Notes: a model not told the origin generated them from the letters alone. Positions 1-64,000 are shown, counted from the first letter of the stretch. The stretch is DNA of 64,000 nt from a virus (IMGVR_UViG_3300048590_000360:4202-68201), one strand, 5' to 3'. Numbers and translations: made by a program.

Positions 1-65
1 CTTTGAGGGAACGTATCTTTCACATTGTTATACGTTGCGTGTTGGTTGTTAATAGTAACTGCCAT
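1..65 (-). CDS. hypothetical protein, 5' end only (gene runs off window start)
   Basis: ATG at 65-63 (MAVTINNQHATYNNVKDTFPQ..), 19 nt downstream of the giant-gene stop, open to position 1. Confidence 0.3.
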   Translation of the reverse strand, partial: MAVTINNQHATYNNVKDTFPQ

Positions 66-84
66 GATGAATTTTTTTACAAAG

Positions 85-3000
85 TTAACGATTTCTTTCG
101 ACCTTTCTTCTTGATGTACTTCTGGTACTTATACTTCTTGTAGTTACACTTCTTTTATACGACCTTCCCCCTCCTGATTTAGATTCTTTTTTCTTTCCCT
201 TTCGCATAGTCTCAATGGTATAATCAGTATCTCCGTATTTTTTACTCATTACATTGTTTTGGTACCTGATTAATCCTCTAATTGCTGGTGTCCATGCTTT
301 GCTATCTGTGATACCAAAGGAACGGGCAAGGGCATCTAATGCTATAATCCCTGCAATGCGTCTTTCTTCTTCAGTCAACTTTACCCTTTCGATAATTGCT
401 GGTTCATTTTTATACGGGGCTTTCACAACAAAATCAGTTTCGCCAGTAATAAACTGTTCGATGTATGGCGCGGCATTGGCCACATTCTCTATTACAACTG
501 AACCGGAACCAAAAAGGAACGCTAACTGTCCTAATGCAGTTTCATTCTCATATATAGGTAATAAGTCCTTATTCTCATAATCTTCATCTATCATCCCTGC
601 TACAAGGTTTACACCGTGTCTTGCTTTTCCTTCTATTAATGAACCAAATCCCCCAACTGCGGTATCCAGATATGCTTGTATCAATGATTGAACTGCTTGT
701 TCCTTAACATCTTTGTCCTTGAACATTTTCTCCAATAGTTCTTCATCTTCGTCATCAACAACGGCACGAACAAAGGATTCTGCTATAGCTTTAGACAAGG
801 CACCTAACATGATTATCTTTATTCCAGTAAAAACTACTGCTTCAGCGAAATATCCCATCATATCTGCCATTGCTTCACCCCACTCTTTGGAATTTACATG
901 GTGCCTCCTTAACTTTTGAATGTTTAACATCGCTGTCCCACGGGCATTGAAACTAAACGAACTAAACGGTGCAACGGTATTCATGAACATATCTTTCCAC
1001 GCATTCTTTCCACGTTGAACTAAGAAGGAACCCTTAGTGAAATCTGATATATTCTGTGTCCTATCTATCTGTTGGTCTGCATAGGATGACGCTTCAGCAT
1101 CTGGATTCTTAGCTTGTGTATCCCAATCTATTTCGCCCAACGGGATACCCTTTTCTTCAACTAAAAATTTAGTGTAATAAGCTCCCCACGTCTTTTTGGC
1201 TATCCAATAATCTGAATTCTGTAAAGTCCATAACGCTAATTCTTTGGACTTATCAATAACCTTTCCAGCTCCTTTTGTTGCTTGATTTTTAGTAATAAAA
1301 TCAAAGAACTTCATGAATGCACTTTCAGATTGTGATGCTGTTTTTTTAATAGTTTGGTTCACAGGATCGGATTTTGTTCCTGCTTCCATGGACTTCCTTT
1401 CTAATATTGTTCCTTTGGAATAGAAACTGTCAGGCATATTTGAAGGTATCTGTCTGTAGTAGAATTGAACTTTTGGATTGAATGCTAAATTAATCGCTGC
1501 CCTAACATATACACTTGGTACCTGAACCACAAATTGTAAAACGGAACCCAATGCGTTTACAGCACCAATATCCCTTATTCTTTTTGTTACATTGGTGAAC
1601 TCTTTGATTACTTCATTACCGTCACCGGTCATCATATTTCTATGTTGTTTGATGCTATCAATGAGTTTGTTTAATAGAACATTTGATGCGTATTCTCCTG
1701 TCTTGTCAATGAATACAGAATTGTTGAATATCTTTTCTGCCCTTTGCCTTGCGCCAATAGTCTCAATGTAATACATAGAATCCATCATCTTTCTCTCCAC
1801 AACGCTGTCAAAGTCTAAGTCTAATCCGCGTCCTTTCCGCATTTTCATGAACTTCACCCTGTCAATCGTTGTCCCTGCTTGTTTCGTGTCAAGTCCTGGC
1901 TCTCCGTAACTCACATCGTCGAATGATGCTTCTTTAGTAATTGTCTTAGTAGCTGTTGGCGTGTAGTTATCCCATGCTGCTAACATCTTATTGTCATAAG
2001 CTCTCAAAGTTTTATCTAAGTTGCCTTTGAATTGTGCTGCTGTATTTATTCCTAACTGAACAATTTCCCAATTACCAGACTGTTCTGAAGATACTCTTTC
2101 TATAAATGCTTGTGAAGGGTTATCTGTAGCCAATGCCGGTTCTACATATTTTTCAAGAAACTTCTGAATTATTTCGCCTTCTTTTATTAAGGCTTTCTTT
2201 TTGCTTTCCTGTTTAGCAATAGCATCATTCATTAATACTTCTGCACGTTTCCGGAAATCTGAATTCGCATCCCCGTTGTGTTGAATGATATAAGCAATAA
2301 TACCCCTTGCAATTACATTTTCTACAGACCTTAATTCGGGATTCCCTTTGAGAATCTTGGCTAAAGGTTTAACCCATGCTGAATGAATAAATCTTCTTGA
2401 CCTTCCATATCCTGCGTGAATTTCCTGTACACCACTTAACGCTGCAAATTTAGCACCCAATGTAGTAGAATTCATTATGGCTTCCATCATCTGGGAAGTA
2501 CTGAAGTACACATTCTTAATCTTTCCTAATACTCCTTCTATTTGGTGTGTGCTTTGTTTGTCTAACCACTCAATGGTTTGTGCCGCCCTTATTGTTTCGA
2601 CTAATGCGCCAGCGTAATCTACATTCTGATTTGCCACGGCATTATTCAAAGTATTGATTAATTCAATAATATCCCTGTCACTTAACATGTCAGGGGAACT
2701 GTTTAGAATTTCATTAATCAATGCTTTTTCACTGTCATCTAATCCGTCTAAGTCTCCGTCCTGTTCTGCTTGTTTATATTCTTCAATAACTTGCATTGCT
2801 TCATTGAGTAATGCTGTCCGCTTCTCAATATCTATTTCATCCTTTTCGTCGTCGCTGAGTGCATTTTCTTCATTGTACTTTCTAATTTTATCTTGAACTT
2901 GTTCCAATGTATCAGTAGGGTCAAATTTTATATTGTCACCGTACTTTAATATTAACATATCCCGATAATTAGCCTGTACTACTTCTTGTACTACTTTAAG

Positions 3001-6000
3001 TACTGATTCCATTTCAGCATTGGTAATCATTCCTTCTTGGCCTGCATTATCTACAAAGAATATTTCATTATCCTTGTCAAACTTTACCTTTGCGCCTTGC
3101 ACCATTGTTGAAATCTTATCAATTAACGGGGCAAATACTTCATTGAATGTCTTTTCATCAAGATATTTAGGATTGATTTTTAGAATATCTCTGAGGATGG
3201 GTTTCTGTTCCGCAAATACTCTGGTTGTCTTACTTCCCATTGCCTTACGGATACCTTTCATCTTCTTCTTTACTTCATTCTTTCTGCGTTGCTTTTCTGC
3301 GGATTCCTTGTTCCTTTCTTTTGTGACTTTGGCGCGTTGGTTCACCATTTTTTTAACAGCACTATTCTTAGATAGATTGTTCCATGTTCCGGATTGAAAT
3401 ACCGTCTTAAATGCTATTTTGAACAATTCGTCTGCTTCTTTTTTAGATAGTCCGTATCTATTCATTACGTCTTTTACGAATTCAGCCTTTGTGGTTTTAT
3501 CGGTGAGGATTTTCGCGCCATAATCCAACATGTCTTGGCGCGTGTTCAAATAAGTTTGGAACCCTTTAGCAGTATCCCTGAACATTTTCCCTACTTGCTT
3601 TTCTTTCCACCCACGTTCTTTAGCTATATGTTTGACGTGGCTTATTGATAATCCATTCTTCCAGAATAACTGAACGGCTTCACCTACTGTCATATCCGTA
3701 TCCATCATCCCCTGAGTAGCAATCATCTTAGCAAGTGAAGGTGTGAACCCGTAATGCAATATTAAACCTTTTACTACAGCATCATATCCATGTCCTTCTT
3801 GTAGTTTAACTTGTGCATTGATTATCGCTTGGTTATATTCCTGTGGAGTAATGGTATCTAATGTAGTGCTTGTCTTTTTGGCTTTTTGTGGGCGTACTTT
3901 AGGTTTCAGTGAATCAAGGTAACTTTGATATACTTCATTTTCGCTCATCTTGTAATGGTGTGGTAACTTACTAAGGTCTCCACCCATTTTTTTTAACCAC
4001 CATTTTCTATCAACAAACCATTCATTGGTGTATTCTCTGGCAACTTGTTCCGGTGTCTTTTCTTTCTTCTTAGCCCACTTGTGACCCTGTGCTTCCATAC
4101 GTTCACGGAACTTTTGTTCACGGACTTTCTGAACAGGGGTGTCTGTTGTAATAATTGTGCCGGATTTAAATGATTTATGAATACCTTTTATTACTGATTC
4201 TATATCATTTGCTTCGTACAGTTTTGTTGTTTTTAATTTTCCCAATAAATTATTGATAAAATCGGCAATCTTTTGTAAAATGTTCATCTTGTCAGGGAAT
4301 TTCCCTGCGACAATTCGCGCAACGCCTTCAGTAAGAAATTCTATATCCCTATCCGTATCATCATACTGTGAAGCAAAATCGTCTAACTCAGCCAATAACT
4401 CAGGATTTGAACTTCCAAGTAATGTCCTTAATTCGGTTGCTAACTTCTTAACCTTGTCTGGGGAACTTAATACGGTATGTATTCCCTCATGTATTAGACT
4501 TGTCAATAAATTAGGATTAGCAGCGTTCATGTTTACGTGAATCTCATCCCCATCGGCAAAGGCATATACTACTCCATCTTTTTCAATCGCTTTCCCTGCC
4601 CTTTTTTCAAACTGTTTATTGAAATTATCCGCGTCATAATGGAATGTCATAGAACTTCTTAGGGACTGAAATATTCTTGGCAACCACTTAGCCATTCTCC
4701 TTGTAGATTGTGAAGATGTTTTATCCTTCATCATACTTGCAGCAATCTGCCGAATCTCTTTTGTGTTCTTTGCTGTTACAGTTTTCGGTCGTTGGGGTAG
4801 TAATGGTAACTCAGAAAAATCTACAGATTCTTCAACCTCTGTTTCAGTAATTGGTTCGGCTTCGTTTTTTCGTTTTAATACTTCTTTCTGATAGTCTGTC
4901 TGCATAGATTCATCTTCGTAAATACCTATACTATCGTCCCATATCCTTTGTAGTTCTTTTCTCCCTTCTTCTGTACCAACCTTATCTTTAATCATATCAA
5001 GGACTTCAATGGGCGTTTCCATCCAATCACGTTCTACTGCATATTTATTTTCATCATTAATATATTCAAACAATCCTTCAAAGTCAATTACACCTGTGTT
5101 ATCGTCAGTCCATTTCCTTAAAGTATTAATAACTTTATCGTCTTTTTTTGATGCTTTATCACTTGAATCTCTTGCCTTTTCTACAACTTTCTGTGCCGTT
5201 TCCCTATTTAAAGATTTCCCAGTAAGGTTTTCATACATGGTAGCAACTGCCCTTGCTTCTTTACTTACCTTTTGATATTTAGCTTTATATGGATTGGAAA
5301 GTATATAGTCAATAATATCCTGTTCTGATACATATTGTCCTGCCCTTTCGCTAATTTCTTGCGCAATAACATCAAGGGGCATCCCATCTCTACCTTTTCT
5401 TGTTAACCAAAATCTACCAATGGCTTGCCCTATAAGATTCTTATCCCCATAATGTATAAAATCTTGTCTCCTGATTGAGTATTCTCTGATTAATTCACCA
5501 ATATAATCTTCACCGGAAGTGTGTTCAATGTATAATTCTGCAAGTCTCTCAGGCGTGGGTGTTTCCCCTTGACGTAATCCAGTGGCAGTATCTAATTCAT
5601 TAGGGTCAATTTCTTTTCCCGTCTCTATAAGTCTCATAGATTCGTCAAAGAAAAATTCTTTCCCTTCTTCAGTTTCAATCATAGTCAGAATATCATCCTT
5701 ATCTTCTTGACTTAATTCAGTATCTGTTTCTAACCTTTCTTTCACCCAATCATAATCTACGCCGTCTAATCCCATTGAATCACGAATGAACTTCTCTTTA
5801 GGCGTAAATTCCTTTGGTTTAACTTCTTCTTCAACTTGTTCTTCTTTTTTCGGTTCACTGTCATCTTTTTTTCCTTCCGGTTTTTCTATTACACCTGAGT
5901 ATTGGTTAGTACTGTAGTCCTTAAATACCTGTGCGGCACTCTTACCATTACGGAAAATATCTTCTAAGGCTTGTTGTGACTGATTTAATCGCTTCGTTAA

Positions 6001-8673
6001 TTTCTCTTTCTGTTCCGCGTCAACAATATTCGTTTCATCTAATTGTTTGATAGCGTCTTTCAATTCCTCATTGTTAGACAATAAGTGCATCATTACTGCT
6101 GCATCGGATTCACTTTTTGCACCAGCAACGGTAGCTCTTTGAAGATTCTTGTCAAGAATTTCTAACCTTGACTTCATGGCCTGAGAATCTTCCTTCGATA
6201 ACCGTCCTGAATCAACTGCCTTATCAATTCTACGAAGCATATCTGACTTGTTTACTGCCGCATCATATTCTAACAGTAATTGTGTCGGGTGTACTTTTTT
6301 CTTAGCAGTGGCAACTTCATATATCCCTCGTGGGGCACCAATAGCCCACATGCCTAATGCAGAAAATGCTGCGGTCTTAAACACTTCATCGGCACGAATC
6401 TCATCGTCAAAAACATCTTCACCCAATAGATTATTGGAAATATGATTAGTCAGTTTCTCTACTGATAATGACGCAAGTTCTTCAGGCACTTCTTTTAACC
6501 CTTCCCTGTATATTGAATATAATGCACTATTGATAACGTCTTTCTTCGTTAATCTTGTTAAGTCAGTAATTCCATTCGGGGTAAGTAATCGTTTTAAAGT
6601 ATTGTCAGTAATTGCCCTACCCTTTCCTGTAAGAATAAATGTTGAAGGGAAAATAGATTCAGCCATTGCCAATACAGTTCCTGCCGTATTTGCATACAAT
6701 AATGAAGTGGCGTACTGTGAATCAGGATTCATGTAATCTAATTTCTCCATGGCTTCATTGTAGTAATTACCCGTTGTCATTACATAGGATGAAGTCATTA
6801 TCCCTACCCTTGATGCTGCTTTGGCTGATAACCCTGCTAATTGGCCAACCTTTGTCACTCCTGCTGCCGGAATCATAATCGTCCCAATACCTACTAATGT
6901 ATTGGAGAATTCTCTTGTTAAACCATTATTCACTTCGGTCTCAACGGTCCTTTCTAACCTTGCCCGTTTTGTTTCATCACTCATTTCTCCACCCGTAACC
7001 ATATTGTACAATCCTGACATCCCATCTTTAACGGTAATCAATCCGTCATTAATTCCTGTACCAATATCATCAACACGTCTCTCTAACCATGACATATTCT
7101 GATAGTCACGTTCACTGTTTCTTTTAATCTTTTCTAATGCCCTTTGGTCTGTTTCTGCTTGTTTGTAAGCGTTCAAAGTTTCAGGAGTGTCTTTATCCTT
7201 GATTACTGCCATTTCGTACCCTGCCAATAGATGTTTAAGGTACTTGTCGGCACGGTTATGTTTGTAGGTTAATTCAGCAATAGCCTGTTCTTTCTGTTCT
7301 TCTGGTGCATCTGACATATTGATTCGCGCCATTTCTTCAGCATATTCAACTGCCATTTCATTATTGTAATACTTAAAAGCAGATTCCACAAATTCCATAT
7401 CCTTAACTTGGTCATGGGATTTAGTGAATGATGCACTGGAAAAGTCATATCCCTGCTTTTCAATCTTACCTACAGTTTGTTGGTGTCTTTGTGCGTAACT
7501 ATGAAGTACATCGGCAAACACATCCCTTGCATTACTCTCTGAAGGGGTGAACTTTTCGGGGATATCACCAAGAACACCTTTGGCAATTCCCCCCAACTGC
7601 TGCACATTCTCCGGACTTTCACCTTCCACAATATTACCGAACACGTCAACAACAACTTTCTCTCTTGCTGTTTCTTGTTCTTCCTGAGACATATCTTCTA
7701 AAGATACTTTACTTCGTTGTTTTGTCGTTGGTTGGTCGTAAACGTAAAAGTTCACACCTTCATCTGGCATTGTGGTAATTGCCCTATCTATCACGTTTAT
7801 CTTCCCGTCAACGGCTTGCTTTGGTGCGGATATTCTTTGATTTAAGTCTTGTTGGTTAGAAACTACAGGCAAACCTTCCATTGGTTCTACTTTCACTTCA
7901 TCAGATGAAACAGTAAGTTTTGGAATTAACCTTTTATCAATAGTAGTCTTTGGCCTATCTTGTTCCTGTACTTCTGTAACGTCAAAGGTGGGTTTGTATT
8001 TCTTGATATGCTTATCAGCCTTGTTTAAAATCTGTTGCTGTTTCTCATTAATCAATTCAGAATCCAAAAGATTGTATTTCTCTTTGACAAATCTGTTTAA
8101 CAGTCTTTCTTTCTCTTGTGGGTTGTTCTGAATTACTTCGGTACGTACACCATATACCTTTGCCGCTTCGTTCAAGTGGTCATTGTATTCTTCTTCGGTG
8201 AATCCTTTAATTATTTCACTGGTTTTACTTTCGGAGTATGTGTCTATCTCTTTAACTGATAACGGTCTTACTGCTTGTTCTTTAACTATACTTGGTGAAA
8301 CCAATGATTTAACCGCATCCATCTTGGGACGGACAGCGTTATTCGGCTCTTGAACAATTCTCTGAGCAGGTGTTTTACTTGTAGTAGAAGGGGAAACGGA
8401 AGGTGATACTGATGGGACTTCGGAACTTGATTCTTTTTTTTTTTCTGTAAGCTGTTCAACGGAGAATAATTCGGGGTACTTAGAATCTAATTCATTCCAA
8501 TCAGCATACTTTCCTGATGCTGCTGTGGTAGCGTATGAATGTAGAATTTTCTTATCATAAGATGATAATTCGGGATACTTGGCATCTAACTCATTCCATG
8601 TTGCGTATTTTCCTGATGCTGCTGTGGCCGCATAAGAACGCAGTATTTTTTTATTGTCAGTGTCTTTTTCCAT
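85..8673 (-). CDS. giant virion-associated (ejection/polyvalent-like) protein with zincin HExxH motif
   Basis: Single 8.6-kb ORF. N-terminal 33-aa tandem repeat. LIHEGIHTV (HExxH) encoded at nt 4477-4491. Hydrophobic helices near the C-terminus and an Arg/Ser-rich basic tail. Last gene of a 3-gene operon. Function inferred from motif and position only. Confidence 0.6.
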   Translation of the reverse strand: MEKDTDNKKILRSYAATAASGKYATWNELDAKYPELSSYDKKILHSYATTAASGKYADWNELDSKYPELFSVEQLTEKKKESSSEVPSVSPSVSPSTTSKTPAQRIVQEPNNAVRPKMDAVKSLVSPSIVKEQAVRPLSVKEIDTYSESKTSEIIKGFTEEEYNDHLNEAAKVYGVRTEVIQNNPQEKERLLNRFVKEKYNLLDSELINEKQQQILNKADKHIKKYKPTFDVTEVQEQDRPKTTIDKRLIPKLTVSSDEVKVEPMEGLPVVSNQQDLNQRISAPKQAVDGKINVIDRAITTMPDEGVNFYVYDQPTTKQRSKVSLEDMSQEEQETAREKVVVDVFGNIVEGESPENVQQLGGIAKGVLGDIPEKFTPSESNARDVFADVLHSYAQRHQQTVGKIEKQGYDFSSASFTKSHDQVKDMEFVESAFKYYNNEMAVEYAEEMARINMSDAPEEQKEQAIAELTYKHNRADKYLKHLLAGYEMAVIKDKDTPETLNAYKQAETDQRALEKIKRNSERDYQNMSWLERRVDDIGTGINDGLITVKDGMSGLYNMVTGGEMSDETKRARLERTVETEVNNGLTREFSNTLVGIGTIMIPAAGVTKVGQLAGLSAKAASRVGIMTSSYVMTTGNYYNEAMEKLDYMNPDSQYATSLLYANTAGTVLAMAESIFPSTFILTGKGRAITDNTLKRLLTPNGITDLTRLTKKDVINSALYSIYREGLKEVPEELASLSVEKLTNHISNNLLGEDVFDDEIRADEVFKTAAFSALGMWAIGAPRGIYEVATAKKKVHPTQLLLEYDAAVNKSDMLRRIDKAVDSGRLSKEDSQAMKSRLEILDKNLQRATVAGAKSESDAAVMMHLLSNNEELKDAIKQLDETNIVDAEQKEKLTKRLNQSQQALEDIFRNGKSAAQVFKDYSTNQYSGVIEKPEGKKDDSEPKKEEQVEEEVKPKEFTPKEKFIRDSMGLDGVDYDWVKERLETDTELSQEDKDDILTMIETEEGKEFFFDESMRLIETGKEIDPNELDTATGLRQGETPTPERLAELYIEHTSGEDYIGELIREYSIRRQDFIHYGDKNLIGQAIGRFWLTRKGRDGMPLDVIAQEISERAGQYVSEQDIIDYILSNPYKAKYQKVSKEARAVATMYENLTGKSLNRETAQKVVEKARDSSDKASKKDDKVINTLRKWTDDNTGVIDFEGLFEYINDENKYAVERDWMETPIEVLDMIKDKVGTEEGRKELQRIWDDSIGIYEDESMQTDYQKEVLKRKNEAEPITETEVEESVDFSELPLLPQRPKTVTAKNTKEIRQIAASMMKDKTSSQSTRRMAKWLPRIFQSLRSSMTFHYDADNFNKQFEKRAGKAIEKDGVVYAFADGDEIHVNMNAANPNLLTSLIHEGIHTVLSSPDKVKKLATELRTLLGSSNPELLAELDDFASQYDDTDRDIEFLTEGVARIVAGKFPDKMNILQKIADFINNLLGKLKTTKLYEANDIESVIKGIHKSFKSGTIITTDTPVQKVREQKFRERMEAQGHKWAKKKEKTPEQVAREYTNEWFVDRKWWLKKMGGDLSKLPHHYKMSENEVYQSYLDSLKPKVRPQKAKKTSTTLDTITPQEYNQAIINAQVKLQEGHGYDAVVKGLILHYGFTPSLAKMIATQGMMDTDMTVGEAVQLFWKNGLSISHVKHIAKERGWKEKQVGKMFRDTAKGFQTYLNTRQDMLDYGAKILTDKTTKAEFVKDVMNRYGLSKKEADELFKIAFKTVFQSGTWNNLSKNSAVKKMVNQRAKVTKERNKESAEKQRRKNEVKKKMKGIRKAMGSKTTRVFAEQKPILRDILKINPKYLDEKTFNEVFAPLIDKISTMVQGAKVKFDKDNEIFFVDNAGQEGMITNAEMESVLKVVQEVVQANYRDMLILKYGDNIKFDPTDTLEQVQDKIRKYNEENALSDDEKDEIDIEKRTALLNEAMQVIEEYKQAEQDGDLDGLDDSEKALINEILNSSPDMLSDRDIIELINTLNNAVANQNVDYAGALVETIRAAQTIEWLDKQSTHQIEGVLGKIKNVYFSTSQMMEAIMNSTTLGAKFAALSGVQEIHAGYGRSRRFIHSAWVKPLAKILKGNPELRSVENVIARGIIAYIIQHNGDANSDFRKRAEVLMNDAIAKQESKKKALIKEGEIIQKFLEKYVEPALATDNPSQAFIERVSSEQSGNWEIVQLGINTAAQFKGNLDKTLRAYDNKMLAAWDNYTPTATKTITKEASFDDVSYGEPGLDTKQAGTTIDRVKFMKMRKGRGLDLDFDSVVERKMMDSMYYIETIGARQRAEKIFNNSVFIDKTGEYASNVLLNKLIDSIKQHRNMMTGDGNEVIKEFTNVTKRIRDIGAVNALGSVLQFVVQVPSVYVRAAINLAFNPKVQFYYRQIPSNMPDSFYSKGTILERKSMEAGTKSDPVNQTIKKTASQSESAFMKFFDFITKNQATKGAGKVIDKSKELALWTLQNSDYWIAKKTWGAYYTKFLVEEKGIPLGEIDWDTQAKNPDAEASSYADQQIDRTQNISDFTKGSFLVQRGKNAWKDMFMNTVAPFSSFSFNARGTAMLNIQKLRRHHVNSKEWGEAMADMMGYFAEAVVFTGIKIIMLGALSKAIAESFVRAVVDDEDEELLEKMFKDKDVKEQAVQSLIQAYLDTAVGGFGSLIEGKARHGVNLVAGMIDEDYENKDLLPIYENETALGQLAFLFGSGSVVIENVANAAPYIEQFITGETDFVVKAPYKNEPAIIERVKLTEEERRIAGIIALDALARSFGITDSKAWTPAIRGLIRYQNNVMSKKYGDTDYTIETMRKGKKKESKSGGGRSYKRSVTTRSISTRSTSRRKVERNR
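8467..8652 (-). repeat. in-frame 99-bp tandem duplication (33-aa period) at N-terminus of giant protein
   Basis: KKILRSYAATAASGKYATWNELDAKYPEL / KKILHSYATTAASGKYADWNELDSKYPEL, aa 8-36 and 41-69. Confidence 0.8.
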
Positions 8674-8674
8674 A

Positions 8675-10042
8675 TTATCTCATTTCTATATTATCATCAC
8701 CAGATGGTAAAGATGCAGATTTCGGTATCTTCCCTCCCCCAGTTAAGTATTTTTCCATATCATTAACATAGTTAATCCCATAATTTTGTATCAACACGTC
8801 TTTCACTTCGTTATAAGGTCTTATGATAGTGGCATTATCTTTAACAACTTTTTCTGTGTTATCATCTGTGTATGATTCACTTGTTACACCAATAGCATAC
8901 AGACCTTTCTTTCCGTTATAATCACCATAAACTATCTGAGAATAACTTGTCTTCGGATTTACTTTCAATGAAGGAGACTTACCAGTGTCATAACTTAGGT
9001 TCCTTGTGTCTGAAGTAAATGGAATAGCCATATCAATAGTAGCCGGTAATTGTACACCTGTAGGGAATGATAATACTTCGTTTTTTTCACTTATCTTTTC
9101 TGTTCCAGTCCATGGTACGCGTTTAGTCATGACCTTAGTGACAGGGAAGTTATATTCCAAAGTAGTTTGTTCTTCAGGTTTGAATACTATCTTGCCACCT
9201 CTACCTGACAAGTCTCTTACACTTGATTCTACTTGCTGTGTGCTATACTGTAGAAGTACATCATTGGAATAAGATTCCATATCTACTTCACCGTTATCAT
9301 CCACGTATCCGGCTTTCTTTGCCGATTCAATCATTACAGGGTCTGTTTTCCCGTAAGTAACCAAGGCATTCTTATACGCTGCTTGGTCAAGTTGGGTAGA
9401 TGAACCACTAATGTTTTTACCGTCTTTATCAACGGAATATCCTGATGCTTTGAGATGTTTCGCAAATGGTATCTTCTCAATAGCATAGTCAATGGCATTC
9501 GGAAGGTTCTGTTGAGGTTTCCTTGCCTCATTGTACTGTTCTAAGAACTTGTCAGGATTAGCAAGATATTCCGGATTCGTATATAAATCTTCTAATATTC
9601 CTCTTTGTTCTATAGTAAACAATCTTTGATCTTCAGGTTTTGAAGCATCTTGGTCATGCAATGTCTGTAAAAGTTTCAGATATTCTTTCTGTTCTTCGGA
9701 TTGGTCAAGCAACATGTTCATATTCCTTAACTCATCGTAATATTCTTTTTGCATGGTTGGGTCAGTGGCAACTTGTTCCCATCTCCCAGCGAACTTATCG
9801 TCAATAGTATTCCACATTTCCATGATAGACTTACTATCTCTTGTGTAGAATCCGCGTTTATCTTTAAGGTCAAGATATTTGCCTTTGAGTTCATCTGCCG
9901 CTTTTTGTGCTGCTGCTTTTTGTTTTACAGCCCTATCCCTTTCTGATTGGTCAAGGGCGATAGCAAGGTCTATTGGAGCTGACGTATCAAACACCTGTGC
10001 AGCACCATGTCCAATACCTTTAGAAACAGGATTATTCGCCAT
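8675..10042 (-). CDS. hypothetical virion/internal protein (middle gene of the giant-protein operon)
   Basis: ATG at 10042 (MANNPVSKG..) overlaps the upstream stop by 11 nt. The longer track ORF needs a TTG start at 10087. Confidence 0.6.
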   Translation of the reverse strand: MANNPVSKGIGHGAAQVFDTSAPIDLAIALDQSERDRAVKQKAAAQKAADELKGKYLDLKDKRGFYTRDSKSIMEMWNTIDDKFAGRWEQVATDPTMQKEYYDELRNMNMLLDQSEEQKEYLKLLQTLHDQDASKPEDQRLFTIEQRGILEDLYTNPEYLANPDKFLEQYNEARKPQQNLPNAIDYAIEKIPFAKHLKASGYSVDKDGKNISGSSTQLDQAAYKNALVTYGKTDPVMIESAKKAGYVDDNGEVDMESYSNDVLLQYSTQQVESSVRDLSGRGGKIVFKPEEQTTLEYNFPVTKVMTKRVPWTGTEKISEKNEVLSFPTGVQLPATIDMAIPFTSDTRNLSYDTGKSPSLKVNPKTSYSQIVYGDYNGKKGLYAIGVTSESYTDDNTEKVVKDNATIIRPYNEVKDVLIQNYGINYVNDMEKYLTGGGKIPKSASLPSGDDNIEMR

Positions 10043-10655
10043 CTTGGTTTTCTTCGTAATTATCGGTTTCTTCAAATGCAGGGACAATAGGTTTCTTTTG
10101 TTTAAAAGAATATCCTTTATTGATTGCAGCCGTTCCTGCTTTAGCTAAATTAGTCATTCCCCCCATGACATTCTGCATACCGGCTCCAATAAGGGCTTGT
10201 GAACTTTCTAACTTCTGTGTGTATGGGTCTAATTTGTTAATCATAAACTCCTTTTCCTTCTCCGCAGCAATATCAGACTTAGCTTTCATAACGTCTTGTC
10301 TTGCCTGTCTGCGTATTTCAGCATCCATAGAAGTCATACGAAGAAAGTTTTGATTTTGGCTATCCATTAATCCCCCTAATCCCATAAACCCTGCACCACG
10401 TTCTGAACCCTGAGTTAATGCCGTCTGAGTTTGCCTTTCAACGCCTTGGCGCATTAGATTCTCAGAAGCAGCGTCTAACCCTTCGGTAGCAGCGATTTGG
10501 GCTAACCTTAGATTGTCCTCAAATTCTTTGGACATGGTGTATTCCGGCCTATCTAACTTCTTGATTTGCCTTTTTCCTGCAAATGATTGGCCTATACCCA
10601 CCCCAGCCTGAATCACTGAAGGTATTGCCGAAATCGCTAAACTTATTGGATCCAT
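10032..10655 (-). CDS. hypothetical internal virion protein (first gene of operon)
   Basis: ATG at 10655 (MDPISLAIS..) lies 4 nt after the -7 box TATCTTTG. The track's N-terminal extension translates the promoter. Gly/Ala/Met/Gln-rich. Confidence 0.6.
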   Translation of the reverse strand: MDPISLAISAIPSVIQAGVGIGQSFAGKRQIKKLDRPEYTMSKEFEDNLRLAQIAATEGLDAASENLMRQGVERQTQTALTQGSERGAGFMGLGGLMDSQNQNFLRMTSMDAEIRRQARQDVMKAKSDIAAEKEKEFMINKLDPYTQKLESSQALIGAGMQNVMGGMTNLAKAGTAAINKGYSFKQKKPIVPAFEETDNYEENQDGE

Positions 10656-10659
10656 AGTA

Positions 10660-10667
10660 CAAAGATA
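10660..10667 (-). promoter_or_regulatory. Bacteroidota-type -7 box TATCTTTG, 4 nt from ATG (leaderless-type)
   Basis: Minus strand reads TTATCTTTGtactATG. Confidence 0.5.
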
Positions 10668-10695
10668 ATTTTTTTTGTTGGATAAAAAAAAGCTA

Positions 10696-10703
10696 TATAT
10701 TTG
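10696..10703 (+). promoter_or_regulatory. Bacteroidota-type -7 box TATATTTG (divergent promoter)
   Basis: TATATTTGtattctgATG, 7 nt before the ATG at 10711. Confidence 0.45.
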
Positions 10704-10710
10704 TATTCTG

Positions 10711-11406
10711 ATGCACAAGCCACGTAGCAAGTATTTCTATTCAGATAAAAGTTTTGAAATTTTCGGCAAACTCAATAAGAGTAAGAAGATAAAATACTAC
10801 GTGTTCCTATGTTCCGCTAAAAAGAAGTTTGTCGGATTAGGTTCCTATACTTTTGCTCATTTATGTAGTATAGGATATAGTAAGGAAACCGTCCGAAAGT
10901 ATCTTCAGGAAATGATTAAAATCGGTTGGGCTACAAAGGTAAGCGCAACGAAGTACGTTCTTAAATCTTATTATAAGATATGTGAAGAAAATGGAGTAAG
11001 TATATATCCAGGAAGAATGGTCTTTAAATGTGAAGACCTTTCCGAGATAAAAACCCGTGTCGCCTATTGCATTGTCGAACGGAATTGTAACCAACAGGTT
11101 TATATCACATGTAACAAAACTGGGACGCCTAAGAAAAGGCACGCGCTCCGCAGTAACCGTTACGATGTAACTTATGGAACAAACCGTTTGAGTGGTGTTA
11201 TGGGATACCGAAGCAAGATGTCTGGGACAAATCTATTCAGAAAAATGAAGGAGTTACAGTTATGTTACCGTGTGCAACAATCACGCATCTTAGGTGACAT
11301 ACAAACTTTGACTCATCATGTTTTTGATTACAGACATTCTGCTTACCTTTCATACGATGGTCGAACAGTAATTGAAAAGCTACCATGTTTAATAAGATTC
11401 TACTGA
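10711..11406 (+). CDS. putative winged-helix DNA-binding protein (regulator or initiator candidate)
   Basis: ATG at 10711 after the plus-strand -7 box. Segment GYSKETVRKYLQEMIKIGWATK looks like a wHTH recognition region. Followed by a hairpin and direct repeats. Confidence 0.45.
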   Translation: MHKPRSKYFYSDKSFEIFGKLNKSKKIKYYVFLCSAKKKFVGLGSYTFAHLCSIGYSKETVRKYLQEMIKIGWATKVSATKYVLKSYYKICEENGVSIYPGRMVFKCEDLSEIKTRVAYCIVERNCNQQVYITCNKTGTPKKRHALRSNRYDVTYGTNRLSGVMGYRSKMSGTNLFRKMKELQLCYRVQQSRILGDIQTLTHHVFDYRHSAYLSYDGRTVIEKLPCLIRFY

Positions 11407-11434
11407 GAAAAACCATTTGGGATTACTTTGTACG

Positions 11435-11457
11435 GTATAGTCAGGCACTGACTATAC
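11435..11457. repeat. perfect 10-bp stem hairpin (gtatagtcag-gca-ctgactatac)
   Basis: Read directly. Lies 29 nt after the stop of 10711..11406. No T-run follows, so not a typical terminator. Confidence 0.7.
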
Positions 11458-11469
11458 TTACGCATGCGT

Positions 11470-11496
11470 GTTACACGTATGTGCGTTACACGTATG
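11470..11496. repeat. direct repeat GTTACACGTATG x2 (15-bp period) in a GC-rich patch
   Basis: gcgtGTTACACGTATGtgcGTTACACGTATGcctgcgcgtatatg, followed by an AT-rich tract. Confidence 0.7.
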
Positions 11497-11571
11497 CCTG
11501 CGCGTATATGTAATAATATTCTTAATTACTACTGTTTTATTAAAAAATTGAATTGTTAAAATTTGAACAAA

Positions 11572-12174
11572 ATGATTGAAACTGAAAAGAAAAAAAACAT
11601 TACTGATTTAATTTTAACCGAATACGAAAAAAAGTGTTCTGAAATTAGTGATATTAACGAATTACTTCCTACTTTGTTACAATTCTCACGAGATTGTAAG
11701 ATTATTACTGAAATGGGTGTTCGTACAGTGGTATCTACATGGGCTTTTTTAGCGTCATTTCCAGAGAAGTTGGTATGTTACGATTTATGTCGACACCCAA
11801 ATATCGGCTTAGTAGAGTCTTACGCTAATAATGTTGGCGTGGATTTTCATTTCACTGAAAGTGATGTGTTGAAAGTTGAAATTGAAGAAACTGATATGTT
11901 GTTCATAGATACTTTTCACAGTGCTGAACAATTACGAAGGGAATTGTTCCTTCATTCCGGAAAAGTCCGTAAATACCTTGCGTTTCATGACACAACTACT
12001 TTCTGGGAACATGCTGAACCTTCATACGGAATTGCTGGATTGAATCAAGTTAATTGTGGGGAAGGGTTGCGTTACGCTATTGAACCTTTTCTTGTTTCAC
12101 ATCCCGAATGGGAAGTTGCCTGTAAATTAGAAAACAACAATGGGTTAATGATTTTACGGAAAGTGTCACGGTAA
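11572..12174 (+). CDS. putative class I SAM-dependent methyltransferase (Methyltransf_24-like)
   Basis: ATG at 11572 (the track start at 11563 is TTG). IITEMGVRTVVST resembles MTase motif I. MLFIDTFH resembles the post-I acidic motif of O-methyltransferase-like enzymes. Confidence 0.45.
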   Translation: MIETEKKKNITDLILTEYEKKCSEISDINELLPTLLQFSRDCKIITEMGVRTVVSTWAFLASFPEKLVCYDLCRHPNIGLVESYANNVGVDFHFTESDVLKVEIEETDMLFIDTFHSAEQLRRELFLHSGKVRKYLAFHDTTTFWEHAEPSYGIAGLNQVNCGEGLRYAIEPFLVSHPEWEVACKLENNNGLMILRKVSR

Positions 12175-12236
12175 ATTCAGCAGAAACTTAATTAGTGTTG
12201 ATGCAACAAAAGGGGAACTACACTACTGAAGACTTG

Positions 12237-15200
12237 TTACGTATTCATCTCTGATGGTTCATATCTAATAGCAGCAGCGAAAAGTTTTTGTTCACCTTCT
12301 GTTGTGCTTTGTAACGTCACTGTAATAGAGTGACACCTTATATCGTCTCCGTTAATTAGGGGTAAGTCTATGTTTGGTGTATTTGCGTCTTGGAGTAAAG
12401 ATGCTTTGTGGACACCCTCAAAGGTTTCAAAATCTTCACCAATTAGAGAACTACTTTGACCGAATTGATTTTCAATAAGTGGACATTCCCATACTTCAGA
12501 CGATTCTACCAATATATTCTTAAAGAATTTAATGATTGTAGGATTGTCATTGAACACTACTGTAATAGAAGATGGGGTAAATTGTCCCCTGAATGTATTA
12601 GGTAAGCCCACTCCATGCTTGTATAGTCTCCCGTTCCAGAATGAAATATAAGTTGAAGGTATGTTTTGTAATTGTTCACTATCATAAGAATATGATGTAG
12701 TCCACCGGTTTTTAGATTCACTGAATGTTATTGTAATACCGTCAATATCTTTAATTGCATTTGATAACGATACGTTTACTTGTGACGGACGAACACCTTC
12801 TGGACGTGTACTATTGTCAGTGGTAATTTGTATCTGTTTGTATATAGGTTCAAAGGATAGAATATATTCCTTCCTTTCACTAACGTATACGCCATGCACA
12901 TAGAATTTCCTTCCAGAAGATACCCTGTCATTGAATACCTTGTTAAATAATGCTGACATAAGGTAACTATTCTGTACAGCATCATGGTTAGAATCTATTC
13001 TTTCTATCCCAGAATTAAAGTTCATTCTTAGCACGGCACCCCTATTGGCATCTGTGAAGTATATATTTGCACCGTACTGCGCGAATGATTCAGGGTTGGT
13101 GCTGATACCGTATTCTAATCCATAGTAATTCATTTTAGAAATCACTGTAAGTTCTGAACTTATATCTCCTACTACGCCCCCAGAAGCAGAAAATAAAACA
13201 TCCTTATTCACCAATGCAAAGCCAACCTTATTTTCTTGGAATATTACTACACGTTCCCCTTGTGAGTATGCTTTCTGAATGTGGCCATAAGCATGATTGA
13301 AAGTCTTAGTACTTTCTGGGAAGAAGTTACTAAGTCCATCAATTTGTGTTTCTGGAATGTATAGTTCGCTCCAATATACAGTTACGGGTCTATGGATTTT
13401 TCTTAATAATTTATCTACATTATTTCCACGTCCTTTACTCCATACGTTTGAAGTATAAAAGTCTGATTGGGAAAAATCTTCGACAAGGTAGTCCAATGGG
13501 TCTGTGAACCCGATTGCCAAATAATTATATCTTCTTGGCCTAATCCATATATCACCGTCATAGATATCAATAATTGCCGGTTGTAATGCAGTCTGATTCT
13601 GTAATGAACCTTTGTGTAATCCGTTTTCAATTTTATATGTGTTTCCTATTTCGTAATATAGTTGGTTTTCTGATACCTTTTTTGGCGTGTAAATTTCAAC
13701 CATGTTTCCAATAGTAATCTTCATGGTATTTGTTTCGTCTGCTGCCACGGTAATTTCTGAAGTACTTTCATCGAAAGAAAGTATTTCATATTCATAGAAT
13801 GATGAATACACTTGTCCTGTAGAAGATGTCGGATTAAACCATACAGATCGAATCTTATCACCTTTAGTATATGTGTAGGATAATAGTGGCCGGGAATCAT
13901 AAGCATCATTAAACTGTTGCAAGGTGCCTATGAATATTTTGTATCTATTATTGGCCTGTGCTGTAACTGTACCAACTCTCGTCCATACAAACCTTGCTGT
14001 TTGATTGTTCCCTGCATATACTGGCGCGTAATGTGTCGCCCATTCTGGAGGTGAATGGTGAAGTTCCATACGAATGAAGTTCCTTCCGATGGTACCTATT
14101 TCTGTCGGGAATGGGGCATATGGCATAAAACTACGGTTGGTCTGTACCTTCCCATATCTTCCTGCATAATCGTAATACACTAATCCTACAGGGTGCGTGG
14201 AACCTGACTTAAAGGAAGGGGATACTCTTACCCGTGACGATGTGTTGTTGACGTTTACCTGGGTAACTATTGATTCGGTGTAATTAAGTGGGTATATAGA
14301 TGTAACAGGGTCTGATGTATTGATTATCGTTTTAATGATTATTCCATATCCTGAAGTAAACGGTACAGCTTGGCAAGAAATTACAGATGAGGTACCAAAC
14401 ACGGAACCAGTTAGTATTTTAGGCAGTAATGTAGAATCCGTATTTAGTTTGTTGATGATGTTACTGATTAACAATCCTAAGTTTGGGAATGTTTCTTCGG
14501 ATGAAGTAACAATGTGCGTATATTTAACTGTTATGTCTTTTGTTTTGTAAACATTCGCTGCACTTGGAGTCTCAATGTTTAGATACTTAATTTCTAACTT
14601 AAATTGAATATCAATAAGGTCGTTTTCAAAGAATGTTCCAGAGAAGTAAATATCTAAGTCTGAAATTTTTTGACCGTTAAGTCCTGAAGGTATGCCTCCT
14701 ATTACATCTATTGTCGTAGAATCGGTGTTCTTTGTGTATAATGGTGTGTCCCCTGATACTTGGTCTATGTTACTTATTCGTTCACCGGAACCGTATATTC
14801 TACCTTGTTCAATATTGAACTGTTGGTCGTCAAGTGATATAATACTTGCGAAGGAACTTCCTAAGTCAATATTATCAAAACCTTCAGTAATATTAAAGTA
14901 ACCTAACCTTTGCCCGTCTAACAGGCATTGTTCCTTTGCAAGTAACGGTACAAAGTCATAGGGTTTATTTACCTCTGTTTGGGAAAGTAAAGTTAAAGTC
15001 CGGTCATTGTAGAAGGGATATGTGTATGTTGAAAAATCTATTGGGGCAATACCGTCAACCCATGTAGAAGAATCATCTTTATTAATGGTATCCACCAGGT
15101 AAAAGTCTCCAGAGTTACCATACCTAACACACACATTTATCTTTCTTATCGCTGAGTCACCTGTTTCAAAGGTAATGTTCAATACATTGTTCTGATAGTT

Positions 15201-15881
15201 GTTATATGTGGCGTTGATTCTGTCATAGGAATCTGTTAGCGGTGGCGCGGATACTTTAGATATAGTAGAATATGCAGACCTTTTATTGTCCCAATCGACG
15301 AATTGTGTCCTGAATTGAAATACATTACCTTTTAAGTTGTTGAATTTCTTTGACGAATCCGAATCATAGTTAAGTGATGGGGGTAATACCGGTTGTGGGA
15401 CAATATTGTTTATGTATCTTTCGGTAAGTAATGAGGGATACATCCCTGACTTGGCTCGTTGAATATTAATACATCTTGGATGCCCGTTCCCATCAGTGAA
15501 ATATAATAGACCATTAAGAACAAAAGGTGTAACAATAAGGTAGTCAAGATTAAAGTTTAGAACTTTAGATTCAATGAGTATTGTAATGTCATTAAGCACA
15601 ACGTCATATTCAAATATTGAATGTTTGGCGTTTGAATTGTAAAGGAAGTAGTAAACTTTGTTGTTTATATCATCAAGGCATGAGCCGATAACCTTATTAG
15701 CTCCAGATGGTAGTACGGTATCAATTAATAGGTCGCCATTAACATGTTGGACTGTTCCAACAGCTTTGTCCTGATTACCTGAGTTTTCAATATTGACTGC
15801 GAACCTATAGTCACCTTGTTTTACGGTTCTATCATCTGAATCGGAGTCCATTCCTCCAAAGAATATCCTTTTCTCTAACAT
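12237..15881 (-). CDS. large virion structural protein (tail / receptor-binding candidate)
   Basis: 1214 aa from the ATG at 15881 (MLEKRIFFGGMDSDSD..), 4 nt after TATCTTTG. Beta-rich and Asn/Ser/Thr/Tyr-rich throughout. Confidence 0.6.
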   Translation of the reverse strand: MLEKRIFFGGMDSDSDDRTVKQGDYRFAVNIENSGNQDKAVGTVQHVNGDLLIDTVLPSGANKVIGSCLDDINNKVYYFLYNSNAKHSIFEYDVVLNDITILIESKVLNFNLDYLIVTPFVLNGLLYFTDGNGHPRCINIQRAKSGMYPSLLTERYINNIVPQPVLPPSLNYDSDSSKKFNNLKGNVFQFRTQFVDWDNKRSAYSTISKVSAPPLTDSYDRINATYNNYQNNVLNITFETGDSAIRKINVCVRYGNSGDFYLVDTINKDDSSTWVDGIAPIDFSTYTYPFYNDRTLTLLSQTEVNKPYDFVPLLAKEQCLLDGQRLGYFNITEGFDNIDLGSSFASIISLDDQQFNIEQGRIYGSGERISNIDQVSGDTPLYTKNTDSTTIDVIGGIPSGLNGQKISDLDIYFSGTFFENDLIDIQFKLEIKYLNIETPSAANVYKTKDITVKYTHIVTSSEETFPNLGLLISNIINKLNTDSTLLPKILTGSVFGTSSVISCQAVPFTSGYGIIIKTIINTSDPVTSIYPLNYTESIVTQVNVNNTSSRVRVSPSFKSGSTHPVGLVYYDYAGRYGKVQTNRSFMPYAPFPTEIGTIGRNFIRMELHHSPPEWATHYAPVYAGNNQTARFVWTRVGTVTAQANNRYKIFIGTLQQFNDAYDSRPLLSYTYTKGDKIRSVWFNPTSSTGQVYSSFYEYEILSFDESTSEITVAADETNTMKITIGNMVEIYTPKKVSENQLYYEIGNTYKIENGLHKGSLQNQTALQPAIIDIYDGDIWIRPRRYNYLAIGFTDPLDYLVEDFSQSDFYTSNVWSKGRGNNVDKLLRKIHRPVTVYWSELYIPETQIDGLSNFFPESTKTFNHAYGHIQKAYSQGERVVIFQENKVGFALVNKDVLFSASGGVVGDISSELTVISKMNYYGLEYGISTNPESFAQYGANIYFTDANRGAVLRMNFNSGIERIDSNHDAVQNSYLMSALFNKVFNDRVSSGRKFYVHGVYVSERKEYILSFEPIYKQIQITTDNSTRPEGVRPSQVNVSLSNAIKDIDGITITFSESKNRWTTSYSYDSEQLQNIPSTYISFWNGRLYKHGVGLPNTFRGQFTPSSITVVFNDNPTIIKFFKNILVESSEVWECPLIENQFGQSSSLIGEDFETFEGVHKASLLQDANTPNIDLPLINGDDIRCHSITVTLQSTTEGEQKLFAAAIRYEPSEMNT

Positions 15882-15885
15882 GAAA

Positions 15886-15893
15886 CAAAGATA
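15886..15893 (-). promoter_or_regulatory. -7 box TATCTTTG, 4 nt from ATG
   Basis: Minus strand reads TTTTTTTGTATCTTTGtttcATG, directly after a terminator hairpin. Confidence 0.5.
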
Positions 15894-15894
15894 C

Positions 15895-15922
15895 AAAAAA
15901 AGGGTGGGAACCACCCCACCCT
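15895..15922 (-). terminator. rho-independent terminator
   Basis: Minus strand: AGGGTGGG-gtggtt-CCCACCCT followed by T7, downstream of 15949..16167. Confidence 0.7.
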
Positions 15923-15948
15923 AATTTAAACCAAGGAAACCATAGAAA

Positions 15949-16167
15949 TTACACATAGGTACGTGTGGAGAAACACAAAAGTTTCGACGGATTGGAAAAA
16001 TCTTTGAATATTTTTTCTGCTTCAGTGTAGTTGTCTGCATAACAAGTGAATAATACCTGTTGAATTTTGAGATTGTTTTTGGCAGCGTATTCTTTACATA
16101 GACTTAATTCAGATGCGTCTTTTACCTGTGTGCCAGACTTAATTAGGAAAGTAAATTTCTCAGCCAT
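15949..16167 (-). CDS. hypothetical protein
   Basis: ATG at 16167 (MAEKFTFLIK..), 4 nt after TATCTTTG. Confidence 0.55.
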   Translation of the reverse strand: MAEKFTFLIKSGTQVKDASELSLCKEYAAKNNLKIQQVLFTCYADNYTEAEKIFKDFSNPSKLLCFSTRTYV

Positions 16168-16456
16168 GGAGCAAAGATACAAAGATTAATATTTGGCGAA
16201 CTTCTCTTTTTGTGAAGTGAATCTTTGATTCACCAGACTTGTCGGAAATTGTCATTGATCCGTTTTTGAAAGTGATATTCCCATTATCTAACGTCATGTG
16301 GTGTGTTTTTGTGGGTATTTCAGGAAAATGGTGAAGCATCTTTATTGCTGATTCAATTCCCATGGTTATGTCTTTAGGGTTTGGTTGTGGTATTTTTGCC
16401 CCTGTGCGCCATTTGTTGTAAGTCATCAATGTTAGTAAGGTTTCTTTCTTATTCAT
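16160..16456 (-). CDS. hypothetical protein
   Basis: ORF in the minus-strand gene train, overlapping its neighbours by a few nt. Confidence 0.55.
   Translation of the reverse strand: MNKKETLLTLMTYNKWRTGAKIPQPNPKDITMGIESAIKMLHHFPEIPTKTHHMTLDNGNITFKNGSMTISDKSGESKIHFTKREVRQILIFVSLLHG
16172..16179 (-). promoter_or_regulatory. -7 box TATCTTTG, 4 nt from ATG
   Basis: Minus strand reads TATCTTTGctccATG. Embedded in the 3' end of the upstream ORF. Confidence 0.4.
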
Positions 16457-17066
16457 TATTTAGGTCAGTTAAGTTCATCCATGATATAATACCTGTATCA
16501 GATTTTCCCGTTTTAACATCGTCTAACGGATTCTTCTGTAGTCTCTGTAGTCTTGCTACTTCTTTTTTCTTTTTCTTGGCATATAGTGCTTCTAATTTCT
16601 TTTGCGCATCGGCTTTTTTTGCTAAGAATGTCTTTTGTGTTTGAATATTCCAATAGTACTGTTTGTAGGATTGCCATTCGGGTCTTGAATTGATATACCG
16701 GATAGCCCAATATGCCAATTCTTCAATCGAAATATTCAATTCAAATTGTAGTAATTTCTGAATCTGTTTAGCTACGTCAGGTTCAATCATAATCTCAATC
16801 TTGTGAGTTCTTTTCTGGTTTATGCCTTGGTTCCATTTTTTCTGTGGACGGGGCATGAACATCCCTGTGAACTTTACTACTTTAGTGTAGTCAGTGTATT
16901 CGTCCATTCCTTCAGGCAACCATTCGTAGTATGCTTTATTACTTTCGGGGAGTTGGGTATTGGTGAATTCTTCTAACATATCAGCACGTTTTCTCAGTGC
17001 GTCAACAACGTCCAACACATCATCCCTGAAAATAGGGACCTTAGACGGTTTTATTTTACGTCTCAT
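16449..17066 (-). CDS. hypothetical protein
   Basis: 205-aa ORF with a Lys-rich coiled-coil-like C-terminal half. 4-nt overlap with the upstream gene. Confidence 0.6.
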   Translation of the reverse strand: MRRKIKPSKVPIFRDDVLDVVDALRKRADMLEEFTNTQLPESNKAYYEWLPEGMDEYTDYTKVVKFTGMFMPRPQKKWNQGINQKRTHKIEIMIEPDVAKQIQKLLQFELNISIEELAYWAIRYINSRPEWQSYKQYYWNIQTQKTFLAKKADAQKKLEALYAKKKKKEVARLQRLQKNPLDDVKTGKSDTGIISWMNLTDLNNE

Positions 17067-17254
17067 TTGGCGAAGTTATGGTTAATTATCTTCCGGATAT
17101 ACGTAGTGAATGTTTCTTCAGTTATGTTTGACTTCACCATTAATGATATTATTTTGAAATTTTTCTGGATGAATTCCTTTGCACGGGAAGGATTTGTGAT
17201 AGTAATTTCCCTTGTTGCAAGTCTGATGGCTTCTTTGAATGTGATTGGTTCCAT
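17063..17254 (-). CDS. hypothetical protein
   Basis: 63-aa ORF, translationally coupled (ATGA overlap) to the next gene. Confidence 0.5.
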   Translation of the reverse strand: MEPITFKEAIRLATREITITNPSRAKEFIQKNFKIISLMVKSNITEETFTTYIRKIINHNFAK

Positions 17255-17276
17255 AGTTTATTGATTTAGTTATTGA

Positions 17277-17543
17277 TTACGGTAATTTACTTTTTAAGGT
17301 TTCAGTTTTATAGACTAATTCATACGGTGTTGTTGCCATTGGTTTACCTAGTATTGAATCACAACCTAAAGGTACGAAGGTTAATTGGTATGCAGAATCC
17401 GGACAGCATTGGCATGGTGTGATTGTCTGGGATGTTATTGGCGCGTGGGTAACTGTACATTCTTCCGTTGTATGGCGCGTATTAATCCAAATATGGCCTA
17501 ATACTATAACAATAAGGAATAAGACTGCTGAAGTAGTTTTCAT
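17277..17543 (-). CDS. hypothetical membrane/secreted protein
   Basis: N-terminal hydrophobic segment SAVLFLIVIVLGHIW; Cys-rich. Confidence 0.5.
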   Translation of the reverse strand: MKTTSAVLFLIVIVLGHIWINTRHTTEECTVTHAPITSQTITPCQCCPDSAYQLTFVPLGCDSILGKPMATTPYELVYKTETLKSKLP

Positions 17544-17773
17544 GATAATGGTAAGTTAGGTAACGGCATCCAATGAGTCACTCTATAATCATCATCAACG
17601 TAGGCATCCCCGTCAAGTCCATCGTATGACTGCCCCCACAACCAATCTGATATATGATTATCTGGGACGTAACACCTTGCCATGATACGGATCTTATTAT
17701 CCACCACAGCTAATACATTAGTATTACCTTTGGGAAGGGAATGTTCTACGGGAATCCATTGATTATTTATCAT
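17540..17773 (-). CDS. DUF551-like phage protein
   Basis: WIPVEHSLP ... VTHWMPLPNLP pattern, typical of DUF551. Confidence 0.5.
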   Translation of the reverse strand: MINNQWIPVEHSLPKGNTNVLAVVDNKIRIMARCYVPDNHISDWLWGQSYDGLDGDAYVDDDYRVTHWMPLPNLPLS

Positions 17774-17774
17774 T

Positions 17775-18062
17775 TCACTTCTGATTTACATTTGGCCTGC
17801 GCCCAACCACGGCCCCATCTTCTGGGGTGTAGAAGGTAGTCATCACCCATTCAGGGTTGTCGAAACCTACTTGTACCGGTGGACGTTCACTCCACCTAAT
17901 GGATGGGTCTTGCTGCTTCGCTGCGTAGTACTTCGTGAGTAGCTTAGAAGCCCTTAGTGTATTCGTGCCGCAGATTTCCGCTAACCGCTTTTGGCTTAAA
18001 TCCGGGCAGTCGGTGTGCAACCTCACCAGTTGCTTCGTTAGAATTATCGCTGATTCGCTCAT
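17775..18062 (-). CDS. hypothetical protein, possible HTH
   Basis: ATG at 18062 (MSESAIIL..); the longer form needs TTG. SQKRLAEICGTNTLRASKLL is HTH-like. The GC-richer island starts here. Confidence 0.5.
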   Translation of the reverse strand: MSESAIILTKQLVRLHTDCPDLSQKRLAEICGTNTLRASKLLTKYYAAKQQDPSIRWSERPPVQVGFDNPEWVMTTFYTPEDGAVVGRRPNVNQK

Positions 18063-18103
18063 TTTGATTGGTATTAAAAGGCCGCATCCCGTTATAAGCA
18101 ATG

Positions 18104-18295
18104 TTAAAGGTGGTCAACCTCAAGTTTTTGCCAAGTTTTACCATCGGTAGTAAACTCATTCTTGCACAAATCATAAACTACCATTCCGACATCAGGATTA
18201 AAATGATTCTCAGTGTCAAACCAAGCTGTTAGGAATGGCAACTTTACTTTGGTTGTAATTAAGTATCTCATAATCAAAAACACTGCTGCCAACAT
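18104..18295 (-). CDS. hypothetical protein
   Basis: 63-aa ORF, ATG at 18295. Confidence 0.45.
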   Translation of the reverse strand: MLAAVFLIMRYLITTKVKLPFLTAWFDTENHFNPDVGMVVYDLCKNEFTTDGKTWQKLEVDHL

Positions 18296-18303
18296 TCGTT
18301 TAC

Positions 18304-18336
18304 CGCAAGTGGGGGTGACAGCGTTAAACCCACTTG
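18304..18336. repeat. perfect 9-bp stem hairpin GCAAGTGGG..CCCACTTGC
   Basis: Read directly, between 18412..18648 and 18104..18295. Confidence 0.7.
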
Positions 18337-18411
18337 CAGTTTTTCAATTTAACTTTCGGTTCGGCAACTTCGCCAAGCTGCAAAACGTTTAGCCAATGCC
18401 TCCGGCACGGT

Positions 18412-18648
18412 TCATTGGTTCACGTTCAACCCTATCTCTGCAAGGTTAAGCATCTTATCCATAGCTCGCAGGCTCATCAACTGCATCGCTGCACGGTGTT
18501 CTTTTATGGCCACGTATAGAGTGTACAGTACCTCCCTTTCCACTGATGCCGTTCCATCGGCTAACTCCTTGCGAATAGCGACGTGCCATTCATTGAAGCT
18601 CACCTGCTCCGGCGGGTGAACTGTGGACTGGATTTTTAGTTTGCTCAT
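18412..18648 (-). CDS. hypothetical protein
   Basis: 78-aa ORF with its own -7 box upstream. Confidence 0.5.
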   Translation of the reverse strand: MSKLKIQSTVHPPEQVSFNEWHVAIRKELADGTASVEREVLYTLYVAIKEHRAAMQLMSLRAMDKMLNLAEIGLNVNQ

Positions 18649-18674
18649 AAAATGGTTTTGGCAGTGATACGCAC

Positions 18675-18682
18675 CAAAGTTA
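18675..18682 (-). promoter_or_regulatory. -7 box TAACTTTG preceded by TTTGAAAC x2
   Basis: Minus strand reads TTTTTTTGAAACTTTTTGAAACCTTTATAACTTTG, 26 nt before the ATG at 18648. Confidence 0.45.
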
Positions 18683-19076
18683 TAAAGGTTTCAAAAAGTT
18701 TCAAAAAAAATTAAAAAAAGTTCTTTTTTGAAATATCTTTTGGCGCGGATGAATTCAGGAACCAATTTTTCCCTTCGTCCTTTCTATGTACATCCATAGT
18801 GAAAACCCGACAAAAAACTGTGGATATATCTCAAAAAACGGTTTCTATATACCGGAACCATAGTAAGACGCGGATACTTTAACCAAACACACATAAAGCA
18901 TTGGTTTAAACATAACTTATACATCATCACTTAAAGTAATACTCAAACCAATACAACCCTTCGTCCTCTCCCATAGCACCTTTCACTATCACCTTTCAAC
19001 GTCCCCTGTTCATCAGTTATCGTTTAACGGTTGTGTGTGTATTATTTGTATGTGTATCTTTCATAAGATAAGGCAC

Positions 19077-19104
19077 AAAAAAAAGGCTCCCCTTTCTGGG
19101 AACC
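19077..19104 (-). terminator. rho-independent terminator after radC-like gene
   Basis: Minus strand: GGTTCCC-agaaa-GGGGAGCC (one G.T pair) followed by T8. Confidence 0.6.
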
Positions 19105-19128
19105 TTGGCGCGGGGAATATGACGCGTG

Positions 19129-19575
19129 TTATAACACTCCGTGATCAGCGAATGAGTAATAAGCCTCTGCCGTTAATATACAATGGTCAATAACTTGCAC
19201 ATCAAACAGATTTAGTGCATCTTTTATCTTTCTGGTTATTTGAATGTCCTGTTCCGACGGTTTCAAATTGCCAGATGGATGGTTATGCGCAATAATAACG
19301 GCAGCGGCCAAGGAATCTAATGAGAATTTAGCAATTAGTTTGATGTCGACAACGGTTCCATAGCATCCTCCTTGTGAAATTTTAACATAACCGGTGACGT
19401 TGTTGGCGCGGTTTAAAGTAATTAAAAAGAAACTTTCATACACGTCTATATCACAGCCCCAAAACTGGCGCATAAATTCGACACTATCCAAAGACCTGGT
19501 AATTTTTACTGAATTCATGTCCGTGGTTACTTTTTGAAGTTTGAATTCTGAAATGGTTTTTTTAAATGGTTTCAT
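19129..19575 (-). CDS. radC: RadC-like JAB/MPN domain protein
   Basis: AHNHPSG.L.PS..D motif (JAMM-like H-x-H-P-S-G) and the size and layout of the RadC family. Confidence 0.85.
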   Translation of the reverse strand: MKPFKKTISEFKLQKVTTDMNSVKITRSLDSVEFMRQFWGCDIDVYESFFLITLNRANNVTGYVKISQGGCYGTVVDIKLIAKFSLDSLAAAVIIAHNHPSGNLKPSEQDIQITRKIKDALNLFDVQVIDHCILTAEAYYSFADHGVL

Positions 19576-19685
19576 GGTTTCTAATTTTTAAAGTTTGTTT
19601 ATTAAAACTGCGATTCCTAAGAAAAGGAGCCCAAAGCATGTAAGAATAGCGCAGAGCACCAGGAATGAAATTAATCGGCGCATGG

Positions 19686-20336
19686 CTAACAAACAAATTG
19701 ATTTGATGCACCAGACATTCCAACATTTTTAGCAAATGGCGCATTATTCCATTTATCAAAATCAAACTGGGATATTCTTTCGGCATCTGCAATAGATACG
19801 TGAATATTAAATCTATTGCAGCTCAAGTCCGGATGAAAGAGCTCATATACATTCCCATCTTCGGATTTAGCGAATACATAACATTTACCGGTAGCATATA
19901 GCAGTTTTGCGTCTTCGATAGATATTTTTAATGTATTTGCCAGTGTTTCAGGGGAAAATTCTTCTCCTTCAGGGATTTCAACGTGGTTTTCGTGGATTGA
20001 ATAAACTCCTAATTTTTTAGCAGCCTTTAACCGTATGGCGCGTGCTTTGTTATTCCTTTTTATTTCCCTTCTATTTTTTAAGGACTCCTTCTTCCGGACC
20101 GCAAGTTCTTTTAATTTTTCCTTAAGCATAGCAGGAGTAACGGTAATCTCTATCATTTCGTGCCGGATGGAACTATTATATTTGGTTCCCCTACCTTGGT
20201 ACCATTGCCTGTCATCGAAGAAGAAAATACTCCCGTCAGGCATTAAAATGCGTTGGGTACCTTTCATTTTTAGCGTGTAAGTTTTTTTAAAGTTCTCTTC
20301 AACAAATTGTCTGGTTATTTCTGTTCTATTTTTCAT
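19686..20336 (-). CDS. hypothetical protein co-oriented with radC-like gene
   Basis: 216-aa ORF with a central Lys/Arg-rich helix. Start context AGAAACCATGAAA is shared with radC. Confidence 0.6.
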   Translation of the reverse strand: MKNRTEITRQFVEENFKKTYTLKMKGTQRILMPDGSIFFFDDRQWYQGRGTKYNSSIRHEMIEITVTPAMLKEKLKELAVRKKESLKNRREIKRNNKARAIRLKAAKKLGVYSIHENHVEIPEGEEFSPETLANTLKISIEDAKLLYATGKCYVFAKSEDGNVYELFHPDLSCNRFNIHVSIADAERISQFDFDKWNNAPFAKNVGMSGASNQFVC

Positions 20337-20356
20337 GGTTTCTTGGTTTTTAAAGG

Positions 20357-20434
20357 TTAATTAAATTTATAAACATAACATTTCATCTCCATCGCCAGCA
20401 TCCAGCGGACACCGTAAATCTTTTTTGGTTTCAT
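20357..20434 (-). CDS. possible 25-aa micro-ORF
   Basis: Shares the 17-nt start context TAGAAACCATGAAACCA with radC (19567-19583 vs 20426-20442). Otherwise unsupported. Confidence 0.2.
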   Translation of the reverse strand: MKPKKIYGVRWMLAMEMKCYVYKFN

Positions 20435-20656
20435 GGTTTCTATTTTTTAGTTTTGGTTTATAGTACATATACGCCATCATCTCATAAATAGTTTCAAAAA
20501 AAATAAAAAAAACTTAAAAAACTTTCAGGTATCTAAAACTCAAGCGCAAAAACTTGGCGCGTGAACAACAAATAACATTACACACCAGGTAAAAAACAAA
20601 ACAGTAAGACAAAACACATATAAATATATCTTTCCTTCAGTTCCTTTCACCAGGTC

Positions 20657-20740
20657 ATTTCCTTCGGTGTCCTTCCTTCGGTGTCCTTCCTTCGGTGTCC
20701 TTCCTTCGGTGTCCTTCCTTCGGTGTCCTTCCTTCGGTGC
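20657..20740. repeat. 14-bp tandem repeat CCTTCCTTCGGTGT x6 (iteron-like)
   Basis: Six head-to-tail copies; the first and last are slightly degenerate. Lies in ORF-free DNA. Confidence 0.9.
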
Positions 20741-20821
20741 ATCAGCGCATTAGCTAATATTACAACAAAGTAGAACGAGTCCGCGGAACGTAGATCGTAA
20801 CGGGGTTAAACCTTTTGTTGT

Positions 20822-20829
20822 TATCTTTG
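20822..20829 (+). promoter_or_regulatory. plus-strand -7 box TATCTTTG with no ORF downstream
   Basis: Matches TAnnTTTG. No ORF above 30 aa follows for about 900 nt on the plus strand. Confidence 0.3.
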
Positions 20830-21741
20830 TACCTGGCACCGGCTAAATGAATCCTTCAACGTGCTGACACTAAAGTACTCATAACATGCATTATGTTAAA
20901 TAGGGATTTTTGTAACCGATTAAAAACTAACGTGTTATATTATTGTCTATACAAGAGTTGTTTTATAACGGGTGAAAAGAAAATATAAAACATTGATTTT
21001 CAAGGATGAACAAAGCAGTGTTATTTTGTCGTGAAAATTCGTTAAAAGGTGGTGTAAAACGGGGAAAGGTGCGGACGGCTGCAATACGTTAAATGTACTG
21101 CGTTATCGTTGCGCGGTTGGTGTCGGGATATAGGTTGAATGGTTTGGCTGTGTTAAAACCGATTTAAATCATATTTTAACGTATCCTTGCTGCGGTGTAT
21201 CTTCTCGGAATGTACCCCATGCCCCTCTGAATCCCGTTTCCTTTTTCGCACATCCCCCCTTCAATGCCATATAACCCCTTGACTGGACCGTTACGTATGA
21301 GATTCAATGGGGTTATTGAGGGATACTGCAGGATGGTGTTTGAAGGAATTGGTATTGGTGAAAGGGGCTGTGTGGAATTGTGATTTGCTTGATGGGTATG
21401 TGGGGTGTCACTGTATTATTGAATTATTTGTTTAAGTGACATTGCATAACTATGTAATTTTCTGGGGTGTTATGTGTTATTACTTAAAGTAATTGTTTAA
21501 TAGTTGTGTGTGTTGATTGGTTGTTTGGTGGTAGGCTTCCAACGGTTTGTTGGTGTTTTATTGGGGGCTGATTGACACTAAGTATGTGATTTTGAGGTAT
21601 GGTTATTTTTTGTGATTTGGTGATAGGATTCCAATAATGACGTGGTATTGAATATTTTTTTTGTTTAATATATACTATGGTGAGTTCTGCTACAAGCTAC
21701 GACACATTTCATTAGTGGGTTCATTCGTAAGCTGTTGTTGA

Positions 21742-21789
21742 TTATAATAGATATTTCAGTTTTTGTACAACGATTTTGTAAATGTCCAT
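21742..21789 (-). pseudogene. 5' stub of the tyrosine recombinase gene (14 identical codons, then L-stop)
   Basis: MDIYKIVVQKLKYL is identical at DNA level to codons 1-14 of 43262..44053. Confidence 0.85.
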
Positions 21790-21834
21790 GCTGTAACCCC
21801 TTATTTTATTGGTATTGTTGTTATATGGTAGTTA
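21748..21834. repeat. 87-bp perfect direct repeat, copy 1 (attI-like junction of array A)
   Basis: Base-for-base identical to 44012..44098. Ends in GTTA of GTTATCGG. Confidence 0.95.
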
Positions 21835-21843
21835 TCGGCAACC

Positions 21844-22206
21844 CTAAGCGGACACCACAAACAATTCAGTTCCATATAGAGAATAGAAAATATTTTGTAG
21901 TTCGTGGACATATTGTAAGTCTGTTAAAACTAATTGACAAACAAAATTGCCTTGAATAAATCTAAATTTATCATCAGCAGTTGATATACCTACATTGTTG
22001 TCTTTGTTGTAAAATTTATCTTGTATTTTGCTGTTTGTAAATCCAAAATCGGTGAGCCATTTATCAGTTAGTTTTACAGGATAAAATGGTTTGTCTAATT
22101 CATTTTGTAAGTACATTGCGAATAAAGAGCCATCCAACTTTATAATATCTTCGTTAAAAGAAACATAGTTTCCTACTCTTATTTGTGTTGCGTTTAAATA
22201 TTTCAT
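21844..22206 (-). CDS. cassette ORF A1, hypothetical
   Basis: 120-aa ORF. TAG stop 13 nt from the junction core. Confidence 0.6.
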   Translation of the reverse strand: MKYLNATQIRVGNYVSFNEDIIKLDGSLFAMYLQNELDKPFYPVKLTDKWLTDFGFTNSKIQDKFYNKDNNVGISTADDKFRFIQGNFVCQLVLTDLQYVHELQNIFYSLYGTELFVVSA

Positions 22207-22255
22207 TTTTTATTTGTTTAAATTGTTAATAATCATTCCGAAAGAAGGGCAGCCG

Positions 22256-22341
22256 ATAACAGCGTATAAAGTAAACCGCCAATCCCCACCCACGTAGCCA
22301 ACGCAATTGTCGGCTTCCCTTATACGCAAAAGCGTTAGCGG
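22256..22341 (+). repeat. attC-like imperfect inverted repeat
   Basis: ATAAC-A-GCGTATAA..TTATACGC-AAAAGC-GTTAGCGG. Confidence 0.6.
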
Positions 22342-22349
22342 AAATGATT

Positions 22350-22592
22350 TTACCCACCCATATCTACAATAGTAGGTTTAATCGGTTCACCGCCAACCGA
22401 AGCGAATAGAGATAGTTTTTTACTTGGTTTACCATCTTCAACCATCCAAGCAATTGAACCGCAACAAGGCGTTGAACCTGTCCAGTTTTTTAATTGAGTT
22501 TTACATACGTTACATTCCACCCAAAAATCACTATCCGCTAACACATTATTTGCGTCAGTGGGGGTGTTGTTTTTCAAATCGTCGTTTTGCAT
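22350..22592 (-). CDS. cassette ORF A2, Cys-rich (zinc-ribbon-like)
   Basis: 80 aa with CNVCK..CCGS. Confidence 0.55.
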   Translation of the reverse strand: MQNDDLKNNTPTDANNVLADSDFWVECNVCKTQLKNWTGSTPCCGSIAWMVEDGKPSKKLSLFASVGGEPIKPTIVDMGG

Positions 22593-22616
22593 ATTATTAA
22601 AATTTAGTTTTTCAAA

Positions 22617-22670
22617 TTAACTGTGGTGGTGTAATGCCCCACCGAACGCAAATAATCGGCACGTTAGCAG
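22617..22670 (+). repeat. attC-like element (variant class)
   Basis: TTAAC-T-GTGGTGG..CCCCACC-GAACGCAAA..CAC-GTTAGCAG. The A3 stop TAA lies inside the core. Confidence 0.5.
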
Positions 22671-22906
22671 TCAGTTTGCCCCAAATCACCGTAAGGCTTT
22701 TGAAGTGCTTTACTACTAATAGCTATTTCTCCGTTAGGAAGTTCATTGCAATGGCAAACCGAACTGCTAACAGGCGGTTGGCGCAATACTTGTTTCATCG
22801 CTTCGATTAAAGTGTGGTACATTTCAGCATCGCTTACTTTGTCATTCTCGCTTTTCGGGTATCTATTGTCTATTACCCATTGTGCTATTTCTTGTATCGT
22901 TTTCAT
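22664..22906 (-). CDS. cassette ORF A3, hypothetical
   Basis: 80-aa ORF. Confidence 0.55.
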   Translation of the reverse strand: MKTIQEIAQWVIDNRYPKSENDKVSDAEMYHTLIEAMKQVLRQPPVSSSVCHCNELPNGEIAISSKALQKPYGDLGQTDC

Positions 22907-22946
22907 ATCAAAATTTTGTTTTAATTATTCGTACTGCGCCAACCGC

Positions 22947-22959
22947 CAAACCGTTATAA
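22947..22959 (+). repeat. hairpin-less boundary AAACC-GTTATAAC
   Basis: Core only, with the conserved 5-nt spacer. Confidence 0.35.
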
Positions 22960-22970
22960 CCAATAGGGGT

Positions 22971-23168
22971 TCAGTCCTTCGATTTAACATTTCGGTTGGC
23001 GGTTTTCTTATTTTTTTGCACACGCTCTTTGGTTTTTTCAAAACCATTAGATTTTGATTCTCGTTCCAAAATATCCTGTGCCAAGTTTTTAAAATCCGTG
23101 TTCTCATCAATGGCTCTCTTGCTCAATGATTTTACACATTCATCTGATAAATCAAGTAGTTTTTTCAT
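22971..23168 (-). CDS. cassette ORF A4, ribbon-helix-helix-like
   Basis: LDLSDECVKSLSKRAIDENTDFKNLAQDILE fits an RHH strand-helix-helix pattern. Confidence 0.45.
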   Translation of the reverse strand: MKKLLDLSDECVKSLSKRAIDENTDFKNLAQDILERESKSNGFEKTKERVQKNKKTANRNVKSKD

Positions 23169-23604
23169 ATCCTTTATTTAGTATTTTTCTACAACTTTCC
23201 GCGTCCTTTCCGTTTGGTTGGTGTTTTAGTTTCCACAAAGAACTACTTGCGTAATGTTTTGCCAAACTTTCGCACTTTTCAAATGGAACAATAGTATAGA
23301 TATACGAAGTAATCTCTATACTGCTTTCGGTATTACCGCCAAACATAGCTTCGCTTTCTTCAACACAACAAGATAAAACTGGTTCACTTTCATTATCTTC
23401 AAATTTTATCACTGAAAGTTCTTTAATTACATCACTTATTGTAGTAGATTTTAATTGTACATTCTTTTCTTTTTTATCAAACCAATGAATGTAATTACGA
23501 TGTAGTGTAGTAAAATCACGTTTTTTCAAAAGCTCAATAGCTTCATTCCTACTTTTAGTAGTTGATTTTAGGTAATGCTGATATACTATTTCTTCTTGTG
23601 TCAT
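23152..23604 (-). CDS. cassette ORF A5, hypothetical
   Basis: 150-aa ORF overlapping A4 by 17 nt. Confidence 0.55.
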   Translation of the reverse strand: MTQEEIVYQHYLKSTTKSRNEAIELLKKRDFTTLHRNYIHWFDKKEKNVQLKSTTISDVIKELSVIKFEDNESEPVLSCCVEESEAMFGGNTESSIEITSYIYTIVPFEKCESLAKHYASSSLWKLKHQPNGKDAESCRKILNKGYEKTT

Positions 23605-23615
23605 AATCGTTATTT

Positions 23616-23906
23616 TTAAAGGGTTTTAAAGTAGTTAAGTAATTGATTAAAATACTTCCCGTAATACTCAATAGCATAGCCATTCATATAAGCAGGTTTT
23701 ACACTTTCTCTTTGTGAGGCAACCACATTAATTCCTAAAGTTTTTGCTGCAAAATCAACAAAGTTTTCAAGTTTGGTGTCGAGCCATTTAATATCACAAT
23801 CCCTAAATTCTCCTTTATTTAATTGGTTTATTATTTTAGTAATCGGGTCTATTAAAGAAACTTCGATAATAAACTGGTCAATTGCTGTGTTGTTTGTTGC
23901 TTTCAT
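23616..23906 (-). CDS. cassette ORF A6, hypothetical
   Basis: 96-aa ORF behind the -7 box at 23931. Confidence 0.55.
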   Translation of the reverse strand: MKATNNTAIDQFIIEVSLIDPITKIINQLNKGEFRDCDIKWLDTKLENFVDFAAKTLGINVVASQRESVKPAYMNGYAIEYYGKYFNQLLNYFKTL

Positions 23907-23930
23907 TTTGTTTCGTTTTTAATTCTGATA

Positions 23931-23938
23931 CAAATATA
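23931..23938 (-). promoter_or_regulatory. -7 box TATATTTG
   Basis: 24 nt before the ATG at 23906; TTTGAAAC lies upstream. Confidence 0.4.
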
Positions 23939-24091
23939 TACCATATATACGATATATACAAGTAAAAGTTTCAAATATTTTAAAACTAACTGATTTTCAA
24001 AGAGAATAATTTTTAAATCCCTCCCTAAAAAAATAAGAAAACTGCTGTTTCTGCTCCGAATTTGGCTTTGTGCTAAACAATCCCTACTGGT

Positions 24092-24146
24092 TATAACAGC
24101 ACATTGGCGGCATTAAAACGACCGCCAATCTGCATCACGTTGTATG
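24092..24146 (+). repeat. attC-like imperfect inverted repeat
   Basis: TATAAC-A-GCACATTGGCGG-cattaaaacga-CCGCCAATCTGC-ATCAC-GTTGTATG. Confidence 0.6.
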
Positions 24147-24489
24147 CAATTATGGCGCAAAAGACCAGGTAAATAGCCAAATATTTTTAGTAAATAGTGA
24201 GTTTAGGATTAGAAAATGACTTAATTTTTGTCAAGCCTTGCAAAGTAGATTTGCTGAAAAGTATTTTCAAAGCGAATTACGCTAAAAGGCTTGCAAAGGT
24301 ATTAGAAAAAAAAGACAAAGTCAAATTTTTATTCTAATACGATCATAAACTGCTATTTATTAAAGAGATGGCTTGGTTTGTAAAAGACTAATCTTATCCC
24401 TTTGGGGCATAAGACCAATATTTTTCAATCATTTAACTAGGTTTTTTGCGGCATAACTGGGACTGTTTTCATAACTTAGCCGAGTTAGA

Positions 24490-24572
24490 ATAACAGCACA
24501 CAACAACAGGTTTGTTCAATGCCTGCCGCCGGCGCAACACAGGCACTGCACAAACCTGCTATACGTTAGGTG
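24490..24572 (+). repeat. attC-like imperfect inverted repeat
   Basis: ATAAC-A-..CAGGTTTGT..ACAAACCTGC-TATAC-GTTAGGTG, with an inner TGCCTG/CAGGCA stem. Confidence 0.55.
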
Positions 24573-24612
24573 CAATAAAAAATAAATTTCCCACCGCACC
24601 AAACTAACAACA

Positions 24613-24879
24613 TTAATCCTTCTTTTTAGAGTATTGAAAAACCAATTGGTTGGCAATGTGGTTAAACTCTAAATTGTTTTTGTCATCGCCTGTAATCTTA
24701 TTGAAAAGATGCGTAGGCATAATGTTTGCCAACGCGTGGAAAAAATGCGTAAGGTTATCGCCTTCTTGTAATTCTTGTTGGTCAATGTGAAAATCACTTT
24801 CGCTATCTTCATCAAAGAGTTCCGCAATTTTTCCACTTAACATTGCCGCATAATGTAAATGTTTTTCGGTCTGTGCCAT
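24613..24879 (-). CDS. cassette ORF A7, hypothetical
   Basis: 88-aa acidic ORF. Confidence 0.55.
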   Translation of the reverse strand: MAQTEKHLHYAAMLSGKIAELFDEDSESDFHIDQQELQEGDNLTHFFHALANIMPTHLFNKITGDDKNNLEFNHIANQLVFQYSKKKD

Positions 24880-24928
24880 AATTGAAATTTGTTTTAAAAG
24901 CCCACGCTAAATTTATTTTTTACAGACA

Positions 24929-25027
24929 CCTAACAGCAGGTAGGCAAAATGCCGCTATGAGCCTGAGTGCTTTGATATTTACATTTGTGGTAAGCGTCAC
25001 TATCGCCTACCTGCAAACCGTTAGCGG
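24929..25027 (+). repeat. attC-like imperfect inverted repeat
   Basis: (A)CCTAAC-A-GCAGGTAGGC..59 nt..GCCTACCTGC-AAACC-GTTAGCGG. Confidence 0.65.
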
Positions 25028-25033
25028 AAAATG

Positions 25034-25369
25034 CTACATCCACTCATCCAACGGAACATTTTTAGTTTTAAATTTTTTGCCTTGAACTGTTAGCACGTAG
25101 TCAAAATTTGCTCTTTGCCAATTACTTTGGTGTATCAACCCCATTCTAACCAATCGAAACAAAATAGACGAATTAAATGTGAACTCACCTTTTGCAGAAC
25201 AACAAGTAACTGTTGATGTACAAGATTGTGTTATCAATTGCCATCCATTTTGAAGACAAAAAACAATCATATTTTGTTTTGGAGTTAGTTTTAATTTAAC
25301 CGCATCATCCGCTAACACGTGTTTTGCGTCAGGCGGGGTTTCGTGGTTAATTGCAGTTTGTGTTTTCAT
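25034..25369 (-). CDS. cassette ORF A8, hypothetical
   Basis: 111-aa ORF. Confidence 0.55.
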   Translation of the reverse strand: MKTQTAINHETPPDAKHVLADDAVKLKLTPKQNMIVFCLQNGWQLITQSCTSTVTCCSAKGEFTFNSSILFRLVRMGLIHQSNWQRANFDYVLTVQGKKFKTKNVPLDEWM

Positions 25370-25397
25370 AATTTAATTTTGTTTAAGTTGAAAGTTT

Positions 25398-25443
25398 GCG
25401 GTTTTCAAACCCGCCCGAACGCAAAGCACCTTAACGTTGTAGG
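25398..25443 (+). repeat. attC-like element (variant class)
   Basis: GCGGTTT-tc-AAACCCGC then CCGAACGCAAAGCACCTTAAC-GTTGTAGG. Confidence 0.45.
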
Positions 25444-25454
25444 CAATTGCCTTG

Positions 25455-25688
25455 CTATAAAAGCGTATTGCCACATTTTCCGCAAAAGTCTTGAACTTTA
25501 CTGTTTACCCTGTTATTTTCGCAATCGCAAGGCAACTGTTCGCTTCGCCCTACAACAGGGGCTATATGTAATACTTGGATCATTGCTTCGTAAATAACTT
25601 CAAGTTGATTTGAGTTAAATTCTTGCTCAACGCTTGTAAAGTTTCCAAATGTATTTAATGCTTCTAATAATATTTTTTCTTTATCCAT
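25455..25688 (-). CDS. cassette ORF A9, hypothetical (C-terminal CxC..CxxC)
   Basis: 77-aa ORF. Confidence 0.55.
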   Translation of the reverse strand: MDKEKILLEALNTFGNFTSVEQEFNSNQLEVIYEAMIQVLHIAPVVGRSEQLPCDCENNRVNSKVQDFCGKCGNTLL

Positions 25689-25733
25689 TTCTATTAAGTT
25701 TTATCGTTAATAAATCGTACTACATATAGCCCC

Positions 25734-25746
25734 AAACCGTTAGCTG
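25734..25746 (+). repeat. hairpin-less boundary AAACC-GTTAGCTG
   Basis: The A10 stop TAA lies inside the core. Confidence 0.35.
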
Positions 25747-26003
25747 CAAGCTGGCAGACTAATCCACGCAATAACGCTTCCGTTTGTATGTTGTGGTCGC
25801 ATATCATTAACCCAAACAATTACCCGATTATCTTCAAGCCTTAAATGACATACATCCATTTTACCATAGTCGGTTAATATTAGCACTGGTTTACCAAATT
25901 CGGGTAATTGTTTTTCTACTGGAATCCAGCCAGCAGCTAACACAGTATTGCCGACAATTGCGGGTTCTGTGGTAGGTTCAACTTTTTGTTTTTTATTGTT
26001 CAT
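25740..26003 (-). CDS. cassette ORF A10, DUF551-like
   Basis: WIPVEKQLP ... VIAWISLP pattern. Confidence 0.5.
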   Translation of the reverse strand: MNNKKQKVEPTTEPAIVGNTVLAAGWIPVEKQLPEFGKPVLILTDYGKMDVCHLRLEDNRVIVWVNDMRPQHTNGSVIAWISLPACS

Positions 26004-26036
26004 TTGTGCAAATTTTGAAGTTTTTTAATTCTAATT

Positions 26037-26069
26037 CCGCAACTGCGGCAATACTCGGAACGTTAGCAC
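26037..26069 (+). repeat. attC-like element (variant class)
   Basis: CCGCA-ac-TGCGG hairpin, then ..CGGAAC-GTTAGCAC. Confidence 0.45.
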
Positions 26070-26074
26070 CAATA

Positions 26075-26308
26075 CTACGAGTGTGCTGCAAAAACCTGAT
26101 TATCCCTTAATCGTATTTGTTCTCTTATCTTTTCGGCTAATTGTTCTACTTCGTCAGAATAAGAACATATAACAGTTCCGTCCTCTTTTTTTAAGGCTAT
26201 AGGCATTGCGTTTGCGTATAAGTCAAATAGTGCCTTAAATAGTTCTTTTCTGTGGCTATCATTCAAAATAGCTTCTCTTTGTTTTTGGTAATATTTTTGG
26301 TCTTTCAT
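26075..26308 (-). CDS. cassette ORF A11, hypothetical
   Basis: 77-aa ORF. Confidence 0.55.
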   Translation of the reverse strand: MKDQKYYQKQREAILNDSHRKELFKALFDLYANAMPIALKKEDGTVICSYSDEVEQLAEKIREQIRLRDNQVFAAHS

Positions 26309-26344
26309 TCTATTTATATTTTGTTGTTAATAATCCGTACTGGT

Positions 26345-26408
26345 GCTAACAGCAAATAAGCAAAACTCCGCTATCGCTACGCTTCGCCTATTTGCAAACC
26401 GTTAGCGG
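26345..26408 (+). repeat. attC-like imperfect inverted repeat (type example)
   Basis: GCTAAC-A-GCAAATAAGC-24 nt-GCCTATTTGC-AAACC-GTTAGCGG. The A12 stop TAA lies inside the core. Confidence 0.7.
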
Positions 26409-26719
26409 TCATTGCCGCCAAGCCCAAGTCCCTTAATTATCCTTTCCATAAAGTCGCCACTTTTTTTCACATCGCAAGTTTCGTTAAACCATTTTTCGTC
26501 CTCTTCATTTTCAGGAAAAACAATGTTGCACCTCATAGCAGTTTCCCTTAGAAGCGGCAACGAACCGCTAACATCGGGTTGGGCTAAATTTTTATTGGCT
26601 ACGAGTTGCGCGTATTCGGAAAGGATAATTGATACTTTCCCTTTCGTGTAGAACTCTTCCCCTTCATCATTAGTATAGTCTGGTGTCCACATTTTCAAAA
26701 CTTCCATTTCTCTTGTCAT
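26402..26719 (-). CDS. cassette ORF A12, hypothetical
   Basis: 105-aa acidic ORF. Confidence 0.55.
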   Translation of the reverse strand: MTREMEVLKMWTPDYTNDEGEEFYTKGKVSIILSEYAQLVANKNLAQPDVSGSLPLLRETAMRCNIVFPENEEDEKWFNETCDVKKSGDFMERIIKGLGLGGNDR

Positions 26720-26777
26720 GCTATTTATATTTAGTCGTTAATAATCCGCCAATAAAAACTTCGCCAACCCGTCCACC

Positions 26778-26827
26778 GTTATAGCACATTAAAACGATGC
26801 TATAACAGCGCATAAGAGAAGTTAAGG
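26778..26827 (+). repeat. core hairpin GTTATAGCA-11 nt-TGCTATAAC plus left arm of a 20-bp inverted repeat
   Basis: The left arm GCGCATAAGAGAAGTTAAGG pairs with 27111..27130. Confidence 0.65.
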
Positions 26828-27085
26828 CTTAGATAGTGCTTCGAGCAAAGATTCTGCATGAAGAACAGCCAACTCACTAATACCACTTGGTGAGAATGTC
26901 ATACTTCCTCCTTGTGTCATTCCTCCGTTACAATTTGCTAATAATCCTTGCATCGCTAATCCTGCAAAATACTCCTTCTTAGTTAAACCATATTGGGTAA
27001 AACTTCCATTAGGATCAAGCATAGAATCTATGTATTCTTTACCTTTAATTCTAGCATTCGTTTGCTGTTCTGTTTCCTTTTCCAT
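26822..27085 (-). CDS. cassette ORF A13, hypothetical
   Basis: 87-aa ORF lying wholly between the two arms of the 20-bp inverted repeat. Confidence 0.55.
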   Translation of the reverse strand: MEKETEQQTNARIKGKEYIDSMLDPNGSFTQYGLTKKEYFAGLAMQGLLANCNGGMTQGGSMTFSPSGISELAVLHAESLLEALSKP

Positions 27086-27110
27086 AATCTAATTTTTTTA
27101 ATTTGTTTCG

Positions 27111-27143
27111 CCTTAACTTCTCCTATGCGCCTACCGTTAGCGG
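27111..27143 (+). repeat. right arm of 20-bp inverted repeat + CTACC-GTTAGCGG
   Basis: CCTTAACTTCTCCTATGCGC, 19/20 complementary to 26808..26827. Confidence 0.65.
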
Positions 27144-27196
27144 CAAGCGTAGGACACCACTCCGAATAAACAGCATCCTACACAAACCGAAAAAGG

Positions 27197-27571
27197 CTAC
27201 ACAATTTCTCTCAAGTGCCGTAAATTGCTTTCTGCCTTTTCATTTAGGTCATTCAAACTGTAAAGCAAACGAATGATTTCTTCCGTTACGCTTTCGGGCT
27301 GTTTTTCTTCCATAGCTTCTTTAAGCGTTGAAGGTTCGTCATACCTTTTAATCGTTTGCAATTTGCTTTTAGTTTCGCATACAATACCATCGTAGCGATT
27401 TACGGCACTTTGTAACCTTTCGATAATCACATTCAATTCAGGTTGATGAACCGAAGTAGGCATATCTTCTGTTAATACTTCTGGCGCAATTTGAATTACT
27501 TTTTCATAATGCACTTCTCCACCCTGAGTTACTTTCAGAATGTCACCGATTTTCAATTTACTTTTGTCCAT
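27197..27571 (-). CDS. hypothetical protein (possible last unit of array A)
   Basis: 124-aa ORF. Its leader resembles the cassette leaders, and AAACCG motifs without TTA lie at 27184 and 27618. Confidence 0.55.
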   Translation of the reverse strand: MDKSKLKIGDILKVTQGGEVHYEKVIQIAPEVLTEDMPTSVHQPELNVIIERLQSAVNRYDGIVCETKSKLQTIKRYDEPSTLKEAMEEKQPESVTEEIIRLLYSLNDLNEKAESNLRHLREIV

Positions 27572-27641
27572 ATTTTTTTAATTAAAATTGTTATCAAAAA
27601 CTGCCACCAGCTGTATAAACCGCAGGTACCGGATAGAATAC

Positions 27642-27851
27642 TCATTGTATCTCCCTCCATTCCTCTGGTGGCGTATCATTCACCATGGTTTCAATCTCAG
27701 CAGCAGGGGGGATGATAACCTCAGTGTCCCCTTGCCGGATGTCAACTGACCCATTACTACCGATGTAGTGTTGTTCTGTTATTCGTACCAGTACCGGTAC
27801 AGGTACAACAACGGTGTACCATTTGGTTACTATAAAGTTATTCTTCGTCAT
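27642..27851 (-). CDS. hypothetical protein
   Basis: 69-aa ORF overlapping the upstream gene. Confidence 0.5.
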   Translation of the reverse strand: MTKNNFIVTKWYTVVVPVPVLVRITEQHYIGSNGSVDIRQGDTEVIIPPAAEIETMVNDTPPEEWREIQ

Positions 27852-28338
27852 GTGGTTTATGTTGTAGGTGTTGGAATAAGAATTTTTGTGCAGGGTTTCT
27901 TCCCCATATGAAGGGATAGAATTTTACGTTATGCTTTTTGATGGTCTGATTGTATTCTATTGCAGAAGTGACTAACGACTGAAGCATTTTACCGTATTCT
28001 GTATTCCATGGATTGGGTTTCTTTGCATTAATCCAAGATATAGGATGTAGTAGTGACGTATAGATGACTACGTTGCGTTTGTGTGTTTTGGCGAAGTTTA
28101 TCGCCCATATACAGGCAAGATACTCATAGATTTTTAGTCCACCGGTATATAATCGTGGGGAATGGTATAGTATCTTTTTATTGGTAGTAACAATAAACCA
28201 CCCTGTTTTATACTTAGTGTGGAATGTAGCATCTACATAGATGGCATTTTTAACAGGTTCCATGCCGTATCTGTGTAGTTGTGTTGCTACTTGTCTTTCT
28301 GTGAGTGGTATTCTATCGTGTCTTATTCGTTTAGTCAC
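27838..28338 (-). CDS. hypothetical protein, tentative RNase H-like fold
   Basis: IYVDATF .. YEYLACIWAI .. VVIYTS resembles the D-E-D strand/helix order of RNase H, but the third acidic residue is missing. Confidence 0.3.
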   Translation of the reverse strand: MTKRIRHDRIPLTERQVATQLHRYGMEPVKNAIYVDATFHTKYKTGWFIVTTNKKILYHSPRLYTGGLKIYEYLACIWAINFAKTHKRNVVIYTSLLHPISWINAKKPNPWNTEYGKMLQSLVTSAIEYNQTIKKHNVKFYPFIWGRNPAQKFLFQHLQHKPHDEE

Positions 28339-28607
28339 AATGTCCAGTATTTTAGTTCGTAGAATTTATCTTGTTTCTTTGGATTAAAGGGTGTAAAGGT
28401 TGGAGGTTTAAACCATTCAACTTTGACTTGTGGTACAAAGTCTCTAAACGCCTTTTCCAAGCTTTTTCGTTTGATATAGCTTCGGTATGTTTGTATATTG
28501 ATTCCTTCAATTTTTCTTCTAATTGATTCGTTTCGTTGTTCAATTTGTTGTATTGAATTACGATATCGTTCAATTCTTTCTCTAATTGATTGCTCATGCG
28601 CTGTCAT
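28335..28607 (-). CDS. hypothetical coiled-coil protein
   Basis: 90-aa ORF, 4-nt overlap. Confidence 0.5.
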   Translation of the reverse strand: MTAHEQSIRERIERYRNSIQQIEQRNESIRRKIEGINIQTYRSYIKRKSLEKAFRDFVPQVKVEWFKPPTFTPFNPKKQDKFYELKYWTL

Positions 28608-28627
28608 ACGTTATGTATTCTGAAAGG

Positions 28628-29221
28628 TTACATTTTTTTCACCAGGAGGCATATATCTTTTGTCCTGATACAGTACATGAGTTTGTTTTCGATGTAAATG
28701 GCGTACATTCTGTTTGGTTTAAATACTACCGTGTCGTATTGTTCTACGCCTTGCGCCATCATAGATTCATCTATGTGGATAATCGTGCCAAACATATCCT
28801 TTCTATCGTCTTTATGCACCAATGTAAGCCCTTTGTGTTCGGTGTCCTTTTTTATTTCTTGAACCAAGTTCCATCCCTGTTGCATGTGTATGAATCCTGA
28901 TCGTACTTTGCAATAGATATTTTCATAGATTACTTTGTACGTTCCGTCGTCTTGTTTTTTGTCTATAGTAGTGTGGTTTACATATACTATATCGCCAATT
29001 TCTATATCAATTTTCCGTTCAAAAGCACCTTCAGGGCATGTCATCCTTGGCAGAGACATTACAACTGCTTTCTGGACACAGTTTTCTTCAGCGTATGGTC
29101 TGAAGGAAGTGTCTTTGAAGATTGAGATGTTACCGAGTTGAATAGTTTCGTTTTGGGTTTTCTCCATTTTAACGCCTACATAGTTATATAGGGGTTGGAT
29201 TTTTGGGATATTAGATTCCAT
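28628..29221 (-). CDS. hypothetical protein
   Basis: 197-aa ORF. An alternative ATG at 29167 would remove the 46-nt overlap with the upstream gene. Confidence 0.5.
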   Translation of the reverse strand: MESNIPKIQPLYNYVGVKMEKTQNETIQLGNISIFKDTSFRPYAEENCVQKAVVMSLPRMTCPEGAFERKIDIEIGDIVYVNHTTIDKKQDDGTYKVIYENIYCKVRSGFIHMQQGWNLVQEIKKDTEHKGLTLVHKDDRKDMFGTIIHIDESMMAQGVEQYDTVVFKPNRMYAIYIENKLMYCIRTKDICLLVKKM

Positions 29222-29862
29222 TGTATTTTATCTTGTTCAATTATTTCCGGCGCTTCAGTGACTCTTGATACGTTTTGAGATATATAGTGGTGTGCATATA
29301 GACCTTTTACAAGGCATTGTTGGTATCCGAGTTGTCTTGCAAGGTCGAATATCCAATTATCCCCGAACCATATTTTTAACGTCTCAGGAATAGGGAACAC
29401 GAATTCTAATAGCGTTTGGTCAAGGACTAAGAATACTCCTGGTATTCCCCCATCTACATTTATGAGTTGGATGTTCTTTGTATCCGCTTCGTTGAACTTT
29501 TCTACATGGCACCACGTGGGGCATGGGACGGTCATAGGGTTTTCTTTTTCTACTTTATTCAATACTTTAAGCCAATCGGGATGAAGTACTAAGTCTGAAT
29601 TCATTATGCAACATCTTTCGTATTTATTTACCAATGCGAAATCCATTATTTGGTTCCATGCTGGGTTAACGTATATGTTTTGTGGGTTAATGATAAGGTG
29701 TACGTTGTCTCTTTCACTGTAATCCATAAGCATAGATAACATGTCATGTTCGCACCCGTTACTTATTAGTAATAAGTCTGCACCGGCAGATAGGACGCTT
29801 TCTATCGCTTCACGGGTATGTTTTAAACCGTATAAACAGGGTATGCCGACTATAGTGTTCAA
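29176..29862 (-). CDS. glycosyltransferase family 2-like
   Basis: N-terminal IVGIPCLYG..EAIESVL..LLLISNG and MNSDLVLHPDW, typical of the GT2 Rossmann/DxD region. Confidence 0.55.
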   Translation of the reverse strand: MNTIVGIPCLYGLKHTREAIESVLSAGADLLLISNGCEHDMLSMLMDYSERDNVHLIINPQNIYVNPAWNQIMDFALVNKYERCCIMNSDLVLHPDWLKVLNKVEKENPMTVPCPTWCHVEKFNEADTKNIQLINVDGGIPGVFLVLDQTLLEFVFPIPETLKIWFGDNWIFDLARQLGYQQCLVKGLYAHHYISQNVSRVTEAPEIIEQDKIQWNLISQKSNPYITM

Positions 29863-30573
29863 TTAAGGATACACTTCAATGATGAAAGTAGTATTTAATA
29901 ATACTCCGTTTTGCAAACTAAACGCTATTTCTCCATATTTATACGTTTCTATATTAATATGTGTAGCAGTCATCCCATGTGTAACTAATCCTGTGGATAC
30001 GCCTCCACCAATGGTTACAATCGTTTTTGTTACGTCAAAAGTACCTAAGTATCGGTATTGGCCTACACTACCATACGTATAAGAACGGCTACCTTCTAAT
30101 GTATCTTCTAACACTTCTGCTGTAGGGGCATTTGTGCCTGATTGAGTAATTAATGCTTTATATCTTCTTACCACGCCAACTGCCGAAAGTACTGCATCAA
30201 GGTCAATGGCGTAAATGTATTCTTTACCGTTAATATCTTGTACTACTGACCTTGTGGCATCCCTGTAATCTTCTGTTACAGAAACAATGTCTTTCGTGTC
30301 TATTCTGTAGTTAGTGTCCTTACCGATTAAGTCACTACCAATGCCTACAATAGTGCCTGAGAGTGTTTTGTCCCATTCCGGACGGTACAGTACGTCTAAT
30401 CCCGTTCCGCTTAATGTCAGCGTCCGTGATTCATTCGCAAAGGCATACACTATATCGGTATTAGTGGCACCTTCAGTTACGTTAAGGATTCGCGCCTTGT
30501 TAAGCAGAATACGTGTAGAATCTATCGTTTGATTCCCTACTGCCAGTAATGTTGCATCAAGTAAATTTGCCAT
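29863..30573 (-). CDS. virion structural protein candidate
   Basis: 236-aa Thr/Gly/Val-rich, beta-type sequence. Confidence 0.5.
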   Translation of the reverse strand: MANLLDATLLAVGNQTIDSTRILLNKARILNVTEGATNTDIVYAFANESRTLTLSGTGLDVLYRPEWDKTLSGTIVGIGSDLIGKDTNYRIDTKDIVSVTEDYRDATRSVVQDINGKEYIYAIDLDAVLSAVGVVRRYKALITQSGTNAPTAEVLEDTLEGSRSYTYGSVGQYRYLGTFDVTKTIVTIGGGVSTGLVTHGMTATHINIETYKYGEIAFSLQNGVLLNTTFIIEVYP

Positions 30574-30575
30574 GA

Positions 30576-30851
30576 TTATAGTTTTATAAAGTCTTTAGTG
30601 CTGTTGAAAGTTAATTCTAAACCGTCGGTTCCTTCGTTAATTGATTTGTAAAGGTAGTCTTGTTCTCCAATTTTCACCCATATAACATAGCGAAGAATAC
30701 CGAATTCCTTGTGGTGGTCAATATCTGTAGTAATCGCTGATACAATGGCGCGGCCATGTCCCCCTAAATTCACTAACCCACCAACCTTGTAATTGGCAGA
30801 TTCACCCCATTTGATACGGATAATACTATTGGAAACTACTTCACTTTTCAT
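30576..30851 (-). CDS. hypothetical protein
   Basis: 91-aa ORF, coupled to its neighbours. Confidence 0.5.
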   Translation of the reverse strand: MKSEVVSNSIIRIKWGESANYKVGGLVNLGGHGRAIVSAITTDIDHHKEFGILRYVIWVKIGEQDYLYKSINEGTDGLELTFNSTKDFIKL

Positions 30852-31753
30852 TTCTTTAACTTCTTTTTACGTAGATCATTGTCCTTCGGTGAGGACTTAT
30901 CTAATGCACCAACCTTATCTTTGAAATTACGAATTTTATAGTTTCCACCAATTCCAGAAATATCCTCAGCACGCCAATATCCACCAACACCACCAGATGT
31001 ATCACCTTTACTCCTATATGTATCCCCACGGTATTGTCCTGTTTTATCCGTACCTGAGATGTTTTTCTTTCCTGAACCTTTTTCGTACAGTTGCCCCCCT
31101 GTATCTATACGACGGGTTGAATTTAGATTAGATAGACCATTACCTGAATTAATTTTAAATTTACTCTTAGACTTTGTGAAACCCCCTTGTCCATCAGGAC
31201 GAAAAGATGCTACTTTGATTTTTTTAAGTCCCCCTCGTTTGTTTTTAATCAAAGTCACTCTGTTATATCCCTTCCTATCCCTTACTTTAGTCCCTTCTTC
31301 TCCACCTTTGGCCTTACCTCCCGTGTCTAATGTCTCATCCTCTTTGGCCTTAACTGTGGTCGTTCGTCTTTTAAAGACTTTATTGAGAATGTTTCTTTTT
31401 CCATAATATGCTGTCGTTTTATGGGATGTACCCGTTTCTCCTGTAGTGGATGAACCTGACTTATCCCCTTTGGGTTGTTCGTCCTTCATGTTTCGGATAA
31501 TATTTGCAGTCCCCGTCGTGAAACCGTATTTCCCAGCAGTTTCCTTTTCAAGTGTTTCAGACTGGTCTTTCTTTAATCCCCCAGCGTATGTCTCACTACC
31601 TTTATGTTTACTTGAACCATCTTTCTGGCCTATAATAACATTTACGTTCAGGTCTTTCTCTTGTTTACCTTCTCCTTGTGCAGTACTTTTAACACTACTT
31701 TCTACATATCCGTATGTAGTTCTGCGCTTATTCCTTTTTCTCAGCCTGTCCAT
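30848..31753 (-). CDS. highly basic low-complexity (Gly/Lys/Thr-rich) protein
   Basis: 301 aa, KR-rich at both termini with GGxK/TGxT repeats. Own -7 box lies 15 nt upstream. Confidence 0.6.
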   Translation of the reverse strand: MDRLRKRNKRRTTYGYVESSVKSTAQGEGKQEKDLNVNVIIGQKDGSSKHKGSETYAGGLKKDQSETLEKETAGKYGFTTGTANIIRNMKDEQPKGDKSGSSTTGETGTSHKTTAYYGKRNILNKVFKRRTTTVKAKEDETLDTGGKAKGGEEGTKVRDRKGYNRVTLIKNKRGGLKKIKVASFRPDGQGGFTKSKSKFKINSGNGLSNLNSTRRIDTGGQLYEKGSGKKNISGTDKTGQYRGDTYRSKGDTSGGVGGYWRAEDISGIGGNYKIRNFKDKVGALDKSSPKDNDLRKKKLKK

Positions 31754-31768
31754 AAATGATAATTTTTA

Positions 31769-31776
31769 CAAAGATA
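31769..31776 (-). promoter_or_regulatory. -7 box TATCTTTG
   Basis: Between the TerL stop (31789) and the ATG at 31753. Confidence 0.45.
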
Positions 31777-31788
31777 ACATTTTTTGTT

Positions 31789-33879
31789 TCACCTTATTCT
31801 TCGTTTAGTGAATAATGGTTTGGGTTTTGTTCCTTCCTTCATTGATTGTGAAATCTTTTTTCTGGTAAAGTCTTTGGCACCAATATAGGCTAACATAGAT
31901 GCTACCGTTAAGTCATACTTAGTCCAATCTCCAGGTTCAAATTTTAACCAATCATGTAGTAAATCTTCCAAACTACAAGTTCCGTTAAGACTGCGTACTA
32001 TATCTACTTCAGGGATACCTAATTTAGTTAATTGTGTTTCTATAGTTATTTCTCCAATAAAATCATGGATATACCCATGTAGTCTATCCATCAATGTCTC
32101 TCTGACAAACTCTCCTGCTGTACTAATCCCTTCAACGGGTTTTGATGCTTTGTCTCTATTGAGTATTGATTGTTTTGTTTTTTTTATAAATCCCCCGTGT
32201 CCGGATTCCCGAAGGTAATTAATAAGTCCTGGCTTTTGGTTTTCTATGAGTAAGTCCCAAGAATAGAACATTGCTACTTTCAACGCATCATCCCAAAAAA
32301 GTTTCGGGGTTTCTCTCCTGTAACAGTATGAGAACACGAAACAGTTACTTTTGAATATATCCATTGGTTCATAAGCTCTAAACCCTACAATCGCAGCGTT
32401 AGACCTTCTTGTATCTACAGTGGTTTTATGGTCGAATGGGTCAACACCTATACATCCTGATTCTGTAAATTTAGGTTTCCTTCCTGTCATATCCTGTGTG
32501 AAACAGTTTCTGTCTTGTGGTAATGGCATCCACCCCACTTTGAATAATCCTTCAGAATCGTCCACAAATCTTACTACAGTTCTTTCGTCATTTTCAAATA
32601 GAAAATTTCCTACTCTATAAGGAACCGATACAACTGAGGCATTGTGTTCCAACTGTTCGTATATCTTATCAGCAGGAAACCCCTCACCTTTACTGTCAAG
32701 GATAAATGCTTCCATGACGTTTGTAGGGTATTTTCTCTTTTCCTCATTGAGTTTTGTACCTGTTAGTTTAGTTCTTTTGCTTTTAAGATAGTCCAAGGCA
32801 CCAATGGTTTCCGTTTCTCCTTCATTGTTAGTGAATGGTTTTAATGGTGTTTCAATTACTGAATATCCATATTCATCAATGAATCCACTTAGTCCGTGTT
32901 GCGCTGGTTTGAAGTATCTGTATAATCCTGAAATAGTCCTTCCATCGTCTTTCCTATTGTTTGCGTCTGAATCCCTCCATAGATTTGCAACAGGTTCACC
33001 CCCTGCCCTGTTTGTTTCTTCTACAGTAGATGAAAGGTATGCTTTACCTACAATGGTTTTTCCAACTTCTAAGCATGGTTTCAAAATGTACCACCGTGAT
33101 TCTGGGTTTGCATTTGATGGTTTTCCTATCTCATCCTGATAGTTCCTGAATTGTCGTGTTCCATCGTATGCTTCTTCTTTAGATGATTCATAATCAATGA
33201 AACTATTAAGTACGTTTTTGTAGGTTTTCTTTTCGCCTTTTGTGCTTCTGCGTGCGGGTTCTTCAAACTTTAATGCTTTTTGTGGTGAAGTCTGCCCTGA
33301 GTCAATAGGTTTCCAAAAGTCAGGTAATTTCTTCCAACTTTTTACCATCTTCAGGAAGATACGTAAAGCATCAATGTCTGTCTTAGATTGAATCCCTGAT
33401 TGCTCATCCTTCACTAAGGACGTTGCTTCATATAGGATACATGAACCTTTATATGTTTTTCCTGAACGTCTATCGGAAATGAATAATAATCCGTAACAGT
33501 TTTTATCTTTAACACATAAGTCCCAAACGTAAAAGAAGTCTCTGTCAGATTCGCGCCATTCCGGAAGGTCTTTGCCAATGTACCAATATGTGAGGTAAAA
33601 ATAATGTAACCCTGTTATGTATTCTATCTTCCCATTATTATAAAAGAAGATACCGTTTTTTCTTCTGTCAAGTTCCCTAATGTATAACTGTTCTTGTTCT
33701 TGTACTGATAAGGCATTCCAACGGAGATGGTCTTTCGGTGCTTTCCACTTGTGATTGTACTTTTGGTTAGAATTAAGGATTTGAGAAACTTCTGGTGGTT
33801 CTGGTAGGTGTATTTTGTATTTATACCCTGTCCCATCGTCAATCTCCCTGATTTTTTTAAAATCCTTAACCGATTCCAT
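31789..33879 (-). CDS. terLw: terminase large subunit
   Basis: Walker A-like DRRSGKT (compare T4 gp17 SRQLGKT), Walker B-like NYQDE, nuclease-type GVDPFDH. The 696-aa size fits. Confidence 0.75.
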   Translation of the reverse strand: MESVKDFKKIREIDDGTGYKYKIHLPEPPEVSQILNSNQKYNHKWKAPKDHLRWNALSVQEQEQLYIRELDRRKNGIFFYNNGKIEYITGLHYFYLTYWYIGKDLPEWRESDRDFFYVWDLCVKDKNCYGLLFISDRRSGKTYKGSCILYEATSLVKDEQSGIQSKTDIDALRIFLKMVKSWKKLPDFWKPIDSGQTSPQKALKFEEPARRSTKGEKKTYKNVLNSFIDYESSKEEAYDGTRQFRNYQDEIGKPSNANPESRWYILKPCLEVGKTIVGKAYLSSTVEETNRAGGEPVANLWRDSDANNRKDDGRTISGLYRYFKPAQHGLSGFIDEYGYSVIETPLKPFTNNEGETETIGALDYLKSKRTKLTGTKLNEEKRKYPTNVMEAFILDSKGEGFPADKIYEQLEHNASVVSVPYRVGNFLFENDERTVVRFVDDSEGLFKVGWMPLPQDRNCFTQDMTGRKPKFTESGCIGVDPFDHKTTVDTRRSNAAIVGFRAYEPMDIFKSNCFVFSYCYRRETPKLFWDDALKVAMFYSWDLLIENQKPGLINYLRESGHGGFIKKTKQSILNRDKASKPVEGISTAGEFVRETLMDRLHGYIHDFIGEITIETQLTKLGIPEVDIVRSLNGTCSLEDLLHDWLKFEPGDWTKYDLTVASMLAYIGAKDFTRKKISQSMKEGTKPKPLFTKRRIR

Positions 33880-34262
33880 TAGACGTATTTTTCAAGGAAT
33901 GTCCCTGCATCGTTGTTTTGATTCCCTAATTGTGCTGAAGTATCTGGTGTGAGTTCCTTTTCAAGTAACTTCATTGTTTCAATCATCTTAGGCATCTTAT
34001 CAATGAGAATCATCACTCTGTCGAATGCTTTATCTGAACTTTTAGTTAAGGATGTATATGACAATAAATCAACTTCTTGTTCTTCCCCTTCATTGGATAT
34101 TGTTACAGGGTTATTAAGTAGTTCTCCTAATGCGTCTAATTGTTTTCTGAGTCCGTTGTATAACGAACCCATTGAACTTATCGCTGATAGGTTTCTAATG
34201 TGTAGAATCAGGATGTCAATATATTCCTGATCTGAACATTTTGGTGGCCGTTTAATGTTCAT
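33879..34262 (-). CDS. putative terminase small subunit (position only)
   Basis: 127-aa ORF directly upstream of and overlapping terL. Confidence 0.3.
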   Translation of the reverse strand: MNIKRPPKCSDQEYIDILILHIRNLSAISSMGSLYNGLRKQLDALGELLNNPVTISNEGEEQEVDLLSYTSLTKSSDKAFDRVMILIDKMPKMIETMKLLEKELTPDTSAQLGNQNNDAGTFLEKYV

Positions 34263-34566
34263 CTTCTGTAATGATTACACCATAAGCGTCTATCTGCCGG
34301 ATTAGTTTAAAATCTTTGGTCCCGTCACCTAAGTCCAATGCAATATTGTATGTGTTGTTTTTGTTGTACGCCAATATTTCACCGTCATTAACTTGTCTGG
34401 TGTATTGTCCGTACCCTTCACCGGCACTGAGTACTTTTCCCACACTGGGATATATTGTTTCCTCTGCTGTTTCAGGGATAATAATGCCTGAACGTGTTTT
34501 TCTTTCGTTTACTACAGGGTCTATCAGAATGTAGTCGTTAAGTGCTTTGAATGATTTGATTCTCAT
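34252..34566 (-). CDS. GroES/Cpn10-like co-chaperonin
   Basis: ALNDYILIDPV..ERKTRSGIIIP......GKVLSAGEG aligns by eye with GroES PLHDRVIVK..ETKSAGGIVL..GEVLAVGNG. Confidence 0.55.
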   Translation of the reverse strand: MRIKSFKALNDYILIDPVVNERKTRSGIIIPETAEETIYPSVGKVLSAGEGYGQYTRQVNDGEILAYNKNNTYNIALDLGDGTKDFKLIRQIDAYGVIITEDEH

Positions 34567-35972
34567 TTTTGTGAATTATAGTGGTAAAAATATACCGGTT
34601 TATTTATGTGTACTGCTGTTTTAATTAACTTGGAATTCTTTAAATTTAGTAACTGTTGAACGTCGCTACCGTTATCTGCTCTTTGTTTCCTGCCCCCACC
34701 ATTACCCCAAATAACAGGAAAAGGTACCTGAAGCATGTATTTTCTTTTGATAGCGCACAGATGACCGGGACTCTTTTTCATTATCTTTAATCCCGTATTG
34801 CAGTCCTCATTCTCATAAAACTGTCCTCTGTCAGTGGAAGGGTCATGCTGATAGATGATGTGTGAATATAGTTTATCATCAATGAATGTTTTTGCTTCAA
34901 TAGTAACACAATCAACGTCTGGGTTTGCCTCTATCTTTTCAATGATTTGAGTTAAATAATCATTAGTAATAATATCGTCATCATCAATAGATATAACGTA
35001 TTCAGCGTTAGACCGAATGGTACACTTGTTTCTTTTTCCTCCGATTGGTATTAATCCCCCGTCCCTTTCAATAATTAGTTGAACTTTATCCGCTAATCCG
35101 TTACGGGCAATTTGTGTATTAAGTATTGATATTAATGTGGAAAATTCTTTTACTCTGGATTGTATTGTAGCAATACACACAGCTAACATGTATTTATGTT
35201 CTAATTCTTTACAAGCCAATGACTGCATGATAGTTTTCATGGTGTTATGGTCATATTCAGCCCGTATTGATTCCATCATATCTTCAGAAGATTTGTTCTT
35301 TAAAGACTCCTTCGGGAATTTTCGTTCACCGGTTTCCTGAATGTATGTTGGATTGATTAATTTGTATGGTTTAGGTACCACTGTTTTTTCATTACTAACA
35401 TAGTTTCTAATATTGCTTTTATGGACGTGGTATGATTTGATAGAACACGAAGGGTTTTCTACTTTGTATCCTACTGATTCTATTTCATAGGCTATACGGT
35501 TATCGCATCCTGGCATTCCGAAGTGAAAGTCTCCTTTAACATCCCTTATTACACCCCTGAATATCCAACAATCCTGACTATCCCAAGAAGCATGATGTTT
35601 GATTTCATTACCGTTTACGTCCCAACGGGATAAAGCAAAACATCTATCTTTCGTTAGGTATGCGTTAATCAATTTTAAATCTTCGTCTTTGAAGTAAATA
35701 TCTGCATTAGCAATTATTGTTATTGTGTTTGCATCAGGCATGGTGTCACAGGCTACACGGAATGCGTCGTTATATGTTGGCCTTGAATCTAATTTTTTGA
35801 TTCTAATTTTCGGGGATGAAACATTAGTCACGTCTTCGTCAACAATCAATACTATTAAGTCAATAAGTTCTGTCGCTGAATTTTCTGCAAGAACTTTCAG
35901 AATCTCATAATTTCGTTCTTTGTTTGAGTCTTTATAAAAGGGGACAATGAGTTGTATTGTGCTATTAATCAT
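34563..35972 (-). CDS. two-domain glycosyltransferase (C-terminal GT2)
   Basis: CIATIQSR..; KRNKC; YVISIDDDDII (DxD). The N-terminal half also has a nucleotide-sugar-fold-like beta-alpha start. Confidence 0.55.
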   Translation of the reverse strand: MINSTIQLIVPFYKDSNKERNYEILKVLAENSATELIDLIVLIVDEDVTNVSSPKIRIKKLDSRPTYNDAFRVACDTMPDANTITIIANADIYFKDEDLKLINAYLTKDRCFALSRWDVNGNEIKHHASWDSQDCWIFRGVIRDVKGDFHFGMPGCDNRIAYEIESVGYKVENPSCSIKSYHVHKSNIRNYVSNEKTVVPKPYKLINPTYIQETGERKFPKESLKNKSSEDMMESIRAEYDHNTMKTIMQSLACKELEHKYMLAVCIATIQSRVKEFSTLISILNTQIARNGLADKVQLIIERDGGLIPIGGKRNKCTIRSNAEYVISIDDDDIITNDYLTQIIEKIEANPDVDCVTIEAKTFIDDKLYSHIIYQHDPSTDRGQFYENEDCNTGLKIMKKSPGHLCAIKRKYMLQVPFPVIWGNGGGRKQRADNGSDVQQLLNLKNSKLIKTAVHINKPVYFYHYNSQK

Positions 35973-36594
35973 ATTGAGTAAGTATTGATTTGACTATTTC
36001 TTCACTATGGTATTTGTCTATGGCATGGTATCCAAGTGAACCGTAATATCTAATAGATTCTACTGAGAATTCGCTGCATACGTCTCTGGGTGCTAATTTC
36101 ATTCCTATTTCTAAAAGTTTATTAGAAAAGAATACATCTTCGTTTCCATGAACTACTTCATTGTATCCGTCTAATTCGTCGTGGATACATATTAGCATGG
36201 CAAGAGGGCATCTTAGACTTAACCCCCCGTTACCTCCGTGTTGTTGAAATGGCCATGGCGCACCTACATAATCCCATTTAAAGAATTCTTCAATACCTTC
36301 CCTGAGAAGTCCTGAATCGTGTTGAAAAATGAGTACACGATCATAACCTGTAAATTTTTCCCAGAAGTATTCTGAAGTAAGGAGGTTGTTATAATCTGAT
36401 ATAGAAAATTGTTTCTTTTGAATTTTTGGGTCTAATTCAAATTCGATGTTAAGTTTTTCTGCGATATGTTTGTTTTCTTTGGAACCGTATAGAAAAATGT
36501 CGGTATCCGGTGGTAAGAATTTTCTATGACAATCTATAGTGATATGTAAGTCATTCAACGGTCTTGTTTCTATGATAATGGCTGCTAAACTCAT
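35965..36594 (-). CDS. DUF5672-like putative glycosyltransferase
   Basis: VLIFQHDSGLL..WDYVGAPW..GNGGLSLR pattern. Confidence 0.45.
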   Translation of the reverse strand: MSLAAIIIETRPLNDLHITIDCHRKFLPPDTDIFLYGSKENKHIAEKLNIEFELDPKIQKKQFSISDYNNLLTSEYFWEKFTGYDRVLIFQHDSGLLREGIEEFFKWDYVGAPWPFQQHGGNGGLSLRCPLAMLICIHDELDGYNEVVHGNEDVFFSNKLLEIGMKLAPRDVCSEFSVESIRYYGSLGYHAIDKYHSEEIVKSILTQYD

Positions 36595-37343
36595 ATTAGT
36601 ACCTTATTGTAGTTAATGTGATTTTGCATGAATTTCGGCATTATTGTCTTATCGAATGGAACTGCTTGTTTCCATATATCTCTTGATGCAGGATGGTAAC
36701 AGTCCTCAGTATTGGTTTCTGGATTCCAGTCCATTACTTTTTGCAAGTATGATTCTATGGAACCGTGTAAAGATAGTATTTCAGATTTATGTCCATGTAT
36801 ATCCAATTTATATTTTATAACTTCTTTTGACTGACTATATCCCATGTGTAAGTAAGGACATTCGATTACAAGCATTCCATTTCCTGTCCCTTTTGAGAAT
36901 CTTACAGGGGTGAACCAATCTATCATCTGCCAGTTGAAAGACCTCCATAGGTCTATTTTACCACTTACGCCAAAAGTTTTATGTATTTTATCATCATAGA
37001 CAGTTTTAATTGAAGATTCTAATTTCTCAGGGAACCATACTTCGTCTGCATCTGAAGTAAATACAATGTCGTTGTTATAGGCAAGTCTTTGACCATATCC
37101 ACGGTGTTCCCCTTCATTTCCAGCAACGATATCTGTCCAAAATAATTTGTTTTTAGCTGTATCTGTTGCAATCTGATATAATTCTTCTTTTGAATCAGGA
37201 TTATAGAGGTTAGTCATGAATCCGTATGAAGGTCTTTGTGAATATAATACATGGATTTCGTCAACAAGATTAACGTAACTTAGTATGCTTACTTCTAAGT
37301 ATTCTTTTCCGTAATGTAGAGGGATGTATGCTGCAATTTTCAT
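36591..37343 (-). CDS. glycosyltransferase-like protein
   Basis: IAAYIPLHYGKEYL.. start and TSDADEVW acidic motif. Confidence 0.4.
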   Translation of the reverse strand: MKIAAYIPLHYGKEYLEVSILSYVNLVDEIHVLYSQRPSYGFMTNLYNPDSKEELYQIATDTAKNKLFWTDIVAGNEGEHRGYGQRLAYNNDIVFTSDADEVWFPEKLESSIKTVYDDKIHKTFGVSGKIDLWRSFNWQMIDWFTPVRFSKGTGNGMLVIECPYLHMGYSQSKEVIKYKLDIHGHKSEILSLHGSIESYLQKVMDWNPETNTEDCYHPASRDIWKQAVPFDKTIMPKFMQNHINYNKVLI

Positions 37344-38254
37344 ACTGTATGTAGTTTCAGTATATTAGTTGCCATCATGTAGAAAGTATAGTCATTCATA
37401 CATCTTTTGGCCGCTTGTTTTCCAATCTTTTCCGCTAAAAATGGATTCTCTAAGTAGTATCGTGTTTTGTCAATCAAGTCCTTTGTATCATGGAATACGA
37501 CAACTTCATTGTTTATATCCCAATCTTTTTCAATATCCGGATAATGATGGGTAATTATCAGCATACCACAGGCTGCCATGCGTATCATCCTATCAGAGAA
37601 ATACCGTTCATACGCAAAGTGACTGATGTTTATTCCTATTTTAGCCCCTCTGTAAATGGATGCTTCTAATGGTTGGCTGTCGTTACATTCTGCTTCTACA
37701 GTTTTATGCCCCACGCCCCATACATGGAATGATTCCCCAAATTCAGATTTCAGATTATTTACTGCTTCTAATCTGAATTTGCTCAAAGGGAACATATTTC
37801 CGTAATTATTCCCCATGAAGATTACTGGTGCAGTTTTAATCTTTAATCCATGGGTGTTGTATATTGTTGCGTCAATGCCTATCTGAAGGTATTCTGCGTT
37901 GTATCCTTTTGCCCTAAATTCCCTTACGTTAGTCATATTGCTAAACGCAGTGGTAACGAACGGTGCCACATCAACGTACCATTGTGGTATTGGACTTCTA
38001 ACGTCCCCAGTCCAATTAATAACATGTGATATTCCGCTTAATGCTTCAAAGGTTTCTTTGAGAAGTATATTTTCTCTTTGTACTTGAATGAAGATAATGT
38101 CAGGGTTCAACCTTGTTGCTATATCTACGGCAACGGCATTAAGGTCTGGTGTAGATGTTGGTAGTTCGGTAAGTTCACAGATATCGGCAAGTGCCTGACT
38201 TAATCCGGAAGAATGGTTAGGTTTAACCATTAACCCGATATGTAATACTTTCAT
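37340..38254 (-). CDS. CgeB/GT1-like glycosyltransferase
   Basis: IFMGNNYG..R...., FSDRMIRMAACGMLIIT, YYLENPFLAEKIGKQAAKR resemble the Glyco_trans_1_2 (CgeB) family. Confidence 0.5.
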   Translation of the reverse strand: MKVLHIGLMVKPNHSSGLSQALADICELTELPTSTPDLNAVAVDIATRLNPDIIFIQVQRENILLKETFEALSGISHVINWTGDVRSPIPQWYVDVAPFVTTAFSNMTNVREFRAKGYNAEYLQIGIDATIYNTHGLKIKTAPVIFMGNNYGNMFPLSKFRLEAVNNLKSEFGESFHVWGVGHKTVEAECNDSQPLEASIYRGAKIGINISHFAYERYFSDRMIRMAACGMLIITHHYPDIEKDWDINNEVVVFHDTKDLIDKTRYYLENPFLAEKIGKQAAKRCMNDYTFYMMATNILKLHTV

Positions 38255-38275
38255 TTAAATTCAATTTAAGTATCG

Positions 38276-38283
38276 CAAATGTA
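38276..38283 (-). promoter_or_regulatory. -7 box TACATTTG
   Basis: 21 nt before the ATG at 38254, right after the terminator. Confidence 0.45.
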
Positions 38284-38284
38284 T

Positions 38285-38321
38285 AAAAAAAAACGCTCCA
38301 ACAAAAAAAATGTTGAAGCGT
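38285..38321 (-). terminator. rho-independent terminator
   Basis: Minus strand: ACGCTTCAACA-T8-TGTTGGAGCGT (one mismatch) followed by T9. Confidence 0.65.
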
Positions 38322-38340
38322 TTTTATGTTAGATTTCAGC

Positions 38341-38961
38341 TTATACTAACAGGTATCCTGTTTCTGATGTTCCGGTTGGGATATTTGTCGAGAAAGTGAT
38401 TGTTGTCACATCTGTAGTGGCATTGTAACTTGAACTTGAAACAACAAGTATTCTGTCGTTATTTGTACCGAGCATAGATACCACAACTCCATTGGTGAAG
38501 ATAGATGTCTTATCGCTTTCAAAACTTGCCAATGATATAGTATCATTTGTAGCGTTTACCACGTCGAATTCATAGGCTGTGGAACCTGCTTTTTGGAATT
38601 GGCGTACAGTAATGGCTGATTCTGTTTCACTGGTGTCAAGTTTTTCCAATCCGGCACCTTGGTTGTCGTATAGAATAACAGCATAGTTATCTGAAGGGTC
38701 TGTATCAATATGGCGTATTCTATTAATGTTTACGTATATGGTAAGACTGTTTGATAACAATACACTAATCAGGGTATCTGAGTAGGTGGCTATGCTTGAC
38801 GGGGAATCAGTAACAACCACGGATTTTCTGATTCCGTCGGCTTGTTCAAAGTAGTACACTGCTGCACCTAATGTATCTGTGGCTATTTTGGTAATATCAG
38901 TATCCAATACTTGGAAACTTCCAGAACCGTCTGCTAAATTAAGAATGATAGTTTTTGCCAT
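38341..38961 (-). CDS. abundant virion protein candidate (own promoter and terminator)
   Basis: 206-aa Thr/Ser/Val-rich, beta-type sequence, monocistronic. Confidence 0.55.
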   Translation of the reverse strand: MAKTIILNLADGSGSFQVLDTDITKIATDTLGAAVYYFEQADGIRKSVVVTDSPSSIATYSDTLISVLLSNSLTIYVNINRIRHIDTDPSDNYAVILYDNQGAGLEKLDTSETESAITVRQFQKAGSTAYEFDVVNATNDTISLASFESDKTSIFTNGVVVSMLGTNNDRILVVSSSSYNATTDVTTITFSTNIPTGTSETGYLLV

Positions 38962-38982
38962 TTCAATAGTTTTTTGATGCTA

Positions 38983-38990
38983 CAAAGATA
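38983..38990 (-). promoter_or_regulatory. -7 box TATCTTTG
   Basis: 21 nt before the ATG at 38961. Confidence 0.45.
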
Positions 38991-39005
38991 TGTATTCTTT
39001 TTGAA

Positions 39006-39293
39006 TCATTTTTTACGGTTTGCATCCTTTCTATTTTTGACCATATTCCCCATTCTTAGTTTACCGTCTTGTCCTCTGACAAGTTCTTTTCCTGTACCGG
39101 CACGTTTACCATACACTCCGAGTTCTCTTGCTTTCTTATTGTGTTCGGATCGGTATTCTACTTTCCCTTTTTGGTACTTTTTATCATAGGCAAGTTTTTT
39201 AGCTCTTGCCAGTTTGTTTTTCCTGTAGTACTTCGTTGTGGGTGAAGCTGCACCATCAGTGACTAACTTTGTCCCTGCTATCTTATTTCGCAT
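39006..39293 (-). CDS. small highly basic protein
   Basis: 95 aa, Lys/Arg-rich. ATG lies 4 nt after TATCTTTG. Confidence 0.55.
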   Translation of the reverse strand: MRNKIAGTKLVTDGAASPTTKYYRKNKLARAKKLAYDKKYQKGKVEYRSEHNKKARELGVYGKRAGTGKELVRGQDGKLRMGNMVKNRKDANRKK

Positions 39294-39297
39294 GAGA

Positions 39298-39305
39298 CAA
39301 AGATA
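39298..39305 (-). promoter_or_regulatory. -7 box TATCTTTG, 4 nt from ATG
   Basis: Minus strand reads TATCTTTGtctcATG. Confidence 0.5.
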
Positions 39306-39311
39306 CTGATA

Positions 39312-39806
39312 TTATGCTTCAGGATATCTACATATTCCGTAAGGATGATTATTTCTGTTGAAAATATATGTAAAGAACTCGTTTATCTGTTCAAGACGGT
39401 TTCCCCAATTTTCCCAAGAAAGTTTATTTTTGTCAATAAATATTACAGCGGAATTGTCAGTTCTACTGGATTGATGTATAGAGTAATAATACTTTACACC
39501 TTTAACTTTAATTTCCCCGTAACCATATATGTGTTTAGTTAGTTTACCCACTGTTAGTATTTTTAGTGTACTTATTTCTGGGAACACATATCCTCTTGCA
39601 TAGATATACGTCTGACCTGGAATGGTATCTGTTTCAGCAAGTTTTTCATAATTATTCAATAGACTGTCAAGTGATATTACTTTAAGTTCATGTTTACGGG
39701 CTTCGTTTTTTTTGTAGTATTTGTATGCGTTTTTCCACACAATGGCATCTGCATTGGTAATACAAAGGAACAATACTGCTGTAAGAATTACTTTTAGAGT
39801 TTTCAT
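39312..39806 (-). CDS. secreted protein (signal peptide)
   Basis: MKTLKVILTAVLFLCITNADA from the ATG at 39806 (a longer alternative starts at 39830). Confidence 0.55.
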   Translation of the reverse strand: MKTLKVILTAVLFLCITNADAIVWKNAYKYYKKNEARKHELKVISLDSLLNNYEKLAETDTIPGQTYIYARGYVFPEISTLKILTVGKLTKHIYGYGEIKVKGVKYYYSIHQSSRTDNSAVIFIDKNKLSWENWGNRLEQINEFFTYIFNRNNHPYGICRYPEA

Positions 39807-39873
39807 GGTTTCTGATTTTTGGTTAAACATAGTAGGTTTAACGATGGTGTCTGACTAAAGGTTACAAAAAAAA

Positions 39874-40620
39874 TCAGATTTTTGGTGCGCTCATGAATCC
39901 AGACTTATACGCTGCGACTATTTCAGTAATAGTCATAGCGTTATGTTTCTTTAAAGCCCTTGTTTTTTCTCTTTGGTATGTCTGTCGTGCTAAGATTTTT
40001 TCATTAGCTGGCACCATTTTATTGAAACGTATATCGCAAAGGTATAACCAATGTTTTATTGGTTCGATGTCATACGGGTGAACATAGAAGTTTCCGTCTG
40101 AAGTATCAAAATCTGCGACATATTCTAAGAAGATAGAATCAAAGGATTCTCCCTGTTGAATAGCAATGTATCCTTCGTTTGGGAATATCTTATAGTATCC
40201 CCAGTAATTTCTACCGGAACCCACGCCATAGTCTGTAGGGAATGTATTTTGGAACTCAGTATAAGTCAGGAAAGGATATAACCCGTTATGGTCTGTAAAT
40301 TGTGGCGTTGTCCTCACTCCACAGTCATTCGGTTGTGGCATTGGCATATTACTATTAAGTCCTAATGCAAGCTTTTGTCCGTTTTTAGAAAGGTAAATCT
40401 TTCTGTAATCTACATAATCTGACGGAAGGATGACAATATCATTATCTTCGATATCTACCTCTACTTCTTTAATGATTTGGTTCATCCCAAAGGACTGATA
40501 TATATCCCTGAGTCCGTTTAATCCGTTTTGTAAAAATCTTCCGTAAGACCTATCTATTTGGTCTTTTCCTAATTCGATATAGTATTCACGGATTATTTCG
40601 TCAAGGGTGTATTTCTTCAT
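39874..40620 (-). CDS. structural protein candidate
   Basis: 248-aa ORF, 4-nt overlap with the upstream gene. Confidence 0.5.
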   Translation of the reverse strand: MKKYTLDEIIREYYIELGKDQIDRSYGRFLQNGLNGLRDIYQSFGMNQIIKEVEVDIEDNDIVILPSDYVDYRKIYLSKNGQKLALGLNSNMPMPQPNDCGVRTTPQFTDHNGLYPFLTYTEFQNTFPTDYGVGSGRNYWGYYKIFPNEGYIAIQQGESFDSIFLEYVADFDTSDGNFYVHPYDIEPIKHWLYLCDIRFNKMVPANEKILARQTYQREKTRALKKHNAMTITEIVAAYKSGFMSAPKI

Positions 40621-41237
40621 GGTTGGTCAACATTATCGTTTACTATATCCTGTGGTGGCTCTGGCGCGAACATTTGTACTACACTCTGAATAACTATTAG
40701 TTCCATATCAGGGGGAATAGATAATTCGTCATTAACACCCAATGAAGATATTCCGAGAATCAGTTTTACGTTCATGTAGTCAGGTTTTTGACTTTTATCC
40801 ATATTTGGAAATATGATTCTATTACCCTCTCTGTAGAACGGTGTTCTGTTGTGCAAAGCTCTGGCATGAAGATTTTCAAACAATTCATTAAAACCAGGAA
40901 CTACTTCAGTGTATCCTGTCGCCTTTGGTTCCTTTGATGGGGCAATATGTCTGATACCTATACCATGGGGTAGGTCAATAACTTTGGCCGGTAAATCAAG
41001 GTATGACGTACATAAGTCTGAATCCCATGAAACGGGGACGTTTTTAAACACATTTGTAAGTGTTCCGTCAATAGATTGTTCGCTGTCGGTACGTGATTCA
41101 AAGTATCGAACTCTCACCACGTTTGCCAGTACTTGTTCAACGGAGAGTATAAGTTCCCTAATATCTATTTTACTGTCTGCAGATCTATGTCCCAATAACA
41201 GGAGGCATTGTTCCGCTAAACTTTTCTTGGTTGCCAT
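40617..41237 (-). CDS. structural protein candidate
   Basis: ATG at 41237 (MATKKSLAEQ..), 4 nt after TACCTTTG. Confidence 0.55.
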   Translation of the reverse strand: MATKKSLAEQCLLLLGHRSADSKIDIRELILSVEQVLANVVRVRYFESRTDSEQSIDGTLTNVFKNVPVSWDSDLCTSYLDLPAKVIDLPHGIGIRHIAPSKEPKATGYTEVVPGFNELFENLHARALHNRTPFYREGNRIIFPNMDKSQKPDYMNVKLILGISSLGVNDELSIPPDMELIVIQSVVQMFAPEPPQDIVNDNVDQP

Positions 41238-41241
41238 ATAA

Positions 41242-41249
41242 CAAAGGTA
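41242..41249 (-). promoter_or_regulatory. -7 box TACCTTTG, 4 nt from ATG
   Basis: Minus strand reads TTTTTTGTACCTTTGttatATG. Confidence 0.5.
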
Positions 41250-41261
41250 CAAAAAACAAAG

Positions 41262-41840
41262 TTACCCAATATAGGCACGTTGCTTAATGTAATTTTCATT
41301 TAATAGATTCAATCCTGAGAAGTATTCTGATAGGACTCTTTCCATGTCTTTTTTACTACCGTTGTACGTGAGTACTACTTTGAGAAGATTGTTCCATGAA
41401 TCTTCAAAAGGTTTTTCATTCTTTGGCACGATGTCAATGACAATCCCCCCTCTAAGGATAATTTCATTTATTCTTGTAAAGTCGTTGCAGTCTAAGATAA
41501 GGATGATGTCTGATTTCACGTTGTTGAGGTTGTGGAATAATGACTTTTCAAGGAATCTTTTTCCCATTATTCGTCCTATTCCCCTGAATTGGTCGCAAAG
41601 TCCTTGGACGGTCTCTTGATGGGCTGAAATGTATTTTTCTTTAGCTTCTGGCGAATAATATCTCAGGGGTGCAATGTACCGGCCAAAGTCAACAACGTCT
41701 CTTTTCACGCTGGTGTTTACTTCTACTAATGATTCAATCTGACTTAGGAAAGTGGTGCCATATATATCACCTTTCATCATGTATGATAACATTCGTCCTA
41801 CTTCGTAATACTCTTTGCACCTTATCCCAAAGATTTGCAT
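41262..41840 (-). CDS. hypothetical protein
   Basis: 192-aa ORF. Confidence 0.5.
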   Translation of the reverse strand: MQIFGIRCKEYYEVGRMLSYMMKGDIYGTTFLSQIESLVEVNTSVKRDVVDFGRYIAPLRYYSPEAKEKYISAHQETVQGLCDQFRGIGRIMGKRFLEKSLFHNLNNVKSDIILILDCNDFTRINEIILRGGIVIDIVPKNEKPFEDSWNNLLKVVLTYNGSKKDMERVLSEYFSGLNLLNENYIKQRAYIG

Positions 41841-41841
41841 G

Positions 41842-42054
41842 TTACGAATGTACGAATGTTTTTCTTGTCCTAATTACATCTGTGATATTATTCCTTGGAA
41901 ATGTGATTGGTTCTTCAGTTCCGTATTTTAGTATAGATAGTAGTGTGTCGTCAATTTGACAATCTACAGATAATTTATTGAACGAAGTAACCTTCCCTGT
42001 GAAGGTGATTTTCCTTGCCCTATCAATAACATATATCTTGTCACCTACTTTCAT
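41842..42054 (-). CDS. hypothetical protein
   Basis: 70-aa ORF. ATG lies 5 nt after TATATTTG. Confidence 0.5.
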   Translation of the reverse strand: MKVGDKIYVIDRARKITFTGKVTSFNKLSVDCQIDDTLLSILKYGTEEPITFPRNNITDVIRTRKTFVHS

Positions 42055-42059
42055 AGATG

Positions 42060-42067
42060 CAAATATA
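42060..42067 (-). promoter_or_regulatory. -7 box TATATTTG, 5 nt from ATG
   Basis: Minus strand reads TATATTTGcatctATG. Confidence 0.45.
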
Positions 42068-42113
42068 AAAGTTATTTTTTAAACAAAAAACATCAAAAGT
42101 AATTTTTTAAACA

Positions 42114-42584
42114 TTATATTCTTTGAACAACGAATTGATTCATATATTCTTCAGGCGTTTGGAATGTTATGTTCAGGGAAGTTTCTCCGAATTTCATACA
42201 GTTTGTGGTGAATTCATTGAATGTGTTGTGGTCTGCCCCTTCTAATTTGTGAGGGACTTTAATAATTTCACCGGTTTCAGGATCTGGGATTTCGTCATAC
42301 CCTAAGAATCTAAGTTTAAGCCAATGGTAAGTATTATCTTCGTCCATGTCGAATCCTTGTTCATTGAGTGCGTCTGTAATCCTTGGGACTATTTCGGCAA
42401 AGAAGTATCCGTTTTGTGATTTGCTTTTTGGTCTGATACCTTTGGAAAATTTTACGTCAAGGATAATATGGTCTGAAGTTCCGAATTTATAGACTATTTG
42501 GCGCAATAACGAATCCTTATCCATTAAGGACATTTGCCATTTGTCATTTTCTTTTCGGAGGATTAATCTACCTTTGATTGTCAT
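42114..42584 (-). CDS. hypothetical protein
   Basis: 156-aa ORF. Confidence 0.5.
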   Translation of the reverse strand: MTIKGRLILRKENDKWQMSLMDKDSLLRQIVYKFGTSDHIILDVKFSKGIRPKSKSQNGYFFAEIVPRITDALNEQGFDMDEDNTYHWLKLRFLGYDEIPDPETGEIIKVPHKLEGADHNTFNEFTTNCMKFGETSLNITFQTPEEYMNQFVVQRI

Positions 42585-43027
42585 TTGATGATGATAACTG
42601 TAATTATTCCGGCACCGATAATTGATGATAGGAATGTAATTATTTTCCCTCTTTTTTTCACTTTCTCCTGAAGTGTTATGTTTTGTTGGATGATGTTTTC
42701 TTCTTGAAGTTTATACTTTGTGATGATGTCTCTGGCAATTACCTGTTCGTGGGTTAGCAGTTCGTTTTCTATGATGTATGAATCTTTCAAGTTATTGAGT
42801 ATTCTAATACGTTCTTCTGTTGTTGCAAGCATACTGTCACATTCCTGAAGGTTTACTTTTGTTGTAGCGAATGTTTTAATTTTCGCCAAACTGAAACATC
42901 CCAGAGTATCGTTGTTTTGGATTTTCCAACCGTCAATATATTTCTGAGAGGATGCTGTCAATGTCATTCCATTTGCTACTATCAATAGCATTACGAATGG
43001 GGATGTAAATGTATTTGATTTCTTCAT
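42581..43027 (-). CDS. membrane protein (N-terminal signal/TM, coiled coil, C-terminal TM)
   Basis: FVMLLIVANGMTLTA and IITFLSSIIGAGIITVIII. Its start overlaps the preceding gene by 95 nt in another frame. Confidence 0.45.
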   Translation of the reverse strand: MKKSNTFTSPFVMLLIVANGMTLTASSQKYIDGWKIQNNDTLGCFSLAKIKTFATTKVNLQECDSMLATTEERIRILNNLKDSYIIENELLTHEQVIARDIITKYKLQEENIIQQNITLQEKVKKRGKIITFLSSIIGAGIITVIIIK

Positions 43028-43238
43028 TGGTAGGTAGTTTTGCTAATGAGTCGTAAATTTGTTTTCTTTGGGAATGTAGTTCTGTGATTAGGCTATCATT
43101 TATTTTGATTACATATTGGTACTTTGAGTCGTCTATTATTTGTATTTGTGGCGTTGGATGTTCCGGTTTAGTCAAAAGATATGTTATGACAACCATATAG
43201 ATTGCAAATAATACTGCTAATATTTTAGTGGGGTTCAT
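42933..43238 (-). CDS. type II membrane protein
   Basis: N-terminal TM ILAVLFAIYMVVITYLL followed by a helical region. Confidence 0.45.
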   Translation of the reverse strand: MNPTKILAVLFAIYMVVITYLLTKPEHPTPQIQIIDDSKYQYVIKINDSLITELHSQRKQIYDSLAKLPTNEEIKYIYIPIRNAIDSSKWNDIDSILSEIY

Positions 43239-43261
43239 TCCTGCGAATTTATGAATTTATT

Positions 43262-44053
43262 TTAGATTGGTAAATTCACTTTTGAAAGCAACTGATTTGA
43301 AACGTGCGTGTATATTTCCGTGGTTTTTATATTTGAGTGTCCTGCAATCTTTTGAATAATCCTTGTGTCTGTACCTGATTCAAGCATAGCGGTAAATGAT
43401 GAATGCCTGAGAAGGTGGAAATGATAATCCTTGCCGATGTATTTTTTGACAATTTGGTTGCAACTTGCAGATGAATATTGATTACTGAATTGCCCGTTAA
43501 AAAGGTATTCTGTTGGTTTATATTCTTTGTAGTATTCTCTTAGCGTGGTGAGTATTGTTTGGCTTAGTGGCACGATTCTATCCTTTCTACCTTTGGCGTT
43601 TTTGATGTAAATTATCATTCTACTGGAATCAATGTCGGTTATCTTTAGGTTGATTATTTCTGAAACTCTAAGTCCTACACTAAATGCCAATGATATAATT
43701 GCTTTATGCTTTAAGTTTTCGATGTTATTGATAGACTTAATAAGGTGTTCTCTATCAATTACTCTTGGTAGTTTCTTTTCGGAACGGGGTCTGTTAAAAT
43801 GAACCTTGTCGTATTTTTTGTTTAATCCGTATTTGTATAAGAATCTTATTGCGTTAATAATTTGATTCTGTTGTGATACTGATTTGAACGGATAATTGTC
43901 TAAATACTGCTGAAACTCTTTTGCGGAAACTCTTGATATATGTACTTTACTTTTTGATAGGTATTCGTCAATATAATATAAGTAAACTTTTTGTGTGTTT
44001 TCTGAATAATTTAGATATTTCAGTTTTTGTACAACGATTTTGTAAATGTCCAT
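43262..44053 (-). CDS. tyrosine site-specific recombinase (XerC/D-sized)
   Basis: GLRVSE (Arg), KGRKDR (Lys), HLLRHS (HxxR), GHSNIKTTEIYTHV (His, Tyr). N-terminal SAM-like core-binding domain. 263 aa. Confidence 0.9.
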   Translation of the reverse strand: MDIYKIVVQKLKYLNYSENTQKVYLYYIDEYLSKSKVHISRVSAKEFQQYLDNYPFKSVSQQNQIINAIRFLYKYGLNKKYDKVHFNRPRSEKKLPRVIDREHLIKSINNIENLKHKAIISLAFSVGLRVSEIINLKITDIDSSRMIIYIKNAKGRKDRIVPLSQTILTTLREYYKEYKPTEYLFNGQFSNQYSSASCNQIVKKYIGKDYHFHLLRHSSFTAMLESGTDTRIIQKIAGHSNIKTTEIYTHVSNQLLSKVNLPI

Positions 44054-44098
44054 GCTGTAACCCCTTATTTTATTGGTATTGTTGTTATATGGTAGTTA
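44012..44098. repeat. 87-bp perfect direct repeat, copy 2 (recombinase start + 45 bp upstream; attI-like junction of array B)
   Basis: Identical to 21748..21834. Ends in GTTA of GTTAGGTG, which matches GTTRRRY. Confidence 0.95.
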
Positions 44099-44107
44099 GG
44101 TGCAATG

Positions 44108-44284
44108 CTAAACGACATACACCAACTCAATCTGAAATTTACCATTTTCTCGGTCAATAAATCTTTCTGCATCTTCAACTGTATCAAAGTAGTCAGCAAG
44201 GTATGCTTCTTTACTCCATCCGTAGGCTTCACCACAATAATAAGTTTGAGCCTCAAAATCTTTTACTACATATTTCTTTTCCAT
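44108..44284 (-). CDS. cassette ORF B1, hypothetical
   Basis: ATG at 44284 (MEKKYVVKDF..). The longer track form reads into the hairpin. Confidence 0.5.
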   Translation of the reverse strand: MEKKYVVKDFEAQTYYCGEAYGWSKEAYLADYFDTVEDAERFIDRENGKFQIELVYVV

Positions 44285-44313
44285 TTTTATTTGAATTTGT
44301 GAAAAGCACTGCA

Positions 44314-44397
44314 CCTAACAGCGGTTTTGTGCAAGTTGCCCAACCGGCTCAATGCCCACGCTCCGCAGCCTGACACAAAGCCGCAAAACGTTGGCAG
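44314..44397 (+). repeat. attC-like imperfect inverted repeat
   Basis: (A)CCTAAC-A-GCGGTTTTGTG..42 nt..CACAAAGCCGC-AAAAC-GTTGGCAG. Confidence 0.65.
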
Positions 44398-44402
44398 TAA
44401 TG

Positions 44403-45002
44403 CTACGAGAACACCGACCAACTACCATCTTTCTTATTTATTTTCATTACGCCTTTCTTTGACAAATCTTTATCGTATGGATTTTCAAGAAACAAAAACT
44501 CTGTACTTTCCATTGATTTTAAAGAGTTACAATAAAATTCGCCTGTTTCAATGTTGTAGTAATTGCTATCAACTGAATAAATGCAACTACCCTTTTTTAT
44601 GTAAGGGCTTTTAAATTGGTCAAATTCTTTTTTCTCAACTCCGTTTTTATCAATTATGCACCAGCGACCTTCTAAATGTTTTCTTTGTAATTCAAGTTCT
44701 TTTCGACTTTTATTTGGATAGCATTTTTTAATAAAATCATAATCATAAATTGCTTCTACATATTTAAGAAGCATAAAATAATCTTGTTTTATATCACCCC
44801 CAAATCCACCAACACGATAAAGCGATTTGCTTATTAATTCACCATTTTTTGTAAGGCAAACAAAATCATTACTATTATTATTCCACTCATTCAAATAATC
44901 TTGATTAACCTGAATAGGGGATAACTGCAAAGCACTACTGCCAACATCTGCTTTATGCAAGTGGGGCTGAACTGCTAAATTGAACATTTGTAATTCTATC
45001 AT
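44403..45002 (-). CDS. cassette ORF B2, hypothetical
   Basis: 199-aa ORF. Confidence 0.6.
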   Translation of the reverse strand: MIELQMFNLAVQPHLHKADVGSSALQLSPIQVNQDYLNEWNNNSNDFVCLTKNGELISKSLYRVGGFGGDIKQDYFMLLKYVEAIYDYDFIKKCYPNKSRKELELQRKHLEGRWCIIDKNGVEKKEFDQFKSPYIKKGSCIYSVDSNYYNIETGEFYCNSLKSMESTEFLFLENPYDKDLSKKGVMKINKKDGSWSVFS

Positions 45003-45038
45003 CTTTTGTACTTTATTTAAACATTAGTTTTTCAAATT

Positions 45039-45071
45039 CCCCACCTGACATAAAGCAGTGGGCGTTATGCT
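45039..45071 (+). repeat. attC-like element (variant class)
   Basis: CCCAC..GTGGG hairpin then C-GTTATGCT. The B3 stop TAA lies inside the core. Confidence 0.45.
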
Positions 45072-45271
45072 CCATTGCTACGGAAGTACTCAGAATTAGC
45101 ATTTGAGATAACATTTTTATTCTTTTCTTCCTTCGCTTTGAAATAAGAAACAAGAATACTTTCAACCGTGTTATTAAAACTTGGTCTGTTTGTTTCTTCC
45201 CGTTCTTTTTCTATTGCTTCAACTAACCAATCGTTTTTGTCAGTTAGTTTTAATGATATTCTCTTACTCAT
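45065..45271 (-). CDS. cassette ORF B3, ribbon-helix-helix protein
   Basis: MSKRISLKLTDKNDWLVEAIEKE.. has an N-terminal beta-strand plus two helices. Paralog of 47065..47250. Confidence 0.5.
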   Translation of the reverse strand: MSKRISLKLTDKNDWLVEAIEKEREETNRPSFNNTVESILVSYFKAKEEKNKNVISNANSEYFRSNGA

Positions 45272-45272
45272 A

Positions 45273-45572
45273 TTACCACCAAATTCTTAATCCAATACAC
45301 CAATTTTCTTCTGCATCCTTATATGAATACATATTAGATAACAAACCAAGTTCTTCTATTTTAACTTGTGCTTTTTCTAAAGAACGCCTCAATAAACCAT
45401 CCATATTTGGTGCGTTACCAATATGCAATTCATTTTTACCTTCTTTAGCAGCATCAACCAATCTTTTCTCTAAATTAATTAATTTGCTGTTAGCCATTTC
45501 TTCAATAGCTTGTTCAACAGTCTGCTTTGTGTTTTTCGCAGTAATTTCTTTAAGTTTATCTGTTGTAATCAT
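45273..45572 (-). CDS. cassette ORF B4, hypothetical (upstream partner of RHH)
   Basis: 99-aa ORF, 1 nt from B3, behind the -7 box at 45601. Confidence 0.55.
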   Translation of the reverse strand: MITTDKLKEITAKNTKQTVEQAIEEMANSKLINLEKRLVDAAKEGKNELHIGNAPNMDGLLRRSLEKAQVKIEELGLLSNMYSYKDAEENWCIGLRIWW

Positions 45573-45600
45573 AATTATCTTGTTTTATTAATTTATACGT

Positions 45601-45608
45601 CAAAGGTA
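45601..45608 (-). promoter_or_regulatory. -7 box TACCTTTG
   Basis: 28 nt before the ATG at 45572; TTTGAAAC lies upstream. Confidence 0.45.
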
Positions 45609-45742
45609 ATACTTTTGTTTCAAATAACCTAATCTTTTTTCAATTATTTTTTAAAGCGTTGATAATCAGCCACCACACAAAAGAATAAAAATGTTTGTAG
45701 TGCTTCGATTGAAAGAATGTACTAAATTGACCGCAACGAGAG

Positions 45743-45838
45743 CATAACACGTGCTATAAGCAAGTTTGCCAATAACATTTGTGCTAAATTTGAACATTTC
45801 TGCAAGGCAAACCTGCTCATAGCACCATACGTTGTGCG
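45743..45838 (+). repeat. attC-like imperfect inverted repeat (20-bp stem)
   Basis: CATAAC-AC-GTGCTATAAGCAAGTTTGCC..35 nt..GGCAAACCTGCTCATAGCAC-CATAC-GTTGTGCG. Confidence 0.65.
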
Positions 45839-45841
45839 TAA

Positions 45842-46057
45842 TTAAAGTATCTCTACCAATTTACCACTTTCCAATATTTTGGTTAGGCAATTGCCACACC
45901 TATTTTGTACTGCCGATTCTCCAATAACTTGAAACCTAATCAAGTCATTTAATTTATGATATTCGCCACATCCTAAGCAATTATAACTACGCACAACATT
46001 ATGTATAGCACATTGCTTTTCTACCTTTTTGCTAAATAATTTCTTAATCCAGTTCAT
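45842..46057 (-). CDS. cassette ORF B5, zinc-ribbon-like
   Basis: CLGCG..CGNC pairs. Confidence 0.5.
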   Translation of the reverse strand: MNWIKKLFSKKVEKQCAIHNVVRSYNCLGCGEYHKLNDLIRFQVIGESAVQNRCGNCLTKILESGKLVEIL

Positions 46058-46081
46058 ATTGTTTTTAATTTAGGTTAGTTG

Positions 46082-46128
46082 TGGCAACGTGCCATACACT
46101 CGTCCGTTAGCCGTAATGCCGTTAGACA
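46082..46128 (+). repeat. attC-like element (variant) with two adjacent cores
   Basis: TGGCA-acg-TGCCA, ..CGTCC-GTTAGCCGTAATGCC-GTTAGACA. Confidence 0.45.
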
Positions 46129-46448
46129 TCATCATCACCTTTGACAAGTTCCAACTGACCGACATAGAAATCGCCACAATCTTTTTTATATGCAATGTTT
46201 TTTTGCTTAAATGTTTCTTCTAAATCAGCTTGACATAAGCAATAATCAAGTTCAAGCGTATTGTAATAGTCCTCTTTTATTGGCAAAAAACCAAAGTGAG
46301 TTTCAAATTCTCGTGGCGTTCCTATTTCTACTTCGCCTCTATTTATTACTACGATATGGCACATACGGCTAACAGCGTGTTTATGCAAGCGGGCGGACAG
46401 CTTGCGGTTAATATTTAAGTTCGTGCTATGCCCGCCTGACATAAACAC
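46122..46448 (-). CDS. cassette ORF B6, hypothetical
   Basis: The longest ORF reads through the hairpin at 46368..46463. The internal ATG at 46364 (MCHIVVINRG.., 80 aa) is the more likely start. Confidence 0.45.
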   Translation of the reverse strand: MFMSGGHSTNLNINRKLSARLHKHAVSRMCHIVVINRGEVEIGTPREFETHFGFLPIKEDYYNTLELDYCLCQADLEETFKQKNIAYKKDCGDFYVGQLELVKGDDDV

Positions 46449-46463
46449 GCAAAACGTTAGGCG
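46368..46463 (+). repeat. attC-like imperfect inverted repeat
   Basis: GCTAAC-A-GCGTGTTTATG-caa-GCGGGC..GCCCGC-ctga-CATAAACACGC-AAAAC-GTTAGGCG (perfect 11-bp and 6-bp stems). Confidence 0.7.
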
Positions 46464-46468
46464 TAATG

Positions 46469-46690
46469 CTAATCAACCGAAATTAATTTAGCATAGACCA
46501 TTTTTGTATCGAAATGTTCCTCCAAAACTTTAGTTATTTCTTCTATTGAAATATCATCAGCATTTTTAGGGTTAAATCCATATTCCCATTTACAATATTC
46601 ATCATCTATTGTAATGATAAAAGCACTACGCCTAACAGCACCTAAATCGCTATTGGCTGTTTTGTGGTTAATTGATTTTTCGTGTTCCAT
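46469..46690 (-). CDS. cassette ORF B7, hypothetical
   Basis: 73-aa ORF. Confidence 0.55.
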   Translation of the reverse strand: MEHEKSINHKTANSDLGAVRRSAFIITIDDEYCKWEYGFNPKNADDISIEEITKVLEEHFDTKMVYAKLISVD

Positions 46691-46731
46691 TGTTACTTTA
46701 TTTTAAGTTGATAATTCTTTGTTTTAAATCG

Positions 46732-46763
46732 CCAACAGCGTTTAGCTGCGGAACCGTTATAAA
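46732..46763 (+). repeat. minimal/degenerate attC-like element
   Basis: CCAAC-A-GCG..GC-GGAACC-GTTATAAA. Confidence 0.35.
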
Positions 46764-46771
46764 ACAGTTTG

Positions 46772-46993
46772 CTATTCAAATTTATCACTCCAACATTTCA
46801 TACTGCAACACGGGGCATACTTGCTATTCATCGGCTTACCGCAATCGCAAACCGATTTTATAACATGGGCTAAACCCAATGCTTGCATTATCGTTTCATA
46901 ATAAAATCCCAAATTACATTCTTCATTTTGTACTCCTTTTTCATATACTTTAAACAGTAGTTTCTCTATTTGCTTTCTTTTTTGCTTTGCCAT
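46772..46993 (-). CDS. cassette ORF B8, Cys-rich
   Basis: 73 aa, CDCG..CCSMKC. Confidence 0.55.
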   Translation of the reverse strand: MAKQKRKQIEKLLFKVYEKGVQNEECNLGFYYETIMQALGLAHVIKSVCDCGKPMNSKYAPCCSMKCWSDKFE

Positions 46994-47037
46994 TTCAATT
47001 AAATTTTGTTGTTAATAGTCGCACTGTGTTTAGCCCC

Positions 47038-47050
47038 GTTCCGTTATGCT
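47038..47050 (+). repeat. hairpin-less boundary GTTCC-GTTATGCT
   Basis: Start of the duplicated RHH unit. Confidence 0.4.
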
Positions 47051-47064
47051 CCATTGCTACGGAA

Positions 47065-47250
47065 CTACTCCGAATTAGCATTTGTGGTAACATTTTTATT
47101 CTTTTCTTCCTTCGCTTTAAAATAAGAAACAAGAATACTTTCAACAGTATTGTTAAAACTCGGTCTATTGGTTTGCTCCTGTTCTTTATTTATCGCTTCA
47201 ACTAACCAATCGTTTTTGTCGGTTAGTTTTAATGATATTCTTTTACTCAT
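47065..47250 (-). CDS. cassette ORF B9, ribbon-helix-helix protein (paralog of B3)
   Basis: About 90% DNA identity by eye to 45064..45271, from the GTTATGC core to the start codon. Confidence 0.5.
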   Translation of the reverse strand: MSKRISLKLTDKNDWLVEAINKEQEQTNRPSFNNTVESILVSYFKAKEEKNKNVTTNANSE

Positions 47251-47449
47251 TTGTTTTCACCTTAATTTCCCACCATTCGTAAAAATCCATTCCTGATTTA
47301 CCTAAACTTTCACCAACAATTGCTGGTTCATCTGTCATTCCTTCCATGTAACCATCATTATATGCTTCATCAGCAATATTTTTAATGAAATCAGTAGCAT
47401 GTTGTTCGCTCAAACCGAGTTTTACAAGTAATTCAATTCTATTTTTCAT
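47243..47449 (-). CDS. cassette ORF B10, hypothetical (upstream partner of RHH)
   Basis: 68-aa acidic ORF overlapping B9 by 8 nt. Confidence 0.5.
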   Translation of the reverse strand: MKNRIELLVKLGLSEQHATDFIKNIADEAYNDGYMEGMTDEPAIVGESLGKSGMDFYEWWEIKVKTNE

Positions 47450-47514
47450 ATCTTTAAATGTTGCTTATCATAAAGATTGAAACGCAATGAAAATACAAAA
47501 GGTTACAACCAAAA

Positions 47515-48303
47515 TCAGATTCCTTTAATTTTATTCATTTCAGCATACTGAATGAGTTGTTCTTCCCTGATAGATATACCAAGTAATGCAAGAACACCCA
47601 TTGCTATTTTATTGAAAGATTCTTCTGGTGCGTCAATATCAATAGATGATGATGAATCATACACCGGTCTTTCATTAGATATGATATACCCCCATACAGG
47701 GGTTTGCGGCTCCCGTAAATAAGTCAAAAACACATCCTGAATACCTTTCTTCGGATATATCTGAATGTATTCGCCAAACAATGTACATATCGGAAATTCC
47801 ACTGTAGGCATTCTTATAGAGGAATCAAGATACGTAGCAACCTCATCATCTCTTACAAGGTTCACGTTTTTTTCGTAAGTTATGACGGGTCTTGTTTCTG
47901 TATTATTTGGACTATACCCACATATATTTGAATCTTTATCACCAGAATAAACTTTATATACAACCCTTAACGATGAAAAATGGAGGTACTTCCCTAACTT
48001 TGTTCCTGTTTTATCTTTGGTAGTTCCATCCGGAACGGTTATTTTACCTTCAGAGTTAGGGGATAATGGTGCGGTAACTTTCAAATGTCTGAGATTATCA
48101 ATAATCTTAGTAGTCATCTCGTAAGCATATCGTGGAACGGGTCTGCCTGGTTGGTATTCTTCTTCGTTACCATACTGCTTAGAAGTCCATTCCCATAATG
48201 CCTGTCTTACAATACTATTGAACCTTACAGGGGGTATAGTGCCTTTCCCGTTTTTATTTGAAACGGTGTCAACAAATTGTTTGAAGTTATTAATATTTAT
48301 CAT
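47515..48303 (-). CDS. virion structural protein candidate
   Basis: 262-aa ORF at the end of the tail-gene train. Confidence 0.55.
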   Translation of the reverse strand: MININNFKQFVDTVSNKNGKGTIPPVRFNSIVRQALWEWTSKQYGNEEEYQPGRPVPRYAYEMTTKIIDNLRHLKVTAPLSPNSEGKITVPDGTTKDKTGTKLGKYLHFSSLRVVYKVYSGDKDSNICGYSPNNTETRPVITYEKNVNLVRDDEVATYLDSSIRMPTVEFPICTLFGEYIQIYPKKGIQDVFLTYLREPQTPVWGYIISNERPVYDSSSSIDIDAPEESFNKIAMGVLALLGISIREEQLIQYAEMNKIKGI

Positions 48304-48305
48304 AG

Positions 48306-49745
48306 TTATCTTATTTCACTCCATTTAAAGGAAGCTAATACTGAAGCATCTGTTCCGGATGTTCTTATTGCTGCAATCGTTAATATTCCACTTTCGTCAC
48401 CTTGTCTATCCCAAAGTACATTTCGGCCTAATATCCCCGATTGATCTTCTAAGCTATTTTTAGACGTTGCAACGTATTCTGAGTGGACAATATGCCCATT
48501 GGTGTATGCTGTAGCTGCTATATCGTATTCCATTCCAGACTGTGTAGTATCAACATTATTCCATGAAGCATTAGTTAATAGACAGTCATGTATTACAATA
48601 AGTTTTATCGGGTTATCTGTTTGAATTGTGAAACTTAAAGGAATGTATATACCTAAGTTTGGTATTGAATTAAATGTGCTTCTTGGCCTGATAGAAATCA
48701 ATGGCACTAAAGAGGTACTGATAGTTTTGGTTGTAGTTCCTCTATCTGCAACTCTGTTAAACGCTGGGATATCGAATAAATCATTTCCTCCTTCACTTTT
48801 CACTGTGGCACAGATTCCAGTCATAGTGGCTGAAGCATTTATAGGAATACGATAACAGAACCCTATACCGTTGCTTTCATTACCATATCCTATTTCCATG
48901 TAGGTATATGTAGCATCATTGTAGATTCTGTAACAGACAGGAAGATTCGGTGTTTGCCAATATCCTGTATTTCTCCTGTTGTCGTTTTTTATCTCATGGA
49001 GACAAGTTATTATCCCATCTCTATTAATCATGTATCTTATTCTACCAACTTTTAACGATTGGAAGTCTAATTCAAAGATTTGGCTTTTATCCCAACTGAT
49101 ATCTGTATTAGGATAATCCCATTCGGATTGTGGTACTAATGTAGTAACCGCTGTTCCTGACACGGATGAACGTAGAAAAATGAATGCAGTTCCACCACTG
49201 ATAGATGCATAATTTAAGACTCCTGTAATAGATATAAACTGAGAACATCCCGGTGTATAAGGGATAGGGTAACTTGATAATACAGCACCGTCTCCGGTTC
49301 CAGTTGCCACGACTGATAATAGTGCGTGCCTTTTATCAGCGTCGTGTGTTATTGTGCCATTCCCGTTTTCAATCTTATCGAATAACTCTTCCTGAAGGTC
49401 GTAATTAAATTCAGCATCGAATCTGTCACCGTTCTCAGATACTCTTAACCGGCCAAAGGAATCTAAGTTCACGGAATCAGCGAACTTTGTTAAGACTGTT
49501 TCGTATGTTGGGATTATTTCAGGGGCTTCATATTCATCAATCCAAGATTGTATTTCCACTACATATTCTTCCAATGTTTCAAAGTCAGGGACTGTTATTT
49601 CTTGGAAAGGGATTGTTACTTCACCAACAATTAATTGGCCATTCTCTGCATATACTGATAAATCTGCTTTTGAATAAAAGCGAATATCCTTATCATTATT
49701 ATTGATACGGATACGGTCATCGTCATAATTATACAGTTTATACAT
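48306..49745 (-). CDS. virion structural (tail) protein candidate
   Basis: 479-aa beta-rich ORF. Confidence 0.55.
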   Translation of the reverse strand: MYKLYNYDDDRIRINNNDKDIRFYSKADLSVYAENGQLIVGEVTIPFQEITVPDFETLEEYVVEIQSWIDEYEAPEIIPTYETVLTKFADSVNLDSFGRLRVSENGDRFDAEFNYDLQEELFDKIENGNGTITHDADKRHALLSVVATGTGDGAVLSSYPIPYTPGCSQFISITGVLNYASISGGTAFIFLRSSVSGTAVTTLVPQSEWDYPNTDISWDKSQIFELDFQSLKVGRIRYMINRDGIITCLHEIKNDNRRNTGYWQTPNLPVCYRIYNDATYTYMEIGYGNESNGIGFCYRIPINASATMTGICATVKSEGGNDLFDIPAFNRVADRGTTTKTISTSLVPLISIRPRSTFNSIPNLGIYIPLSFTIQTDNPIKLIVIHDCLLTNASWNNVDTTQSGMEYDIAATAYTNGHIVHSEYVATSKNSLEDQSGILGRNVLWDRQGDESGILTIAAIRTSGTDASVLASFKWSEIR

Positions 49746-49974
49746 TATCTATTAATTCCCTAATTTGAATAATAAGTTCGTCAGTGGTATTCCCGTTTGG
49801 AGTAGTAATACTTGAAGGTGTTAAGGATACAACTCTTGTTTCATCACCGATATATATTAATCCATTTTGGGCGTACACATAAGCAGAATCTTTTTGTATG
49901 ATGAAGATATTGTCATTATCAACAACGACTCTTAATAATCCCAATGTGCTATTTTGGTTTACAACTTTAGCCAT
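49738..49974 (-). CDS. hypothetical protein
   Basis: 78-aa ORF. Its N-terminal motif (IF.QKDSAYVYAQNGLIYIG) resembles the start of the next gene (RFYSKADLSVYAENGQLIVG). Confidence 0.5.
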   Translation of the reverse strand: MAKVVNQNSTLGLLRVVVDNDNIFIIQKDSAYVYAQNGLIYIGDETRVVSLTPSSITTPNGNTTDELIIQIRELIDNV

Positions 49975-51704
49975 TATGACCTTGTTAGTTTAACTGTTGC
50001 AATTCCTTTCCCCCCTTTGGTTGTTTTCGCAGTGGTAAGTGTCATAACATCATCTGCCGCAAAAGTATTGTTAGACGAAGGTGTTAAGGTAAATGCTGTA
50101 CCGATTGTACTACTTGCAGTCAGTGTTATGGTACCCATACTTGCTGCTGAGTTATCTTTACAGACTACTGTGGCGTCATCTGTTGCAGCAATATTCTTAG
50201 AAACGGCAACGTACACATGGCTTACTGTACAAGCAAAAGGTATTTTAATCTTCATGTCGCCTACTTCATCTGTCTCAAAACTTACGGGTACTGTTATCAT
50301 TTCATAATTCAGTCTTGGGGCTAATTTTGCGACGGTAACTGCCGCATCATAGATATCAACGGTTGCAATACGGTACCCTGCATCTGGGGACACTAAAATA
50401 TCTACAGCCCATGTGGTTCCATTATACCAACATTCTATAATCAATCCTCCAACAAGGGCTTCGTGCGCTGTTAATGCCTTGCCTCCGATTGTCACTGAAT
50501 AACTTCCTACAGTTACGTTCCCATTGTAACGTATATAGAAATGGTCGCCTTTAATTGCATCTGTTGTACTTAGTGATATAGCATAGTTTCCTGAAGATAA
50601 AGAAACGGCACCAGACACATCAATAAACCGTTCATCGGTATTTGCAGTAAGTGTTATTGTTGTGTTGTTGGCTACAGTAAGACTTCTTGTAGCATATAAG
50701 GTTGGTGAAATAAGCGGCTGTAATGCTGTACGTATTACTGACACTGTAGGCATTGCATTTCCGGTGCGGAATAATTCGTAATATGTTGCCCCTGCAACGT
50801 CCCACATTAAAGCAATTTTATCGGCTTTATTCCCTAAAACTGCGCTATTAGTACCTGATAATACTATATTCCCTTGCCCTGACCTTACTGTGATTGTCTT
50901 TGCAGTGTTTGGTTCTAAAATAAGTATATCCCCATCAACTTGTCCAGCGAATAGTATTGAATCTAAATTAGTACTTGAACCACTTGTGTCAATTGTGATA
51001 ATTTCAATAGCAGATTGGCGCATCCCATTATTGGTACGGATTAATGTCCCAGCAGAGTTCACTGAATACTCAAACCTTTTTATATTTCCTTGTAGTCCCT
51101 GTGGGATTATGTCTGAGGATATTTCAATAGCGTTGGTCAAACTTGTCGAACTTGCTGCTGTACCACATGAACATCCGGTGGAATCAAAATCCGCATTGAT
51201 AAAGAATCTATAACCGTACACTCCGTCATATAACGTATTTCCGTCACTTCCCCCATCCAAGGTTAATGTTGACGTGAAAGTAGCGTCCCCTGTATTTGTG
51301 ATTACTATTGCATATCCGTTTTCCGCGGCACCCCCTGTTTTAGTGAAAATTGCAATATTTCTGTTACTTCTATATGCTGAATAGGTACCGTAATCATTAA
51401 TAGCGTCAACGATATCGTTTGCAATATCTATAACAGCGTCTCCGTTAAGATATGATATGGTACTCATTATAGCGGAACCGTTAATATCTATATCTACGTT
51501 TCCCCCACTTGTAGGTACTGTTGCACCAATCGTAATAAGGTTGTATGCGTTACGTGGCGCGTTACTCCATACCGTTGCTCCGGCAGCCTTTAACCTTCTG
51601 GCACCATCTTCATTGTTCGTGAATGAACTTACTATCGTTGTCCCGTCGGTAGCAACAATATAAACCTTCCCTGTTCCGTTACCAAGATATTGTATTGCAC
51701 TCAT
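49974..51704 (-). CDS. tail fibre/spike-like protein
   Basis: 576 aa, Thr/Ser/Gly/Ala/Asn-rich beta repeats. Confidence 0.5.
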   Translation of the reverse strand: MSAIQYLGNGTGKVYIVATDGTTIVSSFTNNEDGARRLKAAGATVWSNAPRNAYNLITIGATVPTSGGNVDIDINGSAIMSTISYLNGDAVIDIANDIVDAINDYGTYSAYRSNRNIAIFTKTGGAAENGYAIVITNTGDATFTSTLTLDGGSDGNTLYDGVYGYRFFINADFDSTGCSCGTAASSTSLTNAIEISSDIIPQGLQGNIKRFEYSVNSAGTLIRTNNGMRQSAIEIITIDTSGSSTNLDSILFAGQVDGDILILEPNTAKTITVRSGQGNIVLSGTNSAVLGNKADKIALMWDVAGATYYELFRTGNAMPTVSVIRTALQPLISPTLYATRSLTVANNTTITLTANTDERFIDVSGAVSLSSGNYAISLSTTDAIKGDHFYIRYNGNVTVGSYSVTIGGKALTAHEALVGGLIIECWYNGTTWAVDILVSPDAGYRIATVDIYDAAVTVAKLAPRLNYEMITVPVSFETDEVGDMKIKIPFACTVSHVYVAVSKNIAATDDATVVCKDNSAASMGTITLTASSTIGTAFTLTPSSNNTFAADDVMTLTTAKTTKGGKGIATVKLTRS

Positions 51705-53278
51705 TATGCGTCAAGTTTAATGATTATAGTATGTGAAGTGATATTATCGTCTAAGAATACTGCTTTGCCGTATGTCGCCCATCCTGGATTTGCTCTTTCA
51801 ATCAAACTGAATGTTACTGAATCCGTTCCATAAGAAGTTATAGTAACATCGAATTCTATTCCGCTTACCACTTGTACATAAGGGTAAATTGGCGTGGTAT
51901 CTCCTGATGTAGCCTTAAAGGATGAAAGTGTAAAACTATTCGGTGATGTCTCCCATATCGTATATGTAGAAGCATTATTATTAACGATACTCACACCCGA
52001 AGTAGTAAACACTGAACCATATTTCTTACTCTTAACTGCTGTAAGTGTAGGCACTAATCCTGCTGTTTTATTTGAAACAATTTGTAACTCATAAAAGAAT
52101 GAATCTGGATTGTCTGTTGTGGCTGAATTGGTAATTGTATAAGTAACTGTACCGTCGGCTGCTGTGGATGAAGATATAGTTATTCCTGTTCCAGCAGCAA
52201 AGTCCAACACTGACATGTTATTCAGTTTATTGTACAGTGCAGTCTGTAATGAAACAGTATAGGTTGTTTGTCCACCAGATTCTACTTCAGTAACGGTCAC
52301 TCCATTTCCTGCCTCTACAATGATATTTGCGACAATTCCTGCAAGACCGGTAAGTAATACGGGAGTTCCTTCAGAGCAACCACAATCATCATTGAAGTCT
52401 CCTAATGCACGGATATCGGCAAGGTAAGCACTAACATGTGTTTGTTTGCCGCATTCAATGGCTTGTTTAGCCAATGACATAATACTAATAGCTTTTTGTA
52501 ATTTCGTTAAAGCATCATTTCCGTATGTAGTTCCTTTTGCATTTGTCCAAGTATTCCAAAGTTTCCAAAGTCCGCAATATACATCGCAAAGGTTCGGGTC
52601 ACATTGAACGTCTAATTTATGGGTGCAAGTAAGTAAGTCCTTAATATAGATTCCACTTCCCATTGAATAAGTTAAGGTAGAACTTAGTGTAAGGTTATAT
52701 ACCAGAATACTATTCTTAACAACGTACACTGAAGTAGTACTAATTGTACTTGTTGTGCCTGTTACGTCTGAAGTATTGGCTACGGCAGGATATACGATTC
52801 TGAAGTCACGTAATACTGTTGGAGCAACTCCCCCTGTAGTATATGAAGTATTATCTGTACCGGTAATTCGTGGAATATTACAATCAACTGTGCCGCCTAT
52901 AGATAATGATACGGGGCTATAATTAAGTGTGTATGTTTTTGTTTTTGTAACGTCATAAGCAACGTCAATACTTGCGCCAGAGATTCTAACCTGATATGTT
53001 ACACTGTAGGCTCCTTGTTGAACAGATCCGTCACCCATTAATGGAAGTGAAATGGAATTATTAATGAGTGAAACGTCAGCATCAATATCAGGTTCGGTAT
53101 GGTCTGAATTGGCGTAAATCGTTGTTCCGTCTGGGGCTGTTATGTTGGTAATACATCCTGTGGCTACTGTTGTAGATACGGAAGCTCCTGCATAATCTGA
53201 AGTATCTTGAAGAATGAATACCTTTGGGCTGGAACTATAATCGAATGTTAAATTAAAATCTGCTGATGAAAGTGCCAT
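51704..53278 (-). CDS. tail fibre/spike-like protein
   Basis: 524 aa, Thr/Ser/Val-rich. Own -7 box lies 17 nt upstream. Confidence 0.5.
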   Translation of the reverse strand: MALSSADFNLTFDYSSSPKVFILQDTSDYAGASVSTTVATGCITNITAPDGTTIYANSDHTEPDIDADVSLINNSISLPLMGDGSVQQGAYSVTYQVRISGASIDVAYDVTKTKTYTLNYSPVSLSIGGTVDCNIPRITGTDNTSYTTGGVAPTVLRDFRIVYPAVANTSDVTGTTSTISTTSVYVVKNSILVYNLTLSSTLTYSMGSGIYIKDLLTCTHKLDVQCDPNLCDVYCGLWKLWNTWTNAKGTTYGNDALTKLQKAISIMSLAKQAIECGKQTHVSAYLADIRALGDFNDDCGCSEGTPVLLTGLAGIVANIIVEAGNGVTVTEVESGGQTTYTVSLQTALYNKLNNMSVLDFAAGTGITISSSTAADGTVTYTITNSATTDNPDSFFYELQIVSNKTAGLVPTLTAVKSKKYGSVFTTSGVSIVNNNASTYTIWETSPNSFTLSSFKATSGDTTPIYPYVQVVSGIEFDVTITSYGTDSVTFSLIERANPGWATYGKAVFLDDNITSHTIIIKLDA

Positions 53279-53295
53279 ATTTATAATATTTGCAA

Positions 53296-53303
53296 CAAAG
53301 ATA
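53296..53303 (-). promoter_or_regulatory. -7 box TATCTTTG
   Basis: 17 nt before the ATG at 53278. Confidence 0.45.
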
Positions 53304-53349
53304 CATAAAACAATGTAACCTTTATTTTAGGCTTTCGTATATTGCCGAT

Positions 53350-53601
53350 ATGACTGAAAAAGAATTTAGCAAATCCCGTGCAATAAAAAGTGTACTCAGG
53401 TATCTTTCTGTGATACCTGTGGAGTTATCTTATGCAAGTCGTGTAACAACTGCGCGTGATTGTGCGTATGAAGAAGCAAAAATGTTAACGTCAATGGCAC
53501 ACACACAGAAAGATATAAGGGTATTAACCTATATTAAGAAATATTTGGCAAACGTGAAATACAAAGATTTAAGGGAGGATTTGTGTAATGCAATGGATTA
53601 A
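53350..53601 (+). CDS. plus-strand hypothetical protein (moron-like)
   Basis: ATG at 53350 (MTEKEFSKS..); the track start at 53290 is TTG. Confidence 0.45.
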   Translation: MTEKEFSKSRAIKSVLRYLSVIPVELSYASRVTTARDCAYEEAKMLTSMAHTQKDIRVLTYIKKYLANVKYKDLREDLCNAMD

Positions 53602-53839
53602 AATTAAAGAAGATTACGGGTGTGAATTAGCCTGTATCTATCTATTAGATTACCTTAACACTGTTTATGACAGGGTAAGAATAGAAACGTCAAAAAAAAG
53701 GGTTCTTATTACTGGTATTTCCGGTGTTGACGAAGAAGTTTATACTCATAGGTCGTATAGGTCAGAGAAACCTGTCCCTGAGAAATTATTCGATGCCTTA
53801 TACGCTTTTACGTTTAAGGATGCACCACATTTGAATTAA
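53588..53839 (+). CDS. plus-strand hypothetical protein (moron-like)
   Basis: 83-aa ORF overlapping the previous one by 14 nt; a terminator follows. Confidence 0.45.
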   Translation: MQWIKIKEDYGCELACIYLLDYLNTVYDRVRIETSKKRVLITGISGVDEEVYTHRSYRSEKPVPEKLFDALYAFTFKDAPHLN

Positions 53840-53861
53840 GGAAAGTTTATGTGAAGAAAAA

Positions 53862-53883
53862 GGGGTGTAGTCGGATACACCCC
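53862..53883. terminator. bidirectional terminator hairpin
   Basis: GGGGTGTA-gtcgga-TACACCCC, T-rich on both sides. Sits between the convergent plus-strand pair and the capsid gene. Confidence 0.65.
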
Positions 53884-53912
53884 TTCCCTTTGTTCTCTAA
53901 TCACCATTGGTG

Positions 53913-55352
53913 TTAAGAACGCTTAATGTACAGACAAGTGTTGGCTGCCATAAGTTCAAAGCCCATTACTGAATAATAACGAATCTCATAAACTGCTTTA
54001 GCATCATCACCTTCTTTCATTTTGTCGTGGAATACAACACGCTTACGGTTATCCTCACCTCTTGCAGATTCAAGGTAACGTAAACGAAGTGTTGGTACCA
54101 TTTGTCCGAATTCTTCTCCACCGGCTACTTTCGCTTGCTTAGTAGGGATTAAGAATCCTTCGTATGGGTATCCATAACCAGAAGCACCAAGAGATTGAAC
54201 GTCATTAAACGCTTCCATTCTCCTTTTTAGGAACCGGTGTCCATTAACAGAAAACTCCTGAAAACGTAGGTTAGCAGATTTCTCAGCATCAGCAGAGAAT
54301 GTACCATAAGAGATAGCACCATTCTTCAGGATGTCACGGAACTCACGGTCAATTTGTCCGTCAAGACGGATACCATTGAACATCATGTGTTCGTCACCGG
54401 CTTTTTCAGCATTCAAAGTGATAACCATGTCCTCAATATCAGATACCGTCAAACCAGTTGCACCGGTGTAGTTCTGAATGTTGGCACGGCTAATCATCTC
54501 AGGAATCAAACCATTTGAGCGTAACACCGGAGTTTCAGCAGTATGGAACACTTGTGCAAGGGTAGTGTTGCTGATTTGTTCACCAACAAGTAATCCCAAG
54601 TCAATTTTATTACAAAATACTGCGTAAGCCTGTTGTTCACCTTTAATTGTGAATTTAGGTGCGCCACGGTCAGCACCGTCTGGTTCGTACCATAACACCA
54701 CGTCATTACCAATATATGAAACAGTGTGTTTCATAGTGGTAGTACCCATGTAGTTTGAATACTTAGTGGCTTTAAATGAATAACCTTCAGGAAATGCTTC
54801 ACCTTCACCTGTAGCTTGTCCTACAATAGAGATTTCATCTGCTGTAGCAATCGCAGGGATAGCTTTAGTAGAATTTACAGGGTAAGCAACGAATGTCCCA
54901 GCTGATTTGTTAACAGATGTTACGATTGCCTGAATGTAGTTACCACTTGAAGCGGTAGTACCTGAAGCTGGTTTAATCTGAATGATGTCACCTTTAACAA
55001 CTGAGTTGCCATTTTTAGTACCGGTAACACTTGTGTCATACGGAGACGCTGAACCTATTGAAGTAGTAGATGAACTATCCAAAATAAATGTAGCGGCTGC
55101 ACCGGCACTTGCACCAGTAGTAGTAGCTTTGATTTTCGGATAAATTCTATCTTCTTCCCAATGGTCGTATTGGATGTCTGTTGCACCTTTTTCTGCTCCG
55201 AACATTTGGAACAAATAAGATAGGTTTAACAGTTCTTTGCCATAGCGTGAAGTCAATAGACGTTCTACGTCAGGTCTGATAGCACTGTATGTGCTGTAGA
55301 AATTGTGGTCGGTGGGTGTGTATGTTTGTCCACCTTTTGTGTAAGTTGCCAT
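53913..55352 (-). CDS. major capsid protein
   Basis: Third gene of the portal-scaffold-capsid order. 479 aa with a strong terminator. No motif-level proof. Confidence 0.6.
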   Translation of the reverse strand: MATYTKGGQTYTPTDHNFYSTYSAIRPDVERLLTSRYGKELLNLSYLFQMFGAEKGATDIQYDHWEEDRIYPKIKATTTGASAGAAATFILDSSSTTSIGSASPYDTSVTGTKNGNSVVKGDIIQIKPASGTTASSGNYIQAIVTSVNKSAGTFVAYPVNSTKAIPAIATADEISIVGQATGEGEAFPEGYSFKATKYSNYMGTTTMKHTVSYIGNDVVLWYEPDGADRGAPKFTIKGEQQAYAVFCNKIDLGLLVGEQISNTTLAQVFHTAETPVLRSNGLIPEMISRANIQNYTGATGLTVSDIEDMVITLNAEKAGDEHMMFNGIRLDGQIDREFRDILKNGAISYGTFSADAEKSANLRFQEFSVNGHRFLKRRMEAFNDVQSLGASGYGYPYEGFLIPTKQAKVAGGEEFGQMVPTLRLRYLESARGEDNRKRVVFHDKMKEGDDAKAVYEIRYYSVMGFELMAANTCLYIKRS

Positions 55353-55387
55353 TTTTGTTTTAAAAATTAAGTTTGTAAATTAACACT

Positions 55388-56491
55388 TTAGCCAAGTATT
55401 GAGTTACGTGCCTTATCTTCTGCTGTGAGTGGTTTAGTCGGTTCAGTAACGCTATTGTTACCTCTCTTAAAATCAATATTATCAATCTTCTCTACTGTTG
55501 ATTTCGATCCTATCGAAACTCCTTCATTAAAGATTGTTCTACTGATATCTTCAAACCTATCCAGCGTAAGAATATCTCTACGCATTTTGTTATAGTCAAC
55601 GGATACTTGACCTTCTTTGTCCGTTAACCACCTTTGCCATATCATGTTTGAATTGCCAGTCATTGTGTTAATAACTCCACTTTTCGCTTCGTCGTTAACA
55701 TCGAAATTGACTTCAGCCACAACTTCACCTTTCGCATTTGTAATTTTAAATGTTTCTTTGGCGTAATTTTTAAGGTTGTCACTGAGGGCATTTTTCAACA
55801 CAATCATTTGTTCCTCTATCTTAGCTGGTGCGTTTTGCTGTTCTGCCTTTTTAACCATGTACTTTATCTCACTAAGATTCGGTAGTTTAGATTTAATTTC
55901 ATTAATTTTCTTAATGGCATTTCTTTCTTCTCTTGCAAATTTAGCTGATAACAAGTCTAAAAAATCTGGAGTAATTTTACCTTCATCAATAAGGTTTTGA
56001 ATATCCTCATCTGAAAATTTATCTTCATCCAAATACTTGTATTCCTGTAGTGCAGCTTCAATTTCAATATCTGATATTTCCGGGTCGTCTAATAACATTG
56101 CTGCTTTTAGAATTTCCACAGAATCCATTTGTTCCGGATCCATTGATTGGATTACCTTAATATCTTCTGTGGTGTACCCGTATTGTTCAACTAAGGAATT
56201 GTCAATCCTTTCATATATATCTAAGATTGAATCATCTTCACTGATGAATGGTTTTTCCTCTTTCTGTGTTTCTATTGGTACCTGTTCTTCTGTCTTAGTC
56301 TCTACAGATGTAGTAACGGGTGTTTGTTCTTCAGATTTTGTCTCCGCAGGAGGTGTTGCCGGTGCCTGTTCTTCAGATTTTGTCTCCGCAGGAGGTGTTG
56401 CCGGTGCCTGTTCTTCAGGTTTTGCGTTTTCTTCATTCAAAGAACTATCTACCCTTTTCATTCCGGGTACTTCATCAAAAATTCCATTCAT
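55388..56491 (-). CDS. scaffolding protein
   Basis: Acidic and helical, lying between portal and capsid, with 14-aa EEQAPATPPAETKS repeats. Confidence 0.55.
   Translation of the reverse strand: MNGIFDEVPGMKRVDSSLNEENAKPEEQAPATPPAETKSEEQAPATPPAETKSEEQTPVTTSVETKTEEQVPIETQKEEKPFISEDDSILDIYERIDNSLVEQYGYTTEDIKVIQSMDPEQMDSVEILKAAMLLDDPEISDIEIEAALQEYKYLDEDKFSDEDIQNLIDEGKITPDFLDLLSAKFAREERNAIKKINEIKSKLPNLSEIKYMVKKAEQQNAPAKIEEQMIVLKNALSDNLKNYAKETFKITNAKGEVVAEVNFDVNDEAKSGVINTMTGNSNMIWQRWLTDKEGQVSVDYNKMRRDILTLDRFEDISRTIFNEGVSIGSKSTVEKIDNIDFKRGNNSVTEPTKPLTAEDKARNSILG
56325..56426. repeat. 42-bp tandem repeat x2.4 inside scaffold gene
   Basis: tgttcttcagattttgtctccgcaggaggtgttgccggtgcc at 56325 and 56367, with a partial third copy. 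Confidence 0.9.
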
Positions 56492-56512
56492 TTTTATTTG
56501 ATTTAATTGTTA

Positions 56513-56520
56513 CAAAAGTA
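56513..56520 (-). promoter_or_regulatory. -7 box TACTTTTG
   Basis: 21 nt before the ATG at 56491. Confidence 0.4.
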
Positions 56521-56556
56521 ATAAAAATTTATTTCATTACACAAGTATGTGTTTTT

Positions 56557-58959
56557 TCACACGTCTAATGCTGATTTAATTGGATTGAATTGTGTCTGTG
56601 GGTCACGGACTCCTGGAACTAAGTCTGTTCCAGGTTTACTACCTATATCTGCTGTAGGTGAATTTTGGTCAGACAACTCCGCAGCAACTTGAATCTTTTC
56701 AATTTCACTATCACCTCTAATATGGGCTACTGCTCTATCACCGTTTATTTCAGTTTCTTTAAGTCTAATCTTCCATGTATATTCTGCTTCAATCTCAGCT
56801 AAACGGGCTTCTGTTTTTGCTTTAATAATTTGCAGTTCTTTCTCAGTGCTTGCCACGACAGACATTTTTTCTCTTTCAGCAATTAACATTTCTTGTTCTG
56901 CACGTTGTTTGCTAACTTCCTCATTCCTTTTCTTCATGATGTACGATAACATCCTTTCACCTTTCTTGGTATTAAGTGTCCTGCGGATATTAGTAGCATC
57001 ATCCAATGTAATAGATTTTTCCTGAAGGGCAATTTGGATATCGTTCTCAAGCTTAGCAATTTCCTCTTTCCCTGGTAGTGCTTCAGTTTTAATACCTAAT
57101 TCAATAGATTCAACGTCACCTAATGCTTCCATTGATACGATACCCATTTGGCCGATTACAGATTCATAAGCATCTCTGCAAGATGGGTCGTGTACCAATC
57201 TTATCTGAATCATTCGGCTTAATGTTTCTCCAGTGGGTTCATAGATTCCTTTGACATAGGTTTGGTAAATTTCCCTAAGTGCGTTATTAGAATTTATTAG
57301 TTGTAATTTTTGAATACCTATTGCTGTATCTTTGTCCGGTTTAAATGTATCCATTGCAGATATACCGGTTATCTCTCTTATTTTCTCCAATTCAAATCTG
57401 ATAATCTCCATGAATGGAGCAATCTGTCCCACGATGCCGTTTGGCAATGGGATAATTGGTGGCCTGTTCATATATTCTCCGTCAACAGTTGAATCTGAAT
57501 GCACCAATATACCCTTTTGGACATATAGTTTAATTAATTCCGTTGGGTCTGAGACTTTAACAGAATCAAGCATTACACCTGTTAATGAATCTATACTTAT
57601 GGATACCCCTGGAGGGATAGCTTGTGCAATGAACTGACGCATCTTCAATGATGCTATCTGTATATTGTCAAGGTGTGATTTACTTCTATCAATAAGACTA
57701 CGGCTTTCATTGTATCTGTAGTTAATTGAATACATTATAAATTTCCGGTAACAGCGTGAACTTAGTTTACCTGATTTCTTTGGGCGTAGTGAATTCTTTG
57801 CTCTCCCCCACGATGCCATCTTATCAATAGAGATTACATATATTCCTTCATATTCTCTTTCAATGCTTTTGGCAAATTTCTTATCTTCATCAATCTCTGT
57901 GTTAAAACCTTTGTTGTTGAAGTAATGGTTGCCGTATTTATTTTCTTTCCATTCCCAATTTAACAAATCCTCACTATACAGTATAAAATCAAGTATTTGA
58001 ATCCTATATTCATCATACGTTTCTTCTTCTCTTGTTCTTTGAGTGCTGTAGTTTTGGTAGCTTTCCCCGAAACTCCAAATGGGATTGCCATTGGAATTTG
58101 CTGCTTTTTTTGCTGCTTGGAAAAGTTCTTCTTCTGAAAGGTGTTGGTTAAGTTTGCGAAGTTCTCTTACTGTTATGAATTTCAGTTCTCCCATGTATTC
58201 TACATCCTTCAAGTCAGGTCTGTCTGTTTGAGAATGGATTATAAATTCTATGTCAGAATATCTGATTCTGGGTTTATTGTTTTCGTCGAAGTACAACCTT
58301 ATTGCTGCTCTGCTATTTTCCAGTAAGTCACGTTTTACTCTCTTGCTGATTTCCTGCCAATCATTATTGTAAAATTCAAAATTTGTAAGTTCCTCAAAGG
58401 CAATTTCAATATCCTGTTTAAATGTCAAGTCCATGTGCATATCTATTTCGTCAATAGACTTGAATACCATTTTAGGTATCTTCATTAAAGGGATACCGGT
58501 TTGCTTTTCTAATTCAAGTGCCGTTTTATATTTGACATAATCACCGATGAACTTATCCCTTGCATTATCCCTTAGTGATTTACTTTTTGGGTCAATAGCA
58601 TTGAATTGAATGTTATATTCCTGATTCAGCATATCCCCTAATACGGAGTCAATTAATACAGGCATAGGGCTAACAATGTCCCACGATATATTAAGGTATG
58701 ATTCACCTGTGCTATCAATCTCTTGGTCTAGTACAGGCATGTATTGACGTATATCCTGATTTCCGTCTGAATAGAGTCTGTTGTTGCGTATTTTTTGCCG
58801 TCTCCTTGTAAGATATTCATCGTACAGTGCTTTACTGTAGATGTGTTTAGCAACACGTTTCCCCCATTTAGGGGTTTGTTTTATTGCTGGGTCTATATCT
58901 GAATTGGGGAAAGGTGATTCAGACATTATTTTTTCATAATCTTCTTTGGATCTGGCCAT
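56557..58959 (-). CDS. portal protein
   Basis: 800 aa, immediately upstream of scaffold and capsid. C-terminal helical, charged barrel-like region. Confidence 0.6.
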   Translation of the reverse strand: MARSKEDYEKIMSESPFPNSDIDPAIKQTPKWGKRVAKHIYSKALYDEYLTRRRQKIRNNRLYSDGNQDIRQYMPVLDQEIDSTGESYLNISWDIVSPMPVLIDSVLGDMLNQEYNIQFNAIDPKSKSLRDNARDKFIGDYVKYKTALELEKQTGIPLMKIPKMVFKSIDEIDMHMDLTFKQDIEIAFEELTNFEFYNNDWQEISKRVKRDLLENSRAAIRLYFDENNKPRIRYSDIEFIIHSQTDRPDLKDVEYMGELKFITVRELRKLNQHLSEEELFQAAKKAANSNGNPIWSFGESYQNYSTQRTREEETYDEYRIQILDFILYSEDLLNWEWKENKYGNHYFNNKGFNTEIDEDKKFAKSIEREYEGIYVISIDKMASWGRAKNSLRPKKSGKLSSRCYRKFIMYSINYRYNESRSLIDRSKSHLDNIQIASLKMRQFIAQAIPPGVSISIDSLTGVMLDSVKVSDPTELIKLYVQKGILVHSDSTVDGEYMNRPPIIPLPNGIVGQIAPFMEIIRFELEKIREITGISAMDTFKPDKDTAIGIQKLQLINSNNALREIYQTYVKGIYEPTGETLSRMIQIRLVHDPSCRDAYESVIGQMGIVSMEALGDVESIELGIKTEALPGKEEIAKLENDIQIALQEKSITLDDATNIRRTLNTKKGERMLSYIMKKRNEEVSKQRAEQEMLIAEREKMSVVASTEKELQIIKAKTEARLAEIEAEYTWKIRLKETEINGDRAVAHIRGDSEIEKIQVAAELSDQNSPTADIGSKPGTDLVPGVRDPQTQFNPIKSALDV

Positions 58960-58981
58960 AACTTTTTATCTAAAAGTGTTC

Positions 58982-58989
58982 CAAAGATA
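58982..58989 (-). promoter_or_regulatory. -7 box TATCTTTG
   Basis: 22 nt before the ATG at 58959. Confidence 0.45.
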
Positions 58990-59040
58990 CAATAAAAAAA
59001 GGGAGTGTAATACCCCCTTCTTTTATTATTGTTGTTCTAT

Positions 59041-60126
59041 TCATTCTGCCGGAGCATCATTGACTTCTTTATTCGCCAAAAGTAGGCTTGTTAATCTACT
59101 TGTGTCAACCATTAATTCTTCTTCCAATTCTGAGATAGAACCGTATTTCTTTGCTCTTTTTGACCCGTGGTACCTGACAAAAACACCTTCAGGCGTTTCT
59201 TCTATTACCTGAAGTTCTTTTGATTCATTAATAATTTTACTGATTAAAGAAAAGTCTTTTGCAACGCCACGCTTAACGTCGAATTCTTCATCTGCTTTCA
59301 ATGTTGGTTCCACAAGCATAATGATATCCTTCAGTGACTGCATGAATTCAGGTTTCTTGTCGCACATTTCACAGAAGTAGTCAAACACAGGCATATTGTG
59401 ACTTTGAGCAATTAATAAACCGTTTTTGAATGACAATTTATTCGCGCCTCTATCTTCTACAATGTGGCCGTCCATGATTGCCCTACTCATCCAATATTTT
59501 ACCTTCATAACCGGATTGCTAATTGCATTCATGATTAATTCAGGTGAATTGGTTGCCTTGGCATATAATGCCTGTCTTAGTTCACTGATAGGGTGTTTAA
59601 CTAAAGATGAAACGGGTTCTAAACCATTGCTCATTGCAAAGGATATTGCCATAACTTCATTAGGAGACATAGACCTGATTGCAGATTGAGCTTCAATAAC
59701 CTTTTCAACCTTAGAATTATATTCCTGAGATTTTTGGTCAATATCGAACTGCTTAAAAAGTACGGCATGTTGGTCAAACCTGTAGATAGAATTTTCATTG
59801 TAAGAACAAATCAAAAGGTAAATCAGTAGGTTTGTATCATTCGCATTTACCATTCTACTTCCTCTTTGGAAGATAATTTGTTCTGGGCGCATTACCTTCT
59901 CTCTGTCGCTCATTAGGTCAGTGAAGATTGTAGATAATCCCCTTGTATATTTTATTGAGAAAACTGAACCAGTTTTAGGGTCTCTAATTTCGCACGTTCC
60001 GGGAACTGACATTTGTGGATTTTGTAGGCCGGTAATAAAAACAAAGTTGTCTTTTCCTGCCTGAATCATACGCATTGCCTCATTTTGAATGCGTTTGTAA
60101 ACATCTACATCGGTTAAATTTTTCAT
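59041..60126 (-). CDS. hypothetical protein
   Basis: 361-aa ORF with its own -7 box. Confidence 0.55.
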   Translation of the reverse strand: MKNLTDVDVYKRIQNEAMRMIQAGKDNFVFITGLQNPQMSVPGTCEIRDPKTGSVFSIKYTRGLSTIFTDLMSDREKVMRPEQIIFQRGSRMVNANDTNLLIYLLICSYNENSIYRFDQHAVLFKQFDIDQKSQEYNSKVEKVIEAQSAIRSMSPNEVMAISFAMSNGLEPVSSLVKHPISELRQALYAKATNSPELIMNAISNPVMKVKYWMSRAIMDGHIVEDRGANKLSFKNGLLIAQSHNMPVFDYFCEMCDKKPEFMQSLKDIIMLVEPTLKADEEFDVKRGVAKDFSLISKIINESKELQVIEETPEGVFVRYHGSKRAKKYGSISELEEELMVDTSRLTSLLLANKEVNDAPAE

Positions 60127-60149
60127 TACATTTTATTTAATTGTTTCAA

Positions 60150-60157
60150 CAAAGGTA
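60150..60157 (-). promoter_or_regulatory. -7 box TACCTTTG
   Basis: 23 nt before the ATG at 60126. Confidence 0.45.
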
Positions 60158-60166
60158 TGAAATATT

Positions 60167-60844
60167 TTACTTCTTTAGAGATTTCAGCATTGCAATCAAT
60201 TCTGGTTGTGGATGACAATCATCTCTCAGGTTAGCTGTAACGTAACTGCAATGTGTGTATATTCCTGGATTACCGTCTAATGCTTGAATACTTACATCCC
60301 ACATATCTTTCTGATAATCTAACGGTATTCCGTGGTATGAATTCCAATACAGCAGTAATAATCGTAGTGAGTCTATTTGGTTTTGGGTGTATTTTTCATA
60401 GGAATTTCCAGCATGGCGCGTGCCACAATTCTTAGGATATGTAATAACTTTATCGTTTGGAACAATGGCACCTGTCCATGACTTATATACACCATCATCA
60501 AACTTTAACCTTCCCCAACTATCTAATTCAACTTGTGCAGCACCTTGTTCCCTTAGTGTGTGTTTTAGTTTTAGTTTTGAATCTATAGTATTTGAACGGG
60601 AACTAATACCTAACGCATAAGCCCAGAATGTAGAACTAAATAACTGAATGATTTTCCCGTTTCGTTCAATGATTAATGGCGTTGCAACTCTTTCCGTATT
60701 ACTTCTCCATGTATATACGTCCCCTCTTGAATCATCGCCACTACCTGTATGGTGTAGTACGGCCTGATACTTTTTTGTCATTTCCTGTACGTATTGATTT
60801 GCAGGAAAATCTACCTTCTTAATAATATCGAATAACTCTTTCAT
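60167..60844 (-). CDS. N-acetylmuramoyl-L-alanine amidase (amidase_2/PGRP-type endolysin)
   Basis: AVLHHTGS..W......ATPLIIERNGKIIQL and C-terminal H..C (THCS..DDCHP), consistent with T7-lysozyme-type zinc ligands. Confidence 0.55.
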   Translation of the reverse strand: MKELFDIIKKVDFPANQYVQEMTKKYQAVLHHTGSGDDSRGDVYTWRSNTERVATPLIIERNGKIIQLFSSTFWAYALGISSRSNTIDSKLKLKHTLREQGAAQVELDSWGRLKFDDGVYKSWTGAIVPNDKVITYPKNCGTRHAGNSYEKYTQNQIDSLRLLLLYWNSYHGIPLDYQKDMWDVSIQALDGNPGIYTHCSYVTANLRDDCHPQPELIAMLKSLKK

Positions 60845-60862
60845 TTGTTTGATTTTTAATTG

Positions 60863-61705
60863 TTAAAATTTATCAGCGAACATATTCTTTACATTTAATT
60901 GCCATGCTAATTTCATCAGGTCTTTATCGCATTTGTATTCTTCGTAATATCTTTCATTGTCTAATCTTACAATAACGGCACCTAAGAACTTAATGTTTTT
61001 AACCTTACAATCCTTCAGCATATCCATAATTAACTTTCCATACAATGGTAGTTGAATACTATATTTAGTTAAAGCAGTATCCTTGTAATTGCTGAAAATG
61101 TTTCGCATTGGTTTACTGTATTTTGTTTCACTGAACTTCTTTTGGTCAGTACTTTTCCAATCAGTAATAATTATACCATAGTAATCTTTCATTGGGAGAA
61201 TCCACCATTTATCTGGCATACCTACGTATCCTAATTCGGGGGAACCTAATACGGTCTCTGTATCAATTAAAATACATCCTCTATCGTCCATGGTTTGCAA
61301 AAACTTCTTCCCTGCTTCAATCATGTTTTCTGAGATTTCCGTGTATTCTTCGTCACAGTTATGTTCTGGTTCCCTAATCTGTTTAATAAGACCGTATTTT
61401 TCAATAGCATACTTTTCTAAGTAGTAATGGGTACGACTACCTAAACTTGCTCTTTTCTCTCCATATTCTTTCCATCCATTAATAATTACCTGTGCTTTCC
61501 CTTTGTCTCCTTTCGCAATTCGCATAGCAATACCTTCTTCATCAAAAGGTTCATGTAGTGCTGATATGACTTTTGATACTGACGGCCATCCCTGAGAATC
61601 TTTCATCGTGTAGATGTGATTTTCTTCCATAAAGGCTAACCGTAAATCAAATTGTCTAAGAGTAATGGCAGTCTTAATATTATTAATATCCTGATTGATG
61701 TTCAA
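60863..61705 (-). CDS. PD-(D/E)XK family nuclease (RecB/exonuclease-like)
   Basis: G.PD.. , IIITDWKS (D/E-x-K) and QLPLYGKL (QxxxY) motifs, in that order. Confidence 0.5.
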   Translation of the reverse strand: MNINQDINNIKTAITLRQFDLRLAFMEENHIYTMKDSQGWPSVSKVISALHEPFDEEGIAMRIAKGDKGKAQVIINGWKEYGEKRASLGSRTHYYLEKYAIEKYGLIKQIREPEHNCDEEYTEISENMIEAGKKFLQTMDDRGCILIDTETVLGSPELGYVGMPDKWWILPMKDYYGIIITDWKSTDQKKFSETKYSKPMRNIFSNYKDTALTKYSIQLPLYGKLIMDMLKDCKVKNIKFLGAVIVRLDNERYYEEYKCDKDLMKLAWQLNVKNMFADKF

Positions 61706-62255
61706 TTTCTTTAATTTTACTTTTATACGTTTGTATTATCTCTTGAAGTTCACTGATAGTATATTTTTCCGTTTCAGAATTCTGTTCCAGATTAATGACA
61801 GCATCTTCACCTATTTTCTTAATAAGGTTAATACGGTATTCAATTAAGTTCCCCGACATGTGATTGTTACAAGCGGAGCATTGTTTATGGACATTATTCT
61901 CATTAAACCTTAACTGTGGTGCTGCTCCTGTAGTCCTATAGTGTCCTGCGTGGTATTGTCCTGCGTGGTGTCTTTGACAGGAAATACACGGGAGTTTTGA
62001 ATCCCTTACTCTGATATATTTATTGAATACGTTTTGCGCTAACTTTACCCATTCATTCCTTGTCATTATATTTATTCTATCCTGAGTCTGTTTCTTCCGT
62101 TTCTCTTTCTGGATAATTATATATTCCTTATGAACTTGTTTTTCAGAATACTTATAGGCACATGATATGGAACAAACTTGCTGCAAAGGTTTAGTAGGTG
62201 TGTATTTCTTTTTACATATCTTGCAAATTTTCTGTTTGAAAGTTGTATGCTTCAT
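61683..62255 (-). CDS. ninG: NinG/Rap-like recombination endonuclease
   Basis: N-terminal CKICKK..CSISC and C-terminal CISC..HAGH..QCSACN zinc/HNH-like pattern typical of lambda NinG. Confidence 0.6.
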   Translation of the reverse strand: MKHTTFKQKICKICKKKYTPTKPLQQVCSISCAYKYSEKQVHKEYIIIQKEKRKKQTQDRINIMTRNEWVKLAQNVFNKYIRVRDSKLPCISCQRHHAGQYHAGHYRTTGAAPQLRFNENNVHKQCSACNNHMSGNLIEYRINLIKKIGEDAVINLEQNSETEKYTISELQEIIQTYKSKIKEIEHQSGY

Positions 62256-62961
62256 TGAATTCGTTTATACTTGTTTGAAGGGTAAAGTTATTGATTTTTA
62301 CTCTTTCATTTGCAATATTAATCAATAAGAACATCACTTCTTTGTTTTTAATCATGTAAGACTGTTTGTAGATACTGAATAAATCATCATCTGTCATATC
62401 TTCATTATACAGTATCAAGAATTCAAGATATGTCTCATGGGTTAGTTTAACGGATTCTTCATCATTTTTTACTTTATCTTCTTTAATTTCCCTCTGAAGT
62501 GTTTGGCCTAATGTTAATCCGGTCTTTGGGTCTTTAATGTTAAAGATGCTTTCGTTGGAATGGTGTTTTGATTTTTCTTGGTTCCGTTGTATTTCTATCT
62601 GTTCATACTTCCAATCTAAATACTGTTGGAACCATAACCCGATATCTGCGGCTGATAGTTTCCCGTATGTCTTTCCGAACTTCCCAGAAATGCAGTGTTT
62701 GGCAAAAAGAAAAATATCTTCTACTCTTTCCGCAGGATACATGTCCACAAACATATCAATGAAATCAGCAAAGGATTCCTTTGATGTAAAGGTTTCAAAT
62801 TTCTGAAATGTACTTTGAAAAATACGTTGTTTCAGATTTTTTTTCCCGTGTTGCCTTTCAAGTGTTTGTATTGGTATCCCCTGAAGGACTACCTGTAAAA
62901 CGCTCGTTGATGGACTTTGATTTGTTGTTACTTTCTCTGGTAGCATTGACGATTCTTTCAA
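62212..62961 (-). CDS. hypothetical protein (replication-module)
   Basis: 249-aa ORF. Start uncertain; 104-nt overlap with the upstream ORF. Confidence 0.45.
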   Translation of the reverse strand: MKESSMLPEKVTTNQSPSTSVLQVVLQGIPIQTLERQHGKKNLKQRIFQSTFQKFETFTSKESFADFIDMFVDMYPAERVEDIFLFAKHCISGKFGKTYGKLSAADIGLWFQQYLDWKYEQIEIQRNQEKSKHHSNESIFNIKDPKTGLTLGQTLQREIKEDKVKNDEESVKLTHETYLEFLILYNEDMTDDDLFSIYKQSYMIKNKEVMFLLINIANERVKINNFTLQTSINEFNEAYNFQTENLQDM

Positions 62962-63352
62962 ATTGGTTGTTTAATGTTCTAATGGTGAACCTACTTCGTA
63001 TCCATTCATCATTTAGGTCGTAAGCAGCCTGAATGAATATGGATATAGATTTAAGCATGATATCATCTGTTAACTGTCCGTTCTTTTGTTGAATAACGTA
63101 TTTCAGTTTTGTTAAGAGTAACTTAGCATTACCTGCTTCTGCTCCGTTGTAGTAATATGCTAAGTCTTTATCTTCACAGAATTTAATCATTACTTCCTTT
63201 AGTGGTGTGACGTATGACTTATCCCTATTGGAAAGTTCTTTTTGACATGCTTTTATCATTGTTTCTATTTCGATTGTAGGCAAGTCACTGAGGTCATAGG
63301 TCGTTGTTCCTGACTTTTTCCCTGATTGTCGTTTCATTTTTCTTTCTTTCAA
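62858..63352 (-). CDS. hypothetical protein
   Basis: 164-aa ORF with a basic N-terminus. Confidence 0.45.
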   Translation of the reverse strand: MKERKMKRQSGKKSGTTTYDLSDLPTIEIETMIKACQKELSNRDKSYVTPLKEVMIKFCEDKDLAYYYNGAEAGNAKLLLTKLKYVIQQKNGQLTDDIMLKSISIFIQAAYDLNDEWIRSRFTIRTLNNQFERIVNATRESNNKSKSINERFTGSPSGDTNTNT

Positions 63353-63632
63353 GGTATCTTTCCCCTCTTAATTCTGGACATTCTCTTTGAATGATTTGCC
63401 GGTATCTTACAATGCTAAATGCGTTGCTAATTTCCTGGCCTATGGTACCAATGGAATATAGTTTCAAAAATTCCAAAGCACCCATTTTCTTTTCAAACTT
63501 GTTTGCCCGTATTAAGTCTTGCCTCCATATTGCAACCGTAAGGATATGGTCGTCATCCCTCATGTCAGGGTTTGTAAGAAGGAACGATTTTACACGCTCC
63601 TTCAATAACTTGTTATGGTCGAATAAGTCCAT
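63294..63632 (-). CDS. hypothetical protein
   Basis: 112-aa ORF. Confidence 0.5.
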   Translation of the reverse strand: MDLFDHNKLLKERVKSFLLTNPDMRDDDHILTVAIWRQDLIRANKFEKKMGALEFLKLYSIGTIGQEISNAFSIVRYRQIIQRECPELRGERYLERKKNETTIREKVRNNDL

Positions 63633-63638
63633 GATTCC

Positions 63639-64000
63639 TTAGAATGGAATTTCTTCATCATCAGTGAATGGATCGTCAAAACTTTCTTCTACCGGTTGTT
63701 CTACTTCTTCTTCCTTTTTCTTCCAACCTATTGCGGCATTAGTATTGAACGGTGCCTGTTGAGGTTCTTGTTTTGGAACTTCATTTGAAGTGTTTAAAAC
63801 GGGTTCATCGTTTTGAAGTTTTCTGCTTTTTAAATATTCCTGAAGGGATTTATCAAGTTCGATACCTTTATCATTTGCTTCGTTAGTTACTGTAATAACT
63901 TTGAATTTCGGGAACATAAATTCCACGTTGCCTTTTTTATCTTTTTCTGCACCGTGAATCTGTACAGCACCCTTATACACGTCGTTTTTATTTGTAAATT
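63639..64000 (-). CDS. ssb: single-stranded DNA-binding protein (N-terminus outside window)
   Basis: C-terminal acidic tip DDPFTDDEEIPF (canonical SSB D-D-D-I-P-F type), Gln/Pro-rich linker. The frame is open to position 64000. Confidence 0.7.
   Translation of the reverse strand, partial: FTNKNDVYKGAVQIHGAEKDKKGNVEFMFPKFKVITVTNEANDKGIELDKSLQEYLKSRKLQNDEPVLNTSNEVPKQEPQQAPFNTNAAIGWKKKEEEVEQPVEESFDDPFTDDEEIPF

Follow-up and report, generated by a model that had tools for sequence, protein, structure and literature searches.

A probable phage-borne gene-cassette platform, with hairpin sites beside a Xer-like tyrosine recombinase

A stretch of viral DNA of 64,000 nucleotides (IMGVR_UViG_3300048590_000360:4202-68201), called the window throughout, was analysed. 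Genes for a large terminase, portal, and virion proteins were found, in agreement with the initial annotation, which had placed the element on a phage. The window contained a tyrosine recombinase gene, an attI-like junction, and an array of small cassettes with hairpin elements (array B, 44.3-47.0 kb), together with array A (Table 1). In all motifs below, a caret marks the break or crossover point.

Table 1. Recombinase, junction, cassettes, and hairpin elements in the window
Feature	Coordinates	Strand	Description and basis
Array A (larger, second)	21748..27142	+	attI remnant, then same-polarity hairpins; scan, repeat analysis, by eye
Array A, scan hairpins 1-5	22539-22666, 22768-22956, 24094-24142, 24501-24568, 24931-25023	+	
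Array A, scan hairpins 6-9	25313-25439, 25553-25742, 25938-26065, 26803-27139	+	
Array A, three weaker hairpins	near 22262-22340, 26345-26397, 26568-26783	+	by eye
Tyrosine recombinase, 263 aa	43262..44053	-	Xer/IntI-like simple recombinase without IntI insertion; Pfam, NCBIfam, VchIntIA alignment
87-nt perfect direct repeat, copy B	44012..44098	.	first 42 nt of recombinase gene plus junction; copy A at 21748-21834
attI-like junction	44054..44098	.	crossover core GTTA 44095-44098; sense strand ..CTAAC^TACCATATAACAAC..
Cassette ORFs	44108-44290, 44403-45002, 45065-45271, 45273-45572, 45842-46057	-	ORF calls
Cassette ORFs, continued	46122-46364, 46469-46690, 46772-46993, 47065-47250, 47243-47449	-	ORF calls
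Hairpin E1	44316..44393	+	CCTAAC-A-stem..stem'-AAAAC-GTTGG; structural scan, folding
Hairpin E2, about 125-nt class	44942..45067	+	inverted repeat I24; fold z -2.9/-3.0; scan
Hairpin E4	45745..45834	+	CATAAC-AC-stem..stem'-CATAC-GTTGT; inverted repeat I2, 20 nt, 90%; fold z -2.6/-4.1; scan
Two tandem core-only sites	46105..46127	+	CGTTAGCC, CGTTAGAC; partner arm not detected
Hairpin E3, best-formed copy	46370..46459	+	CTAAC-A-13 bp stem..-AAAAC-GTTAG; fold z -4.0 both strands; scan
Degenerate/collapsed site	46724..46762	+	GCCAAC-A-..-AACC-GTTAT; without long stem
Hairpin, about 190-nt class	46861..47046	+	structural scan

The recombinase was intact as had been claimed, in that the ORF, both Pfam domains (Phage_int_SAM_4, PF13495; Phage_integrase, PF00589), and the complete catalytic set (R129, K154/157, H213-x-x-R216, H239, and Y248) were found. 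Its top NCBIfam matches were XerA (169 bits) and the integron integrase (150 bits, in two stretches), and every score was below its own cut-off. Alignment with VchIntIA covered residues 16-185 and 260-313, with 26 recombinase residues facing 74 (IntI 186-259). Scores and alignment both upheld the earlier description of the protein as XerC/D-sized and unlike IntI. An IntI identity was rejected on score (TIGR02249, 150 bits in two stretches versus a cut-off of 265; PRK15417, 97 versus 435), and the IntI-specific insertion in the catalytic domain was missing, only those 26 residues standing opposite VchIntIA 186-259. Xer/dif chromosome-dimer resolution likewise lacked support, both on score (XerA 169 versus a cut-off of 220; XerC 134 and XerD 133 versus about 330) and on site, since the junction had no evident two-arm palindrome and no fold in place of a palindromic dif of about 28 bp. 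The IntI-specific domain reads the extrahelical bases of attC, and the lack of this domain is a point against reading the locus as an integron-like platform.

All of the cores listed at unit boundaries by the initial annotation were found at their positions, but the motif they shared was strictly C-G^TTR rather than the GTTRG proposed: the cores at 45064, 46756, and 47043 read GTTAT and that at 45831 read GTTGT. The three boxes said to fit the integron consensus were present (ACCTAAC at 44313, GTTAGGT at 44095, and GTTAGGC at 46456). The claim that a hairpin precedes most cores held for five of the eight non-junction cores, each forming the 3' box of a verifiable hairpin, but not for some other boundaries; a search for a partner arm detected none for the cores at 46106, 46121, and 46756. 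Such core-only boundaries, three in array B, count against an integron-like platform. The hairpin at 46861-47046, absent from the earlier description, had its left arm inside the ORF at 46772-46993, and its loop contained the N-terminal half of this ORF. Fold z-scores ranged from -2.6 to -4.1 in three array-B hairpins; no fold was found when the junction region (44054-44110) was tested.

A structural scan looked for YAAC and, after 1-2 nt, a stem arm of 10 bp or more, then a loop, the partner arm, 4-5 nt, and C-GTTR. The scan found 14 elements in the window, on the + strand only and confined to the two arrays (22.5-27.1 kb and 44.3-47.0 kb), while the same scan on 20 shuffles gave no match in 19 and one match in the other. 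The window together with 11 related loci contained 283 TAACG sites on the sense strand, and 27.6% of them had a stem of 10 bp or longer at the correct offset, compared to 0.4% when the downstream sequence was shuffled and 0.7% at antisense TAACG sites. In a structure-blind alignment, both sides of the stem had changed in 12 of 17 pairs, indicating covariation. An Rfam search of the window returned no matches. The sense strand was the better fold in 97 of 112 elements, though control segments shared part of this bias; with this bias, the stems could be retained for an RNA role, which is a point against the platform reading.

Every cassette ORF shared the strand of the recombinase gene and was directed toward it, the hairpins lying at the 5' ends of the ORFs, so that strands and coordinates bore out what had been stated about their orientation. 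ORF starts lay within hairpin loops at 45002 in array B (in the loop of E2, for the 199-aa ORF) and at 22592, 25369, and 26003 in array A. ORFs that start in loops or span the left box remain whole only with crossover at the right-hand G^TT. Searches of the array-B cassette ORFs for functional families found none, and the cassettes were found to encode nothing for their own replication or transfer. Two paralogous cassettes (45063-45271 and 47042-47250) were 91% identical, with similarity beginning at the core. The two copies of the 87-nt repeat, one before each array, were 100% identical, ended in GTTA exactly, and were flanked by unique sequence; beside array A there was no intact recombinase but only a 42-nt gene remnant. 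Inside the window, the repeat and the paralogous pair therefore pass the check for units ending or beginning at G^TTA.

The layout of recombinase, junction, and cassettes was conserved among related phage contigs, as proposed, with recombinases of about 30-70% identity. It was clearest in L001, L002, L003, L006, and L011, where 10-20 same-polarity elements lay upstream of the recombinase and almost none elsewhere. In L001-L011 and in the Polaribacter phage Freya, a core with an ATATA-rich box before it was located 45-110 nt upstream of the recombinase start. Seven cultured isolates of this phage (Freya_1, 2, 5, 6, 8, 9, and 10) had backbones that were 99.9-100% identical, and they differed only in the cassettes immediately upstream of the integrase gene, which were nested, deleted, or replaced, including one 902-bp internal deletion and one alternative 472-bp cassette. 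All six structural differences broke at AAC^/^GTT (AAC^ being the complement of ^GTT), and the differences in genome length (842, 1744, 2216, 4040, 4635, and 4942 bp) equalled cassette content exactly. The breakpoint hairpins had stems of 16-22 bp, and the partner sites had little in common beyond the core. Freya and Danklef, with backbones 98-99.8% identical, carried different arrays, and a common cassette of 1.17 kb, bounded by AAC..AAC and 99.6% identical, lay in different array contexts. Similarity between L004 and L005 stopped exactly at the junction core (TAAC^). Units were thus gained, lost, or shuffled at G^TTA, as the initial annotation had suggested should be looked for, and close relatives varied by whole cassettes (Freya_1 to Freya_10; Freya versus Danklef). 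The junction likewise behaved as expected of an attI site: its core was conserved, and both L004/L005 and the nested series of Freya isolates broke at the core. A search for population variants of the window phage itself found none (L040 was identical, and exact-pattern scans were empty).

We consider it probable that the locus is a phage-borne gene-cassette platform working like an integron, because relatives gain, lose, and swap units exactly at the GTT/AAC core. Comparison of the genomes shows that exchange occurs at AAC^/^GTT: exchange between junction and hairpin gives gain or loss beside the recombinase gene, exchange between two hairpins gives internal excision, and the partner sites share little beyond the 3-nt core. 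The adjacent Xer-like recombinase is inferred to be the catalyst, with adjacency as the only link and no experiment. In the proposed platform, a duplex attI-like junction precedes the recombinase gene (gene-sense strand ..YTAAC^N5-ATATA...), with the cassettes upstream. On the gene-sense strand each cassette runs from a 5-nt spacer through left arm, loop, right arm, 1-2 nt, and GTTR to the ORF body with its stop and ..YAAC^. Loop sizes clustered at about 48, 88, 125, and 190 nt, and an A-rich translation-start region and the first codons of the ORF lay in the longer loops. In the folded form, the YAAC box would pair with GTTR and the arms would pair across an asymmetric bubble (5 nt versus 1-2 nt); the stem would therefore imitate a two-arm recombinase core site, like attC. 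It is inferred that the hairpin takes part as folded single-stranded DNA and that replication resolves the one strand exchange, as in IntI/attC or XerCD/CTX-phi, and excised cassettes are inferred to be circles with one complete hairpin each. The bubble and extra bases lie on the arm adjoining the crossover, a point against the platform; in attC, they lie on the opposite arm. The role of the platform is likely the rapid turnover of small accessory genes in Bacteroidota phages.

The best-surviving alternative, which we regard as unlikely, is that the recombinase is primarily a Cre/Xer-type multimer resolvase or a lysogeny integrase, the junction its own site, and the cassettes selfish serial hitchhikers, like IMEX (CTX-phi at dif). 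The chemistry would equal that of the platform, with an array that is parasitic instead of phage-owned. The protein is Xer-sized with its best matches to archaeal XerA (4A8E, NF040815), relatives of 37-45% identity occur without arrays on many Bacteroidota chromosomes, and the first description of Freya took the gene for an integrase serving a temperate lifestyle (PMC8776804). However, array and recombinase are kept together across deep recombinase divergence, the same genome has a second array with an attI remnant, the cassettes lack replication and transfer functions, and the junction is no obvious two-arm palindrome of the dif/lox type. A weaker case can be made that the hairpins are transcription or translation modules, like the promoter-early stem-loops of T4-type phages, in arrays that change by homologous or microhomology recombination with the recombinase irrelevant. 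Conserved A-rich start regions do occur in the loops, as do ORF starts, the elements are 80-95% identical among positions and among phages, and G.T pairs are enriched on the transcribed strand. Nevertheless, events between junction and hairpin have little beyond the AAC core in common, the observed breakpoints are all at one fixed position with no chimeric hairpin, polarity is strict, the arrays always adjoin the recombinase gene, and the two stem arms covary at set distances from the core. That the pattern is due to chance, or to faulty assembly with the 87-nt repeat marking a mis-join of two strain variants, can be practically dismissed: the window is a metagenomic assembly and a second contig terminates within the array, but the shuffle controls, the finished genomes of cultured phages with the same system, and the unique flanks at both repeat copies all speak against it.

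No description of a system with the linked recombinase was found in the literature. Beyond the cassette platform itself, we judge it an even call whether tailed Bacteroidota phages have a true integron analogue run by a separate Xer-like lineage that lacks the IntI domain, with folded single-strand hairpin sites that double as the 5' expression modules of the cassettes. If so, integron-type capture evolved more than once or the lineage is a surviving pre-IntI stage, and phages would have machinery of their own, dedicated to exchanging accessory genes (probably for host takeover or anti-defence) within a single bloom season. Integron logic on a plain Xer-like recombinase, with inverted cassettes and in virus genomes, would show how little a cassette platform needs and would bear on the origin of integrons. 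It would also explain the small-ORF hypervariable regions in many marine flavobacterial phages, and the Forsetiviridae-type 'integrase', so far taken to indicate lysogeny, would become a candidate cassette recombinase. The proposal is directly testable because cultures exist of the Freya phages and of their Polaribacter host, and the variation is already visible.

Several known systems invite comparison. In T4-type phages, the PeSL 'mobile regulatory cassettes' of hyperplastic regions are small ORFs, each after a stem-loop control element, that are shuffled among related phages, and the model is homologous recombination between repeats without a dedicated recombinase. The breakpoints here instead fall at a fixed 3-nt core, some of them involving the non-hairpin junction; PeSL-type shuffling does not fit breakpoints fixed at AAC^ and a junction partner sharing little beyond the core. 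For CTX-phi and IMEX at dif, a Xer-type recombinase without the IntI domain acts on a folded single-strand hairpin imitating a duplex core site, and successive integrations give tandem arrays at one site. Here, by contrast, the recombinase is phage-encoded, the units are gene cassettes of 0.3-3 kb and no replicons, and the junction has no dif-like palindrome.

Among cassette-capture systems the integron is the textbook case, and its definition rests on IntI with the special domain of that protein. In both systems, the 5' side of a tyrosine recombinase gene carries a junction site, and an array of small cassettes follows. The sites are in both cases imperfect palindromes, with boxes resembling RYYYAAC and GTTRRRY, a spacer that stays unpaired, another paired box, and a loop that varies. 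Crossover is at G^TT, units are gained or lost at the junction or cut out from between two sites, and the cassettes are mostly of unknown function. There are also differences. The phage recombinase lacks the IntI insertion and falls under the curated IntI thresholds, the carriers are tailed phages of Bacteroidota, and the sites have the asymmetric spacer (5 nt versus 1-2 nt) on the crossover side and loops in discrete size classes of up to about 340 nt. The cassette ORFs are inverted, toward the recombinase, and the 5' hairpin often encloses the start codon. Pc-type expression logic is not possible, and the definition of an integron cassette (ORF then attC, directed away from intI and Pc-expressed) is not met.

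Also close to the present sites are the CALINs, attC clusters lacking an integrase, which were reported in virulent phages such as Polaribacter phage P12002L (Qi et al. 2023, PMC9892861). No recombinase belonging to the sites was identified in that study, which regarded them as having strayed from bacterial integrons, and P12002L_attC1, predicted by HattCI only, did not recombine with IntI1 (PMC9892861). This failure of a family member is a further point against the platform. The claim that no such system had been described thus stands for the linked recombinase but not for attC-like sites in flavobacterial phages, already reported as CALINs (PMC9892861). In architecture and loop, P12002L_attC1 (..GCTAAC-GGCTAC-GGCTAAACGG-TCGTTTTAATG-CCGTTTTAGCC-AT-TGTTAGG..) matches the 48-nt class found here, and P12002S has elements of about 190 nt built alike. 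Unlike the reported CALINs, the arrays described here adjoin a dedicated Xer-like recombinase and vary among isolates.

Ten small ORFs of array B (44.3-47.0 kb) were located to the right of the recombinase gene, on the same strand and pointing toward it. Every core position listed in the initial annotation was present. Of the common core proposed there, GTTRG, the G^TTR part stood (caret, crossover point), but the motif truly in common was C-G^TTR. Hairpins had been claimed at most cores; folding recovered four strong hairpins in this array (z-scores -2.6 to -4.1 for three of them), and a fifth element was present as well, whereas 46106, 46121 and 46756 were cores only, with no partner arm found by a relaxed hairpin search. 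The junction, the attI-like duplex site beside the recombinase gene (core GTTA, 44095-44098), gave no fold. On the + strand the hairpins were built of YTAAC, 1-2 nt, a stem, a loop, the returning stem, 4-5 nt and C-GTTR. A 209-nt paralogous cassette pair within array B was 91% identical, and its similarity began at the core (45063, 47042).

The position of the ORFs relative to the hairpins defined the cassette. In some elements the next ORF began within the loop, which held its start codon (22592, 25369, 26003 and 45002) and the codons just after it; in others (22768, 25553 and 46861) the left box was situated within an ORF. Since such ORFs remain intact only with right-hand G^TT exchange, the cassette on the + strand was read as TT.., reversed ORF, hairpin, ..G. 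Neither Pfam nor PHROGs returned anything usable on cassette function, and no known RNA family was detected in Rfam at gathering thresholds or at E<=10. The loops were considered as Bacteroidetes -33/-7 promoters; this was rejected on poorly fitting spacing, and they were therefore named A-rich start regions only. Three paralogous cysteine-rich cassette ORFs of ~75 aa were distributed across both arrays (22664-22906, 25455-25688 and 46772-46993), with the left hairpin box at an identical coding position (..Q.L....V..). In the two-gene cassettes 45065-45572 and 47065-47449 the downstream ORFs (MSKRISLKLTDKNDWLVEAI..) were 91% identical and the upstream ORFs unrelated, the likeness stopping at the start codon of the common ORF; comparison of this pair suggests a putative second kind of exchange point within cassettes.

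The whole 64 kb was scanned with a pattern that required only the boxes [TC]AACA and CGTT[AG] and, at set offsets, a stem of 10 bp or more. The scan retrieved 14 elements, 14/14 on the + strand, nine in array A (22.5-27.1 kb) and five in array B; 19 of 20 shuffled-sequence controls gave zero matches and the remaining one a single match. At the start of array A, positions 21748-21834 repeated 44012-44098 perfectly over 87 nt, a segment made up of the junction and the recombinase gene's opening 42 nt, and the identity ended exactly after GTTA. How this attI-bearing fragment was duplicated 22 kb from the junction is unexplained. Array A (21748-27142) was larger than array B and shared its polarity; it had about 12 elements and no recombinase gene. 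Just left of the attI remnant, 1.4 kb (20340-21747) lacked ORFs of 90 aa or longer on the - strand, the main coding strand. Within this stretch a 14-nt unit (TTCCTTCGGTGTCC) was repeated perfectly in tandem, 5.8 times (20659-20739), and GC skew changed locally; the stretch may be an origin, packaging or regulatory region. A 35-nt mini-hairpin at 26775-26809 (GTTATAGCA-CATTAAAACGA-TGCTATAAC) joined an element's right box to the left box of the element after it; this mini-hairpin occurred twice, 100% identical, in the ~70% related contig L001 (4482-4516, 7968-8002), and its loop recurred in the 48-nt element 24094-24142 and in P12002L_attC1. The window encoded a large terminase, a portal and several virion proteins, identifying it as phage; one 2862-aa ORF occupied 85-8673 on the - strand.

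Relatives of the recombinase were present on 25 viral contigs (28-79% identity over the best-matching segment). In the phage contigs L001-L011 the recombinase start was preceded, at a distance of 45-110 nt, by a core that followed an ATATA-rich box. The 10-20 hairpin elements in each of L001, L002, L003, L006 and L011 lay without exception on the strand that is sense for the recombinase, upstream of its gene; hardly any were present downstream or on the opposite strand. Unique elements (n=112) fell into size classes of ~48, 87-90, 121-128 and 190-200 nt. When 38 elements of the ~125-nt class were aligned with MAFFT, blind to structure, the TAAC(G)/(T)GTTA box was invariant and a second stem of 11-12 bp emerged, with both sides changed in 12 of 17 stem pairs. 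Because these 38 had been chosen by stem length, which is a bias, a bias-free test on TAACG sites was added: 27.6% of 283 sense-strand sites had a correctly spaced stem of 10 bp or longer, versus 0.4% with shuffled downstream sequence and 0.7% at antisense TAACG sites. ORFs starting in loops of the ~125-nt class shared a loosely conserved N-terminal peptide of ~25 aa (e.g. ..PQLNIGAVS, ..EQLLISAVM), since the right stem arm is translated.

Hairpins were 80-95% identical between contigs, compared with ~70% for the recombinase genes, and their order differed. Between L004 and L005 the recombinase gene was 84% identical and the likeness stopped at TAAC^. A whole-region search of phage records gave two short matches only, no elements surrounded the match in LR756500 (462-kb uncultured phage), and exact-pattern scans of viral and metagenome collections for the window's junction gave no match. 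The sole other contig with an identical recombinase was 100% identical over 13.6 kb; as it ended inside the array without differences, no population variation was shown for the window's phage. Among 80 bacterial/MAG loci with recombinase relatives (35-61% identity) an upstream array was found only in L041, a 5.8-kb contig, and the notion that host chromosomes carry matching arrays was therefore abandoned.

The 'integrase' of the cultured Polaribacter phages Freya_1 to Freya_10 (records of 43,978-48,920 bp) was 39% identical to the window's recombinase. The region upstream of it was assembled for seven isolates, whose backbones were 99.9-100% identical, and the variants were placed on Freya_10 array coordinates (table). 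Array content explained all length differences exactly (842, 1744, 2216, 4040, 4635 and 4942 bp), and on the gene-sense strand every breakpoint lay immediately past ..[AC]AAC^. The internal breakpoints 733, 1575, 2477 and 5368 coincided with hairpin elements with 16-22 bp stems, and the Freya junction (..GCTAAC^ACCCCTATAAC..) had little beyond the AAC core in common with them. Freya_10 and Polaribacter phage Danklef_1 had backbones 98-99.8% identical and different arrays; a two-ORF cassette of 1.17 kb, running from AAC to AAC, was common to both at 99.6% with differing neighbours. The initial annotation had proposed as a test that units change exactly at the core, and the Freya series, the Freya/Danklef cassette and the L004/L005 edge all met it. 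As far as genome comparison can establish it, these cases demonstrated site-specific exchange at the core, junction with hairpin as well as hairpin with hairpin, beside a conserved recombinase gene. The 991-bp length difference between Danklef_1 and Danklef_5 lay outside the array, which was alike in both, and their integrase was a 132-nt annotated remnant. An unchanged array beside such a remnant fits the model, as an anecdote only. The Danklef array cargo included an HNH endonuclease and an adenine methylase.

Positions of the recombinase gene, the fifth element of array B and the array variants of Freya isolates
Feature	Position	Strand	Remark
Tyrosine recombinase, 263 aa	43262-44053	-	Pfam Phage_int_SAM_4 + Phage_integrase
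Fifth element, array B	46861-47046	+	left arm inside ORF
Freya_1 array	1-733		retained; Freya_10 array coordinates
Freya_2 array	1-1575		retained; Freya_10 array coordinates
Freya_5 array	1-2477		retained; Freya_10 array coordinates
Freya_9 array	1-5368		retained; Freya_10 array coordinates
Freya_8 array	1576-2477		internal, missing; Freya_10 array coordinates
Freya_6 array	past 2477		other 472-bp cassette, only in Freya_6 and Freya_7; Freya_10 array coordinates

The recombinase was indeed intact, as first annotated, with R129, K154/157, H213-x-x-R216, H239 and Y248 making up the full catalytic set. Its top NCBIfam score was to archaeal XerA (169 bits, cut-off 220); the integron integrase TIGR02249 scored 150 bits split over two stretches (cut-off 265), XerC and XerD scored ~134 bits, and none of these four cut-offs was reached. 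The closest solved structure was Pyrococcus XerA (4A8E). Alignment with VchIntIA (2A3V) covered residues 16-185 and 260-313, with 26 recombinase residues opposite 74 in VchIntIA that include the IntI-specific insertion. Based on the sub-cut-off family scores and these 26 versus 74 residues, the enzyme is of a simple Xer/IntI-like type without the integron hallmark domain.

That the adjoining recombinase catalyzes the exchange, and that it uses a single-stranded substrate, were inferred. In a folded element, the two arms of a core site would be supplied by the second stem and the YAAC/GTTR box, with an asymmetric bubble between them, and the duplex junction would be similar to the 5' half of the hairpin site (AAC, ~5 nt, ATATA-rich arm). 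The most economical model is that one strand is exchanged and replication follows, as with IntI/attC and XerCD/CTX-phi. The sense strand folded better in 97 of the 112 elements (mean 2.5 kcal/mol), but control segments were biased as well (1.06 kcal/mol), and the reactive strand was therefore not chosen from folding. Because the stems flank translation starts, they may have a role in RNA as well.

Together, the observation of an integron-like cassette array was confirmed, and the integron-like interpretation of the phage array with its recombinase was supported. In a full-text literature search, no account of such arrays linked to a recombinase was found; the Freya paper takes the gene as a lysogeny integrase, without mention of cassettes (PMC8776804). 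Virulent phages, Polaribacter phage P12002L among them, were reported to carry attC clusters that lack an integrase (Qi et al. 2023, PMC9892861). The build and loop (TCGTTTTAATG) of P12002L_attC1 are those of our 48-nt class, and this was the sole tested site not recombined by IntI1 (PMC9892861). In Polaribacter phage P12002S, ~190-nt elements were present and no recombinase match was found. Compared with integrons, the phage system is alike in its working but has neither the IntI domain nor the cassette orientation with its Pc logic, both defining features of an integron.
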